NCBI GenBank assembly: GCA_041912555.1
Contig: JAYRMU010000017.1
Coordinates: 2,608-66,607, forward strand
Origin: Thermoanaerobaculia bacterium
Lineage (GTDB): Bacteria > Acidobacteriota > Thermoanaerobaculia > UBA5066 > Gp7-AA6
Direction of reading: 5' to 3'
Length of the DNA stretch: 64,000 bases
In this document: positions 1 through 64,000 of the stretch, one piece after another
Numbering within the stretch: position 1 is the first letter of the stretch
Layout of the letters: every line of letters begins with the position of its first letter
Position numbers and translations under genes: made by a program
The notes under the pieces: generated by a model
Told to the model about the DNA's origin: nothing
Database searches by the model: none
The model's input: only the letters and a program-made list of their open reading frames with translations

Positions 1-655
1 ACAGGGTGCTGAGCGTGCCGTCGTACATGATGGGGGGGCAGTAGTCGCGGACGCCGGCGGCCGGATCCCCGCAGTAGAGGTCCTTGTCCTTCACGTCGTC
101 GGCGTACTGTCCGACGAAGAGATCGAGGTAGCCGTCGCCGTCGAGGTCGCCCCAGGCGGCGCTCGTGCCCCAGGGGGGCGCCGAGATGCCCGCCTTCGCG
201 GTGACGTCCGTGAACGTCCCGTTGCCGTTGTTGTGGTACAGGATGTTGCCCCGGTAGCCGGTGACGAAGAGGTCCACGAAGCCGTCGTTGTCGTAGTCGC
301 CGGCGATCGCTCCCATTCCGTAGGCGGTGTCGCGCAGGCCCGCCTTGTCGGTGACGTCGGTGAAGGTGCCGTCGTGGTTGTTCCGGAAGAGCCGGTCGCG
401 CGACTTCTCGCCGCCCGGCGCAGGCGGCAGAGGCCCCGACTGGACCAGGTAGAGGTCCATCCAACCGTCGTTGTCGTAGTCGAGCCATGCCAGTCCCGCC
501 CCCACCATCTCGGGAAGGCGGTGGGCGGGGGTGGAGCCCCGATCGTGAACGAATCGGATGCCGGCCTGGGCCGCCACGTCCGTGAAGGTGACGGGGCAGT
601 CGCCCGGGCCGGGGCCGAGGAGCGCGGCGAGCAGCACGGGAAGCGCCCGGATCAC
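1..655 (-). CDS. FG-GAP/ASPIC-UnbV (CRTAC1-like) repeat protein; 5' part only, the gene runs off the window start
   Basis: Minus-strand translation from a GTG at ~655 gives a signal-like N-terminus followed by repeated DxDxDGxxD FG-GAP/VCBS-type motifs. The GTGA overlaps the stop of the upstream TPR gene. It is not in the ORF track because it is truncated by the window edge. Confidence 0.65.
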   Translation of the reverse strand, partial: MIRALPVLLAALLGPGPGDCPVTFTDVAAQAGIRFVHDRGSTPAHRLPEMVGAGLAWLDYDNDGWMDLYLVQSGPLPPAPGGEKSRDRLFRNNHDGTFTDVTDKAGLRDTAYGMGAIAGDYDNDGFVDLFVTGYRGNILYHNNGNGTFTDVTAKAGISAPPWGTSAAWGDLDGDGYLDLFVGQYADDVKDKDLYCGDPAAGVRDYCPPIMYDGTLSTL

Positions 656-2001
656 TTGGGACCCTCCGTCCGGGACCGCTCGGCGGCAAGGAGCAGCTCG
701 ACGCGGGCGTCGTCGGGCGCCAGCTGCAGGGCGCGCTCGAGGGCGCGCACCGCTTCCTCGTGCCGCTGGAGCCGCTGGAGGGCGAGGGCCTGCCCCCGGA
801 GGGCCTCCGGGCCCTCCGGCAGGGCCTGGAAGCGCCGCAGGGCCTCGGCCGCTCTCCCGGCATTGAGCTCGGCCCACGCGAACGAGGCGGCCGCGTCGGT
901 GGCGTCGGCCGCCGAGACGAGCTGGCGTCCGCGCTCGTAGAGCGCGTGGTGGGTGGCGAGCTCCCGCTCGGCCTCTTCCTTCTTGCCCTGGCGCTGGAGC
1001 AGGCGGCCCAGGGAGTAGTGAGCGCGGGGCGAGGCGGGCGCCAGGCTGACCGCGCGGCGGTAGGCGCTCTCGGCGGCCTCGAGCTGGCCGGCCGCTTCCA
1101 GGGCACGGCCGAAGTCGAGCTGATAGTCGGCCGTGTTGGGCTGGGCCTGGACGGCCGCCTGGAGGTGCGGGAACGCGTCGTCGGTCTTGCCCTCCGCCAG
1201 CCAGAGGCGTCCGAGGTCGTGCTGGAGCGAGGCTTCCCGGGGATGCGCCGCGACGGCGAGGACGAGGGTCGAGCGGGCGGCGTCGCCGCGGCCGGCCTGC
1301 TCGTAGACGCGGGCCAGGAGCGCGTAGGTGGACGCGTCCTTCGCGCCCAGGCGCCGCGCCGTCTCGAGCTGCGCGGCGGCGTCCACGAAGCGCTCCTGCT
1401 GCGCGAGGAACCGCCCGTACCGCAGCGGAAGGCCCGCGTCGGTGGGGAAGAGGCGCAGCGCCTCCTCCATCACCTTGTCACCGTCCTCCGCCTTCTCGGT
1501 CCTCCAGAGGTATTCCGCCAGGTCCCCCCGGTAGCGAGGCTCGGCGGGGCGCGCCAGGAAGAGCCGTTCGTAGGCGCCGACCGTGCGGGGGTCTTCGGCG
1601 GCCGCGTAGGCCGCGGCCAGGGACGCCAGCACGCCGGCCTGGCCCGGCTTCAGCGCGTCGGCCTTCTCGTACTCCCGGGCGGCCTCGACCGGTTTGCCGT
1701 CGGCCGAGAGGGCCAGCCCGTAGATGTAGTGGGCCTCGGGGCTCGCGGGACCGAACGCGGCCGCCAGCCGCGCTTCGGCCAGGGCCTCCCGCACCTTGCG
1801 CTGGGGCAGGAAGGCCAGGGCCAGGTTGCCGTGGGCCCGGGCGGAGGTGGGGTCGGCGGCGACGGCGCGCTGCAGCTCGGCCTCGGCCCGGGCGTACTGT
1901 TTCTGCGAGAGGAGCTTTTCGCCGAGCTCGAGGGGGCCCGGTGTCGGAACGGGCTCGGGCACGAGGAGCGCCGCCAGCAGGAGCGCGGTCAGGGCTTGCA
2001 C
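652..2001 (-). CDS. TPR-repeat protein with N-terminal signal peptide
   Basis: 449-aa ORF. The N-terminus is hydrophobic, followed by many TPR-like A/L/E-rich repeats. It starts on GTG. Confidence 0.8.
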   Translation of the reverse strand: MQALTALLLAALLVPEPVPTPGPLELGEKLLSQKQYARAEAELQRAVAADPTSARAHGNLALAFLPQRKVREALAEARLAAAFGPASPEAHYIYGLALSADGKPVEAAREYEKADALKPGQAGVLASLAAAYAAAEDPRTVGAYERLFLARPAEPRYRGDLAEYLWRTEKAEDGDKVMEEALRLFPTDAGLPLRYGRFLAQQERFVDAAAQLETARRLGAKDASTYALLARVYEQAGRGDAARSTLVLAVAAHPREASLQHDLGRLWLAEGKTDDAFPHLQAAVQAQPNTADYQLDFGRALEAAGQLEAAESAYRRAVSLAPASPRAHYSLGRLLQRQGKKEEAERELATHHALYERGRQLVSAADATDAAASFAWAELNAGRAAEALRRFQALPEGPEALRGQALALQRLQRHEEAVRALERALQLAPDDARVELLLAAERSRTEGPK

Positions 2002-2060
2002 GCGCGCATTCTATTCGCGAACCCCGGCCCGACCCGGACCGGAGGGGGGAGGGACGGAGG

Positions 2061-3518
2061 CTACTTCTTGAAGAACCCGCCGCCCCCGGCCTGGCCGGCC
2101 GCGGCGCGTCCGCCGCCTTCGGCGAGCATGAGGCGCTGGTTGAGCTCCTTGATGCGTTCGTTCAGCTGGGCGATCTTCTGCTGGAACTCGCGGTTGATCC
2201 GCTCGGCGTCGGCCTTCAGGCGCCCGTTTTCGGTCTCCATGTCGGTCAGGACCTGGTCTCGCCCTTCGATCACGCGCTTCTGGTCGCGCAGCTCCATCAT
2301 GAACTTGTTGACCTCTTCGTCCTTCTCGGAGATGCGCAGCTTCCACTTCTCTTCCTGTTCCTCGTAGAGCCGCTTGATCTCGAGCAGCTGGGTGATCTGG
2401 GAGAAGTCGCTGTCGGATGCCATGAGGCCTCCTCGCTGGTTTTCTTCGATCTGGGGGAAGAGCTTGCGGAGCTTCAGGGACAGGTCCTCGGGATCCGTCG
2501 AGAGCTCCATCGCCTTGGCGTAGGTGATCCGGCGGTTCACGAGCAGCGCGATGAGCGACTGGTTCATCGACTGCATCTTGTAGTAGTTGACCGAGTTCTC
2601 GATCTCCTCGTGGATCTCCTTGACCTCGCCCGAGAGGATGTGTTTCGCGATCTTCGGGGAGTTGACCATGATCTCGACGACGGGGGAGCGGCCCGATCCG
2701 TCCGAGGTCTCGATGAGGTTCATCGAGACGATGGCCTGGAGGACGATCGACAGCTGCGACCGGACCTGCGCCTGCTGCTCGATCGGGCACGAGTCGATGA
2801 TGCGGTCGATCGACTGCGCCGCGCTGTTGGTGTGCAGCGTGGAGAAGACCAGGTGGCCCGTCTCGGCCGCCGTGATGGCGGTCTGCATCGTGTTCCAGTC
2901 CCGCATCTCGCCGACCATGATCACGTCGGGGTCCTGCCGGAACATGTTCTTGAGGGCCTCGTTGAAGCTCGGCGAATCGGTCGAAACCTCGCGCTGGGAC
3001 ACGGCCGCCTTGCCGTCGGCGAAGAGGAACTCGATCGGGTCCTCGATCGTGACGATGTGGACCGGCCGCTTCTCGATGATCGAGCGCATGATGCCGGCGA
3101 GCGACGTGGACTTGCCCGAGCCGGTCGGCCCGGTGATGAGCACGAGGCCCTTGGGCAGGTGCACGAAGCTCTCGAGGACCTCCGGCAGGTTCAGCTCCGT
3201 GATCGAGGGCAGCTTGAAGGGGATCCGGCGGAAGACCGCGGCGTAGGAGCCCCGCTGTACGAAGATGTTGCACCGGAAGCGGGCGACGCCCGTCAGGCCG
3301 TATCCGACGTCCACGGACTGGTGGGCCTCGAGACGCTCCTTCTGGGCGGGCGTCAGGATCGAAAGCAGCATCTCCTCGAGGTCCTTCGGCTGCAGGGCGT
3401 CGGCGTTGAGCGGGATCAGCCTGCCCTTGATCCGGAGCAGAGGAGGCCTCATGGGCTTCAAGTGGAGGTCTGATGCCTCCTTCTTGGCCATGAACTTCAG
3501 GAGCTCAGAGAGTGTCAA
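2061..3518 (-). CDS. pilT: Type IV pilus retraction ATPase PilT with a ~140-aa C-terminal coiled-coil extension
   Basis: The core has the Walker A GPTGSGKST, the Asp box and His box typical of PilT/PilU. Residues ~345-485 are charged, heptad-rich K/E/R/Q coiled coil. Confidence 0.85.
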   Translation of the reverse strand: MTLSELLKFMAKKEASDLHLKPMRPPLLRIKGRLIPLNADALQPKDLEEMLLSILTPAQKERLEAHQSVDVGYGLTGVARFRCNIFVQRGSYAAVFRRIPFKLPSITELNLPEVLESFVHLPKGLVLITGPTGSGKSTSLAGIMRSIIEKRPVHIVTIEDPIEFLFADGKAAVSQREVSTDSPSFNEALKNMFRQDPDVIMVGEMRDWNTMQTAITAAETGHLVFSTLHTNSAAQSIDRIIDSCPIEQQAQVRSQLSIVLQAIVSMNLIETSDGSGRSPVVEIMVNSPKIAKHILSGEVKEIHEEIENSVNYYKMQSMNQSLIALLVNRRITYAKAMELSTDPEDLSLKLRKLFPQIEENQRGGLMASDSDFSQITQLLEIKRLYEEQEEKWKLRISEKDEEVNKFMMELRDQKRVIEGRDQVLTDMETENGRLKADAERINREFQQKIAQLNERIKELNQRLMLAEGGGRAAAGQAGGGGFFKK

Positions 3519-3521
3519 TCT

Positions 3522-4769
3522 TCAGACATTATAGCCGGTTACAGGCCTCCTCCGAACCTGTACGGACAGCCAGTCCCGGGCCTGGCGCCGGCCGGCGACT
3601 TCACCCATCGCCGCGGCCACGCGGAGCTCCGCGAGCAGTCTGCCGACGTCGGGACCCGGCGCGAGGCCGAGCCATGCGACGACGTCGGCCCCGCTCACGG
3701 CGAGGCGCCGCCGCGGAGCCCGCAGGAGCTTTCGCAGCGCGCGCGCGCGGCGCCTCGACGGGGCGCCGAGGCGGGCGAGCAGGGCGGCCGCGTCCCCGCC
3801 GAGCTCGTCCGCCTCGAGGATCCAGCGCCAGGCGTCCCGGCGCGTCCGGATCCGGCCCGCCGTCTCGACGAGCCCTGCCAGCCGCGCCGCGTCGCGCGCC
3901 TCCTCGCGGGCCCAGCGCCGCTCCTGGAGCCAGGCCCTCGTGCCGGGCCCGTCCAGGCCCATCCCGAGCGCCAGGAAGGCGAGGCGCAGGCGCCTGCGGC
4001 GGGCGGGATCCATCCGGCGGACCCCCGGATCGTCCAGGGAGGCGAGGGAGCGCGCGAGGGCGGCCGCTCGCGGCCCGGAGAGCGGGCGTCCCAGCGCCGC
4101 GGGGAGGATGCCGGCTCGCGCCGTCCACGCGAGGGCCGGTCCGGCGGCGGGGCTGGCGAGCAGGCGCGACAGCTCCGCCGCGACGCGCTCGGGGGCGGCT
4201 CGCCCGAAGAGCGGGGCGGCGCGGCGGGCGTCCGCGAGCAGCGCCGCGTCGGGCCGGAGGCCGTGGGTGGCGATCAGACGCGCGGCGCGAAGGACGCGCA
4301 GGGGATCGTCGGGGAGGTTTCCGGCGCGCACGCCCCGAAGGCGCCGGCCGCGGATGTCGGCCACGCCGCCGAAGGGATCGACGACGGCGCCGGAGGTCAC
4401 GGCCAGGGCGATGGCGTTCGCGGTGAAGTCCCGCCGGGCGAGGTCGGCTTCGATGGACGCGCCTTCGAGCTCCGCGATGTCGAGCGGGCGCTTCCCGGCC
4501 ACGCGGAACACCCGCGGTCCGGGACGGTCCCTCGAGAGAAAGACGGCCCGCCCGAGGCCGTCCCGCTCGAGATCGGCCGCGAGCGCCTCGGCGTCCCGCG
4601 ACACCGCGACGTCGATCTCGCCGGGCGCGAGGCCGAGCAGCCGGTCGCGCACCGCGCCTCCGACGATCCAGGCCTCGATGCCGCGCCGCGCCGCGGCGCG
4701 CGCGAGGGCCGCGACTTCGGCGCGCCGTCTCAGGCCGGCGAGGGCGCGCGGCGCGCTGTTTCGCTGGTT
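3522..4769 (-). CDS. cca: CCA tRNA nucleotidyltransferase / poly(A) polymerase family protein
   Basis: The real start is the internal MVSNQ... The head domain matches nucleotidyltransferases (GGAVRD, DxD, RRD, FTANA). The upstream part of the 724-aa ORF is an Arg/Pro-rich GC artefact. Confidence 0.7.
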   Translation of the reverse strand, partial: NQRNSAPRALAGLRRRAEVAALARAAARRGIEAWIVGGAVRDRLLGLAPGEIDVAVSRDAEALAADLERDGLGRAVFLSRDRPGPRVFRVAGKRPLDIAELEGASIEADLARRDFTANAIALAVTSGAVVDPFGGVADIRGRRLRGVRAGNLPDDPLRVLRAARLIATHGLRPDAALLADARRAAPLFGRAAPERVAAELSRLLASPAAGPALAWTARAGILPAALGRPLSGPRAAALARSLASLDDPGVRRMDPARRRRLRLAFLALGMGLDGPGTRAWLQERRWAREEARDAARLAGLVETAGRIRTRRDAWRWILEADELGGDAAALLARLGAPSRRRARALRKLLRAPRRRLAVSGADVVAWLGLAPGPDVGRLLAELRVAAAMGEVAGRRQARDWLSVQVRRRPVTGYNV

Positions 4770-4800
4770 CGAAACCATCGTCCGTTCTACAATTTCGAGG

Positions 4801-5106
4801 ATGACATCCGACCGTCCCGTTGTCACGCCGGAGGTGGTGCGCCGGGTGGCCGAGCTCGCCCGGCTCCGGCTCCCGGAGGCCGACCTGCCGACGTGGAGCG
4901 GGCAGCTCTCCCGGATCGTCGCGTACATCGACCAGCTCGCGGCGATCCCGGAAGAGGCGTTCGGCCCCGCGGCGGCCGGGGCGGCGACGCCCGTCCGCGC
5001 CGACGAGCCCCGCGACGGAGCGGGGGAGGCGGCGCTCGAAGCCAACGCCCCCCGGCAGATCCACGGATACGGGGTCGTCCCCCGCGTCGTGGGCTCGGGG
5101 TCCTGA
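4801..5106 (+). CDS. gatC: Asp/Glu-tRNA amidotransferase subunit C
   Basis: 101-aa product MTSDRPVVTPEVVRRVAELARLRL... typical of GatC. It lies directly upstream of gatA. Confidence 0.85.
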   Translation: MTSDRPVVTPEVVRRVAELARLRLPEADLPTWSGQLSRIVAYIDQLAAIPEEAFGPAAAGAATPVRADEPRDGAGEAALEANAPRQIHGYGVVPRVVGSGS

Positions 5107-5127
5107 CGCCGTGACGGGGACCGCATC

Positions 5128-6585
5128 GTGACGGCCGCTCCCGGCGTGGTCGAGACCGCCGAGGCGGTCTCGAGCGGGCGCCGCACCGCGGTCGCCGTCG
5201 TGGAAGACTCGCTCGCGCGGATCGCGGAGGGGGACGGGCAGGTGCGCGCCTTTCTCGAGGTGACGGGCGAGCTCGCGCTTTCCGAGGCCCGCGCCGTGGA
5301 CGCCCGCGTGGCGGCGGGCGAGGTCCTGCCGCTGGCCGGCGTGCCCCTCGCCGTCAAGGACAACATCTGGATCGCCGGGCGCCGCGCGACCTGCGCCTCG
5401 CGGATTCTGGAGGGCTTCCGGCCCCCCGGAGACTCGACGGTCGCGGCGCGTCTGAGGCAGGCCGGCGCGGTCTTCGTCGGGCGGGCGAACATGGACGAAT
5501 TCGCGATGGGCTCGTCGACCGAGAACAGCGCGAGCCACGTGACCCGCAACCCCTGGGACCTCGGCCGGGTCCCGGGCGGCTCCTCGGGCGGCAGCGCCGC
5601 GGCGGTCGCGGCCCGGTTCGTGCCGGGAGGATTCGGGTCCGACACGGGCGGGTCCATCCGGCAGCCGGCGGCCTGCTGCGGCGTCGTCGGCTTCAAGCCG
5701 ACTTACGGGCGGGTCTCGCGCTACGGCCTCGTGGCGTTCGCCTCGTCCCTCGACCAGATCGGACCGATCGCCCGGTCGGTCGGGGACGCGGCGCGCCTGT
5801 ACCGGGTCGTCGCGGGCCGCGACCCGCTCGACTCGACGAGCGCGGACCGGGACGTCGGGGACCCGGAGGCGGCGCTCGCCCGGGGCGTGGCGGGGATGCG
5901 GGTGGGATTTCTCGAGGAGGCCGAGGGCGAGGGACTCGACCCGGAGGTCGCGGCGGGCCTCGAGGCGGCCCGCGGAATCTTCCGCGAGGCCGGCGCGGAC
6001 GTCGTCCGCGTGTCCGTGCCGCGCGCGACGGCCGCGATCGCGATCTACTACGTCGTCGCGAGCGCCGAGGCGTCCTCGAACCTCGCGCGGTTCGACGGGG
6101 TGCGCTACGGGCCGCGCGCGACCGACCGGGATCTGCTGTCCCTGTACGTCGAGAGCCGGACCGCCGGGTTCGGCCCGGAGGTCAAGCGCCGGATCCTGCT
6201 CGGCACCTTCGCCCTCGCCTCGGGGTACTACGAGGCCTACTACGGCCGGGCGATGCGCGTCCGGCATCTGCTCTCGGCGGACTTCGAACGCGCGTTTTCC
6301 CGGGCCGACGTGATCGTGTGCCCGTCGATCCCCGGGCCGGCCTTCCGGGTCGGCGAGAAGACCGACGATCCGCTGACCATGTACCTCTCGGACGTCTTCA
6401 CGGTGCCGGCGTCGCTGGCGGGCCTGCCCGCGATCTCCGTCCCGTCGGGGTTGACGGGCGGCGGCCTGCCTCTCGGGATCCAGGTCCTGGGGCCGCGCTT
6501 CGGCGAGGAGGCGATGTTCGCCGCGGCGCGGGCGTTCGAGGCGGGGGCCGGATTTCCGGATGCGCTGTCTCCGGCCGCGGGGTAG
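5128..6585 (+). CDS. gatA: Asp/Glu-tRNA amidotransferase subunit A (amidase signature)
   Basis: 485 aa with the amidase signature GGSSGGSAAAVAA and the KDN motif. It starts on GTG. Confidence 0.9.
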   Translation: MTAAPGVVETAEAVSSGRRTAVAVVEDSLARIAEGDGQVRAFLEVTGELALSEARAVDARVAAGEVLPLAGVPLAVKDNIWIAGRRATCASRILEGFRPPGDSTVAARLRQAGAVFVGRANMDEFAMGSSTENSASHVTRNPWDLGRVPGGSSGGSAAAVAARFVPGGFGSDTGGSIRQPAACCGVVGFKPTYGRVSRYGLVAFASSLDQIGPIARSVGDAARLYRVVAGRDPLDSTSADRDVGDPEAALARGVAGMRVGFLEEAEGEGLDPEVAAGLEAARGIFREAGADVVRVSVPRATAAIAIYYVVASAEASSNLARFDGVRYGPRATDRDLLSLYVESRTAGFGPEVKRRILLGTFALASGYYEAYYGRAMRVRHLLSADFERAFSRADVIVCPSIPGPAFRVGEKTDDPLTMYLSDVFTVPASLAGLPAISVPSGLTGGGLPLGIQVLGPRFGEEAMFAAARAFEAGAGFPDALSPAAG

Positions 6586-6589
6586 CCGG

Positions 6590-8323
6590 ATGACCGGGCG
6601 GGCCGCTGCGGCCGCGCTCTTCGCCGCCGCCGCCCTCTCGGCCGCTCCCCGCGAAAAGACGGTCGTCGTCTCGCCCGAGATCCACGCCGCGATCTCGGAC
6701 GCCGCCGAGATCGTCCTGCTCGTCCGGCCGCTTCCGGGCGAGAGCATGGACGCCTTCGTCAAGCGCGTGACGGACGACCCGAAGACCAAGAAGCAGATCC
6801 GCGCCCTGAACGGCGGGTCCCCGCGCTTGAAGCGCGGGCGCTACCTGCGCATCCCCTATCGGCTCCTCTCGGGCAACTACCGCCGGATCGCCATCGAGGC
6901 CCTCTTTCCGGCCGACCGCGCCACGGCGGGCGGATGGGAGCACCGCGTGACGGCGCCGGCGGGAAAGCCCGAGAGCCTCTGGCGGATCGCCGAGTGGTTC
7001 ACGGGCGACGGTTCGCGGTACCGGGAGATCCGGCATGCGGGAGCGATCGCCTCCCTCGAGACGCGGGTCGGCCAGGTCGTGGTCGTCCCGGAGCGATGGC
7101 TGACGTCGCCGTTCCGCGAGGCGGTCGCGGCCGCCGCCCCCGCGCCCGAGTCCGAGGCGCCGAAGCTCGAATACGGGTCCGACGAGCGGGGCCGTTACGC
7201 GATCTACCGTCTGAAGAAGGGCGAGGCGCTGTACTCGGCCGTCGTCGTGCGCTTCACCGGACGGCTCCACGCGGAGGACGTCAACGCGAAGGCCGCCGAG
7301 ATCGCGGCCTTCAACGGGATTGCCGACGTCCACGCGATGCCGGTCGGCTTTCCGGTCCGGATCCCGGTGGCGGACCTGTCGCCCGAGTTCCGGCCGCCCG
7401 ACGATCCCGAGCGGATCGAGGAGGAGAAGACGCTGCTCGAGGCGGCCCAGTTCGCCAACAAGGTGCGCAGCGCCGACCTGTCCGGCGTCACCGTCGTCCT
7501 CGACGCGGGGCACGGCGGCCGCGACACGGGCGCCATCGTGGACGGGCTGGAGGAAGCGGCGTACGTCTACGACATCGCCTGCCGGGTCGAGCGCCTCGTG
7601 CGCGCCCGCACCCGGGCCCGCGTGGTGCCGACGGTCGGCCGCGACACGCCGTGCTCCGGCGCGCTGGTCGAGGCCGTGGGCAATTCCCGCAGCGCGCGGG
7701 TCCTGACGACGCCGCCCTACGCGATCGAGGATGCCGCCGTCGGGGTCAACTTCCGCTGGTACCTCGCCAACTCCATCTACCGCAACGTCGCGAAGACCGG
7801 GGGCCAGGAGGACCGGACCGTCTTCCTGTCGCTGCACGCCGATTCGCTGCATCCGGCCGTGCGGGGCACGATGGTCTACGTGCCCGGCGAGAAGTTCCTG
7901 AACGACTCCTACGGCAAGTCGGGCGAGCCGTACGAGTCCCGGCGGGAGGTCCGCGAGGCGCCCCGCGTCTCCTTCACCCGCAAGGAGAAGATCGAAGCCG
8001 AGGGGATCTCGCGGGATCTCGCGGAGCACATCGTCGCGGCGTTCCGCGCGGCCGACCTGCCGCTCCACGCCTTCGAGCCGGTGCGCCGCAACGTGATCCG
8101 GTCGGGACGGGAGTGGGTGCCGGCGATCCTGCGCTACAACCGGATTCCGGCGCGCGTTCTCGTGGAGGTCTGCAACCTGAACAACCCGGACGACCGGCGC
8201 CTCCTGCGCACGCGCGCCTATCGCGAGAAGGTGGCCGGAGCGCTCGTCGAGGCCCTCATCGACTTCTACGGAGGAGCGGCGTCCGCGTCCGTGCCGGTGT
8301 CCGCCTCCGGGACGAAGCCCTAG
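6590..8323 (+). CDS. amiC: N-acetylmuramoyl-L-alanine amidase (Amidase_3) with two LysM domains and a signal peptide
   Basis: VVLDAGHGGRDTGA ... FLSLHADS ... VEVCNLNNPDD are Amidase_3 motifs. The N-terminal half has LysM-like segments. Confidence 0.8.
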   Translation: MTGRAAAAALFAAAALSAAPREKTVVVSPEIHAAISDAAEIVLLVRPLPGESMDAFVKRVTDDPKTKKQIRALNGGSPRLKRGRYLRIPYRLLSGNYRRIAIEALFPADRATAGGWEHRVTAPAGKPESLWRIAEWFTGDGSRYREIRHAGAIASLETRVGQVVVVPERWLTSPFREAVAAAAPAPESEAPKLEYGSDERGRYAIYRLKKGEALYSAVVVRFTGRLHAEDVNAKAAEIAAFNGIADVHAMPVGFPVRIPVADLSPEFRPPDDPERIEEEKTLLEAAQFANKVRSADLSGVTVVLDAGHGGRDTGAIVDGLEEAAYVYDIACRVERLVRARTRARVVPTVGRDTPCSGALVEAVGNSRSARVLTTPPYAIEDAAVGVNFRWYLANSIYRNVAKTGGQEDRTVFLSLHADSLHPAVRGTMVYVPGEKFLNDSYGKSGEPYESRREVREAPRVSFTRKEKIEAEGISRDLAEHIVAAFRAADLPLHAFEPVRRNVIRSGREWVPAILRYNRIPARVLVEVCNLNNPDDRRLLRTRAYREKVAGALVEALIDFYGGAASASVPVSASGTKP

Positions 8324-8403
8324 CTTCCGGGGACGAAGCGCGCCGGATCGCGGCCCGGCCCGCGGCGCATATACTGGCGGGCGTTTTGAGGAGGTCGAGA
8401 GCG

Positions 8404-9375
8404 ATGCGTTGGAGAGTGGGGGTTCTCGCGGTCCTCGTCGCGGCGGGAGGGGTTGCGGCGGCCGGCGGCCAGGATTGGCGCGGCGGGCGCGCCCGGGTCG
8501 AGGGCTCGGTCAAGAACGACAAGGGCGAGCCCGTCGAGGGCTGCAAGGTGGAGATGCGGTGGGGCCGCAGCAGCCACACGGGTCCCGACCTGACGACCGA
8601 CTCCAAGGGCAAGTTCGCGATCTTCGGCCTGGCCGGGGGGCCCTGGGACGTGGATTTCCAGGCGCCCGGATACCAGACGAAGAAGATCTCCGTCAGCCTG
8701 TCGGAGACGGGCCGCAACGCGCCGATCGACGTCCAGCTGGAGCCCCAGCCCAAGGCGGCGGAACCGGCGCCGGCCGCGGCGCCGCAGGTGCTGGTGGGAG
8801 GCAAGAAGATCTCCAAGGAGACGGCCGACGCCATCGAGGCCGGCAACGCCGCGATGGGGGCGAAGAACTGGGCCGCGGCCCGCGAGAGCTACCAGAAGGC
8901 GGTGGTCGAGCTGCCGGACAACGGGCCGCTGCTCGAGCGCATCGCCGCGACCTACCTGGCCGACGGCAAGACGGACGACGCCCTGAAATGGGCCCGCCAG
9001 GCCGCCGAGAAGGACCCGAACGACTCGACCGCGTGGCGCATGGTGGCCGAGATCGAGCTGCAGAAGGGAAACCTCGAGGCGGGGATGGCGGCGCTCGACA
9101 AGGTCCCGGCCGACAAGATCACGGATCCCCAGCCGTACCTGAACGTCGGCATTCTCCTGATGAACAAGAAGAAGCCGTCCGACGCCGTCGCCGCCTTCGA
9201 TCGCGCCATCGCGATCAAGCCGGACCTGGCCGACGCGTACTACTACCGCGGCCTGTGCCACCTCCAGATGAAGCACAACGGCGAAGCCAGGACGGACCTG
9301 CGCAAGGCCCTGGAGCTCGCGCCCGACGGGCCCGACGCCAAGGACATCAAGGACCTGCTCAAGACGCTTTCGTGA
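8404..9375 (+). CDS. Secreted carboxypeptidase-regulatory-like domain + TPR protein
   Basis: Signal peptide, a CarbopepD_reg-like beta domain (GSVKNDKGEPVEGCKVEM...) and C-terminal TPR repeats. Confidence 0.7.
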   Translation: MRWRVGVLAVLVAAGGVAAAGGQDWRGGRARVEGSVKNDKGEPVEGCKVEMRWGRSSHTGPDLTTDSKGKFAIFGLAGGPWDVDFQAPGYQTKKISVSLSETGRNAPIDVQLEPQPKAAEPAPAAAPQVLVGGKKISKETADAIEAGNAAMGAKNWAAARESYQKAVVELPDNGPLLERIAATYLADGKTDDALKWARQAAEKDPNDSTAWRMVAEIELQKGNLEAGMAALDKVPADKITDPQPYLNVGILLMNKKKPSDAVAAFDRAIAIKPDLADAYYYRGLCHLQMKHNGEARTDLRKALELAPDGPDAKDIKDLLKTLS

Positions 9376-9400
9376 TCCCGGGCCCCTCCGGCGGGAGATA

Positions 9401-11545
9401 ATGGCGGCGTCGCGGCTGCCCATGAGAGCCCTCTTCGCCCTCGCGCTCCTCCCGCTCGCCGCGGCCGTTTGCCCGACGGCCGCCGCGCAGGAGCCCGGCG
9501 CGGTCCGCGAAAGCGCCGAGGTCTCGCTGGTGGAGGTCCCCGTCCGCGTGGTGGGCCGCGACGGCAAGCCCGTTCGGGGCCTGACCCAGGCGGACTTCAC
9601 CGTCGAGGACGATGGACGCCGGCAGGCGATCGTGGGCTTCGACGCGATCGACCTCGCCGAGAAGGCCTCGGATCCCGGCGCCGGTCCCGTCTCCCCGGCC
9701 GCGCGGCGGCGTTTCCTGGTCCTGTTCGACTTCTCGTTCTCGAAGCCGCGGGCGATCGTCGCGGCGCGGCGGGCCGCGCGCGACTTCGTCCTGAGCGGCA
9801 TGGGCGACCGGGACCTGGCCGCGGTCGCGACCTACTCGGTCGAGAGCGGGGTGCGGCTGCTCGTGACCTTCTCGTCCGACCGGGCGCAGCTCGCGCGGGC
9901 CATCGAGACCCTCGGCCTCGAGTCGCCGCGCGACGCGGGAGATCCCCTCGCGTTCGCCTTCGATTCCGCGGGGGTCTCCGCGGCCCCCGGCGTGCCCGTC
10001 TCGCGCGGCGGGAGCCGGGCGGACACCGCGGGCCTCGTGGAGAGCCTGCAGTCGCTTTCGATCGTCACGAAGATCCGGTCGGACGAGTACGCGCGCGGAC
10101 GCGTTCGCCACCTCTTCCAGTCGTTCCGCGACCTGTCGCGGGCGCTCGACGCGGTTCCGGGGCGCAAGGACGTGATCTACCTCTCCGAGGGATTCCGCGG
10201 GCGCTTTCTCGTCGGCACGCCCGACACCGCCGAGGAGCGCCAGTTCCTCGTCCAGGGCGAGGTGTGGAAGGTGGACTCCGACAAGCGTTTCGGCTCGACG
10301 CCCCTGCGCCACGAGCTCGAGGACCTCGGTCAGGTCTTTCGCCGGTCCGACTGCGTCATCCACGCCGTCGACATCGCGGGAATCCGGGCCGACGGGGACG
10401 TCGAATCCGACGGGGAGCCGATGGGGCTGCGGGAGTCGGAGAACGCCCTCTCCGAGATCGCCCAGGGAACGGGAGGGGAGGTCTTCCGCAACGGGAACGA
10501 CCTCGGGGCCGAGCTCGCACGGCTGGTGGAGCAGACCAGCCTCGTCTACGTGCTCGCGTTCCGCCCGGACCGGGCGGGCGAGGAGGGCCGCTTTCACGAG
10601 CTCCGCGTGCGGGCCGCCGCGCCGGGGGCCAGGGTTCTCGCGCGCGCCGGCTACTACGAGCGCCGGGGATTTCGGCAGCTGTCGGTGCTCGAACGGAGGC
10701 TGCTCGCGGCCAACGTGATCGCCAACGAGATTCCGTTCGACGAGATCCCCCTGCGCGTGCTCGCCCTTCCCCTCGCCGGCGGCCGCGGGCCCGCCAGCGT
10801 TCCGGTGATGCTGGAGATTCCGGGGGCGCCCCTCGTCGAGGGGGACCGGGGCGAGAAGCTCAACGTCGAGGTCTACGTCTACGCGGTGGACCGGGACGGC
10901 GGGCTGCGGGACTACTTCGTGCGCTCGATCTCGGCCGACCTCGTCCGCGGCCGCGACCGGATCCGGGAGGGCGGCGTGCGCTACTCCGGGCAGCTGCGTC
11001 TGCCGGCAGGCTCGTACCGCGTGCGCGTCCTCGTGCGCAACTCCGCCACCGGCCGGATGGGCTTCACGGTCGCTCCGCTCGAGGTCCCGAGCTTCGCGGG
11101 GACCGAGCCCCTCCTGATGCCGCCGGTCTTCCTCGAGGGGGCGGGCCCCTGGGTGTCGGTGCGCGGAGGGGCTCCGGCCGGGGGCGGTCCATCCGATCCC
11201 TTCGCCGCGCTCCCGGCGGAAGGGCTCTCCCCGGCCGCGCTGGCCCGGGTCGCGCCCGGCGCCGCGTCGCGCCTGTGCCTGGTCGCATATCACTTCGGAA
11301 CGGGCGAGCGCGAGGAGCTCAAGCTCGGAAGCCAGATTCTCGGGGAAGACGGACGGCCTCTCGAAGCGGGCCGCCTGGCGGTCCTCGGAAGCACGCCCCC
11401 TTCTCCCGACGGCATGCGGACGCTGCTGCTGTCGTTCTCGGCCCCGCCGCAACTGGCCCCCGGACGCTACGGGTTGAGGGTGTTTCTCCAGGGCGGCAAC
11501 GGGGGAGCCATCCGCCAGTCGACCGCGCCCTTCCTGGTTCCTTGA
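9401..11545 (+). CDS. VWFA-related Acidobacterial domain protein (secreted)
   Basis: 714 aa with a signal peptide and VWA-like MIDAS region. The overall architecture matches the TIGR03436-type family, which is abundant in Acidobacteria. Confidence 0.75.
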   Translation: MAASRLPMRALFALALLPLAAAVCPTAAAQEPGAVRESAEVSLVEVPVRVVGRDGKPVRGLTQADFTVEDDGRRQAIVGFDAIDLAEKASDPGAGPVSPAARRRFLVLFDFSFSKPRAIVAARRAARDFVLSGMGDRDLAAVATYSVESGVRLLVTFSSDRAQLARAIETLGLESPRDAGDPLAFAFDSAGVSAAPGVPVSRGGSRADTAGLVESLQSLSIVTKIRSDEYARGRVRHLFQSFRDLSRALDAVPGRKDVIYLSEGFRGRFLVGTPDTAEERQFLVQGEVWKVDSDKRFGSTPLRHELEDLGQVFRRSDCVIHAVDIAGIRADGDVESDGEPMGLRESENALSEIAQGTGGEVFRNGNDLGAELARLVEQTSLVYVLAFRPDRAGEEGRFHELRVRAAAPGARVLARAGYYERRGFRQLSVLERRLLAANVIANEIPFDEIPLRVLALPLAGGRGPASVPVMLEIPGAPLVEGDRGEKLNVEVYVYAVDRDGGLRDYFVRSISADLVRGRDRIREGGVRYSGQLRLPAGSYRVRVLVRNSATGRMGFTVAPLEVPSFAGTEPLLMPPVFLEGAGPWVSVRGGAPAGGGPSDPFAALPAEGLSPAALARVAPGAASRLCLVAYHFGTGEREELKLGSQILGEDGRPLEAGRLAVLGSTPPSPDGMRTLLLSFSAPPQLAPGRYGLRVFLQGGNGGAIRQSTAPFLVP

Positions 11546-12744
11546 TCCTCGCCGGCCTCCTCCTGGCGGCGGCCGTCCTTCCCGCGAGGCAGTCCGCCCC
11601 CGGGGACGCCCCGCCGCCGGGAGCCACGCGCCAGAAGGCGATCGCCGGCCTGCAGGCGCGGGCGTCGCGGACTTCGCCGGGTTCGCGCGAGGCCGTCCGG
11701 ATCGCCGCCGAGCTCGAGCTCATCGCGTCCGCGTACATGGCCGAGGGCGAGACGGGCCGCGCGGCGGAGCTGCTCTCCGAGGCGTACGCGCTCGACGAGG
11801 AAAACGGCCTCGTCCTCGCCGAGCTCACGCTCTGCGACCTGCGCGCCGAGGACTTCGACGCCGCCCGCTTCAACCTGCGGCTGGCCGAGGAGCGGGTCAC
11901 GCGGGCGCCTCCGGAGGTCTATCGCGTCCTCGGCGACGTCTATCTCCGGCTCCACCGCCTCGAGGACGCGGTCGCGGCCTGGGGAGAGTTCGTCCGATTC
12001 GGCGGCACCGATCCGGAGCTGCTGGCGCGCCTCGCGCGCGCGCGCGACGAGCTGGCGGTTTCGCGGGGGCAGAGGTCGCTCGCGTTCGAGCATTTCACCG
12101 TGTTCGCCGACGCCGGCGTCGGGGACGACGTGCTGCGCCGCGCCGGCGCGGACCTCGAGGCGGCCCTCGCGCAGCAGACGGCGATCTTCGGCGGCCGCCT
12201 GGACGCCAGGCAGGTCGTCGTTCTCTACGCGGGGCGGGCTTATTTCTCGGTGGTGTCGGTTCCCGAGTGGAGCTCGGGTCTCTACGACGGGAAGATCCGG
12301 CTCTCCGTGGAACCCGACGGCGGTTGGCCGTCCGGACGGTCCAGCGTCCTGGCCCACGAGCTCGCCCATGCTCTTCTCCGCCGCCGCGTCGGGGACCGCG
12401 TGCCCGCCTGGTTTCACGAGGGGCTGGCGCAGTGGTGCGAGGGCCGGCGCCTTCCCGTGCGCGAGGTCCGGGAGGCCGTCGGGTCCCGCCCGGCGGCCTC
12501 GGCCGAGGCGCTCGGGCGCGCTTTCGCGGGCCGGCTTTCGCGGCCGGCGGCGCGGGCGAGCTATGCGCAGGCCCTGTCGCTCGTCGAGTACCTCATCGCT
12601 TCGCGCGGCACGGGAGCGATCGCCTGTCTGCTCGAGCGGCTCGGCGCGGAGGGAGGAACGTTCGGCGAGGCCCTGGGGGCCGAGGCGGGGATGACGGAGG
12701 GGGAGCTCTTCGCGAAATGGGGGAAGTGGGCGGGGGTCTCGTGA
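11542..12744 (+). CDS. Putative zinc metalloprotease (HExxH...E) with TPR-like N-terminal region
   Basis: HELAHALLRR...WFHEGLAQ motif. The only in-frame start near a signal-like LILAGLLLAAAVLPA segment is a TTG at ~11542, which overlaps the preceding stop. Confidence 0.55.
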   Translation: MILAGLLLAAAVLPARQSAPGDAPPPGATRQKAIAGLQARASRTSPGSREAVRIAAELELIASAYMAEGETGRAAELLSEAYALDEENGLVLAELTLCDLRAEDFDAARFNLRLAEERVTRAPPEVYRVLGDVYLRLHRLEDAVAAWGEFVRFGGTDPELLARLARARDELAVSRGQRSLAFEHFTVFADAGVGDDVLRRAGADLEAALAQQTAIFGGRLDARQVVVLYAGRAYFSVVSVPEWSSGLYDGKIRLSVEPDGGWPSGRSSVLAHELAHALLRRRVGDRVPAWFHEGLAQWCEGRRLPVREVREAVGSRPAASAEALGRAFAGRLSRPAARASYAQALSLVEYLIASRGTGAIACLLERLGAEGGTFGEALGAEAGMTEGELFAKWGKWAGVS

Positions 12745-12754
12745 CTTGGGATGT

Positions 12755-12810
12755 CGGGTTTCGGACTCGGGGTTCCTCGAGCCCGAAACTCGAAATCCGG
12801 ATTCCGAAGA
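12755..12810. terminator. Pair of hairpins between convergent genes (putative bidirectional terminator)
   Basis: Imperfect inverted repeats gggtttcggactcgg/cgagcccgaaactc and tcgaaatccggattccga lie between the stops at 12744 (+) and 12815 (-). Confidence 0.35.
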
Positions 12811-12814
12811 GCTC

Positions 12815-14194
12815 CTACTTCGGCGCTTCCGACAGGAACGCGACCCACGCCGGGTCGGTCGCGATCGGCAGGTAGGCCGGCTCGGCGCGCAGGACGGCGC
12901 GATCGAGCTTGCCCGTGGACTCGAGGGGTCGCAGCGCGGCGACGGTCGCGGCCGCGTTGCCGGCTCGCGCGTAGATCCGCGCCTCCAGTTCCGCCCGGGA
13001 CAACTCGTCCCCGACGAGGCCGCGGGCGGCCCGGATCGTCCGCACCGCGGCCTCCGTGTCGCCGAGATTCGTCTGCGCGACCGCGAGCGTCGCGAGCGTG
13101 TCGGGATCGGGCCCGGCTTCCCGCAGGTATCGCTCGAGGAGGCTGCGTGCCTCGGCATTTCGTCCCTCGGCCAGCGCCATCGTTCCCAGCTCCCGCCCGG
13201 CTCCGGGAGCCGGCGGAACTTCCGAGAGCGCGCGATCGAAGTCGGCGACCGCCTCGGCCGCGGCGCCTCTCCCGCGGGCGGACACGCCCATCTGGTAGTA
13301 CACCGGGCCGGCGGGAGCTCCCGCGGCGAGGGCGTTCGACCATTCGGCGCGGGCGACCTCGGTCCGGCCTTCGGACTGCGCGGCGAGCGCGAGCTTCTCG
13401 GGCTGCCGCCAGGCCTGGAGGGGGAGATTCTCGGCGAGCGCGTAGGGCTCGGAGAGGGCGCGCTGGATGGCGAGCGCGCCGTCCACGAGGAAGAGCAGCG
13501 CCGGAACGGCCGCGATCCAGAGCACGCGGCGACGCTCCGGGGGCAGCCGCCGGGCGAAGAGGAGGACCACGGCCACGATCGCCCCGAAGCCCGCCAGCCG
13601 GGGAATGGCGCGGGCGCGGGCTTCCCGCCCGGTATCACGGCGGCGGACGGGATCGGGGCCGAACATCCGCGCGACCTCGCCGGCCAGCGAGAGGCCCGGA
13701 TCCACGAGGACGACGTCTTCCACGGTCCAGCCGGCCTTCGTGCGCTGCACCGTCCATCGGGTTTTCAGGAGGGACGTCCCGTAGTGGAGCCCGAGGTAAA
13801 CGAACACCGTGCCCTGTCCCGCGTCGGCGACCGACGCCCACGCGACCTCGCCCGCGGTTCCCTGGGGCGGCGCGAGGGCCTGGACGAAGTGGTCGCGCAG
13901 CGCGGCGCGAAGCACCTCCTGCTGGCGCTCCGTCAGCCCCGCCCAGACCCCGGACCCCACGACCCGCTGGAGGATGCCGTCGGCGTCGAGGGACTCGAGG
14001 AAGATCTTCGGGGGGCCGTGGAGGGCCGCGAGCGCGGCGCGCCGGGCGAAGTCGGCGGCTTCCTCGGCGCCCGCCGGGACGGGCGCGGCGTCGTCGGCCG
14101 GGGACGCGCGCGGCGCGGCGAGCGCGCCGAAGGCCAGCGCGGCCGCGAGGAAAAGGCGGGCCGTCTTCCCGCTCCGGCTCGCGGGCGGGGTCAA
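12815..14194 (-). CDS. Hypothetical secreted/membrane protein with C-terminal TPR repeats
   Basis: The start is a tentative TTG. It has a signal-like N-terminus, one internal TM segment and a TPR C-terminus. The upstream part of the 534-aa ORF is Arg-rich artefact. Confidence 0.5.
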   Translation of the reverse strand: MTPPASRSGKTARLFLAAALAFGALAAPRASPADDAAPVPAGAEEAADFARRAALAALHGPPKIFLESLDADGILQRVVGSGVWAGLTERQQEVLRAALRDHFVQALAPPQGTAGEVAWASVADAGQGTVFVYLGLHYGTSLLKTRWTVQRTKAGWTVEDVVLVDPGLSLAGEVARMFGPDPVRRRDTGREARARAIPRLAGFGAIVAVVLLFARRLPPERRRVLWIAAVPALLFLVDGALAIQRALSEPYALAENLPLQAWRQPEKLALAAQSEGRTEVARAEWSNALAAGAPAGPVYYQMGVSARGRGAAAEAVADFDRALSEVPPAPGAGRELGTMALAEGRNAEARSLLERYLREAGPDPDTLATLAVAQTNLGDTEAAVRTIRAARGLVGDELSRAELEARIYARAGNAAATVAALRPLESTGKLDRAVLRAEPAYLPIATDPAWVAFLSEAPK

Positions 14195-14847
14195 TGCCCC
14201 GTCGCCGTCTCGGTCGAGGACGGCTTCGCGTGGACCTTGAGCGTCATGGGGACGCTCCCGACCCGCAGCTCGTCGCCGTCGCGCAGCGCGACCGGCGCGG
14301 TCAGGCGCGTCCCGTTGACGAACGTCCCGTTCTTCGAGCCGAGGTCTTCGAGCGTCGCCAGGCCGGACGCGATCATCAGCCGGGCATGGCGCCGGGACAC
14401 GCTCTGCGCGTCGATCCACACGAGGGAGTCCGCGCCGCGTCCGAGGATGTTCTCGCCGTCGGCCAGGGCGATCTCGCGATTTCCCCAGAGGAGCCGGAAG
14501 GCCTGGTCGCCCACCGACTCGGGATGGCCGTTGCGATGCAGCGCGGCCGCGGTTCCGCAGAAGGCGTAGCCGTAGCCGTACACGGTCCGGATGAACTCGG
14601 GCGAGCGCGCGCCGTCGCCGATGGCCTGGCGCACCTCGGCGATGAGCGTCGGGAGGTTGACGTCCGACACGACGGTGTCGGGCCAGAGCCTGCGGTGCAG
14701 CTCCGCCTTGGGGACCGCCCGCGGCCGGGCCTCGAGCAGCAGCTGCAGGAGGCGGAACGCCTTGGGCGAAATCGAGACGGGGCGCCCGTCCCGGGTCAGC
14801 GCCCGGCTTTCGGAATCCAGGATCAGGCTGCCGAATCGGAACGTCAT
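14191..14847 (-). CDS. Winged-helix (OmpR/CadC trans_reg_C-like) DNA-binding domain fused to FHA domain
   Basis: Real start is MTFRFGSLILDSESRALTRDG... with the W...YGYGY wHTH signature. This is followed by FHA motifs (GR..D....SR.HA ... GSKNGTFVNG). Confidence 0.7.
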   Translation of the reverse strand: MTFRFGSLILDSESRALTRDGRPVSISPKAFRLLQLLLEARPRAVPKAELHRRLWPDTVVSDVNLPTLIAEVRQAIGDGARSPEFIRTVYGYGYAFCGTAAALHRNGHPESVGDQAFRLLWGNREIALADGENILGRGADSLVWIDAQSVSRRHARLMIASGLATLEDLGSKNGTFVNGTRLTAPVALRDGDELRVGSVPMTLKVHAKPSSTETATGH

Positions 14848-14924
14848 GACGCCAAAGAAAACACTATAACGCCCCGGGAAGTTCCCCGGAGGGACCGGAG
14901 CCCCCGGAGGGGGGACGAAATGCC

Positions 14925-15998
14925 CTATGCGGCGATCGGTTCGAGCCGGGTGACCCGGGGGGAGAGCGACTCGGCGCCCCGCTCGGTGCAGACGATGTCG
15001 TCCTCGATCCTCACCCCGAAGCGGCCCGGGAGGTAGATGCCGGGCTCCGACGTGAACGTCATTCCGGGCTCGAGCACGGTGCGGTCGTGGCCGACCATGT
15101 ACGGCGGCTCGTGGACGTCGATCCCGAGCCCGTGGCCGAGCCGGTGCGTGAAGTACTCGCCGTACCCGGCCTTTTCGATGACCCGGCGGGCCGCGGCGTC
15201 CACCTCGAAGCACGGCACGCCCGGGGCGGCCTTCTCGATGGCGGCCGACTGGGCCTCGAGCACGATGGACCACACCTTGCGGTACTCGTCGGTGGGCGAG
15301 CCGTAGTAGGTCGAGCGGGTGATGTCGTAGAAGTAGCCGTCGGGCCGGTCCCAGGCGTCGATGAGCACGGCCTGGTCCCGGGTCAGCGGCGAGGATCCCG
15401 AGGCCCCGTGCGGATACGCGGAGGACGGCCCGAACTGCACCATGTTCTCTCCGCCCACGAGGGCCGAGATCTCGGCTTCCGTGCACCCGGGCCTGAGCGC
15501 CTCGAAGGCCTTCCGGAAGCGGGGCAGCGCGACGGCGATGGCGGCCCGGATCATCGCGAGCTCCTCGGCCGACTTGACCATCCGCAGGGCGCCGAAGGTG
15601 GCCGCGGCGGACACGGGCTTCCAGCCGGGCCGGGCGGCGAGCAGGCGCTCGACGTCGTCGTAGGCGGTCGAGGGCTCGACGGCGAGCGTCCCGGCCGAGG
15701 CCGGGAAGAGCGCGGCGGCCCTGGCGAACGGGTCCTCGGTTTCCTCCCAGGTCACGACCCGCTCCACGGCCGACATCCCCTTGAGGCGCGAGGCCTCGAA
15801 CGCGGGGCAGATCATGACGGGATCGCGATCCTGGAAGAGAAGCAGGGCCGTCAGGCGTTCACTGCGGTGGAAATCGACTCCCGTGAGGTAGAACAGGTTG
15901 GACGAAGGGGTGGCGTACAGTCCGTCGGCCGGGAGCGAGGCGAGCCTCGCCCGTACGGTCTCGAGGCGCCGGAGGTAGATTTCACGCTTGGTCGGCAT
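14925..15998 (-). CDS. M24 family Xaa-Pro aminopeptidase/dipeptidase
   Basis: Creatinase/prolidase N-terminal domain and M24 pita-bread motifs (HRLGHGLGIDVHE, GMTFTSEPG, IEDD). Confidence 0.85.
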   Translation of the reverse strand: MPTKREIYLRRLETVRARLASLPADGLYATPSSNLFYLTGVDFHRSERLTALLLFQDRDPVMICPAFEASRLKGMSAVERVVTWEETEDPFARAAALFPASAGTLAVEPSTAYDDVERLLAARPGWKPVSAAATFGALRMVKSAEELAMIRAAIAVALPRFRKAFEALRPGCTEAEISALVGGENMVQFGPSSAYPHGASGSSPLTRDQAVLIDAWDRPDGYFYDITRSTYYGSPTDEYRKVWSIVLEAQSAAIEKAAPGVPCFEVDAAARRVIEKAGYGEYFTHRLGHGLGIDVHEPPYMVGHDRTVLEPGMTFTSEPGIYLPGRFGVRIEDDIVCTERGAESLSPRVTRLEPIAA

Positions 15999-18192
15999 GG
16001 TGCGGATGCTAGCAGAATCGTTTCGCCGGGGAAGGCGCGGGCTGGCGGCGGTCGTCGCCGCGGCGGCGGCCCTTTCCGTGGCCGGGTGCCGGCGCGGCGG
16101 CGAGCTGGTCTCGCCCGGGGCGCCGGTCGTCCTGATCTCGGTCGATACCCTGCGGGCCGATCACCTCCCGGCGTACGGGTACGCCGGCATCCAGACGCCC
16201 AACCTGGATGCCCTGCGCGCCGACGCGGTGCTCTTCGAGAACGCATACTCGCAGGTCCCGCTGACGCTGCCGTCCCACACCGCCCTGTTCACGGGGCTGC
16301 TGCCCCCGCAGAACGGCGTGCGCGACAACCTCGGCTACGCCCTCGGGCCCGGTCCCGCCACGATCGCGGCGTTCCTCAAGGCGCAGGGCTACGCCACGGG
16401 CGGCGCGGTCTCGTCGATCGTGCTCTCCCACGCGACCGGGGTGTCGCGCGGGTTCGATTTCTGGGACGACAACATCGAGCCGACGAAGCTCTCCCAGTCC
16501 ATCTCGCGCGTCCAGCGCGGCGGCAACGACACGCAGGCGCTGCTGGCCGAGTGGGTGGCCGGGCAGGGCGGCAAGCCCTTCTTCGCGTTCCTCCATCTCT
16601 TCGAGCCGCACTCTCCGTACGAGCCCCCGGAGCCGTACCGCTCCCGGTACCCGCTGCCGTACGACGGCGAGATCGCGCGCGCCGACGAGATCGTCGGCAA
16701 CTTCGTGCGCTTTCTCAAGGAGCGCGGCCTCTACGACCGCGCCGTGGTGATCTTCCTGTCGGACCACGGCGAGGGGCTCGACGACCACGGCGAGGACGAG
16801 CACGGCGTGCTCCTCTACCGCGAGGCCATCCACGTGCCGCTGATGGTGAAGTTCCCGAAGTCGCGGCGCCGCGGCGAGACGGTGCGCTCCCCGGTGGCGC
16901 TCGTGGACGTCTTCCCGACGATCGCCGACGTCCTCGGCGTGGCGGCGCCGCCGGGCCTGGCGGGTGTGTCGCTGGCCGCGACGCTGCGTCCGGGCGCGGC
17001 CGCCGGCCCGCGGCGGATCTACAGCGAGACCCTGTATCCCCGCCTCCACCTCGGATGGAGCGATCTCGCCTCGCTCGTGGACGACCGCGACCACTACATC
17101 GAGTCGCCGCACGCCGAGCTCTACGACATCGTGGCCGACCCGGGCGAGAAGCGCGACCTGGCCCAGGGGTTGCCGCCGGCGTTCCGGTCCATGCGGGCCG
17201 AGCTCGGCCGGATGCCGAGGCCCCTCCAGGCGCCCGGCAACGCGGACCCCGAACAGGTCAAGAAGCTCGCGTCGCTCGGCTACATCAGCGGCTCGACGGC
17301 CGACCTTTCCCAGAAGAACCTGCCCGCGCCGCGGGACCGGATCGGCGCCGTGGCCCAGCTCAAGGAGGGCTTCGGCGCGATGCAGGCGGGCGACTACCCG
17401 AAGGCCGTGGCCGTGTTCCGCAAGCTCCTCGAGGCCGAGCCCGGGATGACCGACGTCTGGCAGATGTACGGCGAGTCCTGCATGAAGCTGGGCCGCGAGG
17501 ACGAGGCCCTCGCGGCGCTGACCCAGGCCGCGAAGCTCTCGCCCTCGAACCCGCAGGTCCTGATGGCCCTGTCGGACTACTACCTCGAGACGGGGAAGTA
17601 CGAGGAGGCGAGGAAGCACGCCGAAGCCGCCGGCAACTCGGGCTCGACCAGCCCGCACGAGAACCTGGCCCGGATCGCCCTCGTCGAGGGCGACCTCGAC
17701 GCCGCCGATCGCGAGGCGAGGGCGGCGCTCGAGAAGTACCCGCTGCGGCGCATCCCCCACCTCATCCTCGCGCGCGTCCGGCACGACCGGCGGGATTACG
17801 CGGCGGCCCTGTCCGAGCTCGACCTCGCGGCGCGGCCCCAGGCGGGCGAGCCGTTGCCGCTCCAGAACCTCAACTACCTGCGCGGCGACAGCCTCGCGCG
17901 CCTCGGGCGCGAGCAGGAAGCCGAACAGGCGTTCCTGGCGGAGATCCGCGAGTTCCCGGCCAACACGTCCTCGCGCGCGGCCCTGGCGATGCTCTACGCG
18001 AGCCAGGGGCGCGAGGCGGAGGCGCGAAAGGCCCTGTCCGACCTCGTGCGCGACGTCCACACGCCGGACGCGTACTTCGCCGCCGTGAAGACCTACGAGA
18101 TCCTGGGCGATCCGACGAGCGCCGCCGAGGTCAGGGCCGAGCTTCGCCGCGTCTTTCCGACGGCCCGGGAGCGCAAGGAGACCGGGGGCTGA
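15988..18192 (+). CDS. Sulfatase-fold (alkaline-phosphatase superfamily) protein with C-terminal TPR repeats; active-site motif is TLPSH rather than CxPSR
   Basis: DTLRADH metal site and xLPSHTALFTG in place of the sulfatase CxPxR signature. There are ~300 aa of TPR repeats at the C-terminus. Confidence 0.8.
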   Translation: MVGMVRMLAESFRRGRRGLAAVVAAAAALSVAGCRRGGELVSPGAPVVLISVDTLRADHLPAYGYAGIQTPNLDALRADAVLFENAYSQVPLTLPSHTALFTGLLPPQNGVRDNLGYALGPGPATIAAFLKAQGYATGGAVSSIVLSHATGVSRGFDFWDDNIEPTKLSQSISRVQRGGNDTQALLAEWVAGQGGKPFFAFLHLFEPHSPYEPPEPYRSRYPLPYDGEIARADEIVGNFVRFLKERGLYDRAVVIFLSDHGEGLDDHGEDEHGVLLYREAIHVPLMVKFPKSRRRGETVRSPVALVDVFPTIADVLGVAAPPGLAGVSLAATLRPGAAAGPRRIYSETLYPRLHLGWSDLASLVDDRDHYIESPHAELYDIVADPGEKRDLAQGLPPAFRSMRAELGRMPRPLQAPGNADPEQVKKLASLGYISGSTADLSQKNLPAPRDRIGAVAQLKEGFGAMQAGDYPKAVAVFRKLLEAEPGMTDVWQMYGESCMKLGREDEALAALTQAAKLSPSNPQVLMALSDYYLETGKYEEARKHAEAAGNSGSTSPHENLARIALVEGDLDAADREARAALEKYPLRRIPHLILARVRHDRRDYAAALSELDLAARPQAGEPLPLQNLNYLRGDSLARLGREQEAEQAFLAEIREFPANTSSRAALAMLYASQGREAEARKALSDLVRDVHTPDAYFAAVKTYEILGDPTSAAEVRAELRRVFPTARERKETGG

Positions 18193-18233
18193 CGACGGTC
18201 CGGACTTCCCGGATCCGGGATCCGAGGCCCGAG

Positions 18234-19757
18234 TCAGCTCCTCAGGTCCCGGCCCGTCATTTCGTCCGGCACCGACAGGCCCTGCAGGCGCAGCAGCGTC
18301 GGGGCGACGTCGGACAACGCGCCTCCGTCGGCGAGCGTTCCCTTCTTCGCGCACAGGATGAACGGCACCGGGTTGGTGGTGTGGGCGGTGTGCGGCGCGC
18401 CGGTCACCGGATCGACCATCTGCTCCGCGTTGCCGTGGTCGGACGTCATCAGGAGCGTCACCCCCGCGTCCTTGCAGGCCGCTTCCAGGATCCCGAAGCA
18501 GCGGTCGAGGGTCTCGACGGCCTGGATCGTCTCGGGGAGCTTGCCCGTGTGGCCGACCATGTCGGCGTTGGCGAAGTTGACGACGTGGGCGCCGAAGCGC
18601 CCGTCGCGGAGCGCGCGGACCGCTTCCTCGGTGATCTGGGCCGCGCTCATTTCCGGGTGCAGGTCGTAGGTCGCCCCCTTCCAGGACGGGACCAGGACCC
18701 GCTCTTCGCCCGGAAACGGCTCCTCCACGCCCCCGTTGAAGAAGTACGTGACGTGGGCGTACTTCTCGGTCTCGGCCAGCCGGAGGTTGGCGACGCCGGC
18801 GCGGCCCCAGACGTCGGCCAGGATGTGGGTGAGCGGCTGGGGCGGGAACGCCACGGGCAGGCCGAAGTCGTCCTTGTACTCGGTGAAGCACAGGAAGTGC
18901 AGGCGCGGCGGCGCGGGCCGGGGAAAATCGGCGAAGGCCGCCTCGGTCAGCGCGCGCGTGATCTGGCGCGCGCGGTCGGCGCGGAAGTTGAAGAATACGA
19001 CGGTGTCGCCGTCGCGGATCGGGCCGACGGGCTGGTCGTTCTCGACCACGACGGTCGGCTGGACGAACTCGTCGGTCTCCCCGCGCGCGTACGCCGTCTC
19101 GACGGCCTCGGCCGCGCTCCCGGCGCGCAGCCCGGCCGAGAAGACCAGGGCCTGGTAGGCGCGGGCCACGCGGTCCCAGCGCTTGTCGCGGTCCATCGCG
19201 TAGTAACGCCCGGACACCGTGGCGATGCGGCCGCCCCACTTCGCGAGGGCGGCCTCGAGGCGGGCCAGGTATCCGAGCGCCGACTGGGGAGGCGTGTCCC
19301 GGCCGTCCGTGAAGACGTGAACGCGGACCCGCGGCACCCCCGCCCGCGAGGTGAGCTCGAGAAGGCCCTCGAGGTGCCGCGCGTGGGAGTGCACGCCGCC
19401 GTCCGAGACGAGGCCCATGAGGTGGAGCGTCGCCCCCTTGCGCCGCGCCTGCTGGAGGGCGGCGGTCAGCGCGGGATTCGTGAAGAACGATTCGTCGCGC
19501 AGCGCCAGGTCGATGCGCAGGAGGTCCTGCGGCACCATGCGCCCGGCGCCGAGCGTGAGGTGCCCGACCTCGGAGTTGCCCATGACTCCGGCCGGCAGGC
19601 CGACCGCCTCGCCCGAGGCCTCGAGCAGCGTCCAGGGGTACTCGGCCAGCCACCGGTCGTAGATGGGCGTCCGCGCACGCGAGATCGCGTTGGTTTCCGA
19701 CGGCGGGGCGTGGCCCCACCCGTCGCAGATGAGCAGCAGGACGGGGGGCGTCTTCAA
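18234..19757 (-). CDS. gpmI: 2,3-bisphosphoglycerate-independent phosphoglycerate mutase
   Basis: iPGM motifs (LICDGWG, SEVGHL, SDGGVHSH, TSDHGN). The start is a TTG overlapping the upstream stop. Confidence 0.85.
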   Translation of the reverse strand: MKTPPVLLLICDGWGHAPPSETNAISRARTPIYDRWLAEYPWTLLEASGEAVGLPAGVMGNSEVGHLTLGAGRMVPQDLLRIDLALRDESFFTNPALTAALQQARRKGATLHLMGLVSDGGVHSHARHLEGLLELTSRAGVPRVRVHVFTDGRDTPPQSALGYLARLEAALAKWGGRIATVSGRYYAMDRDKRWDRVARAYQALVFSAGLRAGSAAEAVETAYARGETDEFVQPTVVVENDQPVGPIRDGDTVVFFNFRADRARQITRALTEAAFADFPRPAPPRLHFLCFTEYKDDFGLPVAFPPQPLTHILADVWGRAGVANLRLAETEKYAHVTYFFNGGVEEPFPGEERVLVPSWKGATYDLHPEMSAAQITEEAVRALRDGRFGAHVVNFANADMVGHTGKLPETIQAVETLDRCFGILEAACKDAGVTLLMTSDHGNAEQMVDPVTGAPHTAHTTNPVPFILCAKKGTLADGGALSDVAPTLLRLQGLSVPDEMTGRDLRS

Positions 19758-20980
19758 GCGCGGGGCGCCGGTCGTGCGGTCTCGGAGAGCGCGCGGCGAG
19801 GACGGGCGGGCCGGGGCAGCCGCCGCTCGAGGTCGGAGACCACGTGCATGTACGTGATGTAGGCGTCGTAGGGCGACTCGAAGGGGGAGAAGTAGGCATG
19901 GACCATCGCGTCGCCCGACGCCTTGGTCGCCATGTAGTAGAAGTGGTCGGACGCCGAGAGCCGCCGGAAGTCCTCGGCGAGCTCCGCGGATCCGCTCGCC
20001 CGCACGCGGCGCTCGAGGGCGAAGAGCCTGCCGAGCGCGTCCTTCTGGAGGTCGTTGCCCTGCCAGGCCGATACGTCCCGCGCCTCGTCCGCCCAGGACA
20101 GCAGGCGGGGGGCCGACAGCGTGGCCGCGGCCGGCAGGCGGTCGACCGCCGCCGACGGGGTCAGGAACTCCGCGTTGCGCCGCGCCAGGCGGCGGTCCAC
20201 CCACTCCTCGAAGAACTCGAAGATCCCGGTCTCGCGCCGCTGGTGCTCGCCGAACGTCTCGAAGTCCATGAAGAGCGCGACGAGGTCGCCCGCGACGCCC
20301 GAGACCCAGCGGTCGTACTTCGCCGCGGTGAGGGGCCACTCCGGCCAGGAGCGGTCGGAGAACCGGAAGGCCACGTCGTCGGAAAGCCGGTAGTGGCGGA
20401 GGAGGAGGGGGATCCCCCGGGGCGTCGCCGCCCGGTACACGTGGGCGGGCGAGCCTCCCCGGAGCAGGGGCTCGACGCCGTCGGCGAGGACCGCCGAAAA
20501 GCCGAGGGCCTCGGCCGCGGCCGCGAGGCCGTCCGAATAGATGAGCTCGGTGTTGCGGAAGACGCGGGCTTCCGCGCCGAGCGTCTCGCGCAGGAGCGCC
20601 CGGTGGAGGGCGACCTGGGCTTCGAATTCCTCGCGGGAGGCGAGCCACGCGAGCGAGTGGTGGGACGTCTCGGCCAGGAACTCGACGCGGCCGCTCGCGG
20701 CGAGCCGGCGGAAGGCGTCCAGGACGTCGGGCGCCCACGCGGCCAGCTGCTCGAGGAGCGTGCCCGACAGGGAGAACGCGGCGGCGAAGCGCGGGTGCCG
20801 GTCGAGCAGCCTCTCGAACATCGCGGCGGCGGGGACGTAGCACCGCTCGGCGACCCCGGCCAGGATCTCGCGGTTGCGCGCCTCGTCGAAGTACCGGTGC
20901 TCGCGCCCGACGTCGAAGTAGTTGTAGCGGCGCAGGCGGTACGGCTGATGGACCTGGAAGTAAAGGCAGACCGGAATCAT
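19754..20980 (-). CDS. Glycoside hydrolase family 57 protein (alpha-amylase/4-alpha-glucanotransferase-like)
   Basis: The internal start MIPVCLYFQVHQPYRL... and the HQP motif match the GH57 N-terminus. There are 4-nt overlaps with both neighbours. Confidence 0.75.
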   Translation of the reverse strand: MIPVCLYFQVHQPYRLRRYNYFDVGREHRYFDEARNREILAGVAERCYVPAAAMFERLLDRHPRFAAAFSLSGTLLEQLAAWAPDVLDAFRRLAASGRVEFLAETSHHSLAWLASREEFEAQVALHRALLRETLGAEARVFRNTELIYSDGLAAAAEALGFSAVLADGVEPLLRGGSPAHVYRAATPRGIPLLLRHYRLSDDVAFRFSDRSWPEWPLTAAKYDRWVSGVAGDLVALFMDFETFGEHQRRETGIFEFFEEWVDRRLARRNAEFLTPSAAVDRLPAAATLSAPRLLSWADEARDVSAWQGNDLQKDALGRLFALERRVRASGSAELAEDFRRLSASDHFYYMATKASGDAMVHAYFSPFESPYDAYITYMHVVSDLERRLPRPARPRRALSETARPAPRA

Positions 20981-22230
20981 GGCGCCCGCAATTCTCGCAC
21001 CAATTCCCGGTAGACGGCGATGCATTGCCCGGCCGCCTGACGCCAGGACAACCGCCTCACCTCGGCGCGGCCGCGGGACGAGAGGGCGTGCCGCAGGGGA
21101 GGGAACGCGAGGACCGACAGGATCTTGGACGCGAGGTCCTCGACGTCGCCGAACTCGACGCGCAGCAGGTTGCGGACGACCTCGGACACGCCCGCGGAGG
21201 CCGAGACGATCACCGGGGTCCCGTGCTGCAGAGCCTCGAGGGCGGTCAGGCCGAACGGCTCCGACGCGGACGGCATCACGTAGACGTCGGCGCGCGCGTA
21301 GAGCCGGCCGAGCTCGGCGGGAGGCAGGAATCCCGTGAAGAGGAACCGCTCGGCCAGGCCGAGTCGCCCGACGCGGTCCGCCATGGATGCCATGCGGTCG
21401 CCCGACCCCGCCACGACGAACCGGACGTCGGGCCGCTCGGCGGCCACGCGCGCCGCGGCGTCGACGAAGTAGTCGGGCCCCTTCTGCCAGGTGACGCGAC
21501 CCGCGAAGAGGACGAGGGGAGCGTCGTCTTCGACCTTCCAGCGGCCCACCGACTCCGACGCGTCGATCGCGTTGTGCACGATCCGCAGCCGCTCGCGGGG
21601 CACCCCGTACTCGCGCGCGACCAGGTCCGCCGTGTATCCCGAGACGGCGACGACCCGGTCCGCCGCGGCGAGCCCGAGGCGCTCGATCGCGGAGACGAAC
21701 CCGCCGCCCGCGCCGCCCGCCCGGTCGAACTCGGTCGCGTGGACGTGCACGACGAGGGGCTTGCCCGACGCCCTCCGCGCTTCGAGACCCGCGAGGAAGG
21801 TCAGCCAGTCGTGGGCATGGATGACGTCGAACCGCTCCCGGGCCGCGATGCGCGCGGCGGCGCCGGCGTAGCGGAGCACCTCGCGGTGGAGGTCGGGACC
21901 GTAGTTGCCCCTGAAGGGCGTTCCGGCGCGCTCGGCTTCGCGGCGCTCCTCGTCGTAGGCGGCCTCCGTCAGGTAGGGCCGCAGCGGGCTCGCGATGCGG
22001 CGTAGGCGCGGCCGCCGTCCCCGGCGCCGTGTCCTCGCCGGCGGGCCTTCGGCCGCGGCCGGCGTCAGGATCGTGAGGCCCGGGGGCGCCGGTGGTGGCG
22101 ACCTCCGCGGCAGCACGAGGGCGACCTCGGCGTCGAGCTCGAGAAGGCCGCGAACGAGGCCCTCGCACGCCACGCCGAGCCCTCCGCTGACGTAGGGAGG
22201 GAACTCCCAGCCGAACATGAGGACGCGCAT
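20977..22230 (-). CDS. GT4 family glycosyltransferase (glycogen-synthase-like)
   Basis: Start MRVLMFGWEFPPYVSGGLG; C-terminal EPFGLTALEA GT4 motif. Confidence 0.8.
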   Translation of the reverse strand: MRVLMFGWEFPPYVSGGLGVACEGLVRGLLELDAEVALVLPRRSPPPAPPGLTILTPAAAEGPPARTRRRGRRPRLRRIASPLRPYLTEAAYDEERREAERAGTPFRGNYGPDLHREVLRYAGAAARIAARERFDVIHAHDWLTFLAGLEARRASGKPLVVHVHATEFDRAGGAGGGFVSAIERLGLAAADRVVAVSGYTADLVAREYGVPRERLRIVHNAIDASESVGRWKVEDDAPLVLFAGRVTWQKGPDYFVDAAARVAAERPDVRFVVAGSGDRMASMADRVGRLGLAERFLFTGFLPPAELGRLYARADVYVMPSASEPFGLTALEALQHGTPVIVSASAGVSEVVRNLLRVEFGDVEDLASKILSVLAFPPLRHALSSRGRAEVRRLSWRQAAGQCIAVYRELVRELRAP

Positions 22231-22327
22231 GGAAGGAACGGTTTCAGGCTTCAAGTTTCAGGTTTCAGGATGCCGGGCACTGGAAACTTGAAACTTGAAA
22301 CCCGTAACGTGAATCTCGAGGCATCTC

Positions 22328-24232
22328 CTAGTCTTCCCCGAGCAGGTGCTGATACACCACGCGCGCCACTTCCGCGACGCTCCAGGCCTGGGCGAAGCAG
22401 CCGCGCGGCGCGTGGGGCGGGTCGCCGTCGAAGCACTCCGAGATCGACCCGAGCCCCGCGTCCCGGATGTGCGCGCGCAGCGGCGCGAGCAGCGCCCGCA
22501 TCGTGCGGCGGGACTCTTCGGTGTGGCCGAAGACGCGGAAATGGGCGTCGGCGAAGGGGCCCATCAGCCACGGCCAGACCGTTCCCTGGTGCGCGGCAGA
22601 GAGACGCGAGCGCTCGTCCCCGGCGCATTGCCCCTGGTAGCGGGGATCCGCCGGCTCGAGCGTCCGCAGCCCGAAGGGCGTCAGCAGCTCGCGGCGGACG
22701 GTCCAGTACACCGAGCGCGCGCGGTGCGGCGGGAGCAGGTCCTCGGTCAGCGCGACGGCGAGGATCTGGTTGGGCCGCAGGCTCGCGTCGGCCCCCGCGT
22801 CGCCGACCACGTCGTAGAGGTAGCCCTTCGCGCCGTACCAGAAGGTCTCGTTGAACCGGCGCGCGACGTGCCAGGCTTCCGACTCGAGCTCGCGCGCGCG
22901 TCCCGCTTCCTCCGAGAGACGCTCGAGCCGCGCGGCGCTCTTGAGGGCGGCGTGCCACAGCGCGTTGACTTCGACGGCCCGGCCCGAGCGCGGCGTCACG
23001 GGCGCCCCGTCCACCGAGGCGTCCATCCAGGTCAGCGCGCGGCCGGGCGCGTCGCCGACGAGCAGGCCGTCGGGGCCCACGCCGATGCCGAAGCGCGTGC
23101 CCCGGCGATAGGCGTCGATGATCGAGCGCACGGCGCCCGTCAGCGGCGAGGGGGCGAGCGGGTTCCGGCGCGCGCGACCGAACCAGTCCACGGCGAGGAT
23201 GAACCAGAGGGAGGGATCGATCGCGTCGTACTCCGGATCGCCTTCTTCGCGGGAGAAATGGCTCGGCACGAGGCCGTCGCGGCGGGCGCCCGCGAACGTG
23301 TTGAGAACGCGCGCGACCGCTCCGGCGCGCCCGGTGGCCTGGGCGAGGCCGGGCGCGGCGATCAGGGCCTGGCGGCCCCAGTCGGCGAGCCAGGGGTATC
23401 CCGCGAGGATGGTGGCGCGGCGGGGGTCGGCTTCCACGACGAATCCCTCGGCGCGCCGCGCGAGCTCGTCGAAGATCGGGTCCTGCGTCCGCGCGAAGGC
23501 CTGGCGCCTCCGGCGCTCCTCGTCCAGGAAGTGCTCGGGGTCCGCGGCAACCTCGTCGATCGAGAAGAGGGCGAACGCCTTCGCGTCGGGCCGCAGGGTC
23601 CACTCCCACTCGAGCGGGCTCCACAGGTCTTCCGACGCGTCGTACCCGCGCTCCTCCTCCTCGGCGTAGGCGAAGTGCCGGTACCAGACGGGGTCGGAGC
23701 GCGTCGCGGCGAAGACGCCCCGCAGGAAGAGCCGCGGCAGGTAGGGCAGCGGCCGCACCCAGGTGACCTCCCCGCGTTCCTCGGTGGTGGCGTCCCAGTC
23801 CGTCGTCTCGGTCTGCAGGCGGTGCGAGCCGCGGAACGCGAGCAGCGGCCGGACCCTGAGGGTGACCTCGGTCGTGCCGCGGTTGACCCACCGCACGATG
23901 GTCAGGGAGCGGTCGCGCACGAGACACAGCGAGCGCTCGACCGTGAAGGCCGGCGTCCGGTGCGTCCAGGTCGGGAAGGGCTCGAGCCGGAATCCGTCCA
24001 GCGTCCTCGAGCCGTTGGGGTGCACCGCGTCGCGATAGGCCTGGGTCGAGATCCCCTCGGTGACGCCGCCCGCCGTCACGAACTCGTCGCACCCGGACAC
24101 GAGCATCCAGCGCCGGCGCGGCGGAGGAATGGCGGGGACGTACCAGCCGTGGTACCGGCGGGTGCGCGCGCCGCCGACGGTGCCGCAGGCGAATCCGCCG
24201 AGGCCGTCGGTTTCCAGCCACTCGAGGCTCAT
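22328..24232 (-). CDS. Glycogen debranching enzyme (amylo-alpha-1,6-glucosidase, GDE_C family)
   Basis: Start MSLEWLETDGLGGFACGT; C-terminal six-hairpin glucosidase motifs (GYPWLADWGRQ, EVNALW). Confidence 0.8.
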   Translation of the reverse strand: MSLEWLETDGLGGFACGTVGGARTRRYHGWYVPAIPPPRRRWMLVSGCDEFVTAGGVTEGISTQAYRDAVHPNGSRTLDGFRLEPFPTWTHRTPAFTVERSLCLVRDRSLTIVRWVNRGTTEVTLRVRPLLAFRGSHRLQTETTDWDATTEERGEVTWVRPLPYLPRLFLRGVFAATRSDPVWYRHFAYAEEEERGYDASEDLWSPLEWEWTLRPDAKAFALFSIDEVAADPEHFLDEERRRRQAFARTQDPIFDELARRAEGFVVEADPRRATILAGYPWLADWGRQALIAAPGLAQATGRAGAVARVLNTFAGARRDGLVPSHFSREEGDPEYDAIDPSLWFILAVDWFGRARRNPLAPSPLTGAVRSIIDAYRRGTRFGIGVGPDGLLVGDAPGRALTWMDASVDGAPVTPRSGRAVEVNALWHAALKSAARLERLSEEAGRARELESEAWHVARRFNETFWYGAKGYLYDVVGDAGADASLRPNQILAVALTEDLLPPHRARSVYWTVRRELLTPFGLRTLEPADPRYQGQCAGDERSRLSAAHQGTVWPWLMGPFADAHFRVFGHTEESRRTMRALLAPLRAHIRDAGLGSISECFDGDPPHAPRGCFAQAWSVAEVARVVYQHLLGED

Positions 24233-24455
24233 GGCGCGGCCCGCGAGCTCGGCGGCGGACCACTCGAGCGGCTTGCGGGCGCCGCGCGCCGTCAACGGGG
24301 ATCGTCGTTCGGACAAGGAGTGCGAAACCTCTCCCGGCGATTCTCTATCAAATGGACGGCCGGAAGGAGCCTGCCCGGCGTTTACTCCGCCTTCAGCCCG
24401 CCTGCCGGTCCCGGCCGGCGCCGCGTAATAAGATCGATCGTGACGAGGAGGTCCC

Positions 24456-26477
24456 TTGAGCGCTGTGAAAAAGACTCTCGACGAGCTCTGCGTGGACACG
24501 ATCCGCACGCTCTCCATCGACGCCGTCCAGAAGGCGAATTCCGGACACCCGGGCCTCCCGCTGGGCGCCGCCCCGATGGCTTACGTCCTGTGGCAGAGCC
24601 ACCTGCGGCACAACCCCCGGGATCCGCACTGGCCCGACCGGGACCGGTTCGTCCTGTCCGCCGGCCACGGCTGCATGCTGCTCTACAGCCTCCTCCACCT
24701 GACGGGCTACGACCTCTCGCTCGACGACCTCAAGGCGTTCCGGCAGTGGGGAAGCCGGACCCCGGGCCACCCCGAGGTGCACCTGACCCCGGGCGTCGAG
24801 GCCACGACGGGCCCCCTCGGACAGGGAACCGCGAACGCGGTCGGCATGGCCATCGCGGAGCGGTTCCTCGCGGCCCGGTACAACCGCCCCGGCCACGAGA
24901 TCGTGAATCACCGCACCTTCTGCCTGGTGGGCGACGGAGACCTGATGGAGGGGATTTCGTCGGAGGCCGGGTCGCTGGCCGGGCACCTGAAGCTCGGCAA
25001 GCTCGTCTACCTCTACGACGACAACAAGGTCACCCTCGACGGGCCGACCTCGCATGCGTTCACCGAGGACGTCCTGCGGCGGTACGAGGCCTACGACTGG
25101 CAGGTGCTGCGCGTCGAGAACGGGAACACCGATCTCGGGGCGATCGACGCCGCGATCCGCACGGCGGTCTCGCAGGAGGAGAAGCCGACGATCATCGCGG
25201 TGCGGACGACCATCGGCTACGGCTCGCCGCACAAGGCGGGCACGTCCGCGGCGCACGGCAGCCCGCTCGGGCCCGAGGAGGTCGCCCTCACGAAGAAGGC
25301 GCTCGGCTGGGAGTGGACCGAGCCGTTCTTCGAGCCCCCCGACGCCCTGAAGCACTTCCGCGCCGCGCTCGAGCGGGGCACGAAGCTCGAGGAGGACTGG
25401 GACCGCCGTTTCGCGGCCTGGGCGGCGGCCTACCCCGACCTCGCCGAGGAATGGCGGACCTCCCGCAAGGGCGCCCTGCCGGCGGGCTGGGATGCCGCGC
25501 TTCCGAAGTGGAAGGCGGGGGAATCGCTGGCGACGCGCGTCGCCGGCGGCAAGGTGTTGAACGCCGTCGCCCCGAAGGTGCCGTGGCTCGTCGGCGGCGA
25601 CGCCGACCTCGCGGAATCGACCAAGACGCGCCTCGAGGGTGCCGGCGACTTCGACGGCCAGACCGGCGAGGGCAATAACCTGCACTACGGCGTCCGCGAA
25701 CATGCGATGGCCGCCATCGCCAACGGCATGGCGTACCACGGGGGCGTGCGGCCGTTCGTGGCCACGTTTTTCTGCTTCTCCGACTACATGCGCCCCTCGA
25801 TCCGGCTCGCGGCGCTCAACAAGCTCTCGACGATCTTCGTGTGGACGCACGACTCGATCGGTCTCGGGGAGGACGGCCCGACGCACCAGGCCGTCGAGCA
25901 CCTGATGTCGCTGCGGGCGATGCCGGACTTCGCCGTCGTCCGGCCGGGCGACGCGACCGAGACCGCCGAGGCGTGGCACTCGATCCTCGAGCACCACGAC
26001 GGCGCGATCGGCCTGGTGCTCTGCCGCCAGAACATCCCGGTGCTCGACCGGTCGACCGCGCGGGGCGACGCGTCGCGCGGCGGCTACGTGCTCGCCGAGG
26101 CCTCGGGGGGCGCCCCGAAGGTGATCCTCCTCGCGACGGGATCGGAGCTCCACGTGGCCGTGGCCGGCCGGCAGAAGCTGGAGGCCGCCGGCATTCCGAC
26201 GCGGGTGGTCTCGATGCCGTGCTGGGAGTTCTTCGACCGGCAGCCGCGGTCGTACCGGGACGACGTCCTGCCGCCTTCGGTGCGGGCGCGCCTCTCGATC
26301 GAGGCCGGCGTCACGCTGGGCTGGCAGAAGTACGTGGGCGACGGCGGGGGCTCGATCGGGGTCGACCGCTTCGGCGCGTCCGCTCCGGGCGAGGTGGTTC
26401 TGAGGGAGTACGGAATCACCGCCGACCATGTCGTGACGTTCGCCCAGGACCTTGCCCGGAAGAAGGGCGAAGCTTGA
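24456..26477 (+). CDS. tkt: Transketolase
   Basis: TPP-binding [12 protein letters not shown], and a pyrimidine-binding/C-terminal domain. 673 aa. Confidence 0.9.
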
Positions 26478-26535
26478 GCCGGAACCCGCAGGGGGGGCCG
26501 TCCGCGCCCGGGCCGGGCGTCGCGCGCGAGGACGT

Positions 26536-28206
26536 CTGCCGCGTCCGCGGGCCGATGCGGCCCACCGCGAGGGTGGCCTGAATCTCCAGCCCGACGGGGC
26601 GGCGCAGCGTTGCCGCGAGGCCGCGGCGCGGCTGGCGGCCGAGAACGCCGTCGAGCGGATCTGGGCCGGGGACGCCTCGTTCTGGAGGCCGGAAGCCCTC
26701 GCCCGCAAGCGGATCGAGGCGTCCCTCGGCTGGCTGACGCTGCCCGAGCGGATGGAGGCGGCGCTCCCGGATCTCGAGGGGCTCGCCGAGGAGCTCCGCG
26801 GGGAGGCCGACCGCGTTCTCGTGATCGGGACGGGCGGGGCCGCCCTTCCGGCGTGGGTCCTCGCCGGGGCGTTCGGGCCGCGGGAGGGATGGCCCCGGCT
26901 CTCGACGATCGACACCACGGAACCCTCGGACGTGGCGGCGGCGATCGCGGGCCACGATCCGGCGCGGACGCTCTTCGTCGTTTCGTCGCGCACCGGGGCG
27001 ACGCTCGAGACGAACCTGCTCTTCGACGTTCTCTACGACCACGCCGAGAGCGCGCTCGGCGGCGAGGCGGGCCGGCGCTTTCTCGTCGTGACCGAGCCCG
27101 GCTCGGCGCTGGCGACGGAGGCCGCGCGGCGCAAGGCCCGGGGCGTCTTCCCCGTGGAGGCCGGCGCGCCCGGAGAATTCGGCGCGCTGTCGCGGTTCGG
27201 GCTCCTGCCCGCGGCGCTCGCCGGAATCCCGGTCGGCGACCTCCTCGAACGCGCGCGGCGGATGGCCGAGGCGTGCCGTGCGGCCGGCCCCGCGAATCCA
27301 GGCCTGTTTCTCGGGGCCGCGCTCGGCGCCGAGGCCCTCGCCGGGCGCGACAAGCTGACCCTTTCGATCGGCGGCCCCGCCGGGCGCCTGGGCGCCTGGA
27401 TCGACGCCCTCCTCTCGGGCGCCACGGGCAAGGACGGCCGCGGCATCGTCGCGGTCGATGGCGAGGCGCTGGGGCCTCCGGGGGCCTACGGCGCCGACCG
27501 GTTCTTCGTCCGCATCGCGACGGCGGACGCGGAGGACACGGCCGCCGAGCACCGCCTCGCGACGCTCGTCGAGCACGGGAACCCGCTCGCCGGCTTCGTC
27601 CTGCGCGACGCCCTCGATCTCGGCGCGGAGCTCTTTCGGTGGGAGTTTGCGGCGGTCGCCGCCGCGCGACTGCTCGGCGTCGACCCGTTCGACGAGACGG
27701 ACGCCCGCGACGCCCGGGACCGCGCGAACCGGATCCTCGCCGGCGGCGCGCCCGATCCGCCGGTCGCGGCGGCCGCTTCCGGGGACGCGTTCGCCGCACT
27801 CCTCGCCTCGTTGCGCCCGGGGGACCAGTTCGCGATCTCCGCGTACCTGCCCGAGCGCCCGGAGGTGGCGGCCGCGCTCGCCTCTCTGCGCCTCGCGGTG
27901 CGGGACGGAAAGCGCGTCGCGACGACGGCCGGCTTCGGGCCGCGGCGGCAGCAGGCGGCGGGCCAGCTCCAGGCGGGAGGGGGGCCGCGCCTGGCCTTCC
28001 TCCAGCTGACGTGCGCGCCGGGGGAGCCCGTCCCGATTCCGGGCCGGCCGTGGGATTTCGGCGCGGCCTTCGCCGCGCAGGCGGACGGAGAGCTCGAGGC
28101 GCTGGCGGCCCGCGGCCGACGCGTCGCGCGGGTGCGCCTCGGGGCGGATCTCGAGAAGGGGATCGCGGATCTGACGGCGGCCGTCGGCCGCGGGGGGACG
28201 TCATGA
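26536..28206 (+). CDS. pgi: Glucose-6-phosphate isomerase; start codon uncertain
   Basis: PGI/SIS-type similarity from ...LNLQPDGAAQRCREAAARLAAENAVERIWAGDASFW. There is no in-frame ATG or GTG between the tkt stop and the conserved region, only CTG codons. Confidence 0.7.
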   Translation: MPRPRADAAHREGGLNLQPDGAAQRCREAAARLAAENAVERIWAGDASFWRPEALARKRIEASLGWLTLPERMEAALPDLEGLAEELRGEADRVLVIGTGGAALPAWVLAGAFGPREGWPRLSTIDTTEPSDVAAAIAGHDPARTLFVVSSRTGATLETNLLFDVLYDHAESALGGEAGRRFLVVTEPGSALATEAARRKARGVFPVEAGAPGEFGALSRFGLLPAALAGIPVGDLLERARRMAEACRAAGPANPGLFLGAALGAEALAGRDKLTLSIGGPAGRLGAWIDALLSGATGKDGRGIVAVDGEALGPPGAYGADRFFVRIATADAEDTAAEHRLATLVEHGNPLAGFVLRDALDLGAELFRWEFAAVAAARLLGVDPFDETDARDARDRANRILAGGAPDPPVAAAASGDAFAALLASLRPGDQFAISAYLPERPEVAAALASLRLAVRDGKRVATTAGFGPRRQQAAGQLQAGGGPRLAFLQLTCAPGEPVPIPGRPWDFGAAFAAQADGELEALAARGRRVARVRLGADLEKGIADLTAAVGRGGTS

Positions 28207-29717
28207 GCACGGAAACGAACGGGGGGGCGCCGCGCCGCGAAGAGGAGATCCGCCCGCCGGCGACGCTGGTCATCTTCGGCGCCTCGGGGGACCTGACGCG
28301 ACGACTGCTCGCTCCCGCGATCGCCCACCTGAACCGGGACGGGGCGATCTCCCCGGAGTTCGCGATCGTCGGCATCGGCCGCACGGCGTACTCGGACGAC
28401 GCGTTCCGCGAGCACCTCGAGGGCGGCGCCCGCGAGTTCACGCCGCCCACGCAGGGCAGAGCGGGCGACATGCCGGCCCGGGTGCGGTACCTCGCCGGCG
28501 ACTTCGCGGATCCGGAGCTCTTCCGGCGGCTGCGGACCACGCTCGAGGCGCTCGAAGGCGGACGCAGCGGGGCGCGCAACCGGATCTTCTACTTCGCCAC
28601 GCCTCCGGATGCCGACGAGACGATCGTCGCCGCTCTCGGCCGGGAGGGGCTCGCAACGGTCGAGAACGGCTGGGTGCGGGCGGTCGTGGAGAAGCCCTTC
28701 GGACACGACCTCGAGTCGGGGCGGCGCCTGAATCGCGTGCTCCTGGCGGTCTTCCCGGAGAAGCAGGTCTACCGGATCGACCATTACCTCGGCAAGGAGA
28801 CGGTCCAGAACATCTTCGTGCTGCGGTTCGCCAACGGCATCTTCGAGCCGCTCTGGAACCACCGGTACGTGGACCACGTGCAGATCACCGTGGCCGAGTC
28901 GGTCGGGGTCGGCCACCGCGCCGGCTTCTACGAGAGCGCGGGCGTGCTGCGCGACATGTTCCAGAATCACCTTCTCCAGCTGCTGACGCTCACGGCGATG
29001 GAACCGCCGGCCGCCTACGAGGCCGACGCCATCCGCGCCGAGAAGGTCAAGGTGCTGGAGTCCATCCGCCCGTTCCCGGAGGACGCGGTCGACGACTGGG
29101 CGGTGCGGGGCCAGTACGGGCCGGGCGTCGTGGACGGGCGCAAGGTTCCCGGCTACCGCGAGGAGCCGAAGGTGGACCCCGCCTCGGCCACGCCGACGTA
29201 CGCGGCCGTCAAGGTGGCGATCGACAACTGGCGCTGGGCGGGCGTTCCCTTCTACCTGCGGTCGGGAAAGCGTCTGGCCAAGCGCGTCAGCGAGGTCGCG
29301 ATCGAGTTCAAGGGGATTCCCCACCGCTTCTTCAGCAAGGCCTCCGGGGAGCTCGCCCCCAACGTCCTGCGCCTCCACATCCAGCCGGACGAGGGCGTGT
29401 CGCTGAAGTTCGGGGTCAAGATTCCGGGCTCCGTCCTGCAGATCCAGTCCGTCTACATGGACTTTCCGTATGCGAAGCTCGGCGCGCCGATCGCCGGGGG
29501 CTACGAGCGGCTCCTGCTCGACGTGACCCACGGAGACCAGACGCTCTTCATCCGGGGCGACGAGGCGGAGCACGCCTGGGAGGTCCTGACGCCGATCCTG
29601 AACGCCTGGGCGAAGCAGCCGCCCCCGGAGTTTCCCAACTACGCCGCGGGAACGTTCGGGCCCGAGTGCGCCGACCGCTTCATCGAGAAGGACGGCCGGA
29701 GGTGGCGGACCCTTTAG
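28203..29717 (+). CDS. zwf: Glucose-6-phosphate 1-dehydrogenase
   Basis: NAD(P) site IFGASGDLT, the RIDHYLGKE signature and EKP motif. The ATG overlaps the pgi stop. Confidence 0.9.
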   Translation: MSTETNGGAPRREEEIRPPATLVIFGASGDLTRRLLAPAIAHLNRDGAISPEFAIVGIGRTAYSDDAFREHLEGGAREFTPPTQGRAGDMPARVRYLAGDFADPELFRRLRTTLEALEGGRSGARNRIFYFATPPDADETIVAALGREGLATVENGWVRAVVEKPFGHDLESGRRLNRVLLAVFPEKQVYRIDHYLGKETVQNIFVLRFANGIFEPLWNHRYVDHVQITVAESVGVGHRAGFYESAGVLRDMFQNHLLQLLTLTAMEPPAAYEADAIRAEKVKVLESIRPFPEDAVDDWAVRGQYGPGVVDGRKVPGYREEPKVDPASATPTYAAVKVAIDNWRWAGVPFYLRSGKRLAKRVSEVAIEFKGIPHRFFSKASGELAPNVLRLHIQPDEGVSLKFGVKIPGSVLQIQSVYMDFPYAKLGAPIAGGYERLLLDVTHGDQTLFIRGDEAEHAWEVLTPILNAWAKQPPPEFPNYAAGTFGPECADRFIEKDGRRWRTL

Positions 29718-29745
29718 GGGAGGGTCCGCCGCCGCCGCGGCCCGA

Positions 29746-32553
29746 CTAGGGGCCGTAGAGCGAAAGCCCGAACGTCTTGTCGAGGAACACGGCCATCTGG
29801 CTTCGCAGGACGGGATTGGCCGGGCAGTAGTTGCCCCCGACGCAGCCGCCCGTGATGCCCTCGTTGTAGAGCTGCTCGATCCAGTCGACCGCGAACGCGG
29901 GCGTCGGGGAACAGGGCACGTCCGGAAAGATCCCGGTGCAGGGGGGAGGAACGTACGCGCTGCCGTGCTCGGTCTTGAGGAGGAAGACCGCCATCTGCGC
30001 GCGGGTCACGGACGAGGCCGGGCAGTAGTTCCCGCCGCCGCAGCCGGTGGTGATTCCCTCGGCCGCGAGCTGCTCGATCCAGTCCACGGCGAAGGCGGCC
30101 GACGGCGTGCAGGGCGCGTCGGGGAAGACGCCGGTGCACGCCGGAGGGATGTAGCTCGCGCCGTGCTCCGCCTTGAGGAGGAAGATCGCCATCTGGGCCC
30201 GGGTGACGGGGTTTCCGGGACAGTAGTTGCCCGCGCCGCAGCCGCCCGTGACCCCGTTGTGGACGAGGTTCTCGACGAAGGGGTAGAACGGGTTCGAGCT
30301 CGGAACGTCCGGGAACGAGTCGCCCACGTGGAGCTTCCAGAGCTTGGCGAGGCCCGTCGAGAGCGTCTCGGTGAAGGTGGCGTCCCAGTGGGCGGCCGGG
30401 CGGGTCCCCGAAACGCTCATCAGGTAGCAGTCGCCCGTCGCGCCGAAGCAGTCCGACGAGCCCCCGGCCGCGATGGAGCCGAAGTCGGCCGTGCCGTCGA
30501 CGAGGGAGTAGGTCGGACCCGCCGGCCCCCCGAGCGACGAGGCCACGCCGGTGAGCGGCTGGGCGGAAACCTGGTTGTTCTTCCAGCTCGTCGAGACCGA
30601 AACGGTCTCGCCGGGCTGGAGGACGCCGTTGTGGTCGGAGGAGTCGCCGGCCATCGCGTGGACGTCGACCGCCATCGGCTGGGCGCCGAGCGCGCCCGTC
30701 GCGCCGGCGCGCTCCAGGGCGGCGTGGGCCATGACGATGCCGGCCCCGGTATCGCGATCCGTGCCGGGGGTCTCGATGTCGATCGCGGAGCCGACGAGCG
30801 CGTCGCGGATCTGGTCGGGGGTGATGGACGGCAGCGCCGACCGGAGCAGGGTCGCGATGGCGGCCGCATGGGGCGCCGCGGCGGACGTGCCGAAGAAGGG
30901 GAGGAACCCGGGAGCCGCGCACGAGACGCCGTCGGCCGCCGTGATGTCGGGCTTCTGGCGCACGATGCCGCCCGTCTTCGTCCGGTTGCCCGGCGTGATC
31001 TCGGAGCCGTCGGTCCTCAGGAGGACCCGCCGCGGCCCGTCGGAGGAGAACGTCTCGCTGACGTTGGCGGGCGAGAAGAGATTCGGGTAGGGGCCGGACG
31101 GCTGGCCGACGCCGTAGCCCGCCGCGGCCGGCGTCGCGGCCACGCTGAACGCGTGCGCCGCCGCGCTGTGGCCGCGGGTCGCGCCGGTCGTGGCGAGGGC
31201 CGGATCGAGCTCGCCGCGGAACGCGATCAGGTTGAACATCGGCGAGCTCGACGTCGTGCCGGCGTGCAGGCGCGTGACCACGAGGCGCTCTCCCGAGAAG
31301 GCCTGTCCCAGCACCTCGACCGGGAAGTCGTCGCCTCCCGCGCCGTTCTGCGCGTCCGTGCTCGAGTCGAAGATCGTCGTCAGGCCGCCGTCCATGTCGT
31401 AGAGGTTGAAGTCCGTCGAGGCGATGCCCGTGCTCAGATCGGCGTGCTCGGCCCAGGTCAGGACGGTGATCGAGTCGGTGTCGGTGACCGCGATCGACTG
31501 GCCGCCGTCGCCGAAGTTGTGGGCCGTGCCGAGGCTCGTGAAGCCGGGAATGGTGCCGTGGGGGTTGAAGTCGCCCTCCCACGTTCCCGACGTCCCGTCG
31601 TCGACGTTCCCCTCGTTGCCGGCCGACGAGAAGTACGAGACGCCGGCCGCCGTGACCGTGTTGACGGCCTGGGCGACGGGGCCGTCCTCGAAGGGGCTCT
31701 CGTCGAGGTAGATGACGTCGTCCACGATGACCTGGCAGCCCGCCGTGGCGAGGTCGAGGATGTTCTGCGCGAACTGGGCCTCCGAGACGACCGCCGTGGC
31801 GTAGTAGAGCTGGGCGTCGGGCGCCATGTCGTGGACGATCTCGAGCATCGCGCAGCCTTCGTTGCCCGATCCGGCCTGGCCGGGCAGGACGTTGACGCTC
31901 GGCAGGTCGCCGCTTCCCTGCAGGGACGCGAGGGAGTCTACGCCGTTCGAGATGACGCCGACCTTGACGCCCGCGCCGGTCGTTCCGAAGAAGGTGCGGG
32001 CCTCGTCGGCGCCGTGGGTGGCAACGCCCTCCGAGACGTTGACGGCGCTGAACTGGGGAGGCACGGCCTGGCGGACCCGGCGGACGCCGGGGATCGCGGC
32101 GATCGCCTCGAGGTCCTCGAAGTGGACGCGGGCGTGGACCTGGAGGTACTTCGGGTGGGCGCTCAGGACGACGCCGCCCCTGGCCTGGATCGCCGCCGAA
32201 ACCGCGGCGATCGTCTCGGCGCCCGCGATCGGGATGTCCACGGCGATCCGCCCGTCGGCGTCCGCGGTGACGAACCGGTAGCTCGTCAGCGGCGCCAGGC
32301 GGGCATCCTGCCTCCGGTGGAGCAGTCCGAGGAACAGGCGCGAATCGATCCGGTGCTGCACCGGCGTCTTCGCCTCGTCGATGCCGGCGAGGGCCTGCAT
32401 CTGGACCGCGGCGCTCGCGGTGATGAGCGGCCCGGGAGGCAGCGGGGCCTCGGCGGCGAAGGAAGCTGTCGCGGAAGCGAAGAGGGCGAGGGCGCCGGCG
32501 AGGACGAGTCGAGGGGCGCGGCGGGGTTCCGGGTCGCGGTGCGGCATTCGCAT
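29746..32553 (-). CDS. Secreted S8 subtilase with three C-terminal Cys-containing SLH-like repeats
   Basis: The Ser motif FGTSAAAPHAAAIA and subtilase Asp/His regions are present. At the C-terminus there are 3 copies of FPD(V/A)P...(V/I)E.L...GITGGCG.GNYCP...VTRAQMA(V/I)FLLK. Confidence 0.8.
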   Translation of the reverse strand: MRMPHRDPEPRRAPRLVLAGALALFASATASFAAEAPLPPGPLITASAAVQMQALAGIDEAKTPVQHRIDSRLFLGLLHRRQDARLAPLTSYRFVTADADGRIAVDIPIAGAETIAAVSAAIQARGGVVLSAHPKYLQVHARVHFEDLEAIAAIPGVRRVRQAVPPQFSAVNVSEGVATHGADEARTFFGTTGAGVKVGVISNGVDSLASLQGSGDLPSVNVLPGQAGSGNEGCAMLEIVHDMAPDAQLYYATAVVSEAQFAQNILDLATAGCQVIVDDVIYLDESPFEDGPVAQAVNTVTAAGVSYFSSAGNEGNVDDGTSGTWEGDFNPHGTIPGFTSLGTAHNFGDGGQSIAVTDTDSITVLTWAEHADLSTGIASTDFNLYDMDGGLTTIFDSSTDAQNGAGGDDFPVEVLGQAFSGERLVVTRLHAGTTSSSPMFNLIAFRGELDPALATTGATRGHSAAAHAFSVAATPAAAGYGVGQPSGPYPNLFSPANVSETFSSDGPRRVLLRTDGSEITPGNRTKTGGIVRQKPDITAADGVSCAAPGFLPFFGTSAAAPHAAAIATLLRSALPSITPDQIRDALVGSAIDIETPGTDRDTGAGIVMAHAALERAGATGALGAQPMAVDVHAMAGDSSDHNGVLQPGETVSVSTSWKNNQVSAQPLTGVASSLGGPAGPTYSLVDGTADFGSIAAGGSSDCFGATGDCYLMSVSGTRPAAHWDATFTETLSTGLAKLWKLHVGDSFPDVPSSNPFYPFVENLVHNGVTGGCGAGNYCPGNPVTRAQMAIFLLKAEHGASYIPPACTGVFPDAPCTPSAAFAVDWIEQLAAEGITTGCGGGNYCPASSVTRAQMAVFLLKTEHGSAYVPPPCTGIFPDVPCSPTPAFAVDWIEQLYNEGITGGCVGGNYCPANPVLRSQMAVFLDKTFGLSLYGP

Positions 32554-32737
32554 CCACCTCCGTTCGGCGTCCGGGACGCCGAACACGTTGCGGTGAGGGT
32601 TCGGGTTTCGCCTTCGAGCCGGGCCGAGTCGAAACGTGCCTGCTGCGGGTGGCGAAAGATCGCCCGGAAAGCGACCCGGAGTCAAGAGGGGCGGCCGCGG
32701 GCGCGGCGCCGGGCCGACCCCTCCGGAGGCCGGCGCG

Positions 32738-34819
32738 TCAGGCTTCCTTGACCGCCTCTTTGCCCGCCTTCGACTGCGCGATGATCTTCTCCTGCAGGGA
32801 GTGCGGCACCTCGGCGTAGTGCGAGAACTCGAGGTGGAAGGAGCCGCGTCCCTGCGTGATCGAGCGCAGCTGGGCCCCGTAGGTCAGCAGTTCTGACATC
32901 GGAACCTGCGCCTTGATGACCGTGTCGTCGTCGGCCGCGTCCATGCCCTGCACGTGGCCGCGGCGCGAGGAGAGGTCGCCCATGAGGTCGCCCACGTACT
33001 CGTTGGGAGCGGTGATCTCGACGTTCATCACGGGCTCGAGCAGCGTGGGCCTGGCCTGCGCCATCGCCTCCTTGTAGGCGAGCGCGCCCGCCAGCTTGAA
33101 GGCGAGCTCCGACGAGTCCACGTCGTGGTACTGGCCGTCGTACAGCGTGACGCGGAAGTCCACCATCGGGTAGCCCGCGAGGAAGCCCCGGCGACGGACC
33201 TCCTGGATGCCCTTCTCGACGGCCGGGATGAAGTTGCGGGGGATCGCGCCGCCGTAGATGTCGTCCACGAACTCGAAGTCCTTGCCGCGCGGAAGGGGCT
33301 CGACGCGGATGCGGCAGTCGGCGAACTGGCCGTGGCCGCCGGTCTGCTTCTTGTGGCGGCCGTGGGCTTCGGCCTTCTTGGTGATCGTCTCGCGGTAGGG
33401 GACCTTCGGCGGGTGGAGGATCACCTCGACGCCGTACCGCTTCCGCAGGCGGGCGACGGCGATCTCGACGTGGAGCTGGGACGCGCCGGCGAGGTGGAAC
33501 TCCTTGGTTTCCTCGTCGCGCTGGAAGTTGAGCGACGGGTCCTCCTCGATGAGCTTGTGGAGGGCGGTCGAGATCTTGTCCTCGTCGCCCTTGGTCTTCG
33601 GCTCGATGGCGTAGGCGATCGAGGCTTCCGGCACCTTGAGGGCCGGCAGGACGACCGCGTTGTCCTTCGTGGTCAGCGTGTCGCCCGTGAACGTGTCCTT
33701 CAGCTTGGCCACCGCCACGATGTCGCCGGCGTGCGCCTCCGGAAGGGCGACGTGCTCCTTGCCCTGCGGCAGGAAGAGCCCCGAGAACCGCTCGTGTGCG
33801 CCCCGGGTCGCGTTCCAGTAGTTGCCGTCGGACTGGAAGTGGCCGGCCAGGACGCGGAGGTACGAGATGCGTCCGGCGAACGGGTCCGAGACGGTCTTGA
33901 AGACCTGGGCGACCGCGTGGTCCTTCTCGTTGCAGAAGACGACGACCGGCTTGCCGTCCTTTCCGACGCCCTCCTCGCGGCGGCCCTCGGGGGAGGGGAG
34001 CAGCGCCACGCAGGCGTCGAGGATGCGGACCATGCCGATGCCCGTGGACGAGGCGGCGCACAGCACCGGGAACACCTTGCGCTCGACGATCTCGCGCTTC
34101 AAGCCCGGCAGGATGTCCTGGGCCTCGAGCGTTCCCTGGGCGAAGAACTTCTCCATGAGGTCGTCCTCGCCTTCGGCGACGACCTCGACGAGCGCCTCGT
34201 GCTCGGCCTTCGCCCGCTCGGCGAGGTCGGGCGGGATGGGGCCGTCGACGCGCTTGCCGCCCTCGTGCACGTGCGCTTCCATGCGCACGAGGTCCACGGT
34301 CCCCTTGAACGCCTTCTCCTCGCCGACGGGGATCTGGAGGGCGACGACGCCCCGGCCGAACTTTTTCTGCAGGCCCTCGACCGCGCGGTCGAACGACGCC
34401 CGCTCGCGGTCCATGCGGTTGACGACGAAGAGCACCGGCCGCCCGAATTCCTGGGCGAACTTCCAGGCGCGCTCGGTCTGGACCTCCACGCCCGAGACGG
34501 CGTCGAGAACGATGAGGGCGGCGTCGGCGGCGTGGACCGCCGAGCGCGCTTCCGGGGAGAAGATGCCGTAGCCTGGGGCGTCCAGGAAGTTGATCCGCGT
34601 GTCTCGATGCACCGCGTGCGCGACGGCGAGGTTGATCGAGATCTTTCGGTCGATCTCCTCGGCGTCGAAATCGGTGGGGCAGGTGCCGTCCTCGATCCGT
34701 CCAGGCCGCGTGATCGCCCCGGCCGAGTGGAGCAACGCGGCGACCAGGGTGGTCTTTCCCACGGTGTTGTGGCCCACGACGGCCACGTTTCGCAGCTGCG
34801 GTGCGGAGAGTGCTTTCAT
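32738..34819 (-). CDS. Elongation factor G family GTPase (EF-G paralog, not in an str operon context)
   Basis: G1 AVVGHNTVGKTT and all five EF-G domains. 693 aa. Confidence 0.85.
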   Translation of the reverse strand: MKALSAPQLRNVAVVGHNTVGKTTLVAALLHSAGAITRPGRIEDGTCPTDFDAEEIDRKISINLAVAHAVHRDTRINFLDAPGYGIFSPEARSAVHAADAALIVLDAVSGVEVQTERAWKFAQEFGRPVLFVVNRMDRERASFDRAVEGLQKKFGRGVVALQIPVGEEKAFKGTVDLVRMEAHVHEGGKRVDGPIPPDLAERAKAEHEALVEVVAEGEDDLMEKFFAQGTLEAQDILPGLKREIVERKVFPVLCAASSTGIGMVRILDACVALLPSPEGRREEGVGKDGKPVVVFCNEKDHAVAQVFKTVSDPFAGRISYLRVLAGHFQSDGNYWNATRGAHERFSGLFLPQGKEHVALPEAHAGDIVAVAKLKDTFTGDTLTTKDNAVVLPALKVPEASIAYAIEPKTKGDEDKISTALHKLIEEDPSLNFQRDEETKEFHLAGASQLHVEIAVARLRKRYGVEVILHPPKVPYRETITKKAEAHGRHKKQTGGHGQFADCRIRVEPLPRGKDFEFVDDIYGGAIPRNFIPAVEKGIQEVRRRGFLAGYPMVDFRVTLYDGQYHDVDSSELAFKLAGALAYKEAMAQARPTLLEPVMNVEITAPNEYVGDLMGDLSSRRGHVQGMDAADDDTVIKAQVPMSELLTYGAQLRSITQGRGSFHLEFSHYAEVPHSLQEKIIAQSKAGKEAVKEA

Positions 34820-34885
34820 GGGCCCGGATTATATTGAAGGGCCCCCTTCGCGATAGATGCATCCGGTGGGTCAGAATGGGGCCCG

Positions 34886-35038
34886 ATGACGGCCCTCTCG
34901 TGCGTCGCGATCGGGATCGCGTTCGTGATCGCGGTGGTCCTGCTCGTGCTCGCCGGAGTCCTGCTCGGGTGGGTGATCCCCGCCGTCATCGAGCGGTCGC
35001 GGAACCGGAAAGACGCTCCTCCCCCGAATACAGATTGA
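34886..35038 (+). CDS. Possible 50-aa single-TM membrane protein (overlaps fdhD 3' end antisense)
   Basis: ATG ORF MTALSCVAIGIAFVIAVVLLVLAGVLLGWVIPAV... with a strongly hydrophobic helix. Confidence is low because of the ~50 bp antisense overlap with fdhD. Confidence 0.25.
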   Translation: MTALSCVAIGIAFVIAVVLLVLAGVLLGWVIPAVIERSRNRKDAPPPNTD

Positions 35039-35825
35039 AGCCGCCCTCGCGCAGGAAGCCCGCGAGCGCGATCCCCGACTCGCGGGCGAGGTCGATCGCG
35101 AGGGAGGAGGGCGCCGACACCGCGGCGACGATCGGGATCGAGGCGGCGAGCGCCTTCTGGACGATCTCGAACGAGGCGCGCCCGGAGACGGCGAGGATCG
35201 ACTCGGTCAGCGGCAGACGCCCTCCGCGGAAGAGCAGGCCGACGACCTTGTCGACGGCGTTGTGGCGCCCGACGTCCTCGCGGCAGGCCAGCAGCTCTCC
35301 CGCGAGCGAGAAGACCCCGGCGGCGTGCAGCCCGCCCGTCTCCGCGAAGTTCGCCTGGGCCTGCCGGAGGGCGGCGGGCAGGCGCAGGAGCACCGCGGGG
35401 TCCGTCCGGGCCCCGGAAACGACCGGCGGAAACTGGCCGCGGAGGGACTCGATGGAGCCCTTCCCGCAAAGCCCGCAGGACGAGGAGGTCAGGAGGATCC
35501 GCCGCGCGCGGTCCAGGCTCGCCCCGGCGGGCTCCGTCGTCCGGACGATCACCACGTTGCCCTCTTCCTCGGCCGACCGCACTTCCCGGCAGTGCTCGAT
35601 GCGGACGATTTCCTCGGGCCGCCGGACGATGCCTTCCGCGACGAGCCAGCCGGCCGCGAGCTCGAAATCGTGTCCGGGCGTCCGCATGGTCACCGCGAGC
35701 GTCTGGCCCCCGACGCGGATCTCCAGCGGCTCCTCCACGCTGACGCGGTCCTCGCGGCGTTCGGCCGGGCCAGGCCCGAACCGCAGGATCGACGCGCCGC
35801 GCACGGCCGGGGAGCGGATTTCCAT
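34986..35825 (-). CDS. fdhD: Formate dehydrogenase accessory sulfurtransferase FdhD
   Basis: 280-aa product MEIRSPAVRG... with the conserved Cys loop SSCGLCGK and GxHNAVDK motif. The competing Arg-rich ORF 34816..35913 was rejected. Confidence 0.75.
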   Translation of the reverse strand: MEIRSPAVRGASILRFGPGPAERREDRVSVEEPLEIRVGGQTLAVTMRTPGHDFELAAGWLVAEGIVRRPEEIVRIEHCREVRSAEEEGNVVIVRTTEPAGASLDRARRILLTSSSCGLCGKGSIESLRGQFPPVVSGARTDPAVLLRLPAALRQAQANFAETGGLHAAGVFSLAGELLACREDVGRHNAVDKVVGLLFRGGRLPLTESILAVSGRASFEIVQKALAASIPIVAAVSAPSSLAIDLARESGIALAGFLREGGFNLYSGEERLSGSATAR

Positions 35826-36032
35826 GCGCCGAAGGATACGCCGTTCCCGCGGGCCTTCCGGCGGCCGCGCGCGCGTCGGGGAGCCGAGATTGGTCCCCTT
35901 GCGCGAAGGGCAACCTGCTAGAATTTCGCGGGTCCCGAATTCCCGCCCGGCGTATGTGTCTGCAGGGCGGAGCGTTCGGGTCCGAGGAGTCGCTCCGAAC
36001 CGATGTCGGGCAAGCCGGGCGCGGGAACGCGG

Positions 36033-38189
36033 ATGAGCAAGCTGGGCCGCTACGAGGTCCTCAACGAGCTCGGCAAGGGCGCGATGGGGGTCGTGTACCT
36101 GGCCAAGGACCCCGTCATCGGGCGGCTCGTGGCGGTCAAGACGATCCGGACTTCGCAGGGCGACGACGACGACTCGGAATCGCGCGAGTTCCGCGAGCGG
36201 TTCGTCCGCGAGGCGCAGACCGCCGGGATCCTCTCCCACCCGAACATCGTCACGATCCACGACATCGGCGAGGACACCGACAGCCGCACGTCGTTCATCG
36301 CGATGGAGTACATCGAGGGGCGCAACCTCAAGTCCCTCCTGGTGGACAAGAAGAAGTTCACGTGGGACGAGGTGGCGGACCTGATCGCGCAGATCGGCGA
36401 GGCGCTCGACTACGCGCACCGCAAGGGGATCATCCACCGCGACATCAAGCCGGCGAACATCATCCTGACCACCGACGGCAAGGTGAAGATCACCGACTTC
36501 GGCATCGCCAAGGTCGCCTCGTCCAATCTGACGACGACGGGCCAGTTCCTCGGCACGCCCAACTACATGTCGCCCGAGCAGGTTTCCGGCGCGCCCGTGG
36601 ACGGGCGCAGCGACATCTTCTCGCTGGGCGTCGTGCTGTACGAGCTCCTCACGAACCGCAAGCCGTTCCAGGGCGACAACCTGACCGCGATCTCCTACAA
36701 GATCGTCCACGAGGACTTCACGCCGCCCGGCGACCTGTCGCCGGACGTGCCGCAGGACTTCAACCCGATCGTCGCCCGCGCGATGGCCAAGGATCCCTGG
36801 AACCGCTACCAGCGCGGCAAGGACATGGCCCTCGCCCTCTACCAGCTCAAGGCCCACCTCGAGGAGCAGAAGGCGCTGCAGGACCTCGGCACGATGGTGT
36901 CGGCGGCCGAGAATCTCCCGACGCTCAAGCTCGCCAACCTCGAACAGGTCGCGGCCCAGGGCGCGCCGCGCGACACGACGATCGTGCCGCCGCCGGTCCC
37001 GCCGGTCGGGACGCCGCCGCCCCCTTCGGGGCCCGCCGCCGGCGAGTCGTCCGGGGGATGGGCGGACCGGTCGGACGAGCACGAAGCCACGACCGCCGCG
37101 CCCGACCTGGCCGCCGCGATGGCGGCGAGCGCCGAGGCGGCCGCAACGGGCACGACGGAAGAGATCTCGGTGGACGCTCTGCCGCCCCTGCCGCCGCCGC
37201 CCTCGTCCCCGACCGCGGCCGCGCGTCCGGGCCCGCCTCAGGACTGGAAGAAGCTGGCGAAGGCCGAGGTCAACCCGCGCTGGTTCTGGATGGTGACCGC
37301 CGCCGCCGTGGGCGTGCTCGTGCTCCTCGTCGCCTTCTTCGCTCTGCGCGCGCGTTCGGCGTCGAAGCCCGTGGCCGAGCCCGACGCGGCGCTCGAGCAG
37401 GAGGTCAAGGAACGGCGCGAGGCGCTCGAGGACGCGAAGAAGCTCTTCGCCGCCGGCAAGTACGACGAGAGCCTGGCCCGGGCCCGCCAGGTCCTGGCGC
37501 GCAGCCCCAACAACGAGGAGGCGCGCAAGTACGCGCAGATGGCCGAGAGCGCGGTGAAGAGCCGCCAGGCCGACGCCGAGAAGAAGCAGAAGGCCGCCGA
37601 CCTCGCCGCCGCGGCGAAGGCGGCGCTCGGAGAGGGCAGGGACGAAGAGGCGAAGCAGAAGGCCGAGGAGGCCCTCGGGCTCGACTCCGCCAACGCCGAC
37701 GCCGCGTCCGTGCGCGACGAGGCGGACAAGAAGATCGCCGAGGCGAAGGTCGCCGCCGAGGCGGCGGCGCGCAAGAAGGGCGCCAAGGCCAAGGAACAGC
37801 AGGCCAGGAAGAAGGACGTCGTTCCTTCCCCGGCGCCCGTCGCGAAGGCCGCGACGGCGGCCCCGGCGGGTTCCGCGCCGGCGCCCGCTGCGTCGACCAC
37901 CGCCACGCTCCGGCTGGCGTTCGAATCGCCGATCCCGGAGGGCCACGTCATGGTGGCCGTGAACGACCAGATCCTCCTGCGCCGGCCCTTCTCCTTCAAG
38001 AAAGGGGACAGCCGGACGGTGTCGGCGAGCATCTCCGTTCCTCCGGGGGCAGCGGCCGTCAAGGTCTGGCTCTCGGGCCCCAACATGCCTTCGGCGTTCG
38101 CCACGACGAACGCGCAGCTTTCCGGCGGGGACACGAAGATCCTGCAGCTCGACTATTCCGGCGGAAAACTCTCCGTCCGGCTCCAGTAG
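36033..38189 (+). CDS. Membrane-anchored Ser/Thr protein kinase with TPR-like extracytoplasmic region
   Basis: Hanks kinase motifs (GKGAMGVVY, VAVK, HRDIKPAN, DFG, SPE). It has a Pro-rich linker and a TM helix WFWMVTAAAVGVLVLLVAFFAL, and the C-terminal ~280 aa are TPR-like. Confidence 0.85.
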   Translation: MSKLGRYEVLNELGKGAMGVVYLAKDPVIGRLVAVKTIRTSQGDDDDSESREFRERFVREAQTAGILSHPNIVTIHDIGEDTDSRTSFIAMEYIEGRNLKSLLVDKKKFTWDEVADLIAQIGEALDYAHRKGIIHRDIKPANIILTTDGKVKITDFGIAKVASSNLTTTGQFLGTPNYMSPEQVSGAPVDGRSDIFSLGVVLYELLTNRKPFQGDNLTAISYKIVHEDFTPPGDLSPDVPQDFNPIVARAMAKDPWNRYQRGKDMALALYQLKAHLEEQKALQDLGTMVSAAENLPTLKLANLEQVAAQGAPRDTTIVPPPVPPVGTPPPPSGPAAGESSGGWADRSDEHEATTAAPDLAAAMAASAEAAATGTTEEISVDALPPLPPPPSSPTAAARPGPPQDWKKLAKAEVNPRWFWMVTAAAVGVLVLLVAFFALRARSASKPVAEPDAALEQEVKERREALEDAKKLFAAGKYDESLARARQVLARSPNNEEARKYAQMAESAVKSRQADAEKKQKAADLAAAAKAALGEGRDEEAKQKAEEALGLDSANADAASVRDEADKKIAEAKVAAEAAARKKGAKAKEQQARKKDVVPSPAPVAKAATAAPAGSAPAPAASTTATLRLAFESPIPEGHVMVAVNDQILLRRPFSFKKGDSRTVSASISVPPGAAAVKVWLSGPNMPSAFATTNAQLSGGDTKILQLDYSGGKLSVRLQ

Positions 38190-38251
38190 GTCCTTCGACC
38201 CCTCCGCGGGCCTTTGCAGAAAAGCCCGGAATCACGTATAAAGCGCACTCC

Positions 38252-38330
<79 letters not shown>

Positions 38331-38438
38331 GCCTATCCCGAAGCGACTGCGCGACTTGCTCCGCGTTCCTCCGATTATTAAAACGCACACGTTCGTGTGC
38401 AGCGGACCTGTTCGGGACCTGATAACGGGCTCCCCGAT

Positions 38439-39575
38439 TCATCGGGCCTCCTTCTCCTGCTCGGCCTGCTCGTCCTTGCCGGTCAGGAAGTGGACCGTCG
38501 CCCGGAGTGCCGCGCGGGAGTCCTTCGTCGTGGGGATGTTGTAGCGGTCGAACACCGCCCGCGTCTTGTGGCCCGTGATCCCCATCGCCACGATCGCGGG
38601 GACTCCGGCGCGGGTCATGTTCGTGATCGCGGACCGGCGGAAGTCGTGGAAGTGGAGGCCGGGTTTCCCGGCGGCCGTGCAGGCCCTCGCCCACCGCTTG
38701 CGCCAGTCGCCCAGGGGGCGGCCGTTCTCGTGGAACACGAAAGTCGAGAGCGACGGGCCGTCCGGCGTCTCGAACCGGCGAGCGGCCTCACGGCGCGCGA
38801 TCACCTCCGCGAGCTCCGCCTCGAGCGGCAGCACCCGGCCGCGACCGTTCTTCGAGGTGTAGAGCCACGCCTCGCCGTTCTTCGTGTCGATCCGGTCGAA
38901 GGTGAGGCCCTCGACCTCGCCACGCCGCCAGCCGGAGCGGTAGGCGAACAGGCAGACGTCGGCGTGGACGCTCGGGGCGCCGTTGACCCCCGAGAGCGCC
39001 CGGTACAGCTTCCAGAAGTCCTCCTCCTCCACGAACCCCTGCCGCACGTTGTCCACGTGGGCGAGCTCGAAGTAGGGGACCCGATCGACCGAGATCCGCT
39101 TCTTCTTCGCCGCGAGGATGTAGGCGGAGCGGAGGATCTCGAAGTAGTGATCGACCGTCGAGAGGTCCCGCCGCTTGCCCGAGACGGTGCCGTCCTTCCT
39201 CGGGGCCCGGTCCTCCGCCAGCCACGCCGTCCGCGCGTGTTCGAGGGTGGCGGCCGTGACCTCGACCGCCTTCAACGGCCCGAGGGCGGCCGAGATGATT
39301 TTCCGTTGAGGGTCGAACGTCTCAAGGGACTTCTTCCCGCGCAGGACGAGGCTCTCACGGTAGGCGGTCAGAAGGTCCTCGACGGTGAGCGTGGCCTCCT
39401 CGGCGTAGGCGAACCGGCCCGCGGCGACCTCTTTCCGAAGGGCGCGCCAGGCCTCGAGGGCCTCGGACTTCGTGCGGAACGGTCCCCGCTTGAGACGGGG
39501 GAGGTGCTTGCGGGGGACGAAGCACCACCAGCTGTTCCGATCCTTCGGCTTGAAAACTCCGCCGTCGCCCCTCAT
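38439..39575 (-). CDS. int: Tyrosine-type site-specific integrase (island, adjacent to attL/tRNA)
   Basis: 378 aa with the C-terminal catalytic region HDFRRSAITNMTRAGVP...GH.T...YNI (R-H-R-Y). Confidence 0.85.
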   Translation of the reverse strand: MRGDGGVFKPKDRNSWWCFVPRKHLPRLKRGPFRTKSEALEAWRALRKEVAAGRFAYAEEATLTVEDLLTAYRESLVLRGKKSLETFDPQRKIISAALGPLKAVEVTAATLEHARTAWLAEDRAPRKDGTVSGKRRDLSTVDHYFEILRSAYILAAKKKRISVDRVPYFELAHVDNVRQGFVEEEDFWKLYRALSGVNGAPSVHADVCLFAYRSGWRRGEVEGLTFDRIDTKNGEAWLYTSKNGRGRVLPLEAELAEVIARREAARRFETPDGPSLSTFVFHENGRPLGDWRKRWARACTAAGKPGLHFHDFRRSAITNMTRAGVPAIVAMGITGHKTRAVFDRYNIPTTKDSRAALRATVHFLTGKDEQAEQEKEAR

Positions 39576-39736
39576 CGCCGCCCCCTTCTCGCCTTCCGGG
39601 TGAGGAACCGTTCGAGGGCCTCGATCACGATCGAGCGGAAGTCGGTGTCGTCCTCCGCCGCCCTGATCCGCGCACGGCGGTGGAGGTCCGCGGGCAGGAT
39701 GATCGTCGTTTTCTTCCCGGGTCCCGGTTTCGTCAT
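39572..39736 (-). CDS. Ribbon-helix-helix (CopG/Arc-like) small DNA-binding protein
   Basis: 54-aa MTKPGPGKKTTIILPADLHRRARIRAAEDDTDFRSIVIEALERFL...; ATGA overlap with int. Confidence 0.55.
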   Translation of the reverse strand: MTKPGPGKKTTIILPADLHRRARIRAAEDDTDFRSIVIEALERFLTRKARRGRR

Positions 39737-39762
39737 GGGGCCGTCCTTTCTGCTCTACGGCT

Positions 39763-40167
39763 TTACGGCTGCGCCGTATTGCCTCGGCCCCGACATTTTA
39801 CCGCGTAGGCTTCGAGGTCGCCACGGTCGAACCGGACGACCCCCGGGGAGGGGCGCACCACGGGCAGCTTTCCGGCGGCTGCAAGGCGTGTCACGGTGCT
39901 TTTCGAGACGCGGAGGAGCGCGGCGGCCTCCGAAGCGTCCACGAGGCGCGAACCGGGGGCGCTCGAAGGCTCGGGCGCGGCTGGGGCGGCAGCGGCGGCG
40001 GCCGTCAGGGCGGCGTGGCGGCTCGTCAGGAGCGCCCCGGCGCGGAAGGCGAGCCCGGACAGCTCGAGGGCCTCGGCCGCGGTGAGGTCCCCGGCGGAGG
40101 CCTCGACCTCCGAGAGGAGCGCGACCAGGCGGGGGAGCCGGTCCGGCGGAACAGCGACGGGCCTCAT
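39763..40167 (-). CDS. Excisionase-family HTH DNA-binding protein
   Basis: C-terminal LLRVSKSTVTRLAAAGKLPVVRPSPGVVRFDRGDLEAY matches excisionase/MerR-like HTH. Confidence 0.6.
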   Translation of the reverse strand: MRPVAVPPDRLPRLVALLSEVEASAGDLTAAEALELSGLAFRAGALLTSRHAALTAAAAAAPAAPEPSSAPGSRLVDASEAAALLRVSKSTVTRLAAAGKLPVVRPSPGVVRFDRGDLEAYAVKCRGRGNTAQP

Positions 40168-40526
40168 CGCCTCGGCCGCCTTCCGGTTCCGGCGAGGTCG
40201 GCCGCGAACTCGCGCGCGACCGCCGTCTCATCGTCCGAGGTCCGCACCTCGGGCGGTGCCGGGACGAAGGACGGGTCAGGCTTCTTTTTCTCCCGGTAGA
40301 GCCCCGAGAGCCCGAGCCGTTCGGTTTCATCGAGTACCAGGGGCGGGCGTCCGGCCATGAACTCGGCCACCCGGAGCCGTGCGGCCTCGATCTGCTCGGG
40401 CGTCCGCCGCGCCTTCGGCGTCGGCGCGTCGTCTGCCGGACGAGCGCCGGGACGGGAGCGCCGAACCTTGCGACCGAGGTTCCAGAGCATCGAGCCGGTG
40501 CCGCGGCCGTAGATGGGGCGGCTCAT
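40164..40526 (-). CDS. Hypothetical island protein (120 aa)
   Basis: The internal start MSRPIYGRG... has a good SD (aggaag). Composition is diverse. There are ATGA overlaps on both sides. Confidence 0.45.
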   Translation of the reverse strand: MSRPIYGRGTGSMLWNLGRKVRRSRPGARPADDAPTPKARRTPEQIEAARLRVAEFMAGRPPLVLDETERLGLSGLYREKKKPDPSFVPAPPEVRTSDDETAVAREFAADLAGTGRRPRR

Positions 40527-40771
40527 GTTTCTTCCTCTACCGCCTCGGGCCGCCGGACGCTGTACGTCGCCCGGAGACGTGCAACAGCTTCGGCGTTCGC
40601 CTTGCGCGCGGCCTCCCACCGCTGGCGCGTGGCTTCATCTGGCGGAGTCAGGAGCCGCACGAACGGGCGCCGGGAGGGGCGTGGGGAGGGGTCAGCCGCC
40701 AGAACGCGCGTCCGCCCGCCCGTCGAAGCGGCGTGGGGCGTCTCGTGGCTCCGCGTGGTCGTGTTCTTCAT
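40523..40771 (-). CDS. Hypothetical island protein (82 aa)
   Basis: MKNTTTRSHETPHAASTGG...; 4-nt overlaps with both neighbours. Confidence 0.4.
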   Translation of the reverse strand: MKNTTTRSHETPHAASTGGRTRVLAADPSPRPSRRPFVRLLTPPDEATRQRWEAARKANAEAVARLRATYSVRRPEAVEEET

Positions 40772-42267
40772 CGGGCGGGGCCCTTCTCGATCCGCGACCG
40801 ATTCGCGGGGCGCATGAACCGGCCGCACGCGGGAGGGGGAGCAGAGGCAGGCCCGGGGACCGTAGGACTACCTACCTCGCTATCTGGGAATTTCGCGCAC
40901 GGCCCGCTTGAACTCGACAGGGAATTTCCGGCACGGCCCGCTTGAGGATTCTCGCTTGTGGAAATCGCCGTGTTCGGCTCCGCGAGCGGCGTCTCCGTGT
41001 CCCTTTCCGACAGGGAATTTCCCGCACGGCCCGCTTGAAGATTCTCGACGCCGATCGCCTTGATGAGGCTCCCCACCCGGCGCAGCCCGTGCTTCCCGTA
41101 AGGCACGATTTCCGCCAGCCAAACGACGCGCGGCAGTAGCTCGAGGAGGACGCGCTCGGGCGGCAGGCTGTCCGGTTTCATCCCGAAGGCCTCGAGGACG
41201 AGCCGCACGTCCCGCCGGGCGAAGGACCGGCGCTCCCCGACCTTCCACTTCGGGCAGGGCTCGTGCATCACGCGCTCGCCCCGGAGACAGAAACAGGGGA
41301 GGGCGTAGTAGAGGGGGACCGCTCCGACCTCGCCGTCCACGTCCTCGAAGAAAATCCGAAGCGTGCATTCGCCCCACCCGAGGTGGAGGTGGCGCGGCTC
41401 CCCGACCTCGATAGCGCGAAGGCGGCGGACCTCTCGAGACTCTGCTGCGGCGGAACCCGGACGGGGAAGTCGGGGAAGCCTCGTCGCCCATGCGACGATC
41501 CGCTCGACCTCGTCCGTTGAGAGGTCACGGTCACCCCGCTTGATGCGGGCGCGTTTCTCGAGAAGGTCCGCCCGGATTTCGTGGGCGTCGTAGCCGAGGT
41601 TCCAGAGCGAAGCGGCCCGCTTCGAGAGGTAGTCGTGGCGCTCGCCGGGGGTCAGGGCCTCCGGCTCTCGATCTGCGGCCTGTAGAACCAGCCGCACGGC
41701 GGCGGGATGAGCCGCGAGAACCTCGGCCAGGGTGAACCGCTCACCGCTGCCCGGCCGGAACTCCACGAGGAACGGCTCGCCCTTGTAGTGGAGGAACCCC
41801 GGCAGGCGCATGACGCGCGGCCGATCGTGGACGGTCCCGTCCGAGCCGTAGTGCGCGGCGATCTGCCTCTGCGCGGGACCGAACAACGCGAGCGGTTCAC
41901 CGTGGACGAGGGACCAGTAGGCGTGCGGGCCGCCGCGTGAGAGCGTCTCGAAACTCGGGTCGAGCGCATACTTCTCCGGCGCTCCCTGATCGAAGTCCGC
42001 GAACAGAGCGCGGAGCCCGACGATATTCGCGGCCTTGCGCCCGCGAAGGTCCGTCTCGTTGACGGTGACGAAAATGCCGACGCCCCGGGCGTTGAGGTTC
42101 GCCAGCGTCTCGACGTGCTGTTCGAGCGTCCCGTGAAGGATGCGAGATAGCGTCGAGCGCGTAGAGCCGCCCGGCTTGCGGTCATCGAACGTCTGGAAGG
42201 TCACGCGCGCGGAGGCCGAGCCCGTGAGGGCCTCGAGGAAGGCGCGGGCGGCGGCGGGGTCGATCAC
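40768..42267 (-). CDS. Prim-pol / RepB'-like replication primase; C-terminal ~100 aa overlaps iteron-like repeats
   Basis: N-terminal VTFQTFDD...GSTRS...NARGVGIFVTVNETD...LFADFD matches the bifunctional primase-polymerase fold of P4-alpha/plasmid RepB' type. The GTG start overlaps the upstream stop. Confidence 0.6.
   Translation of the reverse strand: MIDPAAARAFLEALTGSASARVTFQTFDDRKPGGSTRSTLSRILHGTLEQHVETLANLNARGVGIFVTVNETDLRGRKAANIVGLRALFADFDQGAPEKYALDPSFETLSRGGPHAYWSLVHGEPLALFGPAQRQIAAHYGSDGTVHDRPRVMRLPGFLHYKGEPFLVEFRPGSGERFTLAEVLAAHPAAVRLVLQAADREPEALTPGERHDYLSKRAASLWNLGYDAHEIRADLLEKRARIKRGDRDLSTDEVERIVAWATRLPRLPRPGSAAAESREVRRLRAIEVGEPRHLHLGWGECTLRIFFEDVDGEVGAVPLYYALPCFCLRGERVMHEPCPKWKVGERRSFARRDVRLVLEAFGMKPDSLPPERVLLELLPRVVWLAEIVPYGKHGLRRVGSLIKAIGVENLQAGRAGNSLSERDTETPLAEPNTAISTSENPQAGRAGNSLSSSSGPCAKFPDSEVGSPTVPGPASAPPPACGRFMRPANRSRIEKGPAR
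40886..41047. repeat. Three ~34-bp direct repeats gggaatttc[c/g][c/g]gcacggcccgcttga..ttctcg (iteron-like)
   Basis: Copies at ~40886, ~40920 (tandem with the first) and ~41013. They lie within the 3' end of the primase ORF. On translation they give the repeated peptide QAGRAGNSLS twice, and a third copy in another phase. Confidence 0.55.
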
Positions 42268-42704
42268 TCGGGGAACGGCTCCGGGTGGATCAGGGCGATG
42301 AGGCCGGAGCGGTGGACCTCGGGGATATGCGACGGGGCGTGATAAACGAAACCGAGCCGCACGAGCCGATCGCTGCACCGCAGGCAGATCAGCCGCCTGT
42401 CGCCCGCGTACCGCTCCGCCTCATCGGGGCCGTACTCCCACGCCATACCGCGCCGGAGGCAGACCTCGCACCTCGGGCGCTCGGCCCCGGCGCTCCACGA
42501 CTCGTTCCGCCGGACCCACGCGACGACGGCGGCCTTCCAGTTTTTCATCGGCTGGCGACCCATCTGCCACCCGACGCCCTCGTAGTAGGCGACGAAGTAG
42601 TCCGCGTCGATTTCGAGGCCGCGCTCGTCCGCGAAGGCGTGAACCTCCTCCGCCGTGGGCGGGACGAACTCGACGGCGGCCTTCGCCTTCGGCGCGCGAC
42701 TCAT
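42264..42704 (-). CDS. Hypothetical zinc-ribbon protein (CxxC...CxxC)
   Basis: 146 aa with ...CEVCLRRG...CLRCSDR...; 4-nt overlaps with both neighbours. Confidence 0.5.
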   Translation of the reverse strand: MSRAPKAKAAVEFVPPTAEEVHAFADERGLEIDADYFVAYYEGVGWQMGRQPMKNWKAAVVAWVRRNESWSAGAERPRCEVCLRRGMAWEYGPDEAERYAGDRRLICLRCSDRLVRLGFVYHAPSHIPEVHRSGLIALIHPEPFPE

Positions 42705-43003
42705 GTCTCGACCCTGCCTGTCGCCTCCGGGCGCGCGGCGAACTCCGCCAGGGCGCGGGCGAGATTCTCGGCGGCAGTCTCGAGGGCGGCGGCGTAGTCC
42801 TTCACCGCAGAGACGACGCCCTCGTCGTAGGACCCTTCGTCGTAGAGCGGATCATCGAACCATTCGACATCGAGCCGGGCCCGGATGCCGCGTTCGCGCG
42901 CCCCGAGGATGTACCGCTGAACCCGGAGCGCCCGCTGTTCGGCCTCAAGCCTCTGCCGCCTCGCCCGCTCCTTGGCTTTTGTCTTTTTCCGTGCCGCGTT
43001 CAT
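42701..43003 (-). CDS. Hypothetical basic coiled-coil protein (100 aa)
   Basis: MNAARKKTKAKERARRQRLEAEQRALRVQRYILG...; the upstream part of the 224-aa ORF is Arg/Gly artefact. Confidence 0.45.
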   Translation of the reverse strand: MNAARKKTKAKERARRQRLEAEQRALRVQRYILGARERGIRARLDVEWFDDPLYDEGSYDEGVVSAVKDYAAALETAAENLARALAEFAARPEATGRVET

Positions 43004-43710
43004 TGCGTCACCTCGTCCGCTTTCCCGAGCCTCTCGAGCGTCCGAGGGTCCACGGCCTCCGGGGGCCAGGCGCGGCCAGAGGCGTAGTCGGCGTGGGCGT
43101 CCGGTTCGCCAGCATCGACGCTCGCCACCCAGAAGAACCGATAGCGCGCGCCGAACCTCGAGAGCTCCGGCCGGGCCGCGTGCCCCACGACCCTGTTGCC
43201 CTTGAACCCGTCCGCGATGAACGATCCGAGGGCCCGCCGCCCATCCGGGTCGCCCTCGGGCGTCGTGACTCCGACGAATCCTTCCCGAACGTAGGGCCGC
43301 CGCGACACGTCCTCGAGCCACGTGACCGGCCCGCGCACCGGCTCCGCCTCGTGATCCGCCCCGTGAATCGGACACGGAGGCCGCAGGCCGCGGCGATCGA
43401 GGTGCGCGAGGATCAGACCGAATTTCTGCTCGGCCTCCTCGCCTACGATCGCGCCCGAGAGCATCTCGACCGCGTCAGCGAGGAGCGCGTTCGGGTCGTG
43501 CTGCTCCTTCTCGATGAGGCCGCCGCCCTCCGCGAACACGCGCGCGGCCTCGCGGAACGCGGCGGGCAGGCTCGGCGGGTACTCGCCCAGGCCTACGCCG
43601 TTCTCGGCGGCCACGTAATAGAGGAAACGCATGAAGTCCTCGGCGTCGGCGTGTGCGAGGACCTCGAGCGCGGCGGCGTCTGCCGCCTTCAGCTTCTTCT
43701 TCCTACTCAT
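43000..43710 (-). CDS. Hypothetical island protein (236 aa)
   Basis: MSRKKKLKAADAAALEVLAHADAEDFMRFLYYVAAENG...; no recognisable domain. Confidence 0.5.
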   Translation of the reverse strand: MSRKKKLKAADAAALEVLAHADAEDFMRFLYYVAAENGVGLGEYPPSLPAAFREAARVFAEGGGLIEKEQHDPNALLADAVEMLSGAIVGEEAEQKFGLILAHLDRRGLRPPCPIHGADHEAEPVRGPVTWLEDVSRRPYVREGFVGVTTPEGDPDGRRALGSFIADGFKGNRVVGHAARPELSRFGARYRFFWVASVDAGEPDAHADYASGRAWPPEAVDPRTLERLGKADEVTQ

Positions 43711-43991
43711 CGGCCTGCTCCTTTCGTCGGCCTCACGGCCGGGGGAACCGGGACGGGTGCGGGGTGGACGCGGTGGAGGAACACGGCGCCCGAGGGTGCG
43801 AAGGCCGGGAGCTCGGGCAGAGGCCGGACAAGGGCGAGGCGGGCGCACCGAAGCCAGCACTCCGAGCAGAGCAGCCGCCCGGCGTCCTCGCCCAGACTCG
43901 GGGCGTAGAGCTCGCCCCTGATTCCGCAGAGGCCGCACGTCGGCGGGTCCTCGGGCCTCCACGGCGCGGGGCTGTAGGCGGTCGCGCTCAA
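43707..43991 (-). CDS. Possible small CxxC...CxxC protein (94 aa, TTG start)
   Basis: ...CGLCGIRGELY...CSECWLRC...; the TTGA overlap with the upstream gene fits the operon's 4-nt overlap pattern. Confidence 0.3.
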   Translation of the reverse strand: MSATAYSPAPWRPEDPPTCGLCGIRGELYAPSLGEDAGRLLCSECWLRCARLALVRPLPELPAFAPSGAVFLHRVHPAPVPVPPAVRPTKGAGR

Positions 43992-44359
43992 TGCTCGCCC
44001 CGGAGGAAGGGGAGAACGAAGGGGAGGACGCGGAGCGGCCTCCCGACGTGGACCACCTTCTCGGGGACCACGGCGATCGGGATACCGCCCCCGGTGGCGC
44101 GCGCAGTCGCCTTCGCGGCATCGAGCGCGGCCCGGATCGGATCGGCGCACCCGTCGCAGAGGTTCTCGACCGGCTCGTCCGGGCCGTCGATCCGCGGGTT
44201 GCCGAGGGTGACGAACCCGTCGCCCTCCTCGAACTTGTAGCCGCACCCGCCGCAGTAGCCGCGCTCGTAGAGAAACCGGCGATGCTCCTCGGTGAACTGT
44301 CCGGCCGCGCGAACCTCCGCGAGGGCCTTCATCACGCACGTCCACGTCCGCGGCTTCAA
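43988..44359 (-). CDS. Hypothetical Cys-rich protein (123 aa)
   Basis: MKPRTWTCVMKALAEV...YCGGCGYKFEEGD...CDGCADP. Confidence 0.45.
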   Translation of the reverse strand: MKPRTWTCVMKALAEVRAAGQFTEEHRRFLYERGYCGGCGYKFEEGDGFVTLGNPRIDGPDEPVENLCDGCADPIRAALDAAKATARATGGGIPIAVVPEKVVHVGRPLRVLPFVLPFLRGEH

Positions 44360-44685
44360 TGGCCACCCCCTTCCGCCACCGGCCAGAGCGTCCGCTCGCG
44401 GACGACGCCGCCCCCGTCGAGGAAGAACTCACCGAGACGGCGGCCGGGATCTTCTTCACGCTCGAGACGGTCGAGGGCGTCCGAGCCCGCCCGCCAGAGC
44501 TCGGCCGCCCGCTCCTTCCCGGCGCACGCCTTCATGCCGTGGACGATCACGACGCGGCACCCGCGGAGAAGGGCGAAGGCGACGAGCGCGCGGTACTTCG
44601 TCGGCTCGATCTCCGCTTCGGCCATCGGGGTGACGATCACGACCGGGGCAGCCGCCTTGACAGGCGATGCGATACTTGAGGGCAT
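44356..44685 (-). CDS. Hypothetical island protein (109 aa)
   Basis: MPSSIASPVKAAAPVVIVTPMAEAEIEPTKYRALVAFALLRGCRVVIVHGMKACAGKE... Confidence 0.45.
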   Translation of the reverse strand: MPSSIASPVKAAAPVVIVTPMAEAEIEPTKYRALVAFALLRGCRVVIVHGMKACAGKERAAELWRAGSDALDRLEREEDPGRRLGEFFLDGGGVVRERTLWPVAEGGGH

Positions 44686-44740
44686 CGAGTCCTCCTTCCC
44701 AGGGTGAGGGCGCCGTTGCTCGCGGCGTCCTTTCGTTTTT

Positions 44741-44905
44741 TCAGCCGACCTTTCTCGTTCTGATCCGCTGGACGATCCGCGCCTCGGCCCGGCGGAGGTA
44801 CTCCCGTTCGGCCCGGAACCACCGGCGCGTCTCCTCGGGCTCGCCCGCTGCCGGGTACGCGGGCCGCTGGCGGAACTCGAGGAGACGGCCGTTCTCGCGG
44901 CTCAT
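44741..44905 (-). CDS. Possible small protein (54 aa)
   Basis: MSRENGRLLEFRQRPAYPAAGEPEETRRWFRAEREYLRRAEARIVQRIRTRKVG; weak RBS. Confidence 0.2.
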   Translation of the reverse strand: MSRENGRLLEFRQRPAYPAAGEPEETRRWFRAEREYLRRAEARIVQRIRTRKVG

Positions 44906-45135
44906 CGGACGTTGACCCCGACCGTCTTGCCGAGGGCGATGCTCCGCTCGGCCGCCGTGGTGTAGTCCCCACGGCGCGCGGCCTCCCTGATCGCCTCGAG
45001 GGAAAAACCGAGCGCGGCCGGACTCATCTTCGAGCCCACCTGCGCGGTGAACCGCCGGGCGAGCTCGGCCGCCACGCGCTCGTTCTGATCGCGCCGAACC
45101 GCGTCGAAGGGATCGGACAGCCGGTGCGTGGTCAT
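44902..45135 (-). CDS. Hypothetical small protein (77 aa)
   Basis: Internal start MTTHRLSDPFDAVRRDQNERVAAELARRF...; ATGA overlap with the upstream gene. Confidence 0.35.
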   Translation of the reverse strand: MTTHRLSDPFDAVRRDQNERVAAELARRFTAQVGSKMSPAALGFSLEAIREAARRGDYTTAAERSIALGKTVGVNVR

Positions 45136-45887
45136 GCGGAGGCCACGACCTCGACGCCGCTCGAGGCGGCGACCTTCGCCTCCGGCCGGGGCAGCGTGTG
45201 CATCGGCCGGGAGGGCGCGGCCTCGGGGGCGGGGCGCTTGAGGAGCTCGACCACGGCGCGGAGGGCGTCGAGACTGCGGCCGGACTTCGCGGCCCATGCG
45301 TCACGCTCGGCCGCCTTCGTCGCCGCGAACTCCTCGGCCCCGCTCTCGGCGTGGAGGCCGGTGGCGAGGACCGCCTGCTTCTCCTCGAGACGCCGCTGCA
45401 GGTCCGCGATCTCGCTCCGCGTGGCCTCGTTCTTTTCGCGGACGCTGGCGAGGAACTGATCGGCACCGAGCGCCGGGTTCTCCGCCTCGGTGAGGAACCG
45501 GAGCGCCATCGAGTCCGAGACGGCGACCGCCTCCTCGGCCGAGGTCAGCGGCCGCCAGTAGGGCGTAGTCTTTCCCTCGAACACGTTGTCGAGGACGATC
45601 GGCAGGTCCCCGGGCATCTCCTCGTGGACCGTCTCGCCGGGCCAGATCAGCGAGGACTTCGGGATCTCCGGTCCCTCGGAGTGCTTCGTGCGCGTGTTCG
45701 GGTAGGCGCGGACCGCGCCACCCACGGCGAGCAGGAGCCGCGAGCGGACGACGCGCCCCGCCTTCTCGTTCTCCTGGTCCTTCTCGATCACCTTCGCCTC
45801 GGCCAGAACGCTGGCGAGGAGCTCGCGCGAAGGCGTGGCGGGTTTCGTCTCGGACGGTGCGGACTGTTTCGGGTTCTGGGAAGCCAT
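45132..45887 (-). CDS. Hypothetical island protein (251 aa), acidic/coiled-coil
   Basis: Composition is diverse and not GC-artefact-like (MASQNPKQSAPSETKPATPSRELLASVLAEAKVIEKDQENEK...). Confidence 0.55.
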   Translation of the reverse strand: MASQNPKQSAPSETKPATPSRELLASVLAEAKVIEKDQENEKAGRVVRSRLLLAVGGAVRAYPNTRTKHSEGPEIPKSSLIWPGETVHEEMPGDLPIVLDNVFEGKTTPYWRPLTSAEEAVAVSDSMALRFLTEAENPALGADQFLASVREKNEATRSEIADLQRRLEEKQAVLATGLHAESGAEEFAATKAAERDAWAAKSGRSLDALRAVVELLKRPAPEAAPSRPMHTLPRPEAKVAASSGVEVVASA

Positions 45888-45915
45888 CGAGTCCTCCTTC
45901 GGAAGTTGCCGCGCT

Positions 45916-46326
45916 CTACGAGGTCGGCGTGCGAGTGGGCGCAGCCGTGATCGTCTGCGTCGGCCTGATGAAAGGCGTCTGGGAGGGCGTAAAAGTCGGG
46001 GTCGGCGTCCACGGCGTGGTGGTGTTCGTCGGCGTGCGCGTGGCCGTCTGCGTGGGCGTGTTCGTGATCGTGGGGACCTTCGTCGCGGTGGCCGGGATCG
46101 GCGTGTAGGTCCTCGTGTTGTACGGCGTCGGCGTGTTCGTCTTGACGCCGGACGGGTGGCCGGGGAACACGTCCGAATACCCGAAGGCAGGGGTCTGGGT
46201 GGGGGTATTCGTGGCCGTGGGCGTGTTCGTCCGCGTGTTCGTGGGCGTGTTCGTCTGTCCCGAGGCGAGCGAAGCGACGAGGATGAGCGGGACCACGAGG
46301 AGCGCGATGCGGGGTAGGTTCTTCAC
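45916..46326 (-). CDS. Secreted Thr/Pro-rich low-complexity protein (TNTPT repeats)
   Basis: Signal peptide MKNLPRIALLVVPLILVASLASG, then ~110 aa dominated by T, P and N. This is unusual in a 70% GC genome and argues for real coding. Confidence 0.55.
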   Translation of the reverse strand: MKNLPRIALLVVPLILVASLASGQTNTPTNTRTNTPTATNTPTQTPAFGYSDVFPGHPSGVKTNTPTPYNTRTYTPIPATATKVPTITNTPTQTATRTPTNTTTPWTPTPTFTPSQTPFIRPTQTITAAPTRTPTS

Positions 46327-46345
46327 GGGACTTCTCCTTGCGGCT

Positions 46346-46756
46346 CTACTTCGCCGCGATCACTCGCGGCAGGATCGCCGCTTCGATTTCGGAATTCGGA
46401 TTGATGCGCGGGGCCACGCACGGCCACGCCTTCACGATCTGCTCGCGGATCACCGGGGCCGCCACGCTCTCGGGCGGGGCGGCACGAAGGCCCTCGAGAG
46501 CCACCGCGAGGACGTCGGAAAACTCGAGAGGCGGCGGGCAGGCGCGCTCGTCCGCGAACGTGAGTGACGCGGTGGCCTCGATGAACGCGCGGCAGCTCGA
46601 GGCGTCTCCGCCAGAGCAGGCACGAAGCACGGCCCCCGATAGCGCCGGATCGTCTGCGCCCACCTCGGGCGTCGTGACAGGGCGGGCGGAGGTGGACGCG
46701 CACGCCGTCGCCGCGAGTAGGGCGGCGGCACCGAGGCCCCGAGCGAGGCGCGCCAC
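46346..46756 (-). CDS. Putative small lipoprotein/secreted Cys-containing protein (136 aa)
   Basis: The start is a tentative GTG. Signal-like AAALLAATAC is followed by six Cys. Confidence 0.4.
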   Translation of the reverse strand: MARLARGLGAAALLAATACASTSARPVTTPEVGADDPALSGAVLRACSGGDASSCRAFIEATASLTFADERACPPPLEFSDVLAVALEGLRAAPPESVAAPVIREQIVKAWPCVAPRINPNSEIEAAILPRVIAAK

Positions 46757-46974
46757 GGGGGCCGCAATTCCCCCGGGCGCGGCACCCCGGTGCCGCCGCT
46801 TTTCGTTCGGAAGGGAGACGAGGCCGGACTCGTGCGCGGTGTGTGGCGCCCCCGTCAGGGCCACGGGAAGTGCGCTCGGGTGGATCAGCACCCGAGAGGC
46901 TTTCCGCCCGTTATGCCCGGTGCCGCTGACGGGGAAACGATCCGCGGGGAGTCCGGCCCCGCCTTGAAACCTGA

Positions 46975-47184
46975 TCATCGCGCGGCCGCCTTCGCCTGGT
47001 CGGCCCGCCGCTGGCGGACGCGGTCGATGGCCGCGTAGAACGCGACAACGTCCGCGGGAGCGGGGAGGGCCGCGCGCTCGAACCGAGAGAGCCGCGATTG
47101 AGTCCACCCGAGCTCGCGGGCGCACGCCGCCTGATTGAGCCCCAGACTCCTCCGCGCCACCTCTGCCACGCTGATCGGCCGCAT
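46975..47184 (-). CDS. XRE-family (Cro/cI-type) HTH transcriptional regulator
   Basis: 69 aa with LGLNQAACARELGWTQSRLSRFER as HTH_XRE. Confidence 0.7.
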   Translation of the reverse strand: MRPISVAEVARRSLGLNQAACARELGWTQSRLSRFERAALPAPADVVAFYAAIDRVRQRRADQAKAAAR

Positions 47185-47243
47185 CTCTCGTTTCTCCTGC
47201 CCCCGCTTCCGAGGGTCACGAGGATGGTGGCGTGGCTTATGCG

Positions 47244-47283
47244 CGAGACGGGGAAAAGGAAATTAACCCTCCCGGGCGGAGGG
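47244..47283 (-). terminator. Putative intrinsic terminator after the 317-aa gene
   Basis: 7-bp stem accctcc/ggagggt with loop cgggc, followed on the minus strand by a U-rich ttaatttcctttt. Confidence 0.3.
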
Positions 47284-47291
47284 TGCGGTGG

Positions 47292-48245
47292 CTACCGGGC
47301 AGCGGCCTTCCGCGTGCGTGCGTCGAGGCCGGACCGCAGAGACTTCGCGGCCTCCGCTGCCGCCTTCTCGTTCCCGTACAGGTCCGGCTGACGCTCCGCG
47401 GCCACGACGAGGCGCGCGATGCTTTCCCAGTCCTCGCGGTCGATGAACCGCGTGAACCGCTCGAGCAGGCGCTCGCCCGGGTTCGGTGTGACGGCTCGGA
47501 GAAGGAGCCGCCGGAGAAAGCGGGAGAACTCGGGCTCCCGTCCCCGTTCGCGGTCGAGGCATTCGAGGCGTAGAGCGTGGGCGAGCTCGGCCACGCGGTC
47601 GGTGGGATTGCCGAGCCCGGGCCGTTCTGCCTTCCCGAGTGCCTCGCGCTCCTTCTTCGGTAGCCGCTTTCGGGCCTCGATAGCAGCACGACGAAGGGCC
47701 TTCGTGAAGGCTCCGCCTGGCACGTGGGGGAGGTCCCAGTCGAGCTCGTGGAACAGGAGGGCTCGAGCGAGTACCGAGGGTTCGTCGCCTTTCTCACCGC
47801 GGGCCGCCATCGCGGCACGGCGGGCGGAGCTCGCGGCGAACGCGGCCGGAGCCTTCGGGTCCGGGCGTCCGCCCTCGAACCTCCGCGCGCGAAACAGCCG
47901 GACCTCGGACCGGGCGGCCTCTCTGATGCCGGGCCACGGCTGCGCCTCGCCCTTCACCGGCTCGCCCGCCTCCGCGATCCATGCCCTTGCGGACTCCACG
48001 ATCGCGTCAGGAACGCGCGTCGGCTCGCGCCACACGGGCAGCGGCCAGCCTGGAATCTCGGGCAGCACGAGGTCGTCCGGCTCCTTCCCGCGCGGTGGAA
48101 CCCTCGGGAACCCGCGAGGCATCGAGGCCAGGAAGTCCCGCCACCGGAGGCCCAGGACCTCTGGCACGATCGCGGCGAACGTGTCGTCAGGGAGCGCGAG
48201 CGCTCCTTCCCGGGATGCGATGAGCCAGAGAGCCCGATCGCTCAC
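47292..48245 (-). CDS. Hypothetical island protein (~317 aa)
   Basis: Tentative GTG start (VSDRALWLIASREG...). The C-terminal 250 aa have diverse, protein-like composition. No domain recognised. Confidence 0.5.
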   Translation of the reverse strand: MSDRALWLIASREGALALPDDTFAAIVPEVLGLRWRDFLASMPRGFPRVPPRGKEPDDLVLPEIPGWPLPVWREPTRVPDAIVESARAWIAEAGEPVKGEAQPWPGIREAARSEVRLFRARRFEGGRPDPKAPAAFAASSARRAAMAARGEKGDEPSVLARALLFHELDWDLPHVPGGAFTKALRRAAIEARKRLPKKEREALGKAERPGLGNPTDRVAELAHALRLECLDRERGREPEFSRFLRRLLLRAVTPNPGERLLERFTRFIDREDWESIARLVVAAERQPDLYGNEKAAAEAAKSLRSGLDARTRKAAAR

Positions 48246-48249
48246 GCGG

Positions 48250-48408
48250 TCAGCCCTTGCGGGCCTTCTTCTTCGCGGGCCACCGCTTCGCGCGGGCCGC
48301 CGCCAGAGCGCGCATCTTCGCTGGGGACTTCGACGCACCCCCACGGGCGCCGACACACGCGGGGCAGACCACGAGTGGCTGGACGTTCGGGTGCTTCTGG
48401 CACTTCAT
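48250..48408 (-). CDS. Possible 52-aa zinc-ribbon, Lys-rich protein
   Basis: MKCQKHPNVQPLVVCPACVGARGG...KRWPAKKKARKG; it sits just upstream of the 317-aa gene. Confidence 0.3.
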   Translation of the reverse strand: MKCQKHPNVQPLVVCPACVGARGGASKSPAKMRALAAARAKRWPAKKKARKG

Positions 48409-48531
48409 GGGACGAGATTCTATCATGAGCCGGGTTCTGAGATCAGGCCCGTCCCGCCGAGCGAAGGGGGCGGTCTAGCGCCCGAGGGCGGCCCAGACGT
48501 ACAATTCGTGTCGAAACCGAGGAGAAAAATT

Positions 48532-49270
48532 ATGAATCGCGCATCCTGTCGGCACTTGCTCGGGATGGTCTCCGTGTTCTTGTTCGTTGCAGGTTCAGCT
48601 TCGGCCGCGAACCCCGCTCCGAAAACCTACGGAACTCAGAACGTCACGTGGTATCGAGTCTCCGCGGCCGAATTCGCACCCGCGAACGGCACGGTTCCGA
48701 GTACCTCGTGGAATCCGTCCTCAAGCTATGCCTTCCGAACGTGGGGAACGGGTGGCTGGTTCTTCGCTGCTCCGCACCTGCCCGCGGGTGCCCTTCTGAC
48801 AGGCCTTGAGCTGGACGCGTGCGACACGAACGGCAGCGGGAACCATCTGGATCTTCAGCTTTATGACTGCGACCGCTTCTCGAACTGCAACGCGGTGCCG
48901 CTGACCTCGGTCTCGACGTTCGACCTCGGGCCGGGTTGCGGAAGCGTGAGTATCGACGTCACCGGCGCGAACTACACCGTGGACAATCAGGCTCACCAGC
49001 TGCTCCTCTGGGCGAACATGGCGGCCACCGACGGCACGAACCAGATCGCAGGGGCAGCCATCGGGTACGTGCTACAGGTGAGTCCCGCGCCCGGGTCGCC
49101 CACCTTCAACGACGGTCCCCACGAACGATATCGGCTTTCAATACATCGAAGCCCTCGCCGCCTCTGGCATCACGGGCGGATGCGGCGGAGGCAACTACTG
49201 CCCGGACAACCCAGTCACGCGTCGGCAGATGGCGATCTTCCTTGCGAAGGCGCTCGGATTGTCGTTCTGA
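48532..49270 (+). pseudogene. Secreted protein with C-terminal Cys-containing SLH-like domain, interrupted by a +1 frameshift near 49114
   Basis: Strong SD (aggag) and signal peptide MNRASCRHLLGMVSVFLFVAGSASA. Frame A runs to ...TFND, then the SLH-like domain DIGFQYIEALAASGITGGCGGGNYCPDNPVTRRQMAIFLAKALGLSF continues in the next frame after a TGA-blocked stretch. Joining the two frames gives TFNDVPTNDIGFQYIEAL, which matches the protease repeat SFPDVPSSNPFYPFVENL. Confidence 0.6.
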
Positions 49271-49357
49271 CGGATCAGGCCTTCTGACGGCAAGGACTCG
49301 AGCCGGGCGGGAAAACCCGGCTCGAGGTCTTTCTGGCCGCGTAAAATCCGCGGCACC

Positions 49358-49528
49358 GTGACCGACGCTGAGGAACTCCGCCGCCTGCTCCGAGAGGTAG
49401 CCCGACGAGCCGAGGCCGAGGGCGTCACCCCGCGCGACTACCTCGACCGCGAGCTCGGCCGACTCGATCGTCTCCGCCGCGCCCGGATCGAGGCGTGGAA
49501 AGCGGAGCGGAGGCGGCCGCCGTCGTAG
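49358..49528 (+). CDS. Possible small 56-aa protein (antitoxin/RHH-like?)
   Basis: GTG ORF VTDAEELRRLLREVARRAEAEGVTPRDYLDRELGRLDRLRRARIEAWKAERRRPPS. Confidence 0.2.
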   Translation: MTDAEELRRLLREVARRAEAEGVTPRDYLDRELGRLDRLRRARIEAWKAERRRPPS

Positions 49529-49723
49529 GGGCGCCCGCCCCCTGGGTTCATGACGGGAGCCGGACGGCGTAGATCCGCTCGCCCCCGAGGTCCAGAACCT
49601 CCACGCGCTCGCGTGGGTTCCGGTTCTTCGAGGGTGGCCGCGCGTCCCTCAAGTCCCCGCGCACCTCGCCGTTCGCAGCACGGACCGCCGACACCTTGCG
49701 CGGCTGGCGGTAGGCGAGCGGGT

Positions 49724-50419
49724 TCACGCGGCCCCCGGTCCGTCGTTGCCCGCGTCCTCGAGCGACCGGGTCGCCGCCGCGTCCGCGCGGAGATAGCGGC
49801 GGACGGCCGCCGGGGTGCGGAGCCACCACCGCCACCGGAACCGGAGCCACGCGGCGAACTCGCACGGCGCGTGGAGGTACGGCCACCACGTCCCACGCTT
49901 CGCCCACCCGTACCGGCGTTCGAGGTGACGCTCGAGCGGGCGGAGCGCGGTGTGGTAGAGCCAGAGCGGGTGCAGCTTGATCTTCGCCCGCTGCCACCAC
50001 ACCCAGAGCGGGCGGTGGGGCCGTACCAGGCGGAGGGCGAGGAGGAGCGCCCAGAGCAGAACGACCGGACATTCGCACGGCACGCGGCCGACGATTCCCT
50101 CGACGTCGTTCGGGCAGTCGCGGCCGTGGAAGGCCTGCACCTCCACGCCCTCGAACTCGAGGGCGTCACCGAGGTCGCCGTCCTCGTGGAGCCGCGAAAC
50201 CGTCAGCACGAGGTCGGCGGCCTCGGGGATGCACCGCGTGCTGTAGCCCTCCGCCACGCCGAAGCGGCCATCTGGCCACGTGAAAACGTACCGCTGGTAG
50301 CCGTCCACGAGGACCTTGCCCCGAGCGAAGGCGACCGAGGCCTCGAGCCCCTCGCGGGCCGAGAGGCCGCGCGTGGTCTGGAATTCCACCGATCCGAAAA
50401 GGTCCCGCTTTATCCCCAT
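49724..50419 (-). CDS. Hypothetical membrane protein with Trp/Arg-rich C-terminus (231 aa)
   Basis: A ~120-aa N-terminal domain, TM helix VVLLWALLLALRLV, then a W/R/H-rich tail (12 Trp in 100 aa). Confidence 0.5.
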   Translation of the reverse strand: MGIKRDLFGSVEFQTTRGLSAREGLEASVAFARGKVLVDGYQRYVFTWPDGRFGVAEGYSTRCIPEAADLVLTVSRLHEDGDLGDALEFEGVEVQAFHGRDCPNDVEGIVGRVPCECPVVLLWALLLALRLVRPHRPLWVWWQRAKIKLHPLWLYHTALRPLERHLERRYGWAKRGTWWPYLHAPCEFAAWLRFRWRWWLRTPAAVRRYLRADAAATRSLEDAGNDGPGAA

Positions 50420-52617
50420 CCCTCACCCATTCCCCCGCGTAGAGAACCGCGGGCGCTCTCGAACGGATCGCTTCCCTCGGCGCGATACGGGTCCACGGTG
50501 AGCCGTTCGCCCCGGTGGCCGAACCCGCCGTGATCTGGCACCGACCCGAGTCCTAGCGCGTTCGTTCCAGGCTTCGGGATCGAAGCCACGAGGCCGCGCC
50601 CGAGGGCCGCGTCGGCCGTGATCGCGCCCTTGCCGCGGCGGCCCTCGGCGTAGCAGAGAGCCATCTGGCGGAGCGCGTCCACAAGGTCATCCGCCTGCCC
50701 CTTGAAACGCCTCTCGCCCTTCGTGGTCGTGGCCTCCGAGGTGTGACCGAGCAGGAGCGTCGTGAGCGCGATCTTCGTCTCCGAGGCTCCGCCGTCGCCG
50801 GCGGGCAGCGAAATGCGCCCGGCCTGCAGGAGTTTCTCGAGGACCCTCGTACCGAATTCTTTATTCGAGAGGCGGTGCGGCGTGGGCTCGCCCCCGACCA
50901 GGCGGTCCGGGTTCAGGAGTGGCTCGCCCGTCGTCACGTCGATCGCGTCCGTTTTTTCCGAGAACGCGCGGGCGCTCATGCGGGAAGCGAGATCGAGGGG
51001 CTCGCGGCAGATCGGGCAGTAGCGGAAGGAGTCGCCCTCGGTGAGGAACGAGACGGCACCCGCGCCCGCGTTGCCCGCGTCCACCGAATACCGGACCTCG
51101 TGGCCGAAGGCGTGGTCGAGGCGCGCGATTATCACGGCCTGCCGCGAGTAGTTGAAGTAGCGGAGCCGCACCCGCGCGAGCATCGAGAGGTGGCCGCCGA
51201 GGTCCCGAAAGTAGGTGAGCTCCGAAGCGTCCACGCGCTCGCCCAGGTCGAACCCCGCGAGCAGGTCCGGGTTCACGAAGTCCGCCGTCGATGGCATGAG
51301 TCCCGCGATGCGATCGGCCAGGCCCACGGCGTCGAACGGGACGCCGCGCTCCGAGACGGTGACGTCCTCGGAGTGGTCGCCCTCGAGCGTCTCGCCCTCC
51401 GGGGCGGGCCTCGAGGCGCGGAGCGCCACCGCTTCCTTGTCCGTGTCGATCTCCGCCGTGACGAAGCGGTAGGTCGGCAGGAATTTCAGGCACGGCCCGA
51501 GCAATTCGATCCCGAACACCGAGCGATTCGGAGTACCCCAGCCGCCGAGAACGTTGCTGATCCAGCCGTCGCTTTTTTCGCCACCATAGGCCGCGGACAG
51601 CTCGGCCGCGATCTGCTCGTCCCAGAGAGGGCGCGGGAGGTCCATCTTCGTGATCGTGAAGCGGCGGAAACGCGGGGCCTCGCCCTGCTCCGCCTCCGCC
51701 GCGACCGCCGCCGAGTCGTAGGGGATCGCGCGCTCGTAGTGCCGGTAGAACTCCCCGCTGTAGTCCGAGTCCGGGGTCGAATAGATGCGGAACACACACC
51801 CCGGATCAGCGGCCCTCCAGAGCTCGCTCCATTGCTGCGGATTTTTAGCTTTAACGGCCTCGTCAAACCGGATGGTCGGCGCGTAGTGGCCGCCACGGAG
51901 CGAGCGGCCGTCGTGCGCGACGAGGCGAATCTCGAAGCGGGCGCCGTTTTTAAAAACCTTCGAGCGGTACGGCTTGATGTGGCTCTCGATCACGCCGCCG
52001 CCGATGTTCGGGTTCTGCGCCAGCTGCGCCTCGAGCTCGGCCCAGATCGGGGCGATGGTCGTGTCGCTGTCCGCGATGATCGCGGAGTGGACGCCCGCCC
52101 CGAGCGTGTCCACCTCGAACAGCGTCCCGAGAACGATGTCGCGCGTCTTGCCTACGGCGGAGGCCGCGCACACCAGGACGCTGCCCCGGAGGTTCGCAAG
52201 CTGCTGCTGGATCGGGTACAGGGTCCACGGGTCCCCGGCCTGCACCCACACCTTGCCGGTCCGGTCTTTCAGCGAGGACCGCTCGCGGAGGTTCACGGTC
52301 GCCCACGCCACCACGTCCCCCGGGTTTACGCCGTCGCCCGCCGCGATGATGCGGTCGAGGTCCCGCCAGGTCAGCGGCACCTTCACGACGCCGCCCTCGG
52401 GCGTGGGCATCGGCCAGATCGGAACCCCGCGCTCGATGTGTTCGGGCCGAATCCCGAGGCTCGCCATCCCCCGGGCCACCGTCTCCGAGGGAAGGAGCGA
52501 CGGGGGCCCGCCGAGGTTCTCGGCCGCCGCCTTCTTCCTCGGCCCGCGCGTCGGTTTCCTGCTCGCGCCCACCTTCGGTTTCCTGCTCCTCCCCGTGGCC
52601 GTCCGCTTCGTGGTCAT
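50410..52617 (-). CDS. terL: Phage terminase large subunit-like ATPase/nuclease (735 aa)
   Basis: An adenine-binding YxxQ-like LYPIQQQ lies ~15 aa upstream of the P-loop AASAVGKT. A Walker-B-like AIIADSD follows, then a large C-terminal domain. It sits downstream of a terS-like gene with an ATGA overlap. Confidence 0.55.
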   Translation of the reverse strand: MTTKRTATGRSRKPKVGASRKPTRGPRKKAAAENLGGPPSLLPSETVARGMASLGIRPEHIERGVPIWPMPTPEGGVVKVPLTWRDLDRIIAAGDGVNPGDVVAWATVNLRERSSLKDRTGKVWVQAGDPWTLYPIQQQLANLRGSVLVCAASAVGKTRDIVLGTLFEVDTLGAGVHSAIIADSDTTIAPIWAELEAQLAQNPNIGGGVIESHIKPYRSKVFKNGARFEIRLVAHDGRSLRGGHYAPTIRFDEAVKAKNPQQWSELWRAADPGCVFRIYSTPDSDYSGEFYRHYERAIPYDSAAVAAEAEQGEAPRFRRFTITKMDLPRPLWDEQIAAELSAAYGGEKSDGWISNVLGGWGTPNRSVFGIELLGPCLKFLPTYRFVTAEIDTDKEAVALRASRPAPEGETLEGDHSEDVTVSERGVPFDAVGLADRIAGLMPSTADFVNPDLLAGFDLGERVDASELTYFRDLGGHLSMLARVRLRYFNYSRQAVIIARLDHAFGHEVRYSVDAGNAGAGAVSFLTEGDSFRYCPICREPLDLASRMSARAFSEKTDAIDVTTGEPLLNPDRLVGGEPTPHRLSNKEFGTRVLEKLLQAGRISLPAGDGGASETKIALTTLLLGHTSEATTTKGERRFKGQADDLVDALRQMALCYAEGRRGKGAITADAALGRGLVASIPKPGTNALGLGSVPDHGGFGHRGERLTVDPYRAEGSDPFESARGSLRGGMGEGWG

Positions 52618-53231
52618 GGCTTCTTCTCCGGGGTCACGTCGATCGCTCCCGCCGCGAGTTCGGCCCGGCGAAGGGCGATGCCAGCCCGGAGGTCCGCATC
52701 GCGCCGGAGAAACGCCGCCTGCGCGTCCTCGACGGCACCCGTGCCGCGGCTCTTTTTCGTCAGGCGCATCGCGTCAGCTGTTCCGCCCGTGAATTCGGTC
52801 GCCTTCGCAAGATGTTCGAGGAGGGGGTTCGATTTCACGCGCACGCCCACCGGCCGCTGATCCTTGTCGAACAGCTGCTCCTCGATCAGGACGCCCGTCT
52901 CCTGCACCTTGTCCCGCATCTCCCGGCGCGTGATCTCGTTCTCCGTGTAGGCGAGCGCCTGTATTTCCTCGACCGCCTCGAACCCGCCGCCCGTCTGCGC
53001 CTCTCGAGCCGCCCGGAAAATCGCGTCACCCTCCGCGCCCAGACGCCGCCGCATCGACTTCGCCGTGCGGACCTCGAGCGCCTGCCGGGGCGAGACGTAG
53101 GTGCTGCGCGCGTACTTGCCCGTGCGGAGGTTCGCCACCCGGGACGCCGCCGCCGCGCTCGGGCTCAACGGCCCGAGTCGCACGCCCTTCACGCGGCCGT
53201 TCGCCTTCGGCTTTTTCCGGCGTGCCGTCAC
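52614..53231 (-). CDS. terS: Putative terminase small subunit / basic DNA-binding protein (205 aa)
   Basis: Basic N-terminus MTARRKKPKANGRVKG... It is translationally coupled immediately upstream of terL. Confidence 0.4.
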   Translation of the reverse strand: MTARRKKPKANGRVKGVRLGPLSPSAAAASRVANLRTGKYARSTYVSPRQALEVRTAKSMRRRLGAEGDAIFRAAREAQTGGGFEAVEEIQALAYTENEITRREMRDKVQETGVLIEEQLFDKDQRPVGVRVKSNPLLEHLAKATEFTGGTADAMRLTKKSRGTGAVEDAQAAFLRRDADLRAGIALRRAELAAGAIDVTPEKKP

Positions 53232-53446
53232 GGGCGCGCCTTCCCGACGCGGCCCTCCGCCCGGAGACGCTCCACGACCGCCTTCATCCGCCTGCTCTGC
53301 GCCTCGCGTTGTGCCGGGTCCTTCCAGCGTGCGTTCGCGGCCCGCCTCGCCAGCTTGCGAGCCCGAGCCGTCGAGAGACTGGCCGCACGTGCGTGGCCGC
53401 CACGCCTTCCCGCTTCCCGCGCGAGGTCCTCACCGTTCAGGAACAT
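53228..53446 (-). CDS. Small basic protein (72 aa)
   Basis: MFLNGEDLAREAGRRGGHARAASLSTARARKLARRAANARWKD... with a good SD (ggagg); ATGA overlap with terS. Confidence 0.4.
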   Translation of the reverse strand: MFLNGEDLAREAGRRGGHARAASLSTARARKLARRAANARWKDPAQREAQSRRMKAVVERLRAEGRVGKARP

Positions 53447-54419
53447 CTGCACGCCTCCACTTCCAGAGATAGCAGGCGAGTCAAATGCGCGGCAGCGTGC
53501 GTGAGTGGGTGCGGCGGGAAAATGCCTTTTTCCCTCCACGGCCCGGTCGCGGTTCGGGCAGGTCACGTGAGGGCGCGACCGGGGCCTCCTTCCTTTTTCT
53601 GGCCTTCCCGGCCGCGGCGGCCGTCTGCGGCGATCACCCGGCGGGGCGTGCGTGCGTCTGGCCTGCCTCGCGCTCGAGGGCGTCCAGCTTCGAGGGCCGG
53701 GGCCGCGCGGCATCGCCTACCCAGGGCGAACGCGAATCGCCCAGAGGCGAACGCCCAGAGGAGCAGGCGAAGGCGAGAGCCTCATCGCCCTCACCCTTTC
53801 GAGAGCGAAGCGAGCGAGAAAGAGGAATCACGAGCGAGAAAGGCGAGAAAGTGGAGCGTGTGAGCTCTGCCCGGGCGGCATCGAGGGCGGCCTTTTCCGG
53901 TCACGAACAGGTACAGGGCGAGCGCGAGGCGTTGAACCTCTTGAGCGTGTGAGGCTTGCAGCGTCGTGCGTGGGCCCATTCGGTCCTCCACACGATGCGC
54001 GCCCACGCTATCCGCAGGAATGGCGCGTATTGATAGAGCAGGTCTGCCGCCGCCTGCCGGTTACATGGGTTCCGGGGACCCCTGAACGCTGGCGGGCGCT
54101 CTGGAAGCGGGCGCCCGCGATGAGCGTGGACGAGGGCGAAGGCCCGGGCGAACGTGCGCCTTTTTTTCGAGGGTGTTTTCGCGCGCCCGGCCGGGACAGC
54201 TCGAGGACGCCGGGCCCGCTGGCCGCGGGGAATCTCGAGGTCGAGGCCGGGGCTCGTGCGCGCGAACGTGCAGACGAGCCACCGAGACGGTCACGGACCC
54301 ACGTTCCAGGCGGGGGCGTCCGGGCGGCGGCCGCGCGGGTCAGAACTGCCCGAACCCAGAACCTCAGAGAAGTGGGGATATGCGAGGCCCTGAACGTGAG
54401 GGCGAAGGCGGGCCGCGCC

Positions 54420-55445
54420 CTACTCGACCGGCTCGAGGCCGAGCGGCGACGAGAGGGCCGCGCTCGGACCCCACGGCGCGACCCGGTTCGCCTTGCCCGC
54501 GATCGCCGCTTCGCTCCCGAGCAGGATGTAGCGGCGGGTCGTCTCAAGCGACCGATGCCGAAGCCACGCCTGAATCTCGAGGAGCGGGACGCCCCGCGCG
54601 TAGAGGTGCGTGGCCCGCGAGTACCGGAGCGCGTGTCCAGAGAGCCGCCGGTTCCCGGCCTCGATCCCGGCCGCGGCCATGCGTTTCTCGAGGACCGCGC
54701 GAAAACCGTTCGCCCCGATGCCCGCCACCGAGTCCCGCGTCGTGGGGCCGAACGGCGGAAAGAGGGCGGCGTGTTGAACCCCGGCCCGCTCGAGCTCCGC
54801 GAGGTAGTCCCGCACGAGGCCATCGACCTTCGGGTCCACGCGCCTCGTGACCGGGGCGGCGGAGTGCTTCGCCTCCCTGATCGTGAGAAACGAGCCGTTC
54901 TTTCGGACGGCGTAGTCGGCCAGGCGAAGGGCTCCGATTTCCCCGACGCGGAGGGCCTGCATATACGCGAGGCCGAGGGCCGCGCGATCGCGGGCCTCGG
55001 TGAGGAGCCACACGCGAGCGCGAAGGCGGAAGAATTCGTCCGGCTCGTCCGGGCCCTGAACCGGCGCGGCCGTCCGGGCCTCGAGGATGAGCCGCCCGAC
55101 CTCCGCCTCGGTGAACACGTCGATGCGGCGGCGTTCGCGGGCCTTCCACACGACCATGCCCTTCGAGGGGTTCGCGGGCGTGAGGCCGCGCGAGCTCGTG
55201 AACTCGAAGAACACCGACAAGGCCGTCAGGCGTCCCCGGCGGGTGGCCTCGGACAGTCCCGCGTGGGCCAGCTTCGAGGCATAGCGGTCGAGGTCCGCCA
55301 GCGTGACGCGGGAGAAGTCCTCGACCCCGAGCCGCCGCCGAAGGTCCCGCACGGCGTCCGCGTAGGTCGTGGCGGTGTTCTCGGCGTTGCCGCGCGTGTC
55401 CACCAGGTACGCGACGAAGGCGGAAAGGATCTCGTCGGCGGTCAT
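54420..55445 (-). CDS. Second tyrosine recombinase (XerC/D-like integrase) near attR
   Basis: N-terminal SAM-like domain MTADEILSAFVAYLVDTRGNAENTATTYADAVRDL and C-terminal ...HALRYSRATHLYARGVPLLEIQAWLRHRSLETTRRY (R..H..R..Y). Confidence 0.8.
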   Translation of the reverse strand: MTADEILSAFVAYLVDTRGNAENTATTYADAVRDLRRRLGVEDFSRVTLADLDRYASKLAHAGLSEATRRGRLTALSVFFEFTSSRGLTPANPSKGMVVWKARERRRIDVFTEAEVGRLILEARTAAPVQGPDEPDEFFRLRARVWLLTEARDRAALGLAYMQALRVGEIGALRLADYAVRKNGSFLTIREAKHSAAPVTRRVDPKVDGLVRDYLAELERAGVQHAALFPPFGPTTRDSVAGIGANGFRAVLEKRMAAAGIEAGNRRLSGHALRYSRATHLYARGVPLLEIQAWLRHRSLETTRRYILLGSEAAIAGKANRVAPWGPSAALSSPLGLEPVE

Positions 55446-55711
55446 TCGGCGGGGCCGCCTCCACGGAACGGCCGCGAGCGCGCGACCTCGGTCCGTTTCC
55501 GGTGGAGGTCCGGGGCCTCGCGGGCCACGAGGCGGCGGATCGAGCCTTCGAGAACGCGCACGCGGCGGGACCGTTGAAGGTTCCGCGAGACGTCGCGGTA
55601 GGACAGCACCGGGAGGCCGTCCGGCCCGAACATCTCGCACCGCCCGAGAATCCACGCCTTCTCGTCGCGCGTGAGGTCCCCGAGCCGCGCGATCTCGATC
55701 CGCTTCTTCAT
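55442..55711 (-). CDS. Small protein upstream of second recombinase (89 aa; possible recombination directionality/regulatory factor)
   Basis: MKKRIEIARLGDLTRDEKAWILGRCEMFGPDGLPVLSYRDV... with a strong SD (gaggag); ATGA overlap with the recombinase. Confidence 0.5.
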   Translation of the reverse strand: MKKRIEIARLGDLTRDEKAWILGRCEMFGPDGLPVLSYRDVSRNLQRSRRVRVLEGSIRRLVAREAPDLHRKRTEVARSRPFRGGGPAE

Positions 55712-55858
55712 TGCGTCTCCTCGCGACCTATTCGTGACCGGATCACCTGATGGCAGGGGATAGCAGAGGGGAGGCGGGAGATTTTCGAGGGAGCAGAAAA
55801 GCCAGCATTCACGGGCCTTTTCCGCTCACCGAGATTCACGCGATAGCAGGCCCCGCGT

Positions 55859-55905
<47 letters not shown>

Positions 55906-55981
55906 TCTCTCCCCTCGCGTGCCGGCGGTTCGCGTTCCCGGCCTCCCATGCACCGGGGGAGCACTCCGGGGGGATGAGCCT

Positions 55982-56377
55982 GTGTATCCTGCCGCGGTGA
56001 CCTCGGAGAGGGACGAGCGGGCTGCGGTCTTCGAAGAGGCCCGCCTCGAGCGCGAGCGCCGGACGGTGGCGGCGATGATCGGCATCTACTGCCGCGCCAA
56101 GCACTCGTCCGGAGCCTCGCTGTGCGACGAGTGCGCGGATCTCGAGGCCTACACGCGCCTGCGTCTGGAGAAGTGCCCCTACGGCGAGGCGAAGCCGACC
56201 TGCGCGAATTGCCCGATCCACTGTTACCAGCCGCACCGCCGCGAGCAGGTCCGGCGCGTCATGGCGTTCTCGGGCCCGAGGATCCTCTGGCGCCATCCCG
56301 TGCTCGCGGTGCGCCACATGCTCGACGGCTCGCGAAAGGCGCCGCCGCTCGTCCGGGGGCGGGTCGCGGAGAAGTGA
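55982..56377 (+). CDS. Nitrous-oxide-stimulated promoter family (YgbA-like) Cys-rich protein
   Basis: CDECADLEAYTRLRLEKCPYGEAKPTCANCPIHCY pattern; the GTG start is just outside attR. Confidence 0.6.
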   Translation: MYPAAVTSERDERAAVFEEARLERERRTVAAMIGIYCRAKHSSGASLCDECADLEAYTRLRLEKCPYGEAKPTCANCPIHCYQPHRREQVRRVMAFSGPRILWRHPVLAVRHMLDGSRKAPPLVRGRVAEK

Positions 56378-56712
56378 GAGTGCTCGCGCTCCTCGCCCCG
56401 GCCCTCTCCGCCCTCGTTCTCGCCGCCCACTTCCTGCGCGCCGGCCGAACGGCGGCGGTCGCGGCTTCGCTCGCGATCGTCGTCCTGCTGGCGATCCCGC
56501 GCCGATGGGCCGTGCGCGTTGCGCAGGCCGCGCTTCTCCTCGGTGCGGCCGAGTGGATCAGGACGCTGGCCCTCCTCGTGGCGGAACGGCGCGGGGCGCA
56601 CGCCCCGTACGCGCGCCTCGCGGTCATCCTGTCGGCGGTGGCCGCGGGAACGGTCGCCTCCGCGCTGGTTCTCGGGTCGCGTCGGCTGCGCGGCCGCGAT
56701 CGGGTGAGCTGA
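56374..56712 (+). CDS. Small multi-pass membrane protein (112 aa)
   Basis: Three hydrophobic helices; GTGA overlap with the YgbA-like gene. Confidence 0.5.
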   Translation: MRVLALLAPALSALVLAAHFLRAGRTAAVAASLAIVVLLAIPRRWAVRVAQAALLLGAAEWIRTLALLVAERRGAHAPYARLAVILSAVAAGTVASALVLGSRRLRGRDRVS

Positions 56713-57014
56713 AGAGCGGCGGTTCCGCGCGACTGCCGCGTCGCCGGGAGGGCCGGATTCCAGGGGCGGGGCGGACTCTCCCCGGCGCCCTCGACGCGCG
56801 GGCGTTCGGGGCGGGTCCAGGGGATCCGTGTGCGCTCCATCACCATCCCCGCGCGGCGAATTGATCCGAACGAATCAAGGCCGCAGCCCGCATCCCTGCG
56901 AGAGTGATCCGGGAGGCCATTGTGCGCTCTCCGAAAGCAATCCATGACGCGAGACCGGGCCAGCGCGCTTCCGCGCGGCACGGCGCCGCGTCCGAATGTC
57001 AGGAGGCCGGTCCG

Positions 57015-58136
57015 ATGTTCACGTTGCGCGCGTCGTTCCTGTCCAGGGTGGCAGCCTTCGTCTGTCTCGCGTCCTTGCTCGGGCAGGCCCTCTTCGCCTG
57101 CACGGCGGTGGACATCGTCGCGGCCGACAGGTCCGTCGTCGCGGCCCGCACGATGGAATGGGCCTTCGACATGCAGTGGACCCTGGTCAGCATTCCCCGG
57201 GGCACCTCGATCACGATGTCGGCGCCGCCGGCCCTCAAGCTTCCGGCGACGACGTCCGCGACGAAGTACTCCGTGGTGGGAGTCAGCGCCGGCATCATCC
57301 CCGGCGGCGCCCTGCTCGAGGGCCAGAACTCCGCGGGGCTCGGCATGAGCGGCAATTTCCTTCCGGGCTTCACGCAGTACCAGACCGTGACCCCGAAGGA
57401 CAGGAACTACGTCTCGATCCTGTCGTTCGGGTCCTGGGTGCTCGGCAACCACGCCACGGTCGCCGAGGTGCGCGCGGCGCTGCCGAACGTCAAGGTCTGG
57501 ACCGATCCGTCGCTGCCGTCGGGCCCCACGCCGCCCACGATCCACTTCGTCTTCACGGATCGGACCGGCGCGGGTCTCGTCGTCGAGTACGTCGGCGGCG
57601 AGCTGCGCCTCCACGACAGCGTGGCCCGCGTCCTGACGAACGCGCCGACCTACGACTGGCACCTCCTCAACCTGCGCAACTACCTGAACCTCACGACGGT
57701 CGGCACGCAGAGCGAGCGCATCGGCTCGGTGGACGTGACCGCGCTCGGCCAGGGCGGCGGGATCATCGGCATCCCGGGCGACTACACGCCTCCGTCCCGG
57801 TTCGTGCGCGCCGCGTTCCTGCGCCACAACGTCCCGCAGCCGGCCAACGCGGCCGAGGCGATCGCGGTCCTCGCGCACGTGCTCAACACGGTGGACATCC
57901 CCATCGGCATCGCGCAGAGCAAGGACGGCGACAAGGTCGTCTCCGACTACACGCAGTGGGTGGCCTTCAAGGACCTGACCCACAACAAGCTGGTCATCGC
58001 CGACTACGCGCACCGGCTGACCTTCCTGACGCTCGACCTCGATCCCATCTTCGCGCAGGACAAGCCGACGTCGGTGCTCGTGACGGCGTTGCCGTATCCG
58101 AAGGCCATCGAGGGGACGAAGGCCCTGCTGAAGTAG
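57015..58136 (+). CDS. Choloylglycine hydrolase / penicillin V acylase family Ntn-hydrolase (secreted)
   Basis: SD aggagg. The signal peptide ends ...ALFA|CTAVDIV, giving the Ntn Cys nucleophile. Family-typical motifs include NRNYVS and other conserved regions. Confidence 0.8.
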   Translation: MFTLRASFLSRVAAFVCLASLLGQALFACTAVDIVAADRSVVAARTMEWAFDMQWTLVSIPRGTSITMSAPPALKLPATTSATKYSVVGVSAGIIPGGALLEGQNSAGLGMSGNFLPGFTQYQTVTPKDRNYVSILSFGSWVLGNHATVAEVRAALPNVKVWTDPSLPSGPTPPTIHFVFTDRTGAGLVVEYVGGELRLHDSVARVLTNAPTYDWHLLNLRNYLNLTTVGTQSERIGSVDVTALGQGGGIIGIPGDYTPPSRFVRAAFLRHNVPQPANAAEAIAVLAHVLNTVDIPIGIAQSKDGDKVVSDYTQWVAFKDLTHNKLVIADYAHRLTFLTLDLDPIFAQDKPTSVLVTALPYPKAIEGTKALLK

Positions 58137-58251
58137 GGAGGGCGCGTCACCGGGGCGCCGCCGGGCGCCCCGGCGTTGCGCGCGGCGAGGCCAGGCAAGT
58201 AGCATGGCGGCGGCCCCCCGGGGCCGCCAACCGCGAAAAGAGGAGCGAGCC

Positions 58252-59199
58252 GTGCCGTCGCCAGCGACCCTGTCGATCGTCGTTCCCGTCTACAACGAGG
58301 AGGCCGCGCTTCCGCACACCCACCGGGAGCTCTGCCGGCTGGCCGGGCAGCCCGCCTTCGCCGCGCTCGACTGGATCGAAATCGTCTACGTGGACGACGG
58401 CTCGAGGGACGGCACGGCGAAGGCCCTCGAGGAGATCCGCCGGGCGCCGCAGCCGGTCCGCGTCCAGGTCCTGCGCTTCAGCCGCAACTTCGGCCACTCC
58501 GCGGCCGTCTTCGCCGGGCTCGACGCCGCGGGCGGCGCGACCGTCGCGATTCTCGACGCCGACCTCCAGGACCCGCCGGCCCTGCTCCCGGCCATGTACG
58601 AACAGCTCGCCGGGGGCTACGACGTCGTGTATGGCCAGCGGCAGCGCCGCGAGGGAGACACCGCGTTCAAGCGGGCGACCGCCTGGCTGTTCTACCGGCT
58701 GCTCGCTCTCCTGACGGGCGTCGAGATCCCTCCCGATACGGGCGACTTCCGGATCATGACCCGCGAGGTTCGCGACGCGGTGATCTCGTGCCGGGAGCAG
58801 CAGCCGTTCCTCCGCGGGCTCGTCGCCTGGGTCGGGTTCCGGCAGAGGGCCTTCCCGTACCACCGGGCGCGCCGCGAGCACGGCGTGTCGAAATATCCGA
58901 TCCGCAAGATGCTCGGCCTCGCGGTCAATGCCGTGCTCAGCTTCTCGAACCTGCCGCTGCGCCTGGCGATCTACGTCGGATTCCTGGGATTCGCGGGGAG
59001 CCTCGCGATCTCGGCGTGGGCCCTCCGGCAGTACCTCCGGCACGAGGTGATCCAGGGCTGGACCTCCGTCCTGCTCGGGTACCTCTACGGCCAGTCGATC
59101 ACGCTGATGACCATCGGCTTCATCGGGCTCTACGTCGGGCAGATCGAGGAGCAGGCGAAGGGGCGTCCGAGGTACATCGTTCGCAAAGACGCCTCCTGA
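58252..59199 (+). CDS. GT2 polyprenyl-phosphate glycosyltransferase (DPM1/GtrB/ArnC-like) with C-terminal TM helices
   Basis: LSIVVPVYNEE, DDGSRDGT and DADLQD motifs; GTG start with SD aggag. Confidence 0.8.
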   Translation: MPSPATLSIVVPVYNEEAALPHTHRELCRLAGQPAFAALDWIEIVYVDDGSRDGTAKALEEIRRAPQPVRVQVLRFSRNFGHSAAVFAGLDAAGGATVAILDADLQDPPALLPAMYEQLAGGYDVVYGQRQRREGDTAFKRATAWLFYRLLALLTGVEIPPDTGDFRIMTREVRDAVISCREQQPFLRGLVAWVGFRQRAFPYHRARREHGVSKYPIRKMLGLAVNAVLSFSNLPLRLAIYVGFLGFAGSLAISAWALRQYLRHEVIQGWTSVLLGYLYGQSITLMTIGFIGLYVGQIEEQAKGRPRYIVRKDAS

Positions 59200-59339
59200 G
59201 CCCCGTGAGGCCGCGGGTCCGGGCCCGGCGGCCCGTCCGCGAGAGGACGGCGCGGGGGGTCTCGATGCGCGGCTTCCGGGATAGAGTGAGCCCATCTGGG
59301 CGCCATCCCCGGCGCGCCAGCATTTCGAGGAGAGACGCT

Positions 59340-60956
59340 ATGAGGCGAGCCCACCACCGGGTCTTCGGAGCGGTTGCTCTGGCCGCGACGGTCTGGCTCT
59401 CGAACGCGGCGCCCGCCGCCGCTCAACAGAAGAAGCCCAACATCATCTTCATCATGGCCGACGACATCGGCTGGTACAACATCGGCGCGTACAACCAGGG
59501 CATCATGTCCGGGCGCACGCCGAACCTCGATCGCCTCGCCTCGGAGGGAATGCGGTTCACGGACTACTACGCCGAGGCGAGCTGCACGGCGGGCCGCGCC
59601 AACTTCATCACGGGGGAGATTCCCATCCGGACCGGAATGACGACCGTCGGACAGGCCGGCGCCACGATCGGCATGCCGGCCGAAGCCCCGACGATCGCGA
59701 CCGCCTTGAAGTCCATGGGCTACGCCACGGGCCAGTTCGGCAAGAACCACCTGGGCGACCTCAACCAGTTCCTGCCCACGGTCCACGGTTTCGATGAGTT
59801 CTTCGGATACCTGTACCACCTCGACGCGATGGAAGATCCCTGCCACGTCAACTACCCGCCGGCGGCCAAGGACACGGTCGGGCCCCGCAACATGCTCCAC
59901 ACCTGGGCCACGGACGTGGACGATCCGACCGTGCAGCCGCGCTGGGGCAAGATCGGCAAGCAGAAGATCGAGGACGCGGGCCAGCTCTGCCCCGAGCGGA
60001 TGGAGACGGTGGACGACGAGATCCTGGCCAACGCCCTGAAGTTCCTCGACAAGTCCCGCGCGGCCAACAAGCCGTTCTTCCTGTGGCTGAACCCGACGCG
60101 CATGCACGTCGTCACGCACCTCTCGCCGAAGTACCAGAAGATGCGGACGCCCGAGAACGGCTGGTCCATCCAGGAAGCCGGCATGGCGCAGCTCGACGAC
60201 ATCGTCGGCTCGGTCCTCCAGTACGTCAAGGACAACGGCCTCGACGACAACACCATCATCGCGTTCACGACGGACAACGGCGCCGAGAACTTCACGTGGC
60301 CCGACGGCGGGAACACGCCGTTCGCCGGGGGCAAGGGCACGGCGCTCGAGGGCGGGTTCCGCGTTCCGGCGCTGATCCGCTGGCCGGGCAAGATCCCGGC
60401 CGGCAGGATCGAGAACGGCATCGTGTCCGGCCTCGACTGGTTCCCGACGTTCGTGTCGCTCGCCGGCAACCCGAACATCACGTCGGAGTTCCTCAAGGGC
60501 AAGGCCATCGGCGGGACGACGTACAAGGTGCACCTGGACGGCTACGATCAGACCGACATGCTGATGGGCAAGGGCCCGTCCAGGCGCCACGAGCTCTTTT
60601 ACTTCACGGAAGGCACGCTCTCGGCGGTGCGCATCGACGACTACAAGTACCGCTTCACCGATCAGCCCAATGGCTGGCTCGGCGCGACGTTGAAGGTCGA
60701 CTGGCCGATCCTCGTCAACCTGCGCCTCGACCCGTTCGAGCGAATGGGGATGTACAACGGCAAGGACAACGGCTCGATCGCGTACTACAACTGGTTCGCC
60801 TACGAGTTCTGGCGCTTCGTGTACGTCCAGCAGGAAGTCGGAAAGGCCGCGCAGACCTTCCTCGAGTACCCGCCGATGCAGAAGGGCGCGAGCTTCAATC
60901 TCGAGGCCCTGAAGGCGGAGCTCGAGAAGCGGATGCACGCGCAGCAGAACCAGTAG
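59340..60956 (+). CDS. Arylsulfatase (signal peptide; FGly motif variant C-T-A-G-R)
   Basis: IIFIMADDIGW and SCTAGRANFITG (C-x-A-x-R rather than C-x-P-x-R), plus the full sulfatase fold. SD gaggag. Confidence 0.85.
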   Translation: MRRAHHRVFGAVALAATVWLSNAAPAAAQQKKPNIIFIMADDIGWYNIGAYNQGIMSGRTPNLDRLASEGMRFTDYYAEASCTAGRANFITGEIPIRTGMTTVGQAGATIGMPAEAPTIATALKSMGYATGQFGKNHLGDLNQFLPTVHGFDEFFGYLYHLDAMEDPCHVNYPPAAKDTVGPRNMLHTWATDVDDPTVQPRWGKIGKQKIEDAGQLCPERMETVDDEILANALKFLDKSRAANKPFFLWLNPTRMHVVTHLSPKYQKMRTPENGWSIQEAGMAQLDDIVGSVLQYVKDNGLDDNTIIAFTTDNGAENFTWPDGGNTPFAGGKGTALEGGFRVPALIRWPGKIPAGRIENGIVSGLDWFPTFVSLAGNPNITSEFLKGKAIGGTTYKVHLDGYDQTDMLMGKGPSRRHELFYFTEGTLSAVRIDDYKYRFTDQPNGWLGATLKVDWPILVNLRLDPFERMGMYNGKDNGSIAYYNWFAYEFWRFVYVQQEVGKAAQTFLEYPPMQKGASFNLEALKAELEKRMHAQQNQ

Positions 60957-60978
60957 CCTTCCAGTTCGATCGCGGAAG

Positions 60979-61007
60979 GGCGCCCCGGAAGGGGCGCCTT
61001 TTTTTTT
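60979..61007 (+). terminator. Rho-independent terminator
   Basis: ggcgcccc-ggaa-ggggcgcc hairpin followed by T9, immediately after the arylsulfatase stop. Confidence 0.65.
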
Positions 61008-61066
61008 GCGCCCGCTCGGCCCTTTCGGGCCGCGGTTACAATCGCCGCCTTCTCCGAAGGAGTCCG

Positions 61067-62641
61067 ATGTTCAGAACGGCTCGTTCCCGCGGGACGGCAG
61101 CTTGCCTCGTGGGCGCTCTGACGGCGGCCGCGATGGCCTTCGCGGCCGAGCGGCCGCCCCGGACGGCGACGCCGATCACGAGGGTGGTCGTGATCTTCCA
61201 GGAGAACGTCTCGTTCGACCACTACTTCGCGACGTATCCGGTCGCCCTGAACCCGCCGGGGGAGCCCGCCTTCGTCGCGGCACCCGGCACGCCGACCGTC
61301 AACGGCCTCTCGGGCGCGCTGCTGACCCACAATCCCAACTCCGTGAATCCCTTTCGCCTGGGCCGCTCGCAGGCCGCCACCTGCGACCAGGACCACGAAT
61401 ACACGGCCGAGCAGCAGGCGGTTCACGGCGGCCTGATGGATCGCTTCGTCGAGTTCACCGGCGCGCGGACTCCCGGGTGCCAGTCCTCCCAGGTCATGGC
61501 GTACTTCGACGGAAACACCGTCACCGCCCTCTGGAACTACGCCCAGCGCTACTCGATGAGCGACAACTTCTTCGACACGGGGTTCGGGCCCTCGACGCCA
61601 GGCCACATCAACCTCGTGTCGGGGCAGACCCACGGCATCGACGTCTTCAACCGGCCCGTTTCGGCGGACGACGTCGCCCCGGGCACCGCCACGATGATCG
61701 GCGATCCCCAGCCCTACTACGACGACTGCTCCACGCTGGAGACGGTCGGCCTGTCGGGCCGCAACGTGGGAGACCTCCTCAACGCGAAGGGCGTGACCTG
61801 GGGGTGGTTCCAGGGCGGGTTCCGGCCCACGGCGACGACGGGCGGGAGGGCGGCCTGCGGGGCCACCCACACCGGGAGCAACGGGCAGCCCAAGGGCGAC
61901 TACATCCCGCACCACGAGCCGTTCCAGTACTACGCGTCGACGTCGAACCCGCACCACCTGCCGCCCTCGTCGGTCGCGGCCATCGGCCGCACCGACCAGG
62001 CCAACCACCAGTACGACCTGTCCGACTTCTGGGACGCGGCGTCCGCGGGGGCCCTTCCGGCGGTGAGCTTCCTGAAGGCTCCCGGCTACCAGGACGGGCA
62101 CGCGGGCTACTCGGACCCGCTCGCCGAGCAGACGTTCCTCGTCGAGACGATCAACCGCCTCCAGCGTCTTCCGGACTGGGGCCGGATGGCGATCTTCATC
62201 GCCTGGGACGACTCCGACGGCTGGTACGACCACGTCATGCCCCCGATCGTCAGCCGGTCGAACAGCCCGGCCGACGCGTTGACCGGACCGAGCATCCCCG
62301 GCGCCCCTCCTTCGGGCGATTGCGGCGTTCCCGAGCCCGGCGCCTACCTGGGCCGCTGCGGTTACGGCCAGCGGCTGCCCCTGCTCGTCGTCTCTCCCTA
62401 CGCGAAGGTCAACTTCGTGGATCACACGACCGCGGACACGACCTCGATCCTCCGCTTCATCGAAGACAACTGGGGTCTCGGGCGCATCGGCGACCAGTCG
62501 CTCGACGAGAAGTCGGGGAGCCTGCTCGGCCTCTTCGACTTCCGGCGCGGCGACCCGGGGCGGCGGCTGGCGCTCGATCCGGAGACCGGTGCGCGGAGGG
62601 GCGCGGACGGAAGAGGGACGGCCGCTGCCTCGCAGCCCTGA
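61067..62641 (+). CDS. Phosphoesterase family protein (AcpA acid phosphatase / non-haemolytic phospholipase C type), secreted
   Basis: VVVIFQENVSFDHYFATYP hallmark. It has a signal peptide and an SD (aaggag). Confidence 0.8.
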   Translation: MFRTARSRGTAACLVGALTAAAMAFAAERPPRTATPITRVVVIFQENVSFDHYFATYPVALNPPGEPAFVAAPGTPTVNGLSGALLTHNPNSVNPFRLGRSQAATCDQDHEYTAEQQAVHGGLMDRFVEFTGARTPGCQSSQVMAYFDGNTVTALWNYAQRYSMSDNFFDTGFGPSTPGHINLVSGQTHGIDVFNRPVSADDVAPGTATMIGDPQPYYDDCSTLETVGLSGRNVGDLLNAKGVTWGWFQGGFRPTATTGGRAACGATHTGSNGQPKGDYIPHHEPFQYYASTSNPHHLPPSSVAAIGRTDQANHQYDLSDFWDAASAGALPAVSFLKAPGYQDGHAGYSDPLAEQTFLVETINRLQRLPDWGRMAIFIAWDDSDGWYDHVMPPIVSRSNSPADALTGPSIPGAPPSGDCGVPEPGAYLGRCGYGQRLPLLVVSPYAKVNFVDHTTADTTSILRFIEDNWGLGRIGDQSLDEKSGSLLGLFDFRRGDPGRRLALDPETGARRGADGRGTAAASQP

Positions 62642-62717
62642 AAGCTCTCGTCCCGATCTCGACGAGCTCGGTTGCGGGTGCTCGCCGTCGGACGCGGTCC
62701 GGCCGCCCTGATCCGCG

Positions 62718-63974
62718 CTAGCCCGAATCCCCGGAGCCGCGCCTTTCCGCGGCGCCGAGGCCCGCCGCCCGTCCGGTCGCCCAGGCCCACTGGAAGTTGT
62801 GGCCGCCGATCGGGCCGAACGCGTCCAGCAGCTCGCCGCAGAGATGGAGTCCCGGCTGCCGGCGGCTCTCGAGCGTGACGGGGTCCACTTCGTCGAGGCT
62901 CACGCCGCCCCCGGTCACCTCGGCCTTCGCGTAGCCCTCGTGGCCCGACCACGGGAGGTCGCCGCGAACCAGGGTCTCGGCCAGGCGCAGCCGGTCCTCC
63001 CGGCGCAGCTGCGAGAGCCGCACGCCGGGATCGACCGCCGTGGCGGCGCAGAGGGCGGTGGCCAGGCGTTCGGGCAACCGCGCGCGGAGGGCTCCGGCGA
63101 GGGTGCGCGTCCCCTCGGGCCGGAGGGCGTCGGACCAGTCCGCCTCGGAGAGATTCGTCCAGCGGACGGTCAGCCGCGCGTGCGCCGGGTCGCCGGGGCG
63201 GCTCTCGGACCGAACCGCGACGTGCGAGACGTCGAGAACGCCAGGGCCGCTGTACCCGCGGTGCGTGAAGAGAAAGCCTCCCGTCGCGGCGGCGGACCGG
63301 CCCGGGCCGCGGGCCGAGATCGTGACCGGCAGCGACAGGCCGGCGAGCGACGAGAAGGCCGAGGGCGGGGCCGTCAGGGGCGTCAGGGCCGGGTAGGTCG
63401 GGTGGATGGTGTGCCCCAGCTTTTCGAGGATCGCGAGGCCGACGCCGTCGCTGCCCGATTTCGGGACCGACAACCCTCCGGTCGCGACCACGACGGCGTC
63501 CGCCTCGATCGGAGGGCGTCCCTCGCGCTGGACTCTCCACCGGGGGCCGACGCGCTCGAGGCCGGTGACCAGGCAGTCGGGGACGACCTCGGCGCCGCGC
63601 CGCCGGGCGAGCGCGAGGAGCGCGTCGCGGACGTCGCGCGCACGGTTCGAGACGGGAAAGAGCTTGGCCGACTCCTTTTCCTCGGCCAGCGGGACGCCGA
63701 GCTCGCCTTCGAAGAAGAGGACCTGCTCGCGCAGGGGCCACGATCGAAGCAGGCGCTGGAGCATCCGGGGGGAAGAATCCGTGACGAACCGCGAGGCGTC
63801 GGCGCGCGCGGGGAGGACGTTGCAGCGGCCGCCGCCGCTGATGAGGATCTTCCGGCCTCCGTCGGAGGTCCTCTCGAGCAGAAGGGTCTCCGCGTCGGCC
63901 GAAGCCGCGAAGATGGAGGCCATCGTTCCGGCGGCTCCGGCGCCGATCACCGCGACTCGCCTGCGACCTCCCAT
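62718..63974 (-). CDS. HI0933/BaiN-like NAD(FAD)-utilising flavoprotein
   Basis: N-terminal VAVIGAGAAG dinucleotide fold, LISGGGRCN, and C-terminal family motifs. Confidence 0.8.
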   Translation of the reverse strand: MGGRRRVAVIGAGAAGTMASIFAASADAETLLLERTSDGGRKILISGGGRCNVLPARADASRFVTDSSPRMLQRLLRSWPLREQVLFFEGELGVPLAEEKESAKLFPVSNRARDVRDALLALARRRGAEVVPDCLVTGLERVGPRWRVQREGRPPIEADAVVVATGGLSVPKSGSDGVGLAILEKLGHTIHPTYPALTPLTAPPSAFSSLAGLSLPVTISARGPGRSAAATGGFLFTHRGYSGPGVLDVSHVAVRSESRPGDPAHARLTVRWTNLSEADWSDALRPEGTRTLAGALRARLPERLATALCAATAVDPGVRLSQLRREDRLRLAETLVRGDLPWSGHEGYAKAEVTGGGVSLDEVDPVTLESRRQPGLHLCGELLDAFGPIGGHNFQWAWATGRAAGLGAAERRGSGDSG

Positions 63975-64000
63975 GAGGGGCCGATCATCGCCCGGCCGGC

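Follow-up and report, generated by a model that had tools for sequence, protein, structure and literature searches.

A cysteine-containing repeat occurs both at the C-terminus of a secreted S8-like protein and within an integrative element in the 64-kb stretch of Thermoanaerobaculia DNA analysed here (the window), which raises the questions whether it is a genuine S-layer homology (SLH) domain, what its cysteines do and what its presence in the element means. SLH domains are textbook non-covalent wall anchors of Firmicutes and diderm Terrabacteria. A six-frame search of the window with the motif G..C....[FYW]CP identified exactly four units, three of them minus-strand units lying C-terminally in the open reading frame 29746-32553 and the fourth on the plus strand at 49105-49267 (Table 1), placed as an earlier note on this DNA had claimed. 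The range given there for the protease repeats, 29746-30300, holds the units but drops the first five residues of unit 1 (FPDVP). The four units are mutually 50-59% identical with 22 invariant columns, a likeness far beyond chance, and all contain the motif G-[IV]-T-x-G. Those of the S8-like protein form a 197-residue module with a unit period of 66 residues (C34/C100/C166).

Table 1. Features of the window that bear on the Cys-containing SLH units.
Feature	Position	Strand	Evidence
Secreted S8-like protein gene, ending in 3xSLH	29746..32553	-	ORF list; Pfam
Putative Sec signal peptide (MRMPHRDPEPRRAPRLVLAGALALFASATASFA/AE)	32455..32553	-	translation read by eye
Pfam Peptidase_S8 region, profile positions 76-288 only	30739..31830	-	E=4.3e-13
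Conserved ~125-aa domain (...HWDATF..W.LHVG.SF)	30319..30696	-	tblastn
SLH unit 1 (FPDVP...GVTGGCGAGNYCPGNPVTRAQMAIFLLK)	30172..30315	-	Pfam SLH, unit HMM
Unit 1 loop Cys codons	30238-30240, 30220-30222	-	
SLH unit 2 (FPDAPC...GITTGCGGGNYCPASSVTRAQMAVFLLK)	29974..30126	-	Pfam SLH, unit HMM
Unit 2 loop Cys	30040-30042, 30022-30024	-	
Unit 2 linker Cys pair	30136-30138, 30109-30111	-	
SLH unit 3 (FPDVPC...GITGGCVGGNYCPANPVLRSQMAVFLDK)	29776..29928	-	unit HMM; Pfam SLH below cut-off alone
Unit 3 loop Cys	29842-29844, 29824-29826	-	
Unit 3 linker Cys pair	29938-29940, 29911-29913	-	
Tail TFGLSLYGP after unit 3, then stop	stop 29746-29748	-	
17,528-bp integrative element with fourth SLH unit	38331..55858		
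tRNA-Pro (CGG), integration target	38254..38330	+	ARAGORN
attL repeat	38285-38339		direct repeat D3
Tyrosine integrase adjoining attL	38439..39575	-	Pfam Phage_integrase E=5.5e-19; PHROG 1 E=2e-39
Primase-like gene	40768..42378	-	PHROG 10514 DNA primase E=1.4e-12; weak RepB_primase match
Island gene, in-frame part: signal peptide + beta-sandwich (jelly-roll) domain	48532..49113	+	
One-base insertion (GG vs G in intact homologue), just before SLH unit	49114..49115	+	
Fourth SLH unit (FND/VPTNDIGFQYIEALAASGITGGCGGGNYCPDNPVTRRQMAIFLAKALGLSF, then stop), read minus one G	49105..49270	+	Pfam SLH, unit HMM
Second tyrosine recombinase adjoining attR	54420..55727	-	Pfam Phage_integrase + SAM-like N-terminal domain
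attR, 55-nt copy (93% identical) of tRNA-Pro 3' half	55859..55913	+	direct repeat D3

The whole S8-like protein matched the Pfam SLH profile PF00395, the check that the earlier note had proposed, with 62.4 bits (E=3.9e-17) at a curated cut-off of 20.8 bits. When the units were scanned in isolation, three of the four passed this cut-off (unit 1, 37.5 bits; unit 2, 24.4 bits; island unit, 37.7 bits), and unit 3 alone fell under it with 16.5 bits; a unit HMM gave 95.6, 92.5 and 89.7 bits for units 1 to 3 and 80.1 bits for the island unit. A profile of the module matched the Sap sequence at E=4e-12 and also OmpM-type SLH domains (8BYM, 8BYS, 8BZ2). An NCBIfam scan of the S8-like and island proteins yielded only partial, far-below-threshold matches (mycosin; a NEAT/LRR protein), which were driven by the S8 and SLH parts. 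The canonical TRAE motif reads TRAQ in units 1 and 2 and LRSQ in unit 3, so that the previously proposed consensus VTRxQ holds for the first two units, the third reading VLRSQ.

The AF2 model of the 197-aa module (pLDDT 95.3, pTM 0.90) contains six helices in three helix-loop-helix units, which are predicted to form the pseudo-threefold, three-pronged spindle of SLH trimers. In a Foldseek search against the PDB, the top 15 matches were all SLH trimers, led by 3PYW (E=6e-9, TM 0.76/0.84) and followed by 6BT4 and the SpaA entries beginning with 6CW and 7SV; for 3PYW, 6CWC and 6BT4 the probability was 1.00 with TM values of 0.64-0.85. Blackler et al. (PMC6081394) assign roles in ligand binding to several SLH residues: pyruvate is contacted by Arg43 of the TRAE motif, Gly29 of GIIxG provides a backbone flip and a hydrogen bond to pyruvate, and Trp13 stacks on the ManNAc ring in SpaA and Sap. 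Across an alignment of 121 sequences, all three units keep Arg43 (R47, R113 and R179) without exception, and the same is true of Gly29 in two of them (G99 and G165), the third (G33) being conserved in at least 90%. Trp13 is not conserved in the module, SLH-13 not being a Trp; a Phe is nearly invariant at SLH-14 in unit 1, as is a Trp at SLH-17 in units 2 and 3, one helical turn past SLH-13. As SlhA units with a Tyr at the Trp13 position are still treated as functional (PMC6081394), the missing Trp is not disqualifying for an SLH domain, but it suggests that the ligand may differ from that of SpaA and Sap. Taken together, the Pfam profile, the predicted fold and the retained Gly29 and Arg43 identify the C-terminal repeat, which had been described as SLH-like, as a true SLH domain in a lineage-specific form with a probable disulfide staple. 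Given how widespread it is in Thermoanaerobaculia-type Acidobacteriota, the module represents a known domain type in variant form, not a novel one.

Sap/EA1 of Bacillus anthracis and SpaA of Paenibacillus alvei (3PYW, 6BT4, 6CWC) likewise consist of three tandem units of ~55-65 residues and likewise act autonomously as anchors for passenger domains that are otherwise unrelated. They share with the module the predicted fold (TM up to 0.84), the GxxxG loop with Gly29 and the Arg43 at the start of the core helix, at a sequence identity of 16-24%; TRAQ, as found in units 1 and 2, is a known variant that unit 3 of SpaA carries. In contrast to Sap and SpaA, the module has a Cys pair at SLH-30/36, at the Y/N and R/E positions, and an extra pair in each linker, lacks a conserved Trp13, is C-terminal instead of N-terminal, and belongs to a host among the Acidobacteriota and not the Firmicutes.

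No csaB gene is located within the 64-kb window. At four syntenic MAG loci, a fusion of a CsaB-type pyruvyltransferase with family-2 (GT2) and group-1 (GT1) glycosyltransferase domains is encoded 3-5 kb downstream of two Cys-SLH genes; its N-terminal CsaB part scored 211.1-213.4 bits against TIGR03609 (cut-off 213.1) and E=4e-42 against PF04230. A two-component system stands between csaB and the SLH genes at these related loci, so that csaB is linked to them but not part of the same operon. The combination of SLH and CsaB has been reported as practically absent from Gracilicutes (10.1101/2021.05.31.446380), the diderm lineage to which the host phylum belongs, and the apparent expansion of an SLH/CsaB system in this phylum was the main surprise of the analysis. 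The SLH fold might instead bind a non-pyruvylated target, either polyamine-modified or plain peptidoglycan, as for OmpM in diderm Firmicutes, or an outer-membrane or capsular glycan. We regard this as rather unlikely: it would agree with the non-conserved Trp13, with the Q in place of E at the end of every motif, with the OmpM-type domains recovered by the module profile and with a diderm phylum in which SLH/CsaB is unusual. However, each of the three units retains the pyruvate-contacting Arg43 and Gly29 with little or no variation, and four related genomes encode, next to Cys-SLH genes, a protein whose score lies at the CsaB equivalog threshold.

The feature that sets the units apart is their cysteines. 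The first loop Cys, at SLH-30, directly follows Gly29, and the second is at SLH-36; the two stand at the Y/N and R/E positions of GY.DGTF.P, in line with the earlier observation that such a pair is absent from canonical SLH. That observation covered one pair per unit, which is correct for the loop but missed a second conserved pair in each inter-unit linker (C68/C77 and C134/C143 of the module). Of the 539 units in 1.44 Mb of related DNA, 491 carry both loop cysteines; 38 are without either, ~30 of them complete, and a genuine single Cys is seen in no complete unit. A regular-expression search for loops gave a similar picture (912 with two Cys, 49 with none and 2 with one), and both one-Cys loops represent an artefact or a damaged reading frame. 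The loop spacing varies, with 5 residues in 773 cases, 7 in 102, 6 in 23, 8 in 7, 4 in 4, and 3, 9 and 10 once each. The linker pairs occur as C68/C77 of unit 2 in 102 sequences (18 with neither, 1 with a single Cys) and as C134/C143 of unit 3 in 111 (9 with neither, 1 single). In at least three unrelated contexts the loop pair is jointly replaced by V/I and G or by the canonical Y and G, including mosaic triples in which canonical and Cys-type units are mixed.

The strict occurrence of either no or two cysteines, the variable spacing and the paired replacement argue for a disulfide over a metal site, and we consider the loop cysteines to form a probable intradomain disulfide. The earlier suggestion had left both readings side by side; the disulfide is now the better supported, and the metal site is without support. 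Short C-x-n-C motifs can bind metals, and the four conserved cysteines lying close in sequence in each of units 2 and 3 could in principle provide a Zn or Cu site from loop and linker pairs. Such a site is very unlikely, as unit 1 and the single-unit family possess two cysteines only, and in 8-15% of the sequences both linker cysteines are missing together while the loop pair stays, indicating that the two pairs behave independently. In addition, a loop spacing of 3-10 residues exceeds the tolerance of a precise metal site, replacement by V/I and G or by Y and G keeps the volume but not the ability to chelate, and the proteins are exported. The variable spacing, the independence of the pairs and the nature of the replacements led us to reject the metal site. 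It also appears highly improbable that the cysteines form intermolecular disulfides, resulting in a covalent surface lattice of SLH proteins or a redox release switch. Each genome has many paralogues, frequently arranged in tandem as ~300-aa proteins with an unknown domain and 3xSLH, as might be expected of a lattice component; however, two or no cysteines within one short loop, at variable spacing and replaced pairwise, point to partners within the same loop, and the confident AF2 monomer model has both in one loop. Searches of the literature on SLH domains in Acidobacteria/Acidobacteriota, on Thermoanaerobaculia S-layers and on SLH with disulfides brought up no account of the Cys variant. 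The one paper joining SLH and cysteine deals with the catalytic domain of the endolysin LysBT1 and reports no disulfides.

The S8-like protein that carries the module is 935 aa long (933 aa in the JGI gene call); it has a 78%-identical orthologue, and the same gene is present in a 99%-identical JGI contig. It had been designated an S8 protease, for which the Pfam Peptidase_S8 match speaks together with the Ser (GTSAAAP) and oxyanion Asn (SAGNEG) motifs, which can be aligned with those of solved subtilases and of a canonical S8 in L080. Only these two motifs are canonical, however, and the label needs care: where Asp would be expected the sequence is VGVISNG, and at the His position it is GNEGCAM (DEGSAM in the orthologue), these two alignments having been made only by eye or from weak BLAST segments. 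The ~125-aa domain in front of the SLH triple gave no Pfam match at E<=0.1; by tblastn, most related loci also have it immediately before the SLH triple, frequently in tandem gene arrays. In xylanases, pullulanases and proteases of Gram-positive thermophiles, a C-terminal 3xSLH retains the secreted hydrolase at the cell, and such SLH-anchored extracellular enzymes have reportedly been described before. The arrangement of an enzyme followed by a C-terminal SLH triple is the same here; the lineage, the putative Cys staples and a far larger scale, with thousands of distinct proteins, are different.

This scale became apparent in the distribution of the module, as 3,220 clusters at 50% identity matched it at E<=1e-30. 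It is fused to thousands of different secreted proteins, mostly from Thermoanaerobaculia MAGs, with partners including TIG, FG-GAP, beta-helix, fn3, PD40, BACON, reprolysin and S8 domains, and each MAG has at least 9-17 SLH-bearing reading frames, counted stop to stop rather than as called genes and in partial DNA. Signal-peptide-like sequences were read by eye at the N-termini of the S8-like and the island protein. Although the extreme C-terminal place on very diverse cargo and the conserved terminal peptide F-G-L-x-L-Y-G-P might suggest a secretion or sorting signal similar to T9SS C-terminal domains or PEP-CTERM instead of a wall anchor, this is exceedingly unlikely for a stretch of 197 residues, far larger than known sorting tags, that has the full SLH trimer fold with intact ligand residues and is N-terminal or internal in 25 of 148 relatives (at the extreme C-terminus in the other 123).

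The fourth unit is located within a real tRNA-targeting integrative element, with an integrase, tRNA-derived repeats and an empty site in a relative: the JGI contig L088, 99.0% and 98.2% identical to the two flanks with an overlap of 46 nt, lacks exactly this element. GC3 of the element is lower than that of the host genes. Apart from the integrases and the primase-like gene, its genes had no match in PHROGs or Pfam. A Prim-Pol/AAA_25 region beside homologues in L082 and L083 was considered as a member of the same element family and dismissed, only the SLH gene being common to both.

The earlier note had the secreted island protein ending in an SLH unit, which does not hold, as the unit and the N-terminal part are in different frames. 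An extra G, compared with an intact homologue of 63% identity, shifts the frame; as sequenced, the open reading frame continues to 49287 without encoding any SLH, and this frameshifted 251-aa frame, 48532-49287, is also the deposited gene call (P0121). The identical frameshift is present in an independent Logan assembly (L085) of run SRR26835170. The island copy would therefore not be made as an anchored protein here. Nor is the sharing of a domain between host and island notable, as had been thought, since the module ends thousands of proteins of the lineage and tandem arrays on chromosomes commonly contain members of the island protein family. The length of intact homologues is 224-291 aa, mostly 245-252 aa, and most have one C-terminal SLH. 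In the AF2 model of the island protein, residues 75-183 reach a pLDDT of 83-93, and Foldseek returned weak generic jelly-roll matches for this N-terminal domain (CBM6/35/36, TNF-like and capsid proteins; E about 1e-4, TM 0.3-0.6). The single SLH unit is modelled poorly as a monomer (pLDDT 40-53), which fits trimerisation without proving it. OmpM of Veillonella and SlpA of Deinococcus/Thermus (8BYM), which are outer-membrane tethers in diderm Terrabacteria, have one SLH per chain and trimerise, and by analogy this is the likely mode of the island-protein family. Their N-terminal SLH is followed by a coiled coil and a beta-barrel, whereas the island family combines a ~160-aa jelly-roll with a C-terminal SLH and has no barrel.

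As an explanation of the whole, we consider it quite probable that the module is a triple SLH anchor with disulfide staples that serves as an address tag of the lineage, and that the island gene is a captured and frameshifted relative. Three helix-loop-helix units would pack into the pseudo-threefold spindle, which would hold the Sec-exported protein non-covalently on a cell-wall-linked glycan, most likely anionic through ketal-pyruvylation. The loop after Gly29 would be closed by the SLH-30/SLH-36 disulfide (G-G-C-G-x-G-N-Y-C-P), the mark of a lineage-specific subfamily, and a second disulfide would form in each inter-unit linker (C-T-G-x-F-x-D-x-P-C); these staples may form after export and stiffen the module, leaving its function unchanged. 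The module would be an interchangeable C-terminal tag for much of the Thermoanaerobaculia-type Acidobacteriota secretome. The island gene would represent a small jelly-roll plus one-SLH family, whose members would have to trimerise to build one SLH spindle.

Only tentatively would we go further and propose that Thermoanaerobaculia acquired SLH/CsaB anchoring and expanded it as the main means of retaining secreted proteins, with tens of SLH proteins per genome and thousands of distinct ones in public data, and that the disulfide beside Gly29 alters the binding mechanism or the ligand beyond a role in stability. As the backbone flip of Gly29 gates ligand binding in SpaA, a staple at this position would fix the binding mechanism in advance or alter it, or else alter the ligand. 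If this expansion and this reading of the staple are true, they imply an unusual glycan-decorated envelope layer in a poorly cultured class.

The definition of SLH is unchanged, and these proteins already receive the SLH label from automatic annotation, so that the finding is a useful refinement and not a new kind of domain. Its significance is the use of a putatively Cys-stapled SLH at very large scale in an Acidobacteriota class with almost no cultured members. If true, it would identify the envelope-held proteins of bacteria that are abundant in soil and sediment, among them proteases, proteins with beta-helix or TIG domains and many unknowns, would provide a naturally disulfide-stabilised SLH scaffold for tests of the Gly29 backbone flip or for surface-display engineering, and would predict a pyruvylated wall glycan in a Gracilicutes lineage.

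The cysteine-containing repeat noticed earlier, three times in tandem in the secreted S8-like host protein and once on the island, proved to be real. ORF 29746-32553 (-) in the window (G+C 71%) encodes a protein of 935 aa, and a six-frame search of the whole window for G..C....[FYW]CP returned four matches, three within this ORF and one at 49175-49204 (+). The host-protein units recur with a period of 66 residues and, together with the island unit, have 22 invariant columns in common at identities of 50-59%. The range first assigned to the repeat starts five residues inside unit 1, and unit 3 has VLRSQ where the proposed unit consensus has VTR. In addition, each linker between the units contains a conserved cysteine pair of its own (PPxC-TG-x-F-x-D-x-P-C), not mentioned in the earlier note.

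The suggested resemblance to S-layer homology (SLH) domains was confirmed by Pfam, which matched the C-terminus of the host protein to SLH (PF00395) with E=3.9e-17 and 62.4 bits, compared to a gathering score of 20.8 bits. Scanned singly, units 1, 2 and 3 scored 37.5, 24.4 and 16.5 bits, and the island unit 37.7 bits. Structure prediction of the 197-residue module, aligned with its 120 best relatives, yielded three helix-loop-helix units (mean pLDDT 95.3, pTM 0.90). The best 15 Foldseek matches to this predicted structure in the PDB were all SLH trimers (B. anthracis Sap, P. alvei SpaA), including Sap 6BT4 with its pyruvylated ligand; Sap 3PYW was matched at E=6e-9 and TM 0.76/0.84, and the first match after the SLH trimers reached only E=0.18. 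The sequence profile of the module also found Sap (E=4e-12), SbsB and OmpM-type SLH entries.

The functional residues of SLH domains are Trp13, Gly29 of the GIIxG motif and Arg43 of the TRAE motif; the pyruvate carboxylate is held by Arg43 and the backbone amide of Gly29, ManNAc is stacked by Trp13, and binding leads to a backbone flip of Gly29 (Blackler et al., PMC6081394). With the G-[IV]-T-x-G of the window superimposed on GIIxG for numbering, the two loop cysteines occupy SLH-30 and SLH-36 (G29-C30-G-x-G-N-Y-C36-P37...T42-R43-A44-Q45), and the HMMER alignment to Sap gave the same placement (GitgGCgggnYCp over GAVKGNDKGMFEP). Among 121 aligned sequences, the Arg43 equivalents are invariant in all three units, and the Gly29 equivalents as well as loop cysteines 34, 40, 106, 166 and 172 (module numbering) are each either invariant or conserved to at least 90%; Cys100 occurs in 120 of these sequences. 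Trp13 is not conserved: unit 1 has Phe at SLH-14, and a near-invariant Trp is found at SLH-17 in units 2 and 3. Gln closes all three motifs at the TRAE position, similar to unit 3 of SpaA, where TRAQ is a known form. Judged by profile, predicted fold, triple arrangement and the presence of Gly29 and Arg43, the module belongs to the SLH family and would work like its other members.

The remainder of the host protein showed two further features. Directly before the SLH triple lies a conserved domain of ~125 aa (30319-30696, -; …HWDATF…W.LHVG.SF) without a match in Pfam, which together with a triple SLH module makes up many ~300-aa proteins in tandem arrays (seven copies in the related locus L027; also L033, L064 and L068). 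At residues ~195-245 (31800-32000, -), VGVISNG and GNEGCAM occur at the expected subtilase Asp and His motifs, and a 78% orthologue has VGVLSDG and DEGSAM there, both aligned by eye or weak BLAST only; canonical sequences are found at the Ser and oxyanion Asn motifs. As an S8 relative, the host protein may be atypical or inactive.

For the loop cysteines, the earlier note had offered a disulfide or a metal site. A unit HMM was built and run against every ORF from 81 sources (1.44 Mb). Among 539 units, 491 had both cysteines and 38 lacked both (~30 of them complete), and all ten apparent singles turned out to be incomplete matches, a shifted C-x3-C variant or damaged ORFs. A regular-expression census of the loops in related loci and 268 proteins counted 912 with two cysteines, 49 with none and two spurious singles. 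The first cysteine immediately follows Gly29 in all of these loops except one, and the two are separated by 5 (773), 7 (102), 6 (23), 8 (7) or 4 (4) residues, and once each by 3, 9 and 10. Units without cysteines have V/I at SLH-30 paired with G at SLH-36, or else the canonical Y and G, and they occur in three unrelated settings (see the table). The N-termini of the SLH proteins resemble signal peptides by eye. As the pair is gained and lost jointly, the loop varies in length and a large and a small residue replace the cysteines together, a loop-closing disulfide is favoured, and the loop pair probably forms an intradomain disulfide. On the same comparative evidence, the loop is unlike a metal site. 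The linker pairs are lost independently, which speaks against a four-cysteine site composed of loop and linker pairs. Within each linker pair, the cysteines covary in the 121-sequence alignment: C68/C77 is complete in 102 sequences, missing in 18 and single in one, and C134/C143 is complete in 111, missing in nine and single in one.

Location of the features in the window and in related loci (L-numbers)
Feature	Location	Strand	Remark
SLH unit 1	30172-30315	-	host protein C-terminus
SLH unit 2	29974-30126	-	host protein C-terminus
SLH unit 3	29776-29928	-	host protein C-terminus
tRNA-Pro	38254-38330		integration target
tRNA-Pro 3'-half repeat	55859-55913		55 nt, 93% identity
Mosaic triple, Cys-less unit 1 (V/I..G)	L058 (3103-5550), L063, L072		beta-helix/TIG proteins
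Mosaic triple	L080:10625-13270		canonical S8 protease; Cys-type, canonical GYPDGTFGP, Cys-type (C-x8-C)
Cys-less unit	L006:2850-3683		island-protein family member, canonical GYPDGRFG loop
CsaB-type/glycosyltransferase fusion	L017:15278-19144		scanned against family libraries
CsaB-type/glycosyltransferase fusion	L078:14376-18167		scanned against family libraries

The module is widespread. A word-indexed search gave 7,625 matches among 8,000 candidates scored; the best 120 of these share 54-80% identity across the whole module, differ in their upstream domains and are named 'S-layer homology domain-containing protein' at NCBI, from Thermoanaerobaculia and Longimicrobiales. When 1.84 billion cluster representatives were searched exhaustively, 49,193 proteins matched with E<=1e-3; 14,919 of these reached E<=1e-10 and 3,220 reached E<=1e-30. 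In 123 of 148 proteins the module lies at the very C-terminus, and SLH was matched in 67 of the 69 representatives scanned, whose partner domains comprise TIG (16), FG-GAP, Vgb_lyase, P_proprotein, beta-helix, fn3, PD40, BACON_2, reprolysin, Calx-beta and S8. With one genome scanned per species, the loci number at least 576. Thermoanaerobaculia/Acidobacteriota MAGs make up nearly all of the best 80, the exceptions being two Chloroflexota and a MAG with the label Syntrophothermus. Judged by these relatives, the window's own organism would belong to Thermoanaerobaculia. Single MAGs account for 9-17 SLH-bearing ORFs, counted as stop-to-stop reading frames rather than called genes, within 60-120 kb of each, often in tandem arrays.

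The island has a tyrosine integrase at both ends, a primase-like gene within and no recognisable phage structural genes, and the GC3 of its genes is below that of the flanking genes. The JGI metagenome contig Ga0131092_10000940 is 99.0% identical to window positions 22739-38330 and 98.2% identical to 55859-62397. Since these two alignments overlap by 46 nt, exactly 38331-55858 (17,528 bp) is absent from this contig, which represents an empty attB site with a 46-nt core. This precise absence from a near-identical contig identifies the island as a recent insertion, and the host-protein gene is chromosomal in both sequences. Within the island, a GCGTG-rich repeat (45908-46266; period 18 nt; eight overlapping copies, 53-nt reference) overlaps the candidate ORF 46109-46567 and would encode a G/V/F-rich hexapeptide repeat. 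A 40-nt repeat occurs three times at 40881-41047 (CGACAGGGAATTTCC.GCACGGCCCGCTTGA...; two copies 95% identical), at the 3' end of the primase-like gene, and may represent iterons or the origin of the element. A YgbA_NO family gene (55847-56377, +; Pfam E=5.7e-43) adjoins attR; its stop-to-stop frame contains the attR repeat near the 5' end, ahead of the region matched by Pfam. Elsewhere in the window, ARAGORN predicted a tRNA-SeC (anticodon TCA) at 6790-6857 (-), which suggests selenoprotein synthesis in the host organism.

The island unit had been placed at the C-terminus of its gene, from whose start it is separated in frame by a one-base insertion. From the ATG at 48532, translation gives ...SPTFND followed by GPHERYRLS... 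and continues to 49287, and the SLH unit is readable only after dropping one G of the GG at 49114-49115; an intact homologue of 63% identity has a single G at the matching site. The gene call deposited as P0121 corresponds to the 251-aa product of the shifted frame, and an independent Logan assembly of SRR26835170 is identical across 6,756 bp, extra G included. The extra G reflects either a pseudogene or a read-level error. Members of this protein family have 224-291 aa, most of them 245-252 aa, and consist of a signal peptide, a ~160-aa beta-sandwich and one C-terminal SLH unit. In the predicted model, pLDDT is 83-93 for the sandwich, which gave only generic jelly-roll matches in Foldseek, and 40-53 for the lone SLH unit. 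By analogy with OmpM or SlpA, a lone unit would require three chains to form one spindle, and a weak prediction would be expected in that case. The chromosomal tandem arrays of L084 and L036 contain family members, and so does the neighbourhood of another Prim-Pol/AAA_25 region (L082, L083); these four loci share no other part of the window's island. An anchor on an island gene is therefore to be expected, as the module is ubiquitous in the lineage, and with the island copy frameshifted as sequenced, its sharing between host and island loses the significance first attached to it.

CsaB-type pyruvyltransferases were searched for by phmmer with E. coli WcaK as seed against the ORFs of the related loci. 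Four syntenic loci from four MAG species (L017, L059, L061, L078) of Acidobacteriota, a phylum placed in the Gracilicutes, encode a protein of ~1,280 aa. In L017 and L078, its N-terminal domain matches TIGR03609 'S_layer_CsaB' with 211.1 and 213.4 bits (cut-off 213.1) and PF04230 with E=4e-42, followed by a GT2 domain and a TuaH-like GT1 domain. The gene is located 3-5 kb downstream of two genes with triple Cys-SLH modules, on the same strand, in all four loci. In L017, a response-regulator gene and one further stretch lie in between, so that the arrangement looks like linkage rather than a single operon. No CsaB-type pyruvyltransferase gene was found in the 64-kb window. SLH and CsaB have been reported to be practically absent from Gracilicutes (Witwinowski et al., 10.1101/2021.05.31.446380), and CsaB-type genes close to Cys-SLH genes in Acidobacteriota were therefore unexpected.

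The SLH domain call itself is not new, as automatic annotation already labels these proteins SLH. The literature yielded no paper linking SLH with Acidobacteriota or Thermoanaerobaculia and no description of a disulfide-bearing SLH. Compared to known SLH domains, the module differs by its two kinds of cysteine pair, in loop and linker, by its C-terminal position, by the host phylum, Acidobacteriota, and by the scale on which it is used. The putatively stapled SLH variant, its expansion and the presence of a CsaB-type enzyme in a class of Gracilicutes appear to be hitherto undescribed.

Follow-up and report, generated by a model that had tools for sequence, protein, structure and literature searches.

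Three direct repeats at the 3′ end of a primase gene, together with a solitary fourth site in another gene of the same integrative element, are real, non-random and constrained as DNA. The four sites are most likely binding sites of a sequence-specific protein that would recognise a shared bipartite motif. The best explanation for the three-copy cluster, drawn from its position and from analogy with known elements, is that it comprises the element-specific iterons of an origin that would be used once the element has been excised and circularised; we regard the case for and against this reading as about evenly balanced. All four sites belong to an island of about 17.6 kb in a tRNA-Pro gene, contained in the window (the whole 64,000-nt stretch of DNA analysed). 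The island is bounded by attL, the 46-nt 3′ part of tRNA-Pro(CGG) (38285 to 38330, plus strand; gene at 38254 to 38330), and attR (55859 to 55904, plus strand), a direct repeat of that part with one mismatch. A tyrosine integrase gene (38439 to 39575) adjoins the tRNA gene and is followed, also on the minus strand, by genes for an Arc-like ribbon-helix-helix protein (39572 to 39736; 54 amino acids [aa]) and an HTH_17/MerR-like excisionase-type DNA-binding protein (39763 to 40167; 134 aa), by orfB (40164 to 40526; 120 aa) and orfA (40523 to 40771; 82 aa, no family), and by the primase gene itself (40768 to 42267; 499 aa). The cluster sits at the junction of the replication gene and the excision genes. 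Most genes of the island are ORFans.

The earlier note had described three repeat copies, and all three were recovered, but the "ttctcg" extension that it gave them is missing from copy 1. The copies share a 26-nt core (GGGAATTTCSSGCACGGCCCGCTTGA, n = 3) on the plus strand at 40886 to 40911, 40920 to 40945, and 41013 to 41038. They conform to GGGAATTTC-SS-GCACGGCCCGCTTGA (starts at 40886, 40920 and 41013; chance expectation, 0), with start-to-start distances of 34 and 93 nt; all three cores fall within 162 bp. Copies 2 and 3 are alike beyond the core, forming 40-nt extended units of 95% identity (40915 to 40954 and 41008 to 41047, plus strand), whereas copy 1 (40886 to 40911, plus strand) has only the 26-nt core in common with them. 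Tandem Repeats Finder did not call the array because just two units adjoin. A possible degenerate extra copy within the 53 bp that separate copies 2 and 3 was considered and dropped, the similarity being too weak (23/36 with gaps).

The earlier note had proposed searching for the repeat elsewhere. Across the 64-kb window, no further core was found at up to three mismatches (0 expected from 100 shuffles), but a shorter bipartite motif, GGAATTTC-N2-GCACGGCCCG, had one additional and exact match. This solitary site 4, GGAATTTC-AG-GCACGGCCCG (51480 to 51499, plus strand), has the same orientation as the cluster and is located 10.4 kb from it, in a 735-aa ORFan of the island (50410 to 52617, minus strand). 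The 20-bp motif GGAATTTC-NN-GCACGGCCCG therefore has four matches versus 0.02 expected; its longer form, GGGAATTTC-N2-GCACGGCCCGCTTGA, is present in the three clustered copies. The specified bases agree at 18/18 positions in all four sites, while the 2-nt spacers all differ (GC, CG and CC in copies 1 to 3, and AG in site 4). Outside the two blocks, site 4 and the cluster have nothing in common, and their flanks are unrelated. All copies in the window are direct and asymmetric, with no inverted copy set. Collections of genome, viral and metagenome contigs contained no multi-copy GGGAATTTCNNGCACGGCCCGC locus; matches to it in public contigs were single and scattered over unrelated taxa (Fibrobacter, Collinsella and others).

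All three cores lie in the minus-strand open reading frame 40768 to 42378, confirming their reported location inside the 3′ coding end of a prim-pol-like gene. Copies 2 and 3 occupy codon phase 3 and encode ENPQAGRAGNSLS and ENLQAGRAGNSLS, respectively, 13-residue peptides that are identical save for one L/P change. The statement that the repeats encode QAGRAGNSLS consequently holds for these two copies but fails for copy 1, which is shifted from them by one codon phase (to phase 1 in the primase frame) and gives SSGPCAKFP. Because copy 1 differs in phase from copies 2 and 3, conservation acts on the DNA and not on the peptide. The near-identity of copies 2 and 3 at both levels, the tolerance of disordered tails for duplications, and a weak alignment of the peptide from copy 3 with P0121 would suit an array with no cis function at all, formed by recent slippage or duplication in a disordered tail or maintained as a true low-complexity peptide repeat of the primase. 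This account, however, provides no common peptide for the three copies. It also leaves unexplained an exact 18/18 site in an unrelated gene with unrelated flanks, the restriction of copy-to-copy differences to the 2-nt spacer, the lack of codon bias in the surrounding tail, and the occurrence in relatives of their own, element-specific repeats at the equivalent place. We consider it very improbable and reject the protein-repeat reading on the codon phases, site 4, the spacer-only variation and the tail composition. The two codon phases, the variable spacer and the presence of only the 20-bp motif at site 4 instead support the view of the repeats as a cis element acting at the DNA level.

The repeats are carried by a non-conserved, 93-codon tail of the primase open reading frame (40771 to 41049, minus strand). 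Third-position GC content (GC3) in this tail is 0.68, and the six frames range from 0.63 to 0.68 with no frame preferred, compared with 0.79 to 0.91 in the primase body. No homologue of the tail was found. Protein conservation halts where the repeats begin: homologues of the primase domain span only the first 30 to 56% of the open reading frame and end near residue 300, and the C-terminal domain can be followed in its two relatives to about residues 449 to 467, with the alignment stopping at copy 3, which overlaps the final residues alignable with P0121; P0122 ends about 10 aa later. The homologue alignment suggested in the earlier note thus showed conserved sequence ending at the repeats and no conserved C-terminal domain covering them. 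The tail composition resembles that of non-coding DNA. A further suggestion in the earlier note was that the true primase ends early and the tail is a read-through artefact. Against it, there is no in-frame stop ahead of 40768, and the terminal TGA overlaps the ATG of orfA (ATGA). For these two reasons the repeats are almost certainly translated, and the tail is not an artefact of annotation.

The NCBI annotation gives the primase 499 aa with a GTG start at 42267. The protein consists of a RepB-type AEP primase domain, a PriCT-like segment, a rare C-terminal domain and the tail. The motifs DFD, GGPHAYW and RVMRLPG align with the AEP motifs (DxD, sGxH and R/h-D) of a solved PrimPol domain, 6zp9, although the overall match is weak (E = 0.2), and Pfam PF16793 (RepB_primase) scores 19.1 bits, under its 24.3-bit cut-off. 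There are 464 homologues at E ≤ 1e-5 (best E = 7e-60), PF16793 is present in most of those listed, and the PHROG "DNA primase" family matches at 1e-12. On these sequence features we assign the enzyme to the RepB-type AEP primases (the PF16793 region of Pfam, at a score short of the gathering threshold). Among annotated plasmids and phages, the N-terminal primase domain had only distant matches (28 to 37% identity), and the C-terminal domain had none.

The C-terminal domain (residues ~318 to 449 of the open reading frame; 41032 to 41427, minus strand) carries invariant H, C, C and C residues and is our proposed site-binding domain. An exhaustive search of 1.8 billion representative proteins returned two relatives, and the domain terminates where the repeats begin; a profile search added no further relatives. 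It is fused to the primase here, and two other integrative elements encode it as a free-standing protein. Searches of Pfam, NCBIfam and PDB gave no matching family, besides marginal RING-finger-like matches over the Cys segment. Structural models were poor (pLDDT 42 with the full alignment; 58.8 with a trimmed alignment, in one of five models), and a fold search with the domain model gave nothing at E < 0.27. The top matches in that search, all non-significant, were the OB-fold DNA binders PrgE, PriB and SSB, which we note as a lead only. Pfam likewise gave no match to the C-terminal segments of P0002, P0003 and P0017, and for this reason we do not claim a winged-helix domain for them.

If the cluster is an origin, the direct repeats would be bound by an initiator that the island encodes. 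Our leading candidate for it is the rare domain at the C terminus of the primase, whose coding sequence directly precedes the sites. Once bound, it would trigger the melting of DNA close by, primer synthesis would fall to the RepB-type AEP primase fused to it, and the remaining steps would depend on the helicase and polymerase of the host; host enzymes are invoked because the island contains no recognisable helicase. The sites would at the same time be translated as a composition-neutral, non-conserved tail. Site 4 would offer the initiator another place to bind, for looping or handcuffing in the manner of P4 crr. In satellite phage P4, the alpha protein combines a primase and a C-terminal DNA-binding domain in one polypeptide that recognises short repeated sites, and these sites occur in two places, ori and crr, several kilobases apart. 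The cluster and solitary site 4 parallel this pair. P4 alpha belongs to another primase type and includes a helicase, and its octamer sites occur in both orientations and outside the alpha gene tail; no homology between P4 alpha and the C-terminal domain of the island was detected. We advance only tentatively, as a possibility with the balance against it, the more specific proposal that the H/C/C/C domain may represent a previously unrecognised origin-binding or initiator family that reads a bipartite 20-bp iteron and, through the distant site, exerts two-site (ori plus crr-like) replication control.

The position of repeats in related elements also bears on the origin reading. Seven relatives of the primase domain (L016 to L022) were fetched and subjected to one uniform repeat-density scan. 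In three of these relatives (L019, L017 and L020, which include the two closest), the top repeat peak of the whole locus coincided with the 3′ end of the primase gene or followed it directly, and the repeat sequence differs from element to element. The closest homologue, L019, has eight copies of CGAAGATGCTCA in both orientations within a 148-bp stretch that begins at the stop codon (~1 expected). In L020, the second closest, GCGTCCAAS 9-mers (three direct and three inverted) lie in the last 40 codons. In L017, the last 55 codons contain two 18- to 20-nt copies that are spaced by 35 nt and differ in codon phase, with more repeats past the stop. The main repeat cluster lies away from the primase 3′ end in another three (L016, L018 and L022; in L018 the iterons are 2.5 kb upstream of the primase gene), and in L021 the primase 3′ end is the second peak only, where a direct repeat search found nothing. 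Repeats also follow the free-standing relatives of the C-terminal domain: L012 has a 14-nt tandem repeat in a tail that is low in GC3 and not conserved, and L013 has a 250-bp stretch of 45% GC with two short tandem arrays. The gene after the domain gene in L012 is weakly related to orfB. A sequence in the L012 tail, CCACTGCCCGCTTGA, agrees with the half-site of the window at 13/15 bases in the opposite orientation, which is suggestive but not significant (0.2 expected at up to three mismatches).

An operator function would account for some of the same observations. The cluster lies 115 to 276 nt upstream of orfA, the first of five packed genes with overlapping starts and stops that end in the integrase, and this position, which counts against an origin, would suit operators through which a DNA-binding protein of the island controls a promoter of orfA-orfB-xis-arc-int; the HTH_17/MerR-like Xis-type protein, the Arc-like protein and the C-terminal domain are the possible regulators. 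Such operators would set excision or integration, with site 4 as a second operator. The two small DNA-binding proteins of the island are of types that often bind repeated sites; repeats in L012, L013 and L019 likewise precede small genes, HTH_17 and integrase; and those of L013 lie in an AT-rich intergenic gap resembling a promoter region. However, no sigma-70-like promoter was found in 40300 to 42600 or in the L012 and L013 equivalents, a weak objection given that the host promoter type may differ, and the ATGA overlap of primase and orfA suggests cotranscription and translational coupling from upstream and not a new transcription unit. Asymmetric direct repeats in a single orientation are also unlike typical operators of dimeric HTH proteins. 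Finally, the L017 array follows the primase, with the integrase and HTH_17 genes upstream of the primase; since the array is not upstream of xis-int there, it is tied to the primase and not to the excision genes. We judge the operator reading, the main rival to an origin, unlikely.

Another DNA-handling role, in which the sites serve partition (as a centromere-like element), packaging or transfer and are bound by a protein of the island or a helper element, appears more doubtful still. Clustered asymmetric direct repeats with a distant copy do resemble centromere-like and packaging arrays, the island encodes a ribbon-helix-helix protein, and its largely ORFan content makes unforeseen functions possible. 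Nevertheless, no ParA/ParB, terminase, relaxase or coupling-protein gene was detectable in the island, and the repeat position in relatives goes with the 3′ end of the primase gene.

The iteron-origin reading draws on clustered direct repeats built on a motif of the 17- to 22-bp class, DNA-level constraint, a place inside a replication-protein gene, and the arrays of relatives. This much partly supports the iteron-type origin proposed in the earlier note, but its function is argued from position and analogy, and the strongly AT-rich unwinding stretch expected beside iterons was not found: the lowest 40-nt GC content next to the repeats is 0.55, outside the 25 lowest windows of the island (island mean over 40-nt windows, 0.70; standard deviation, 0.07). 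In a genome of ~70% GC, a weak unwinding element may be present. Also against an origin, there are just three clustered copies, irregularly spaced, the element lacks a close relative, and neither a helicase nor a recognised initiator fold was found. An AT-rich region at 48.4 to 49.1 kb was evaluated as an alternative origin and rejected, because the region is a plus-strand gene of low GC content, whose product has a signal peptide, and contains no iterons. A DnaA-box-like 9-mer, ATTTCCACA (40957 to 40965, minus strand; 8/9 to TTWTCCACA), lies in the spacer between copies 2 and 3; with three 9-mers of such quality in 64 kb versus 2.6 expected, it is weak and suggestive. No Rfam covariance model matched 40300 to 41500 at E ≤ 1, and a structured-RNA reading was rejected on this basis.

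Plasmid RSF1010 (IncQ) has the same type of primase catalytic domain (Pfam RepB_primase region) and, in oriV, direct-repeat iterons of ~20 bp. There, a separate RepC binds the iterons and the primase acts on the hairpins ssiA and ssiB (PMC8567376); the island, in contrast, has no hairpins and no detectable RepC or RepA homologue. Recognition of the present sites as ssi-like hairpins, read directly by the RepB-type primase domain, would fit the RepB′ type of that domain and the start of RepB′ on two 40-nt oriV elements (PMC8567376), the extended unit here also being 40 nt. Yet all six single strands (40-mers) fold no better than shuffled sequences (z = +0.5 to +1.1), nor does the whole 231-nt region (z = +0.8 and +1.0), and ssiA and ssiB are mutually inverted whereas the window sites are all direct. 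The folding z-scores lead us to reject the hairpin reading, to which we assign hardly any probability.

Staphylococcal pathogenicity islands (SaPIs) and the related PICIs offer a closer parallel to an iteron origin. They too are integrated tRNA- or att-bound islands that excise, and their primase (sometimes fused to an initiator) is followed by element-specific repeats at the gene 3′ end (PMC9371898). Differing repeat sequences at one position in relatives are a further shared feature. In SaPIs, the iterons follow rep directly, and it is the C-terminal domain of Rep that binds them (PMC9371898). They are 5 to 6 nt long, number 6 to 12, and form two opposed sets around an AT-rich centre past the stop codon, unlike the three 26-nt copies in one orientation, inside an open reading frame tail and with no marked AT-rich centre, found here; oppositely oriented repeat sets do occur in L019 and L020. 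SaPI Rep is a helicase that carries a winged-helix domain at its C terminus, whereas here no helicase was detected and the C-terminal domain matches no fold significantly. In phage lambda, the iterons are part of the O coding sequence; they are translated, and extra copies just add residues to the protein (PMC7466680). Initiator-bound iterons within the initiator's own gene compare with the translated, non-conserved tail described here, but those of lambda are central in O, flanked by two functional domains and with an AT-rich region adjacent, and not at the extreme 3′ end; O is no primase, and its sequence is unrelated to that of the island protein. Among actinobacterial integrative elements (AICEs), SLP1-like and pSE211-like elements share the gene order of primase, small genes, xis, and int by a tRNA gene (PMC2440964). 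The role of AICE prim-pol proteins in replication is stated as unknown, and some such elements lack iterons (PMC2440964). The island showed no FtsK-like transfer gene and no other hallmark of AICEs.

The arrangement proposed here follows a principle known already from lambda, SaPIs and P4 and opens no new question. If correct, it would locate an origin and a likely initiator domain in an ORFan-filled integrative element of an uncultured bacterium of ~70% GC. It would also offer an annotation rule for this primase clade, in which cis repeats may be expected at, or running into, the 3′ end of the primase open reading frame. In GC-rich genomes, such repeats would make the open reading frame look longer than the functional protein and create spurious "peptide repeats." The rare C-terminal domain, in turn, would be a candidate for a new DNA-binding module.

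The repeats lie on an island that abuts a tRNA-Pro(CGG) gene (38254-38330), the 3′ 46 nt of which (38285-38330) recur with one mismatch at 55859-55904 and thus bound an element of ~17.6 kb. Genes in the repeat region are on the minus strand: from the tRNA, a tyrosine integrase (int, 38439-39575) is followed by an Arc-like ribbon-helix-helix gene (arc, 39572-39736), an HTH_17/MerR-like excisionase-type gene (xis, 39763-40167), orfB and orfA (no family for either), and the primase ORF. These int-to-primase genes are tightly packed, with overlapping stop and start codons. The remaining island genes are ORFans and a second, Xer-like recombinase; no helicase, capsid, terminase, relaxase, or partition genes were recognisable in the island. 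This second tyrosine recombinase (54420-55445, minus strand) has a SAM-like N-terminal domain and adjoins attR, one of the direct repeats bounding the island, which places a recombinase at each island end. Elsewhere in the window, a tRNA-Sec gene (6790-6857, minus strand) indicates that the host uses selenocysteine.

The mechanical primase ORF (40768..42378, minus strand) comprises 536 codons, the first 37 of which have a GC3 of 0.43; at NCBI the start is placed at GTG 42267, giving a protein of 499 aa (P0001). Four parts were distinguished: an AEP primase, a PriCT-like segment, a rare C-terminal domain, and a tail. Sequence comparison identifies the N-terminal part as a RepB-type AEP primase (464 homologues with E ≤ 1e-5, best E = 7e-60, PF16793 on most of those listed). 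DFD, GGPHAYW, and RVMRLPG motifs are present, and the direct Pfam score of the domain is below the cut-off. Homologue coverage is confined to the first 30-56% of the ORF, reaching the PriCT-like segment. Beyond it, for ORF residues ~318-449, a set of 1.84 billion representative proteins contained exactly two relatives, each free-standing: P0121 (245 aa, E = 4e-23) and P0122 (195 aa, E = 3e-9). The domain and these relatives share one invariant His and three invariant Cys. Searches with this domain of Pfam, NCBIfam, and PDB families gave no match, a fold search returned nothing significant, and predicted structure models were poor. With the C-terminal 237 aa as query, an exhaustive search recovered the protein itself and the two relatives, and a word-indexed search recovered nothing, the identical self included.

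An earlier note had described three copies of an iteron-like repeat at the 3′ end of this gene. The core GGGAATTTC-SS-GCACGGCCCGCTTGA matched in plus orientation at 40886-40911 (copy 1), 40920-40945 (copy 2), and 41013-41038 (copy 3), with start-to-start distances of 34 and 93 nt. Even with up to 3 mismatches allowed, no further core match was found in the 64 kb, and 100 dinucleotide-preserving shuffles contained none; the description is therefore accurate and far beyond chance. Copies 2 and 3 are 95% identical over 40 nt, and copy 1 resembles them in the 26-nt core only. Tandem Repeats Finder did not call the array because just two units are adjacent. A DnaA-box-like ATTTCCACA (40957-40965, minus strand), an 8-of-9 match and one of only three in 64 kb, lies in the spacer between copies 2 and 3. 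No strongly AT-rich segment was detected beside the repeats (local 40-nt GC minimum, 0.55). The most AT-rich stretch of the island, at 48.4-49.1 kb, was rejected as an alternative origin: it holds no iterons and corresponds to a low-GC gene on the plus strand whose product has a signal peptide. This cargo gene (~48497-49287) encodes a protein beginning MNRASCRHLLGMVSVFLFVAGSASA and is preceded by the island's most AT-rich 40-mer (GC 0.38).

Several observations bear on whether the repeats are constrained as DNA or as protein. Copies 2 and 3 begin at codon position 3 of the primase frame and encode (E)N(L/P)QAGRAGNSLS, whereas copy 1 begins at codon position 1 and encodes SSGPCAKFP. The previously proposed repeated peptide QAGRAGNSLS thus holds for copies 2 and 3 but not for copy 1, and one DNA word is conserved across two reading phases. 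In addition, aligning the homologues, as the earlier note had advised, placed the end of conserved protein sequence exactly at the repeats: similarity to P0122 ends where copy 3 begins, P0122 itself ending ~10 residues further, and the weak alignment with P0121 continues across the copy 3 peptide before the sequences diverge. The repeat-bearing tail (41049-40771, minus strand, 93 codons) has a GC3 of 0.68, with all six frames at 0.63-0.68, compared with 0.79-0.91 in the gene body, and bears no signature of selected protein sequence. To that extent it resembles the suggested read-through over noncoding DNA; however, no in-frame stop precedes 40768 in the primase frame, and the primase TGA at 40768 overlaps the orfA ATG, so the tail is a real ORF extension and very probably translated. 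We conclude that the repeats are constrained as DNA.

A whole-island search detected a solitary fourth site, GGAATTTC-AG-GCACGGCCCG, at 51480-51499, in the same orientation (plus) as the cluster and 10.4 kb from it. This exact 20-bp match lies mid-gene in a well-supported 735-aa ORFan (GC3 0.89) and brings the matches in the window to 4, against 0.02 expected. Alignment of the four sites revealed 18 invariant positions arranged as two blocks, with a spacer unique to each site (GC, CG, CC, and AG); the flanks of site 4 show no similarity beyond the blocks. Invariant blocks around a variable spacer look like a bipartite protein-binding site, and a duplication decaying neutrally would not be expected to leave such a pattern. 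Site 4 might act in looping or handcuffing, as a second binding site. RSF1010 RepB′ uses the hairpins ssiA/ssiB as recognition sites (PMC8567376). Unlike these, the sites here form no hairpins as single strands (z = +0.5 to +1.1 for six 40-mers, +0.8 and +1.0 for the 231-nt region), and the ssi-type reading was rejected. No Rfam family matched the repeat region.

The motif did not occur in multiple copies anywhere in genome, viral, or metagenome collections. No sister island was therefore available, and we examined the relatives' own repeats at the equivalent place. One uniform scan (9-mers repeated within 250 bp on either strand, totalled per 200-bp window) was applied to loci of seven primase-domain relatives and two C-terminal-domain relatives. 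In the window island, the cluster ranks as the second peak, the top being an 18-nt-period repeat at ~45.9-46.3 kb. The latter, the island's strongest local-repeat peak (8 copies, 45908-46266, within a minus-strand ORF at 45916..46326), is probably a coding repeat. In three of the seven primase relatives, including the two closest, the main repeat cluster of the locus is at the primase 3′ end. In the 10-kb locus of the closest homologue (L019, 54% identity), the top peak begins at the stop codon, with CGAAGATGCTCA present eight times in 148 bp in both orientations among A/T runs (~1 expected in the locus). In the second closest, from a Thermoanaerobaculia MAG (L020), the top peak falls inside the last 40 codons: GCGTCCAAS 9-mers (3 direct, 3 inverted; 2439-2504) within the primase-helicase ORF tail are translated as ASNASNASK...LDAMDALDA, an independent case of translated ORF-tail repeats. 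In the third (L017), the two highest peaks lie on either side of the stop codon; a pair of 18- to 20-nt copies 35 nt apart, in different codon phases, falls inside the last 55 codons, and more repeats follow the stop. The repeat sequence differs in each of these elements.

The other primase relatives varied. One (L021) has only its second peak at the primase 3′ end, where a direct repeat search found nothing, and two (L016 and L022) have no repeat cluster there. In the last (L018), a clear iteron field (1371-1807; five direct GGAAGTGACAA plus inverted copies) lies instead in a 1.7-kb noncoding region that precedes the VapE and primase genes, 2.5 kb upstream of the primase; in this clade, therefore, the field can lie elsewhere than at the primase 3′ end. 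Of the C-terminal-domain relatives, L012 has a nonconserved tail (GC3 0.65 versus 0.84 in the body) with a 14-nt tandem repeat, and an ATGA overlap with the next gene, as at the window primase/orfA junction; in L013, two short tandem arrays lie in the 250-bp gap (45% GC) that follows the gene. Three further stretches of L012 are of note (1174-1188, 1315-1329, and 1471-1485): CGCGGGCCGAACCGG occupies the place equivalent to copy 3 and is paired with an inverted partner 282 nt downstream, and the L012 tail contains CCACTGCCCGCTTGA, which matches a window half-site at 13 of 15 bases in the opposite orientation; this resemblance may reflect shared ancestry or chance.

The main rival explanation is that the repeats are an operator for the downstream orfA-orfB-xis-arc-int string, which would fit their position upstream of it. 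We consider this improbable: the primase and orfA are coupled by ATGA, and in L017 the integrase and HTH_17 genes are upstream of the primase, so that the array is associated with the primase rather than with a xis-int promoter. A scan for a sigma-70-like promoter in or near the tail detected none, but such a scan has little power in this host.

The P4 alpha protein joins a primase to a C-terminal site-binding domain and has two separated site clusters, ori and crr. SaPI iterons lie directly downstream of rep and are bound by the Rep C-terminal domain (PMC9371898). The lambda iterons are part of the translated O gene, such that added iterons add protein residues (PMC7466680). Given these precedents, the DNA constraint, the position at the end of the conserved protein, and the relatives' 3′ arrays, the iteron-type origin already proposed is the best-supported explanation here. 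The repeats are very likely a functional protein-binding cis element; on our analysis, the chances are about even that this element is the replication origin of the island. As iterons of that origin, they would most likely be read by the rare C-terminal domain, a role we assign to it tentatively, and site 4 would provide a second binding point.

That integrative elements can have their origin in, or at, the 3′ end of the gene for the initiator or primase is an established principle. What is unusual here is a bipartite 20- to 26-bp motif within an ORF tail that is translated and neutral in composition, next to a domain that has no assigned fold and almost no counterpart in public data. This domain might found a new family of initiator or origin-binding proteins with two-site control of replication, a prospect that we regard as rather unlikely.
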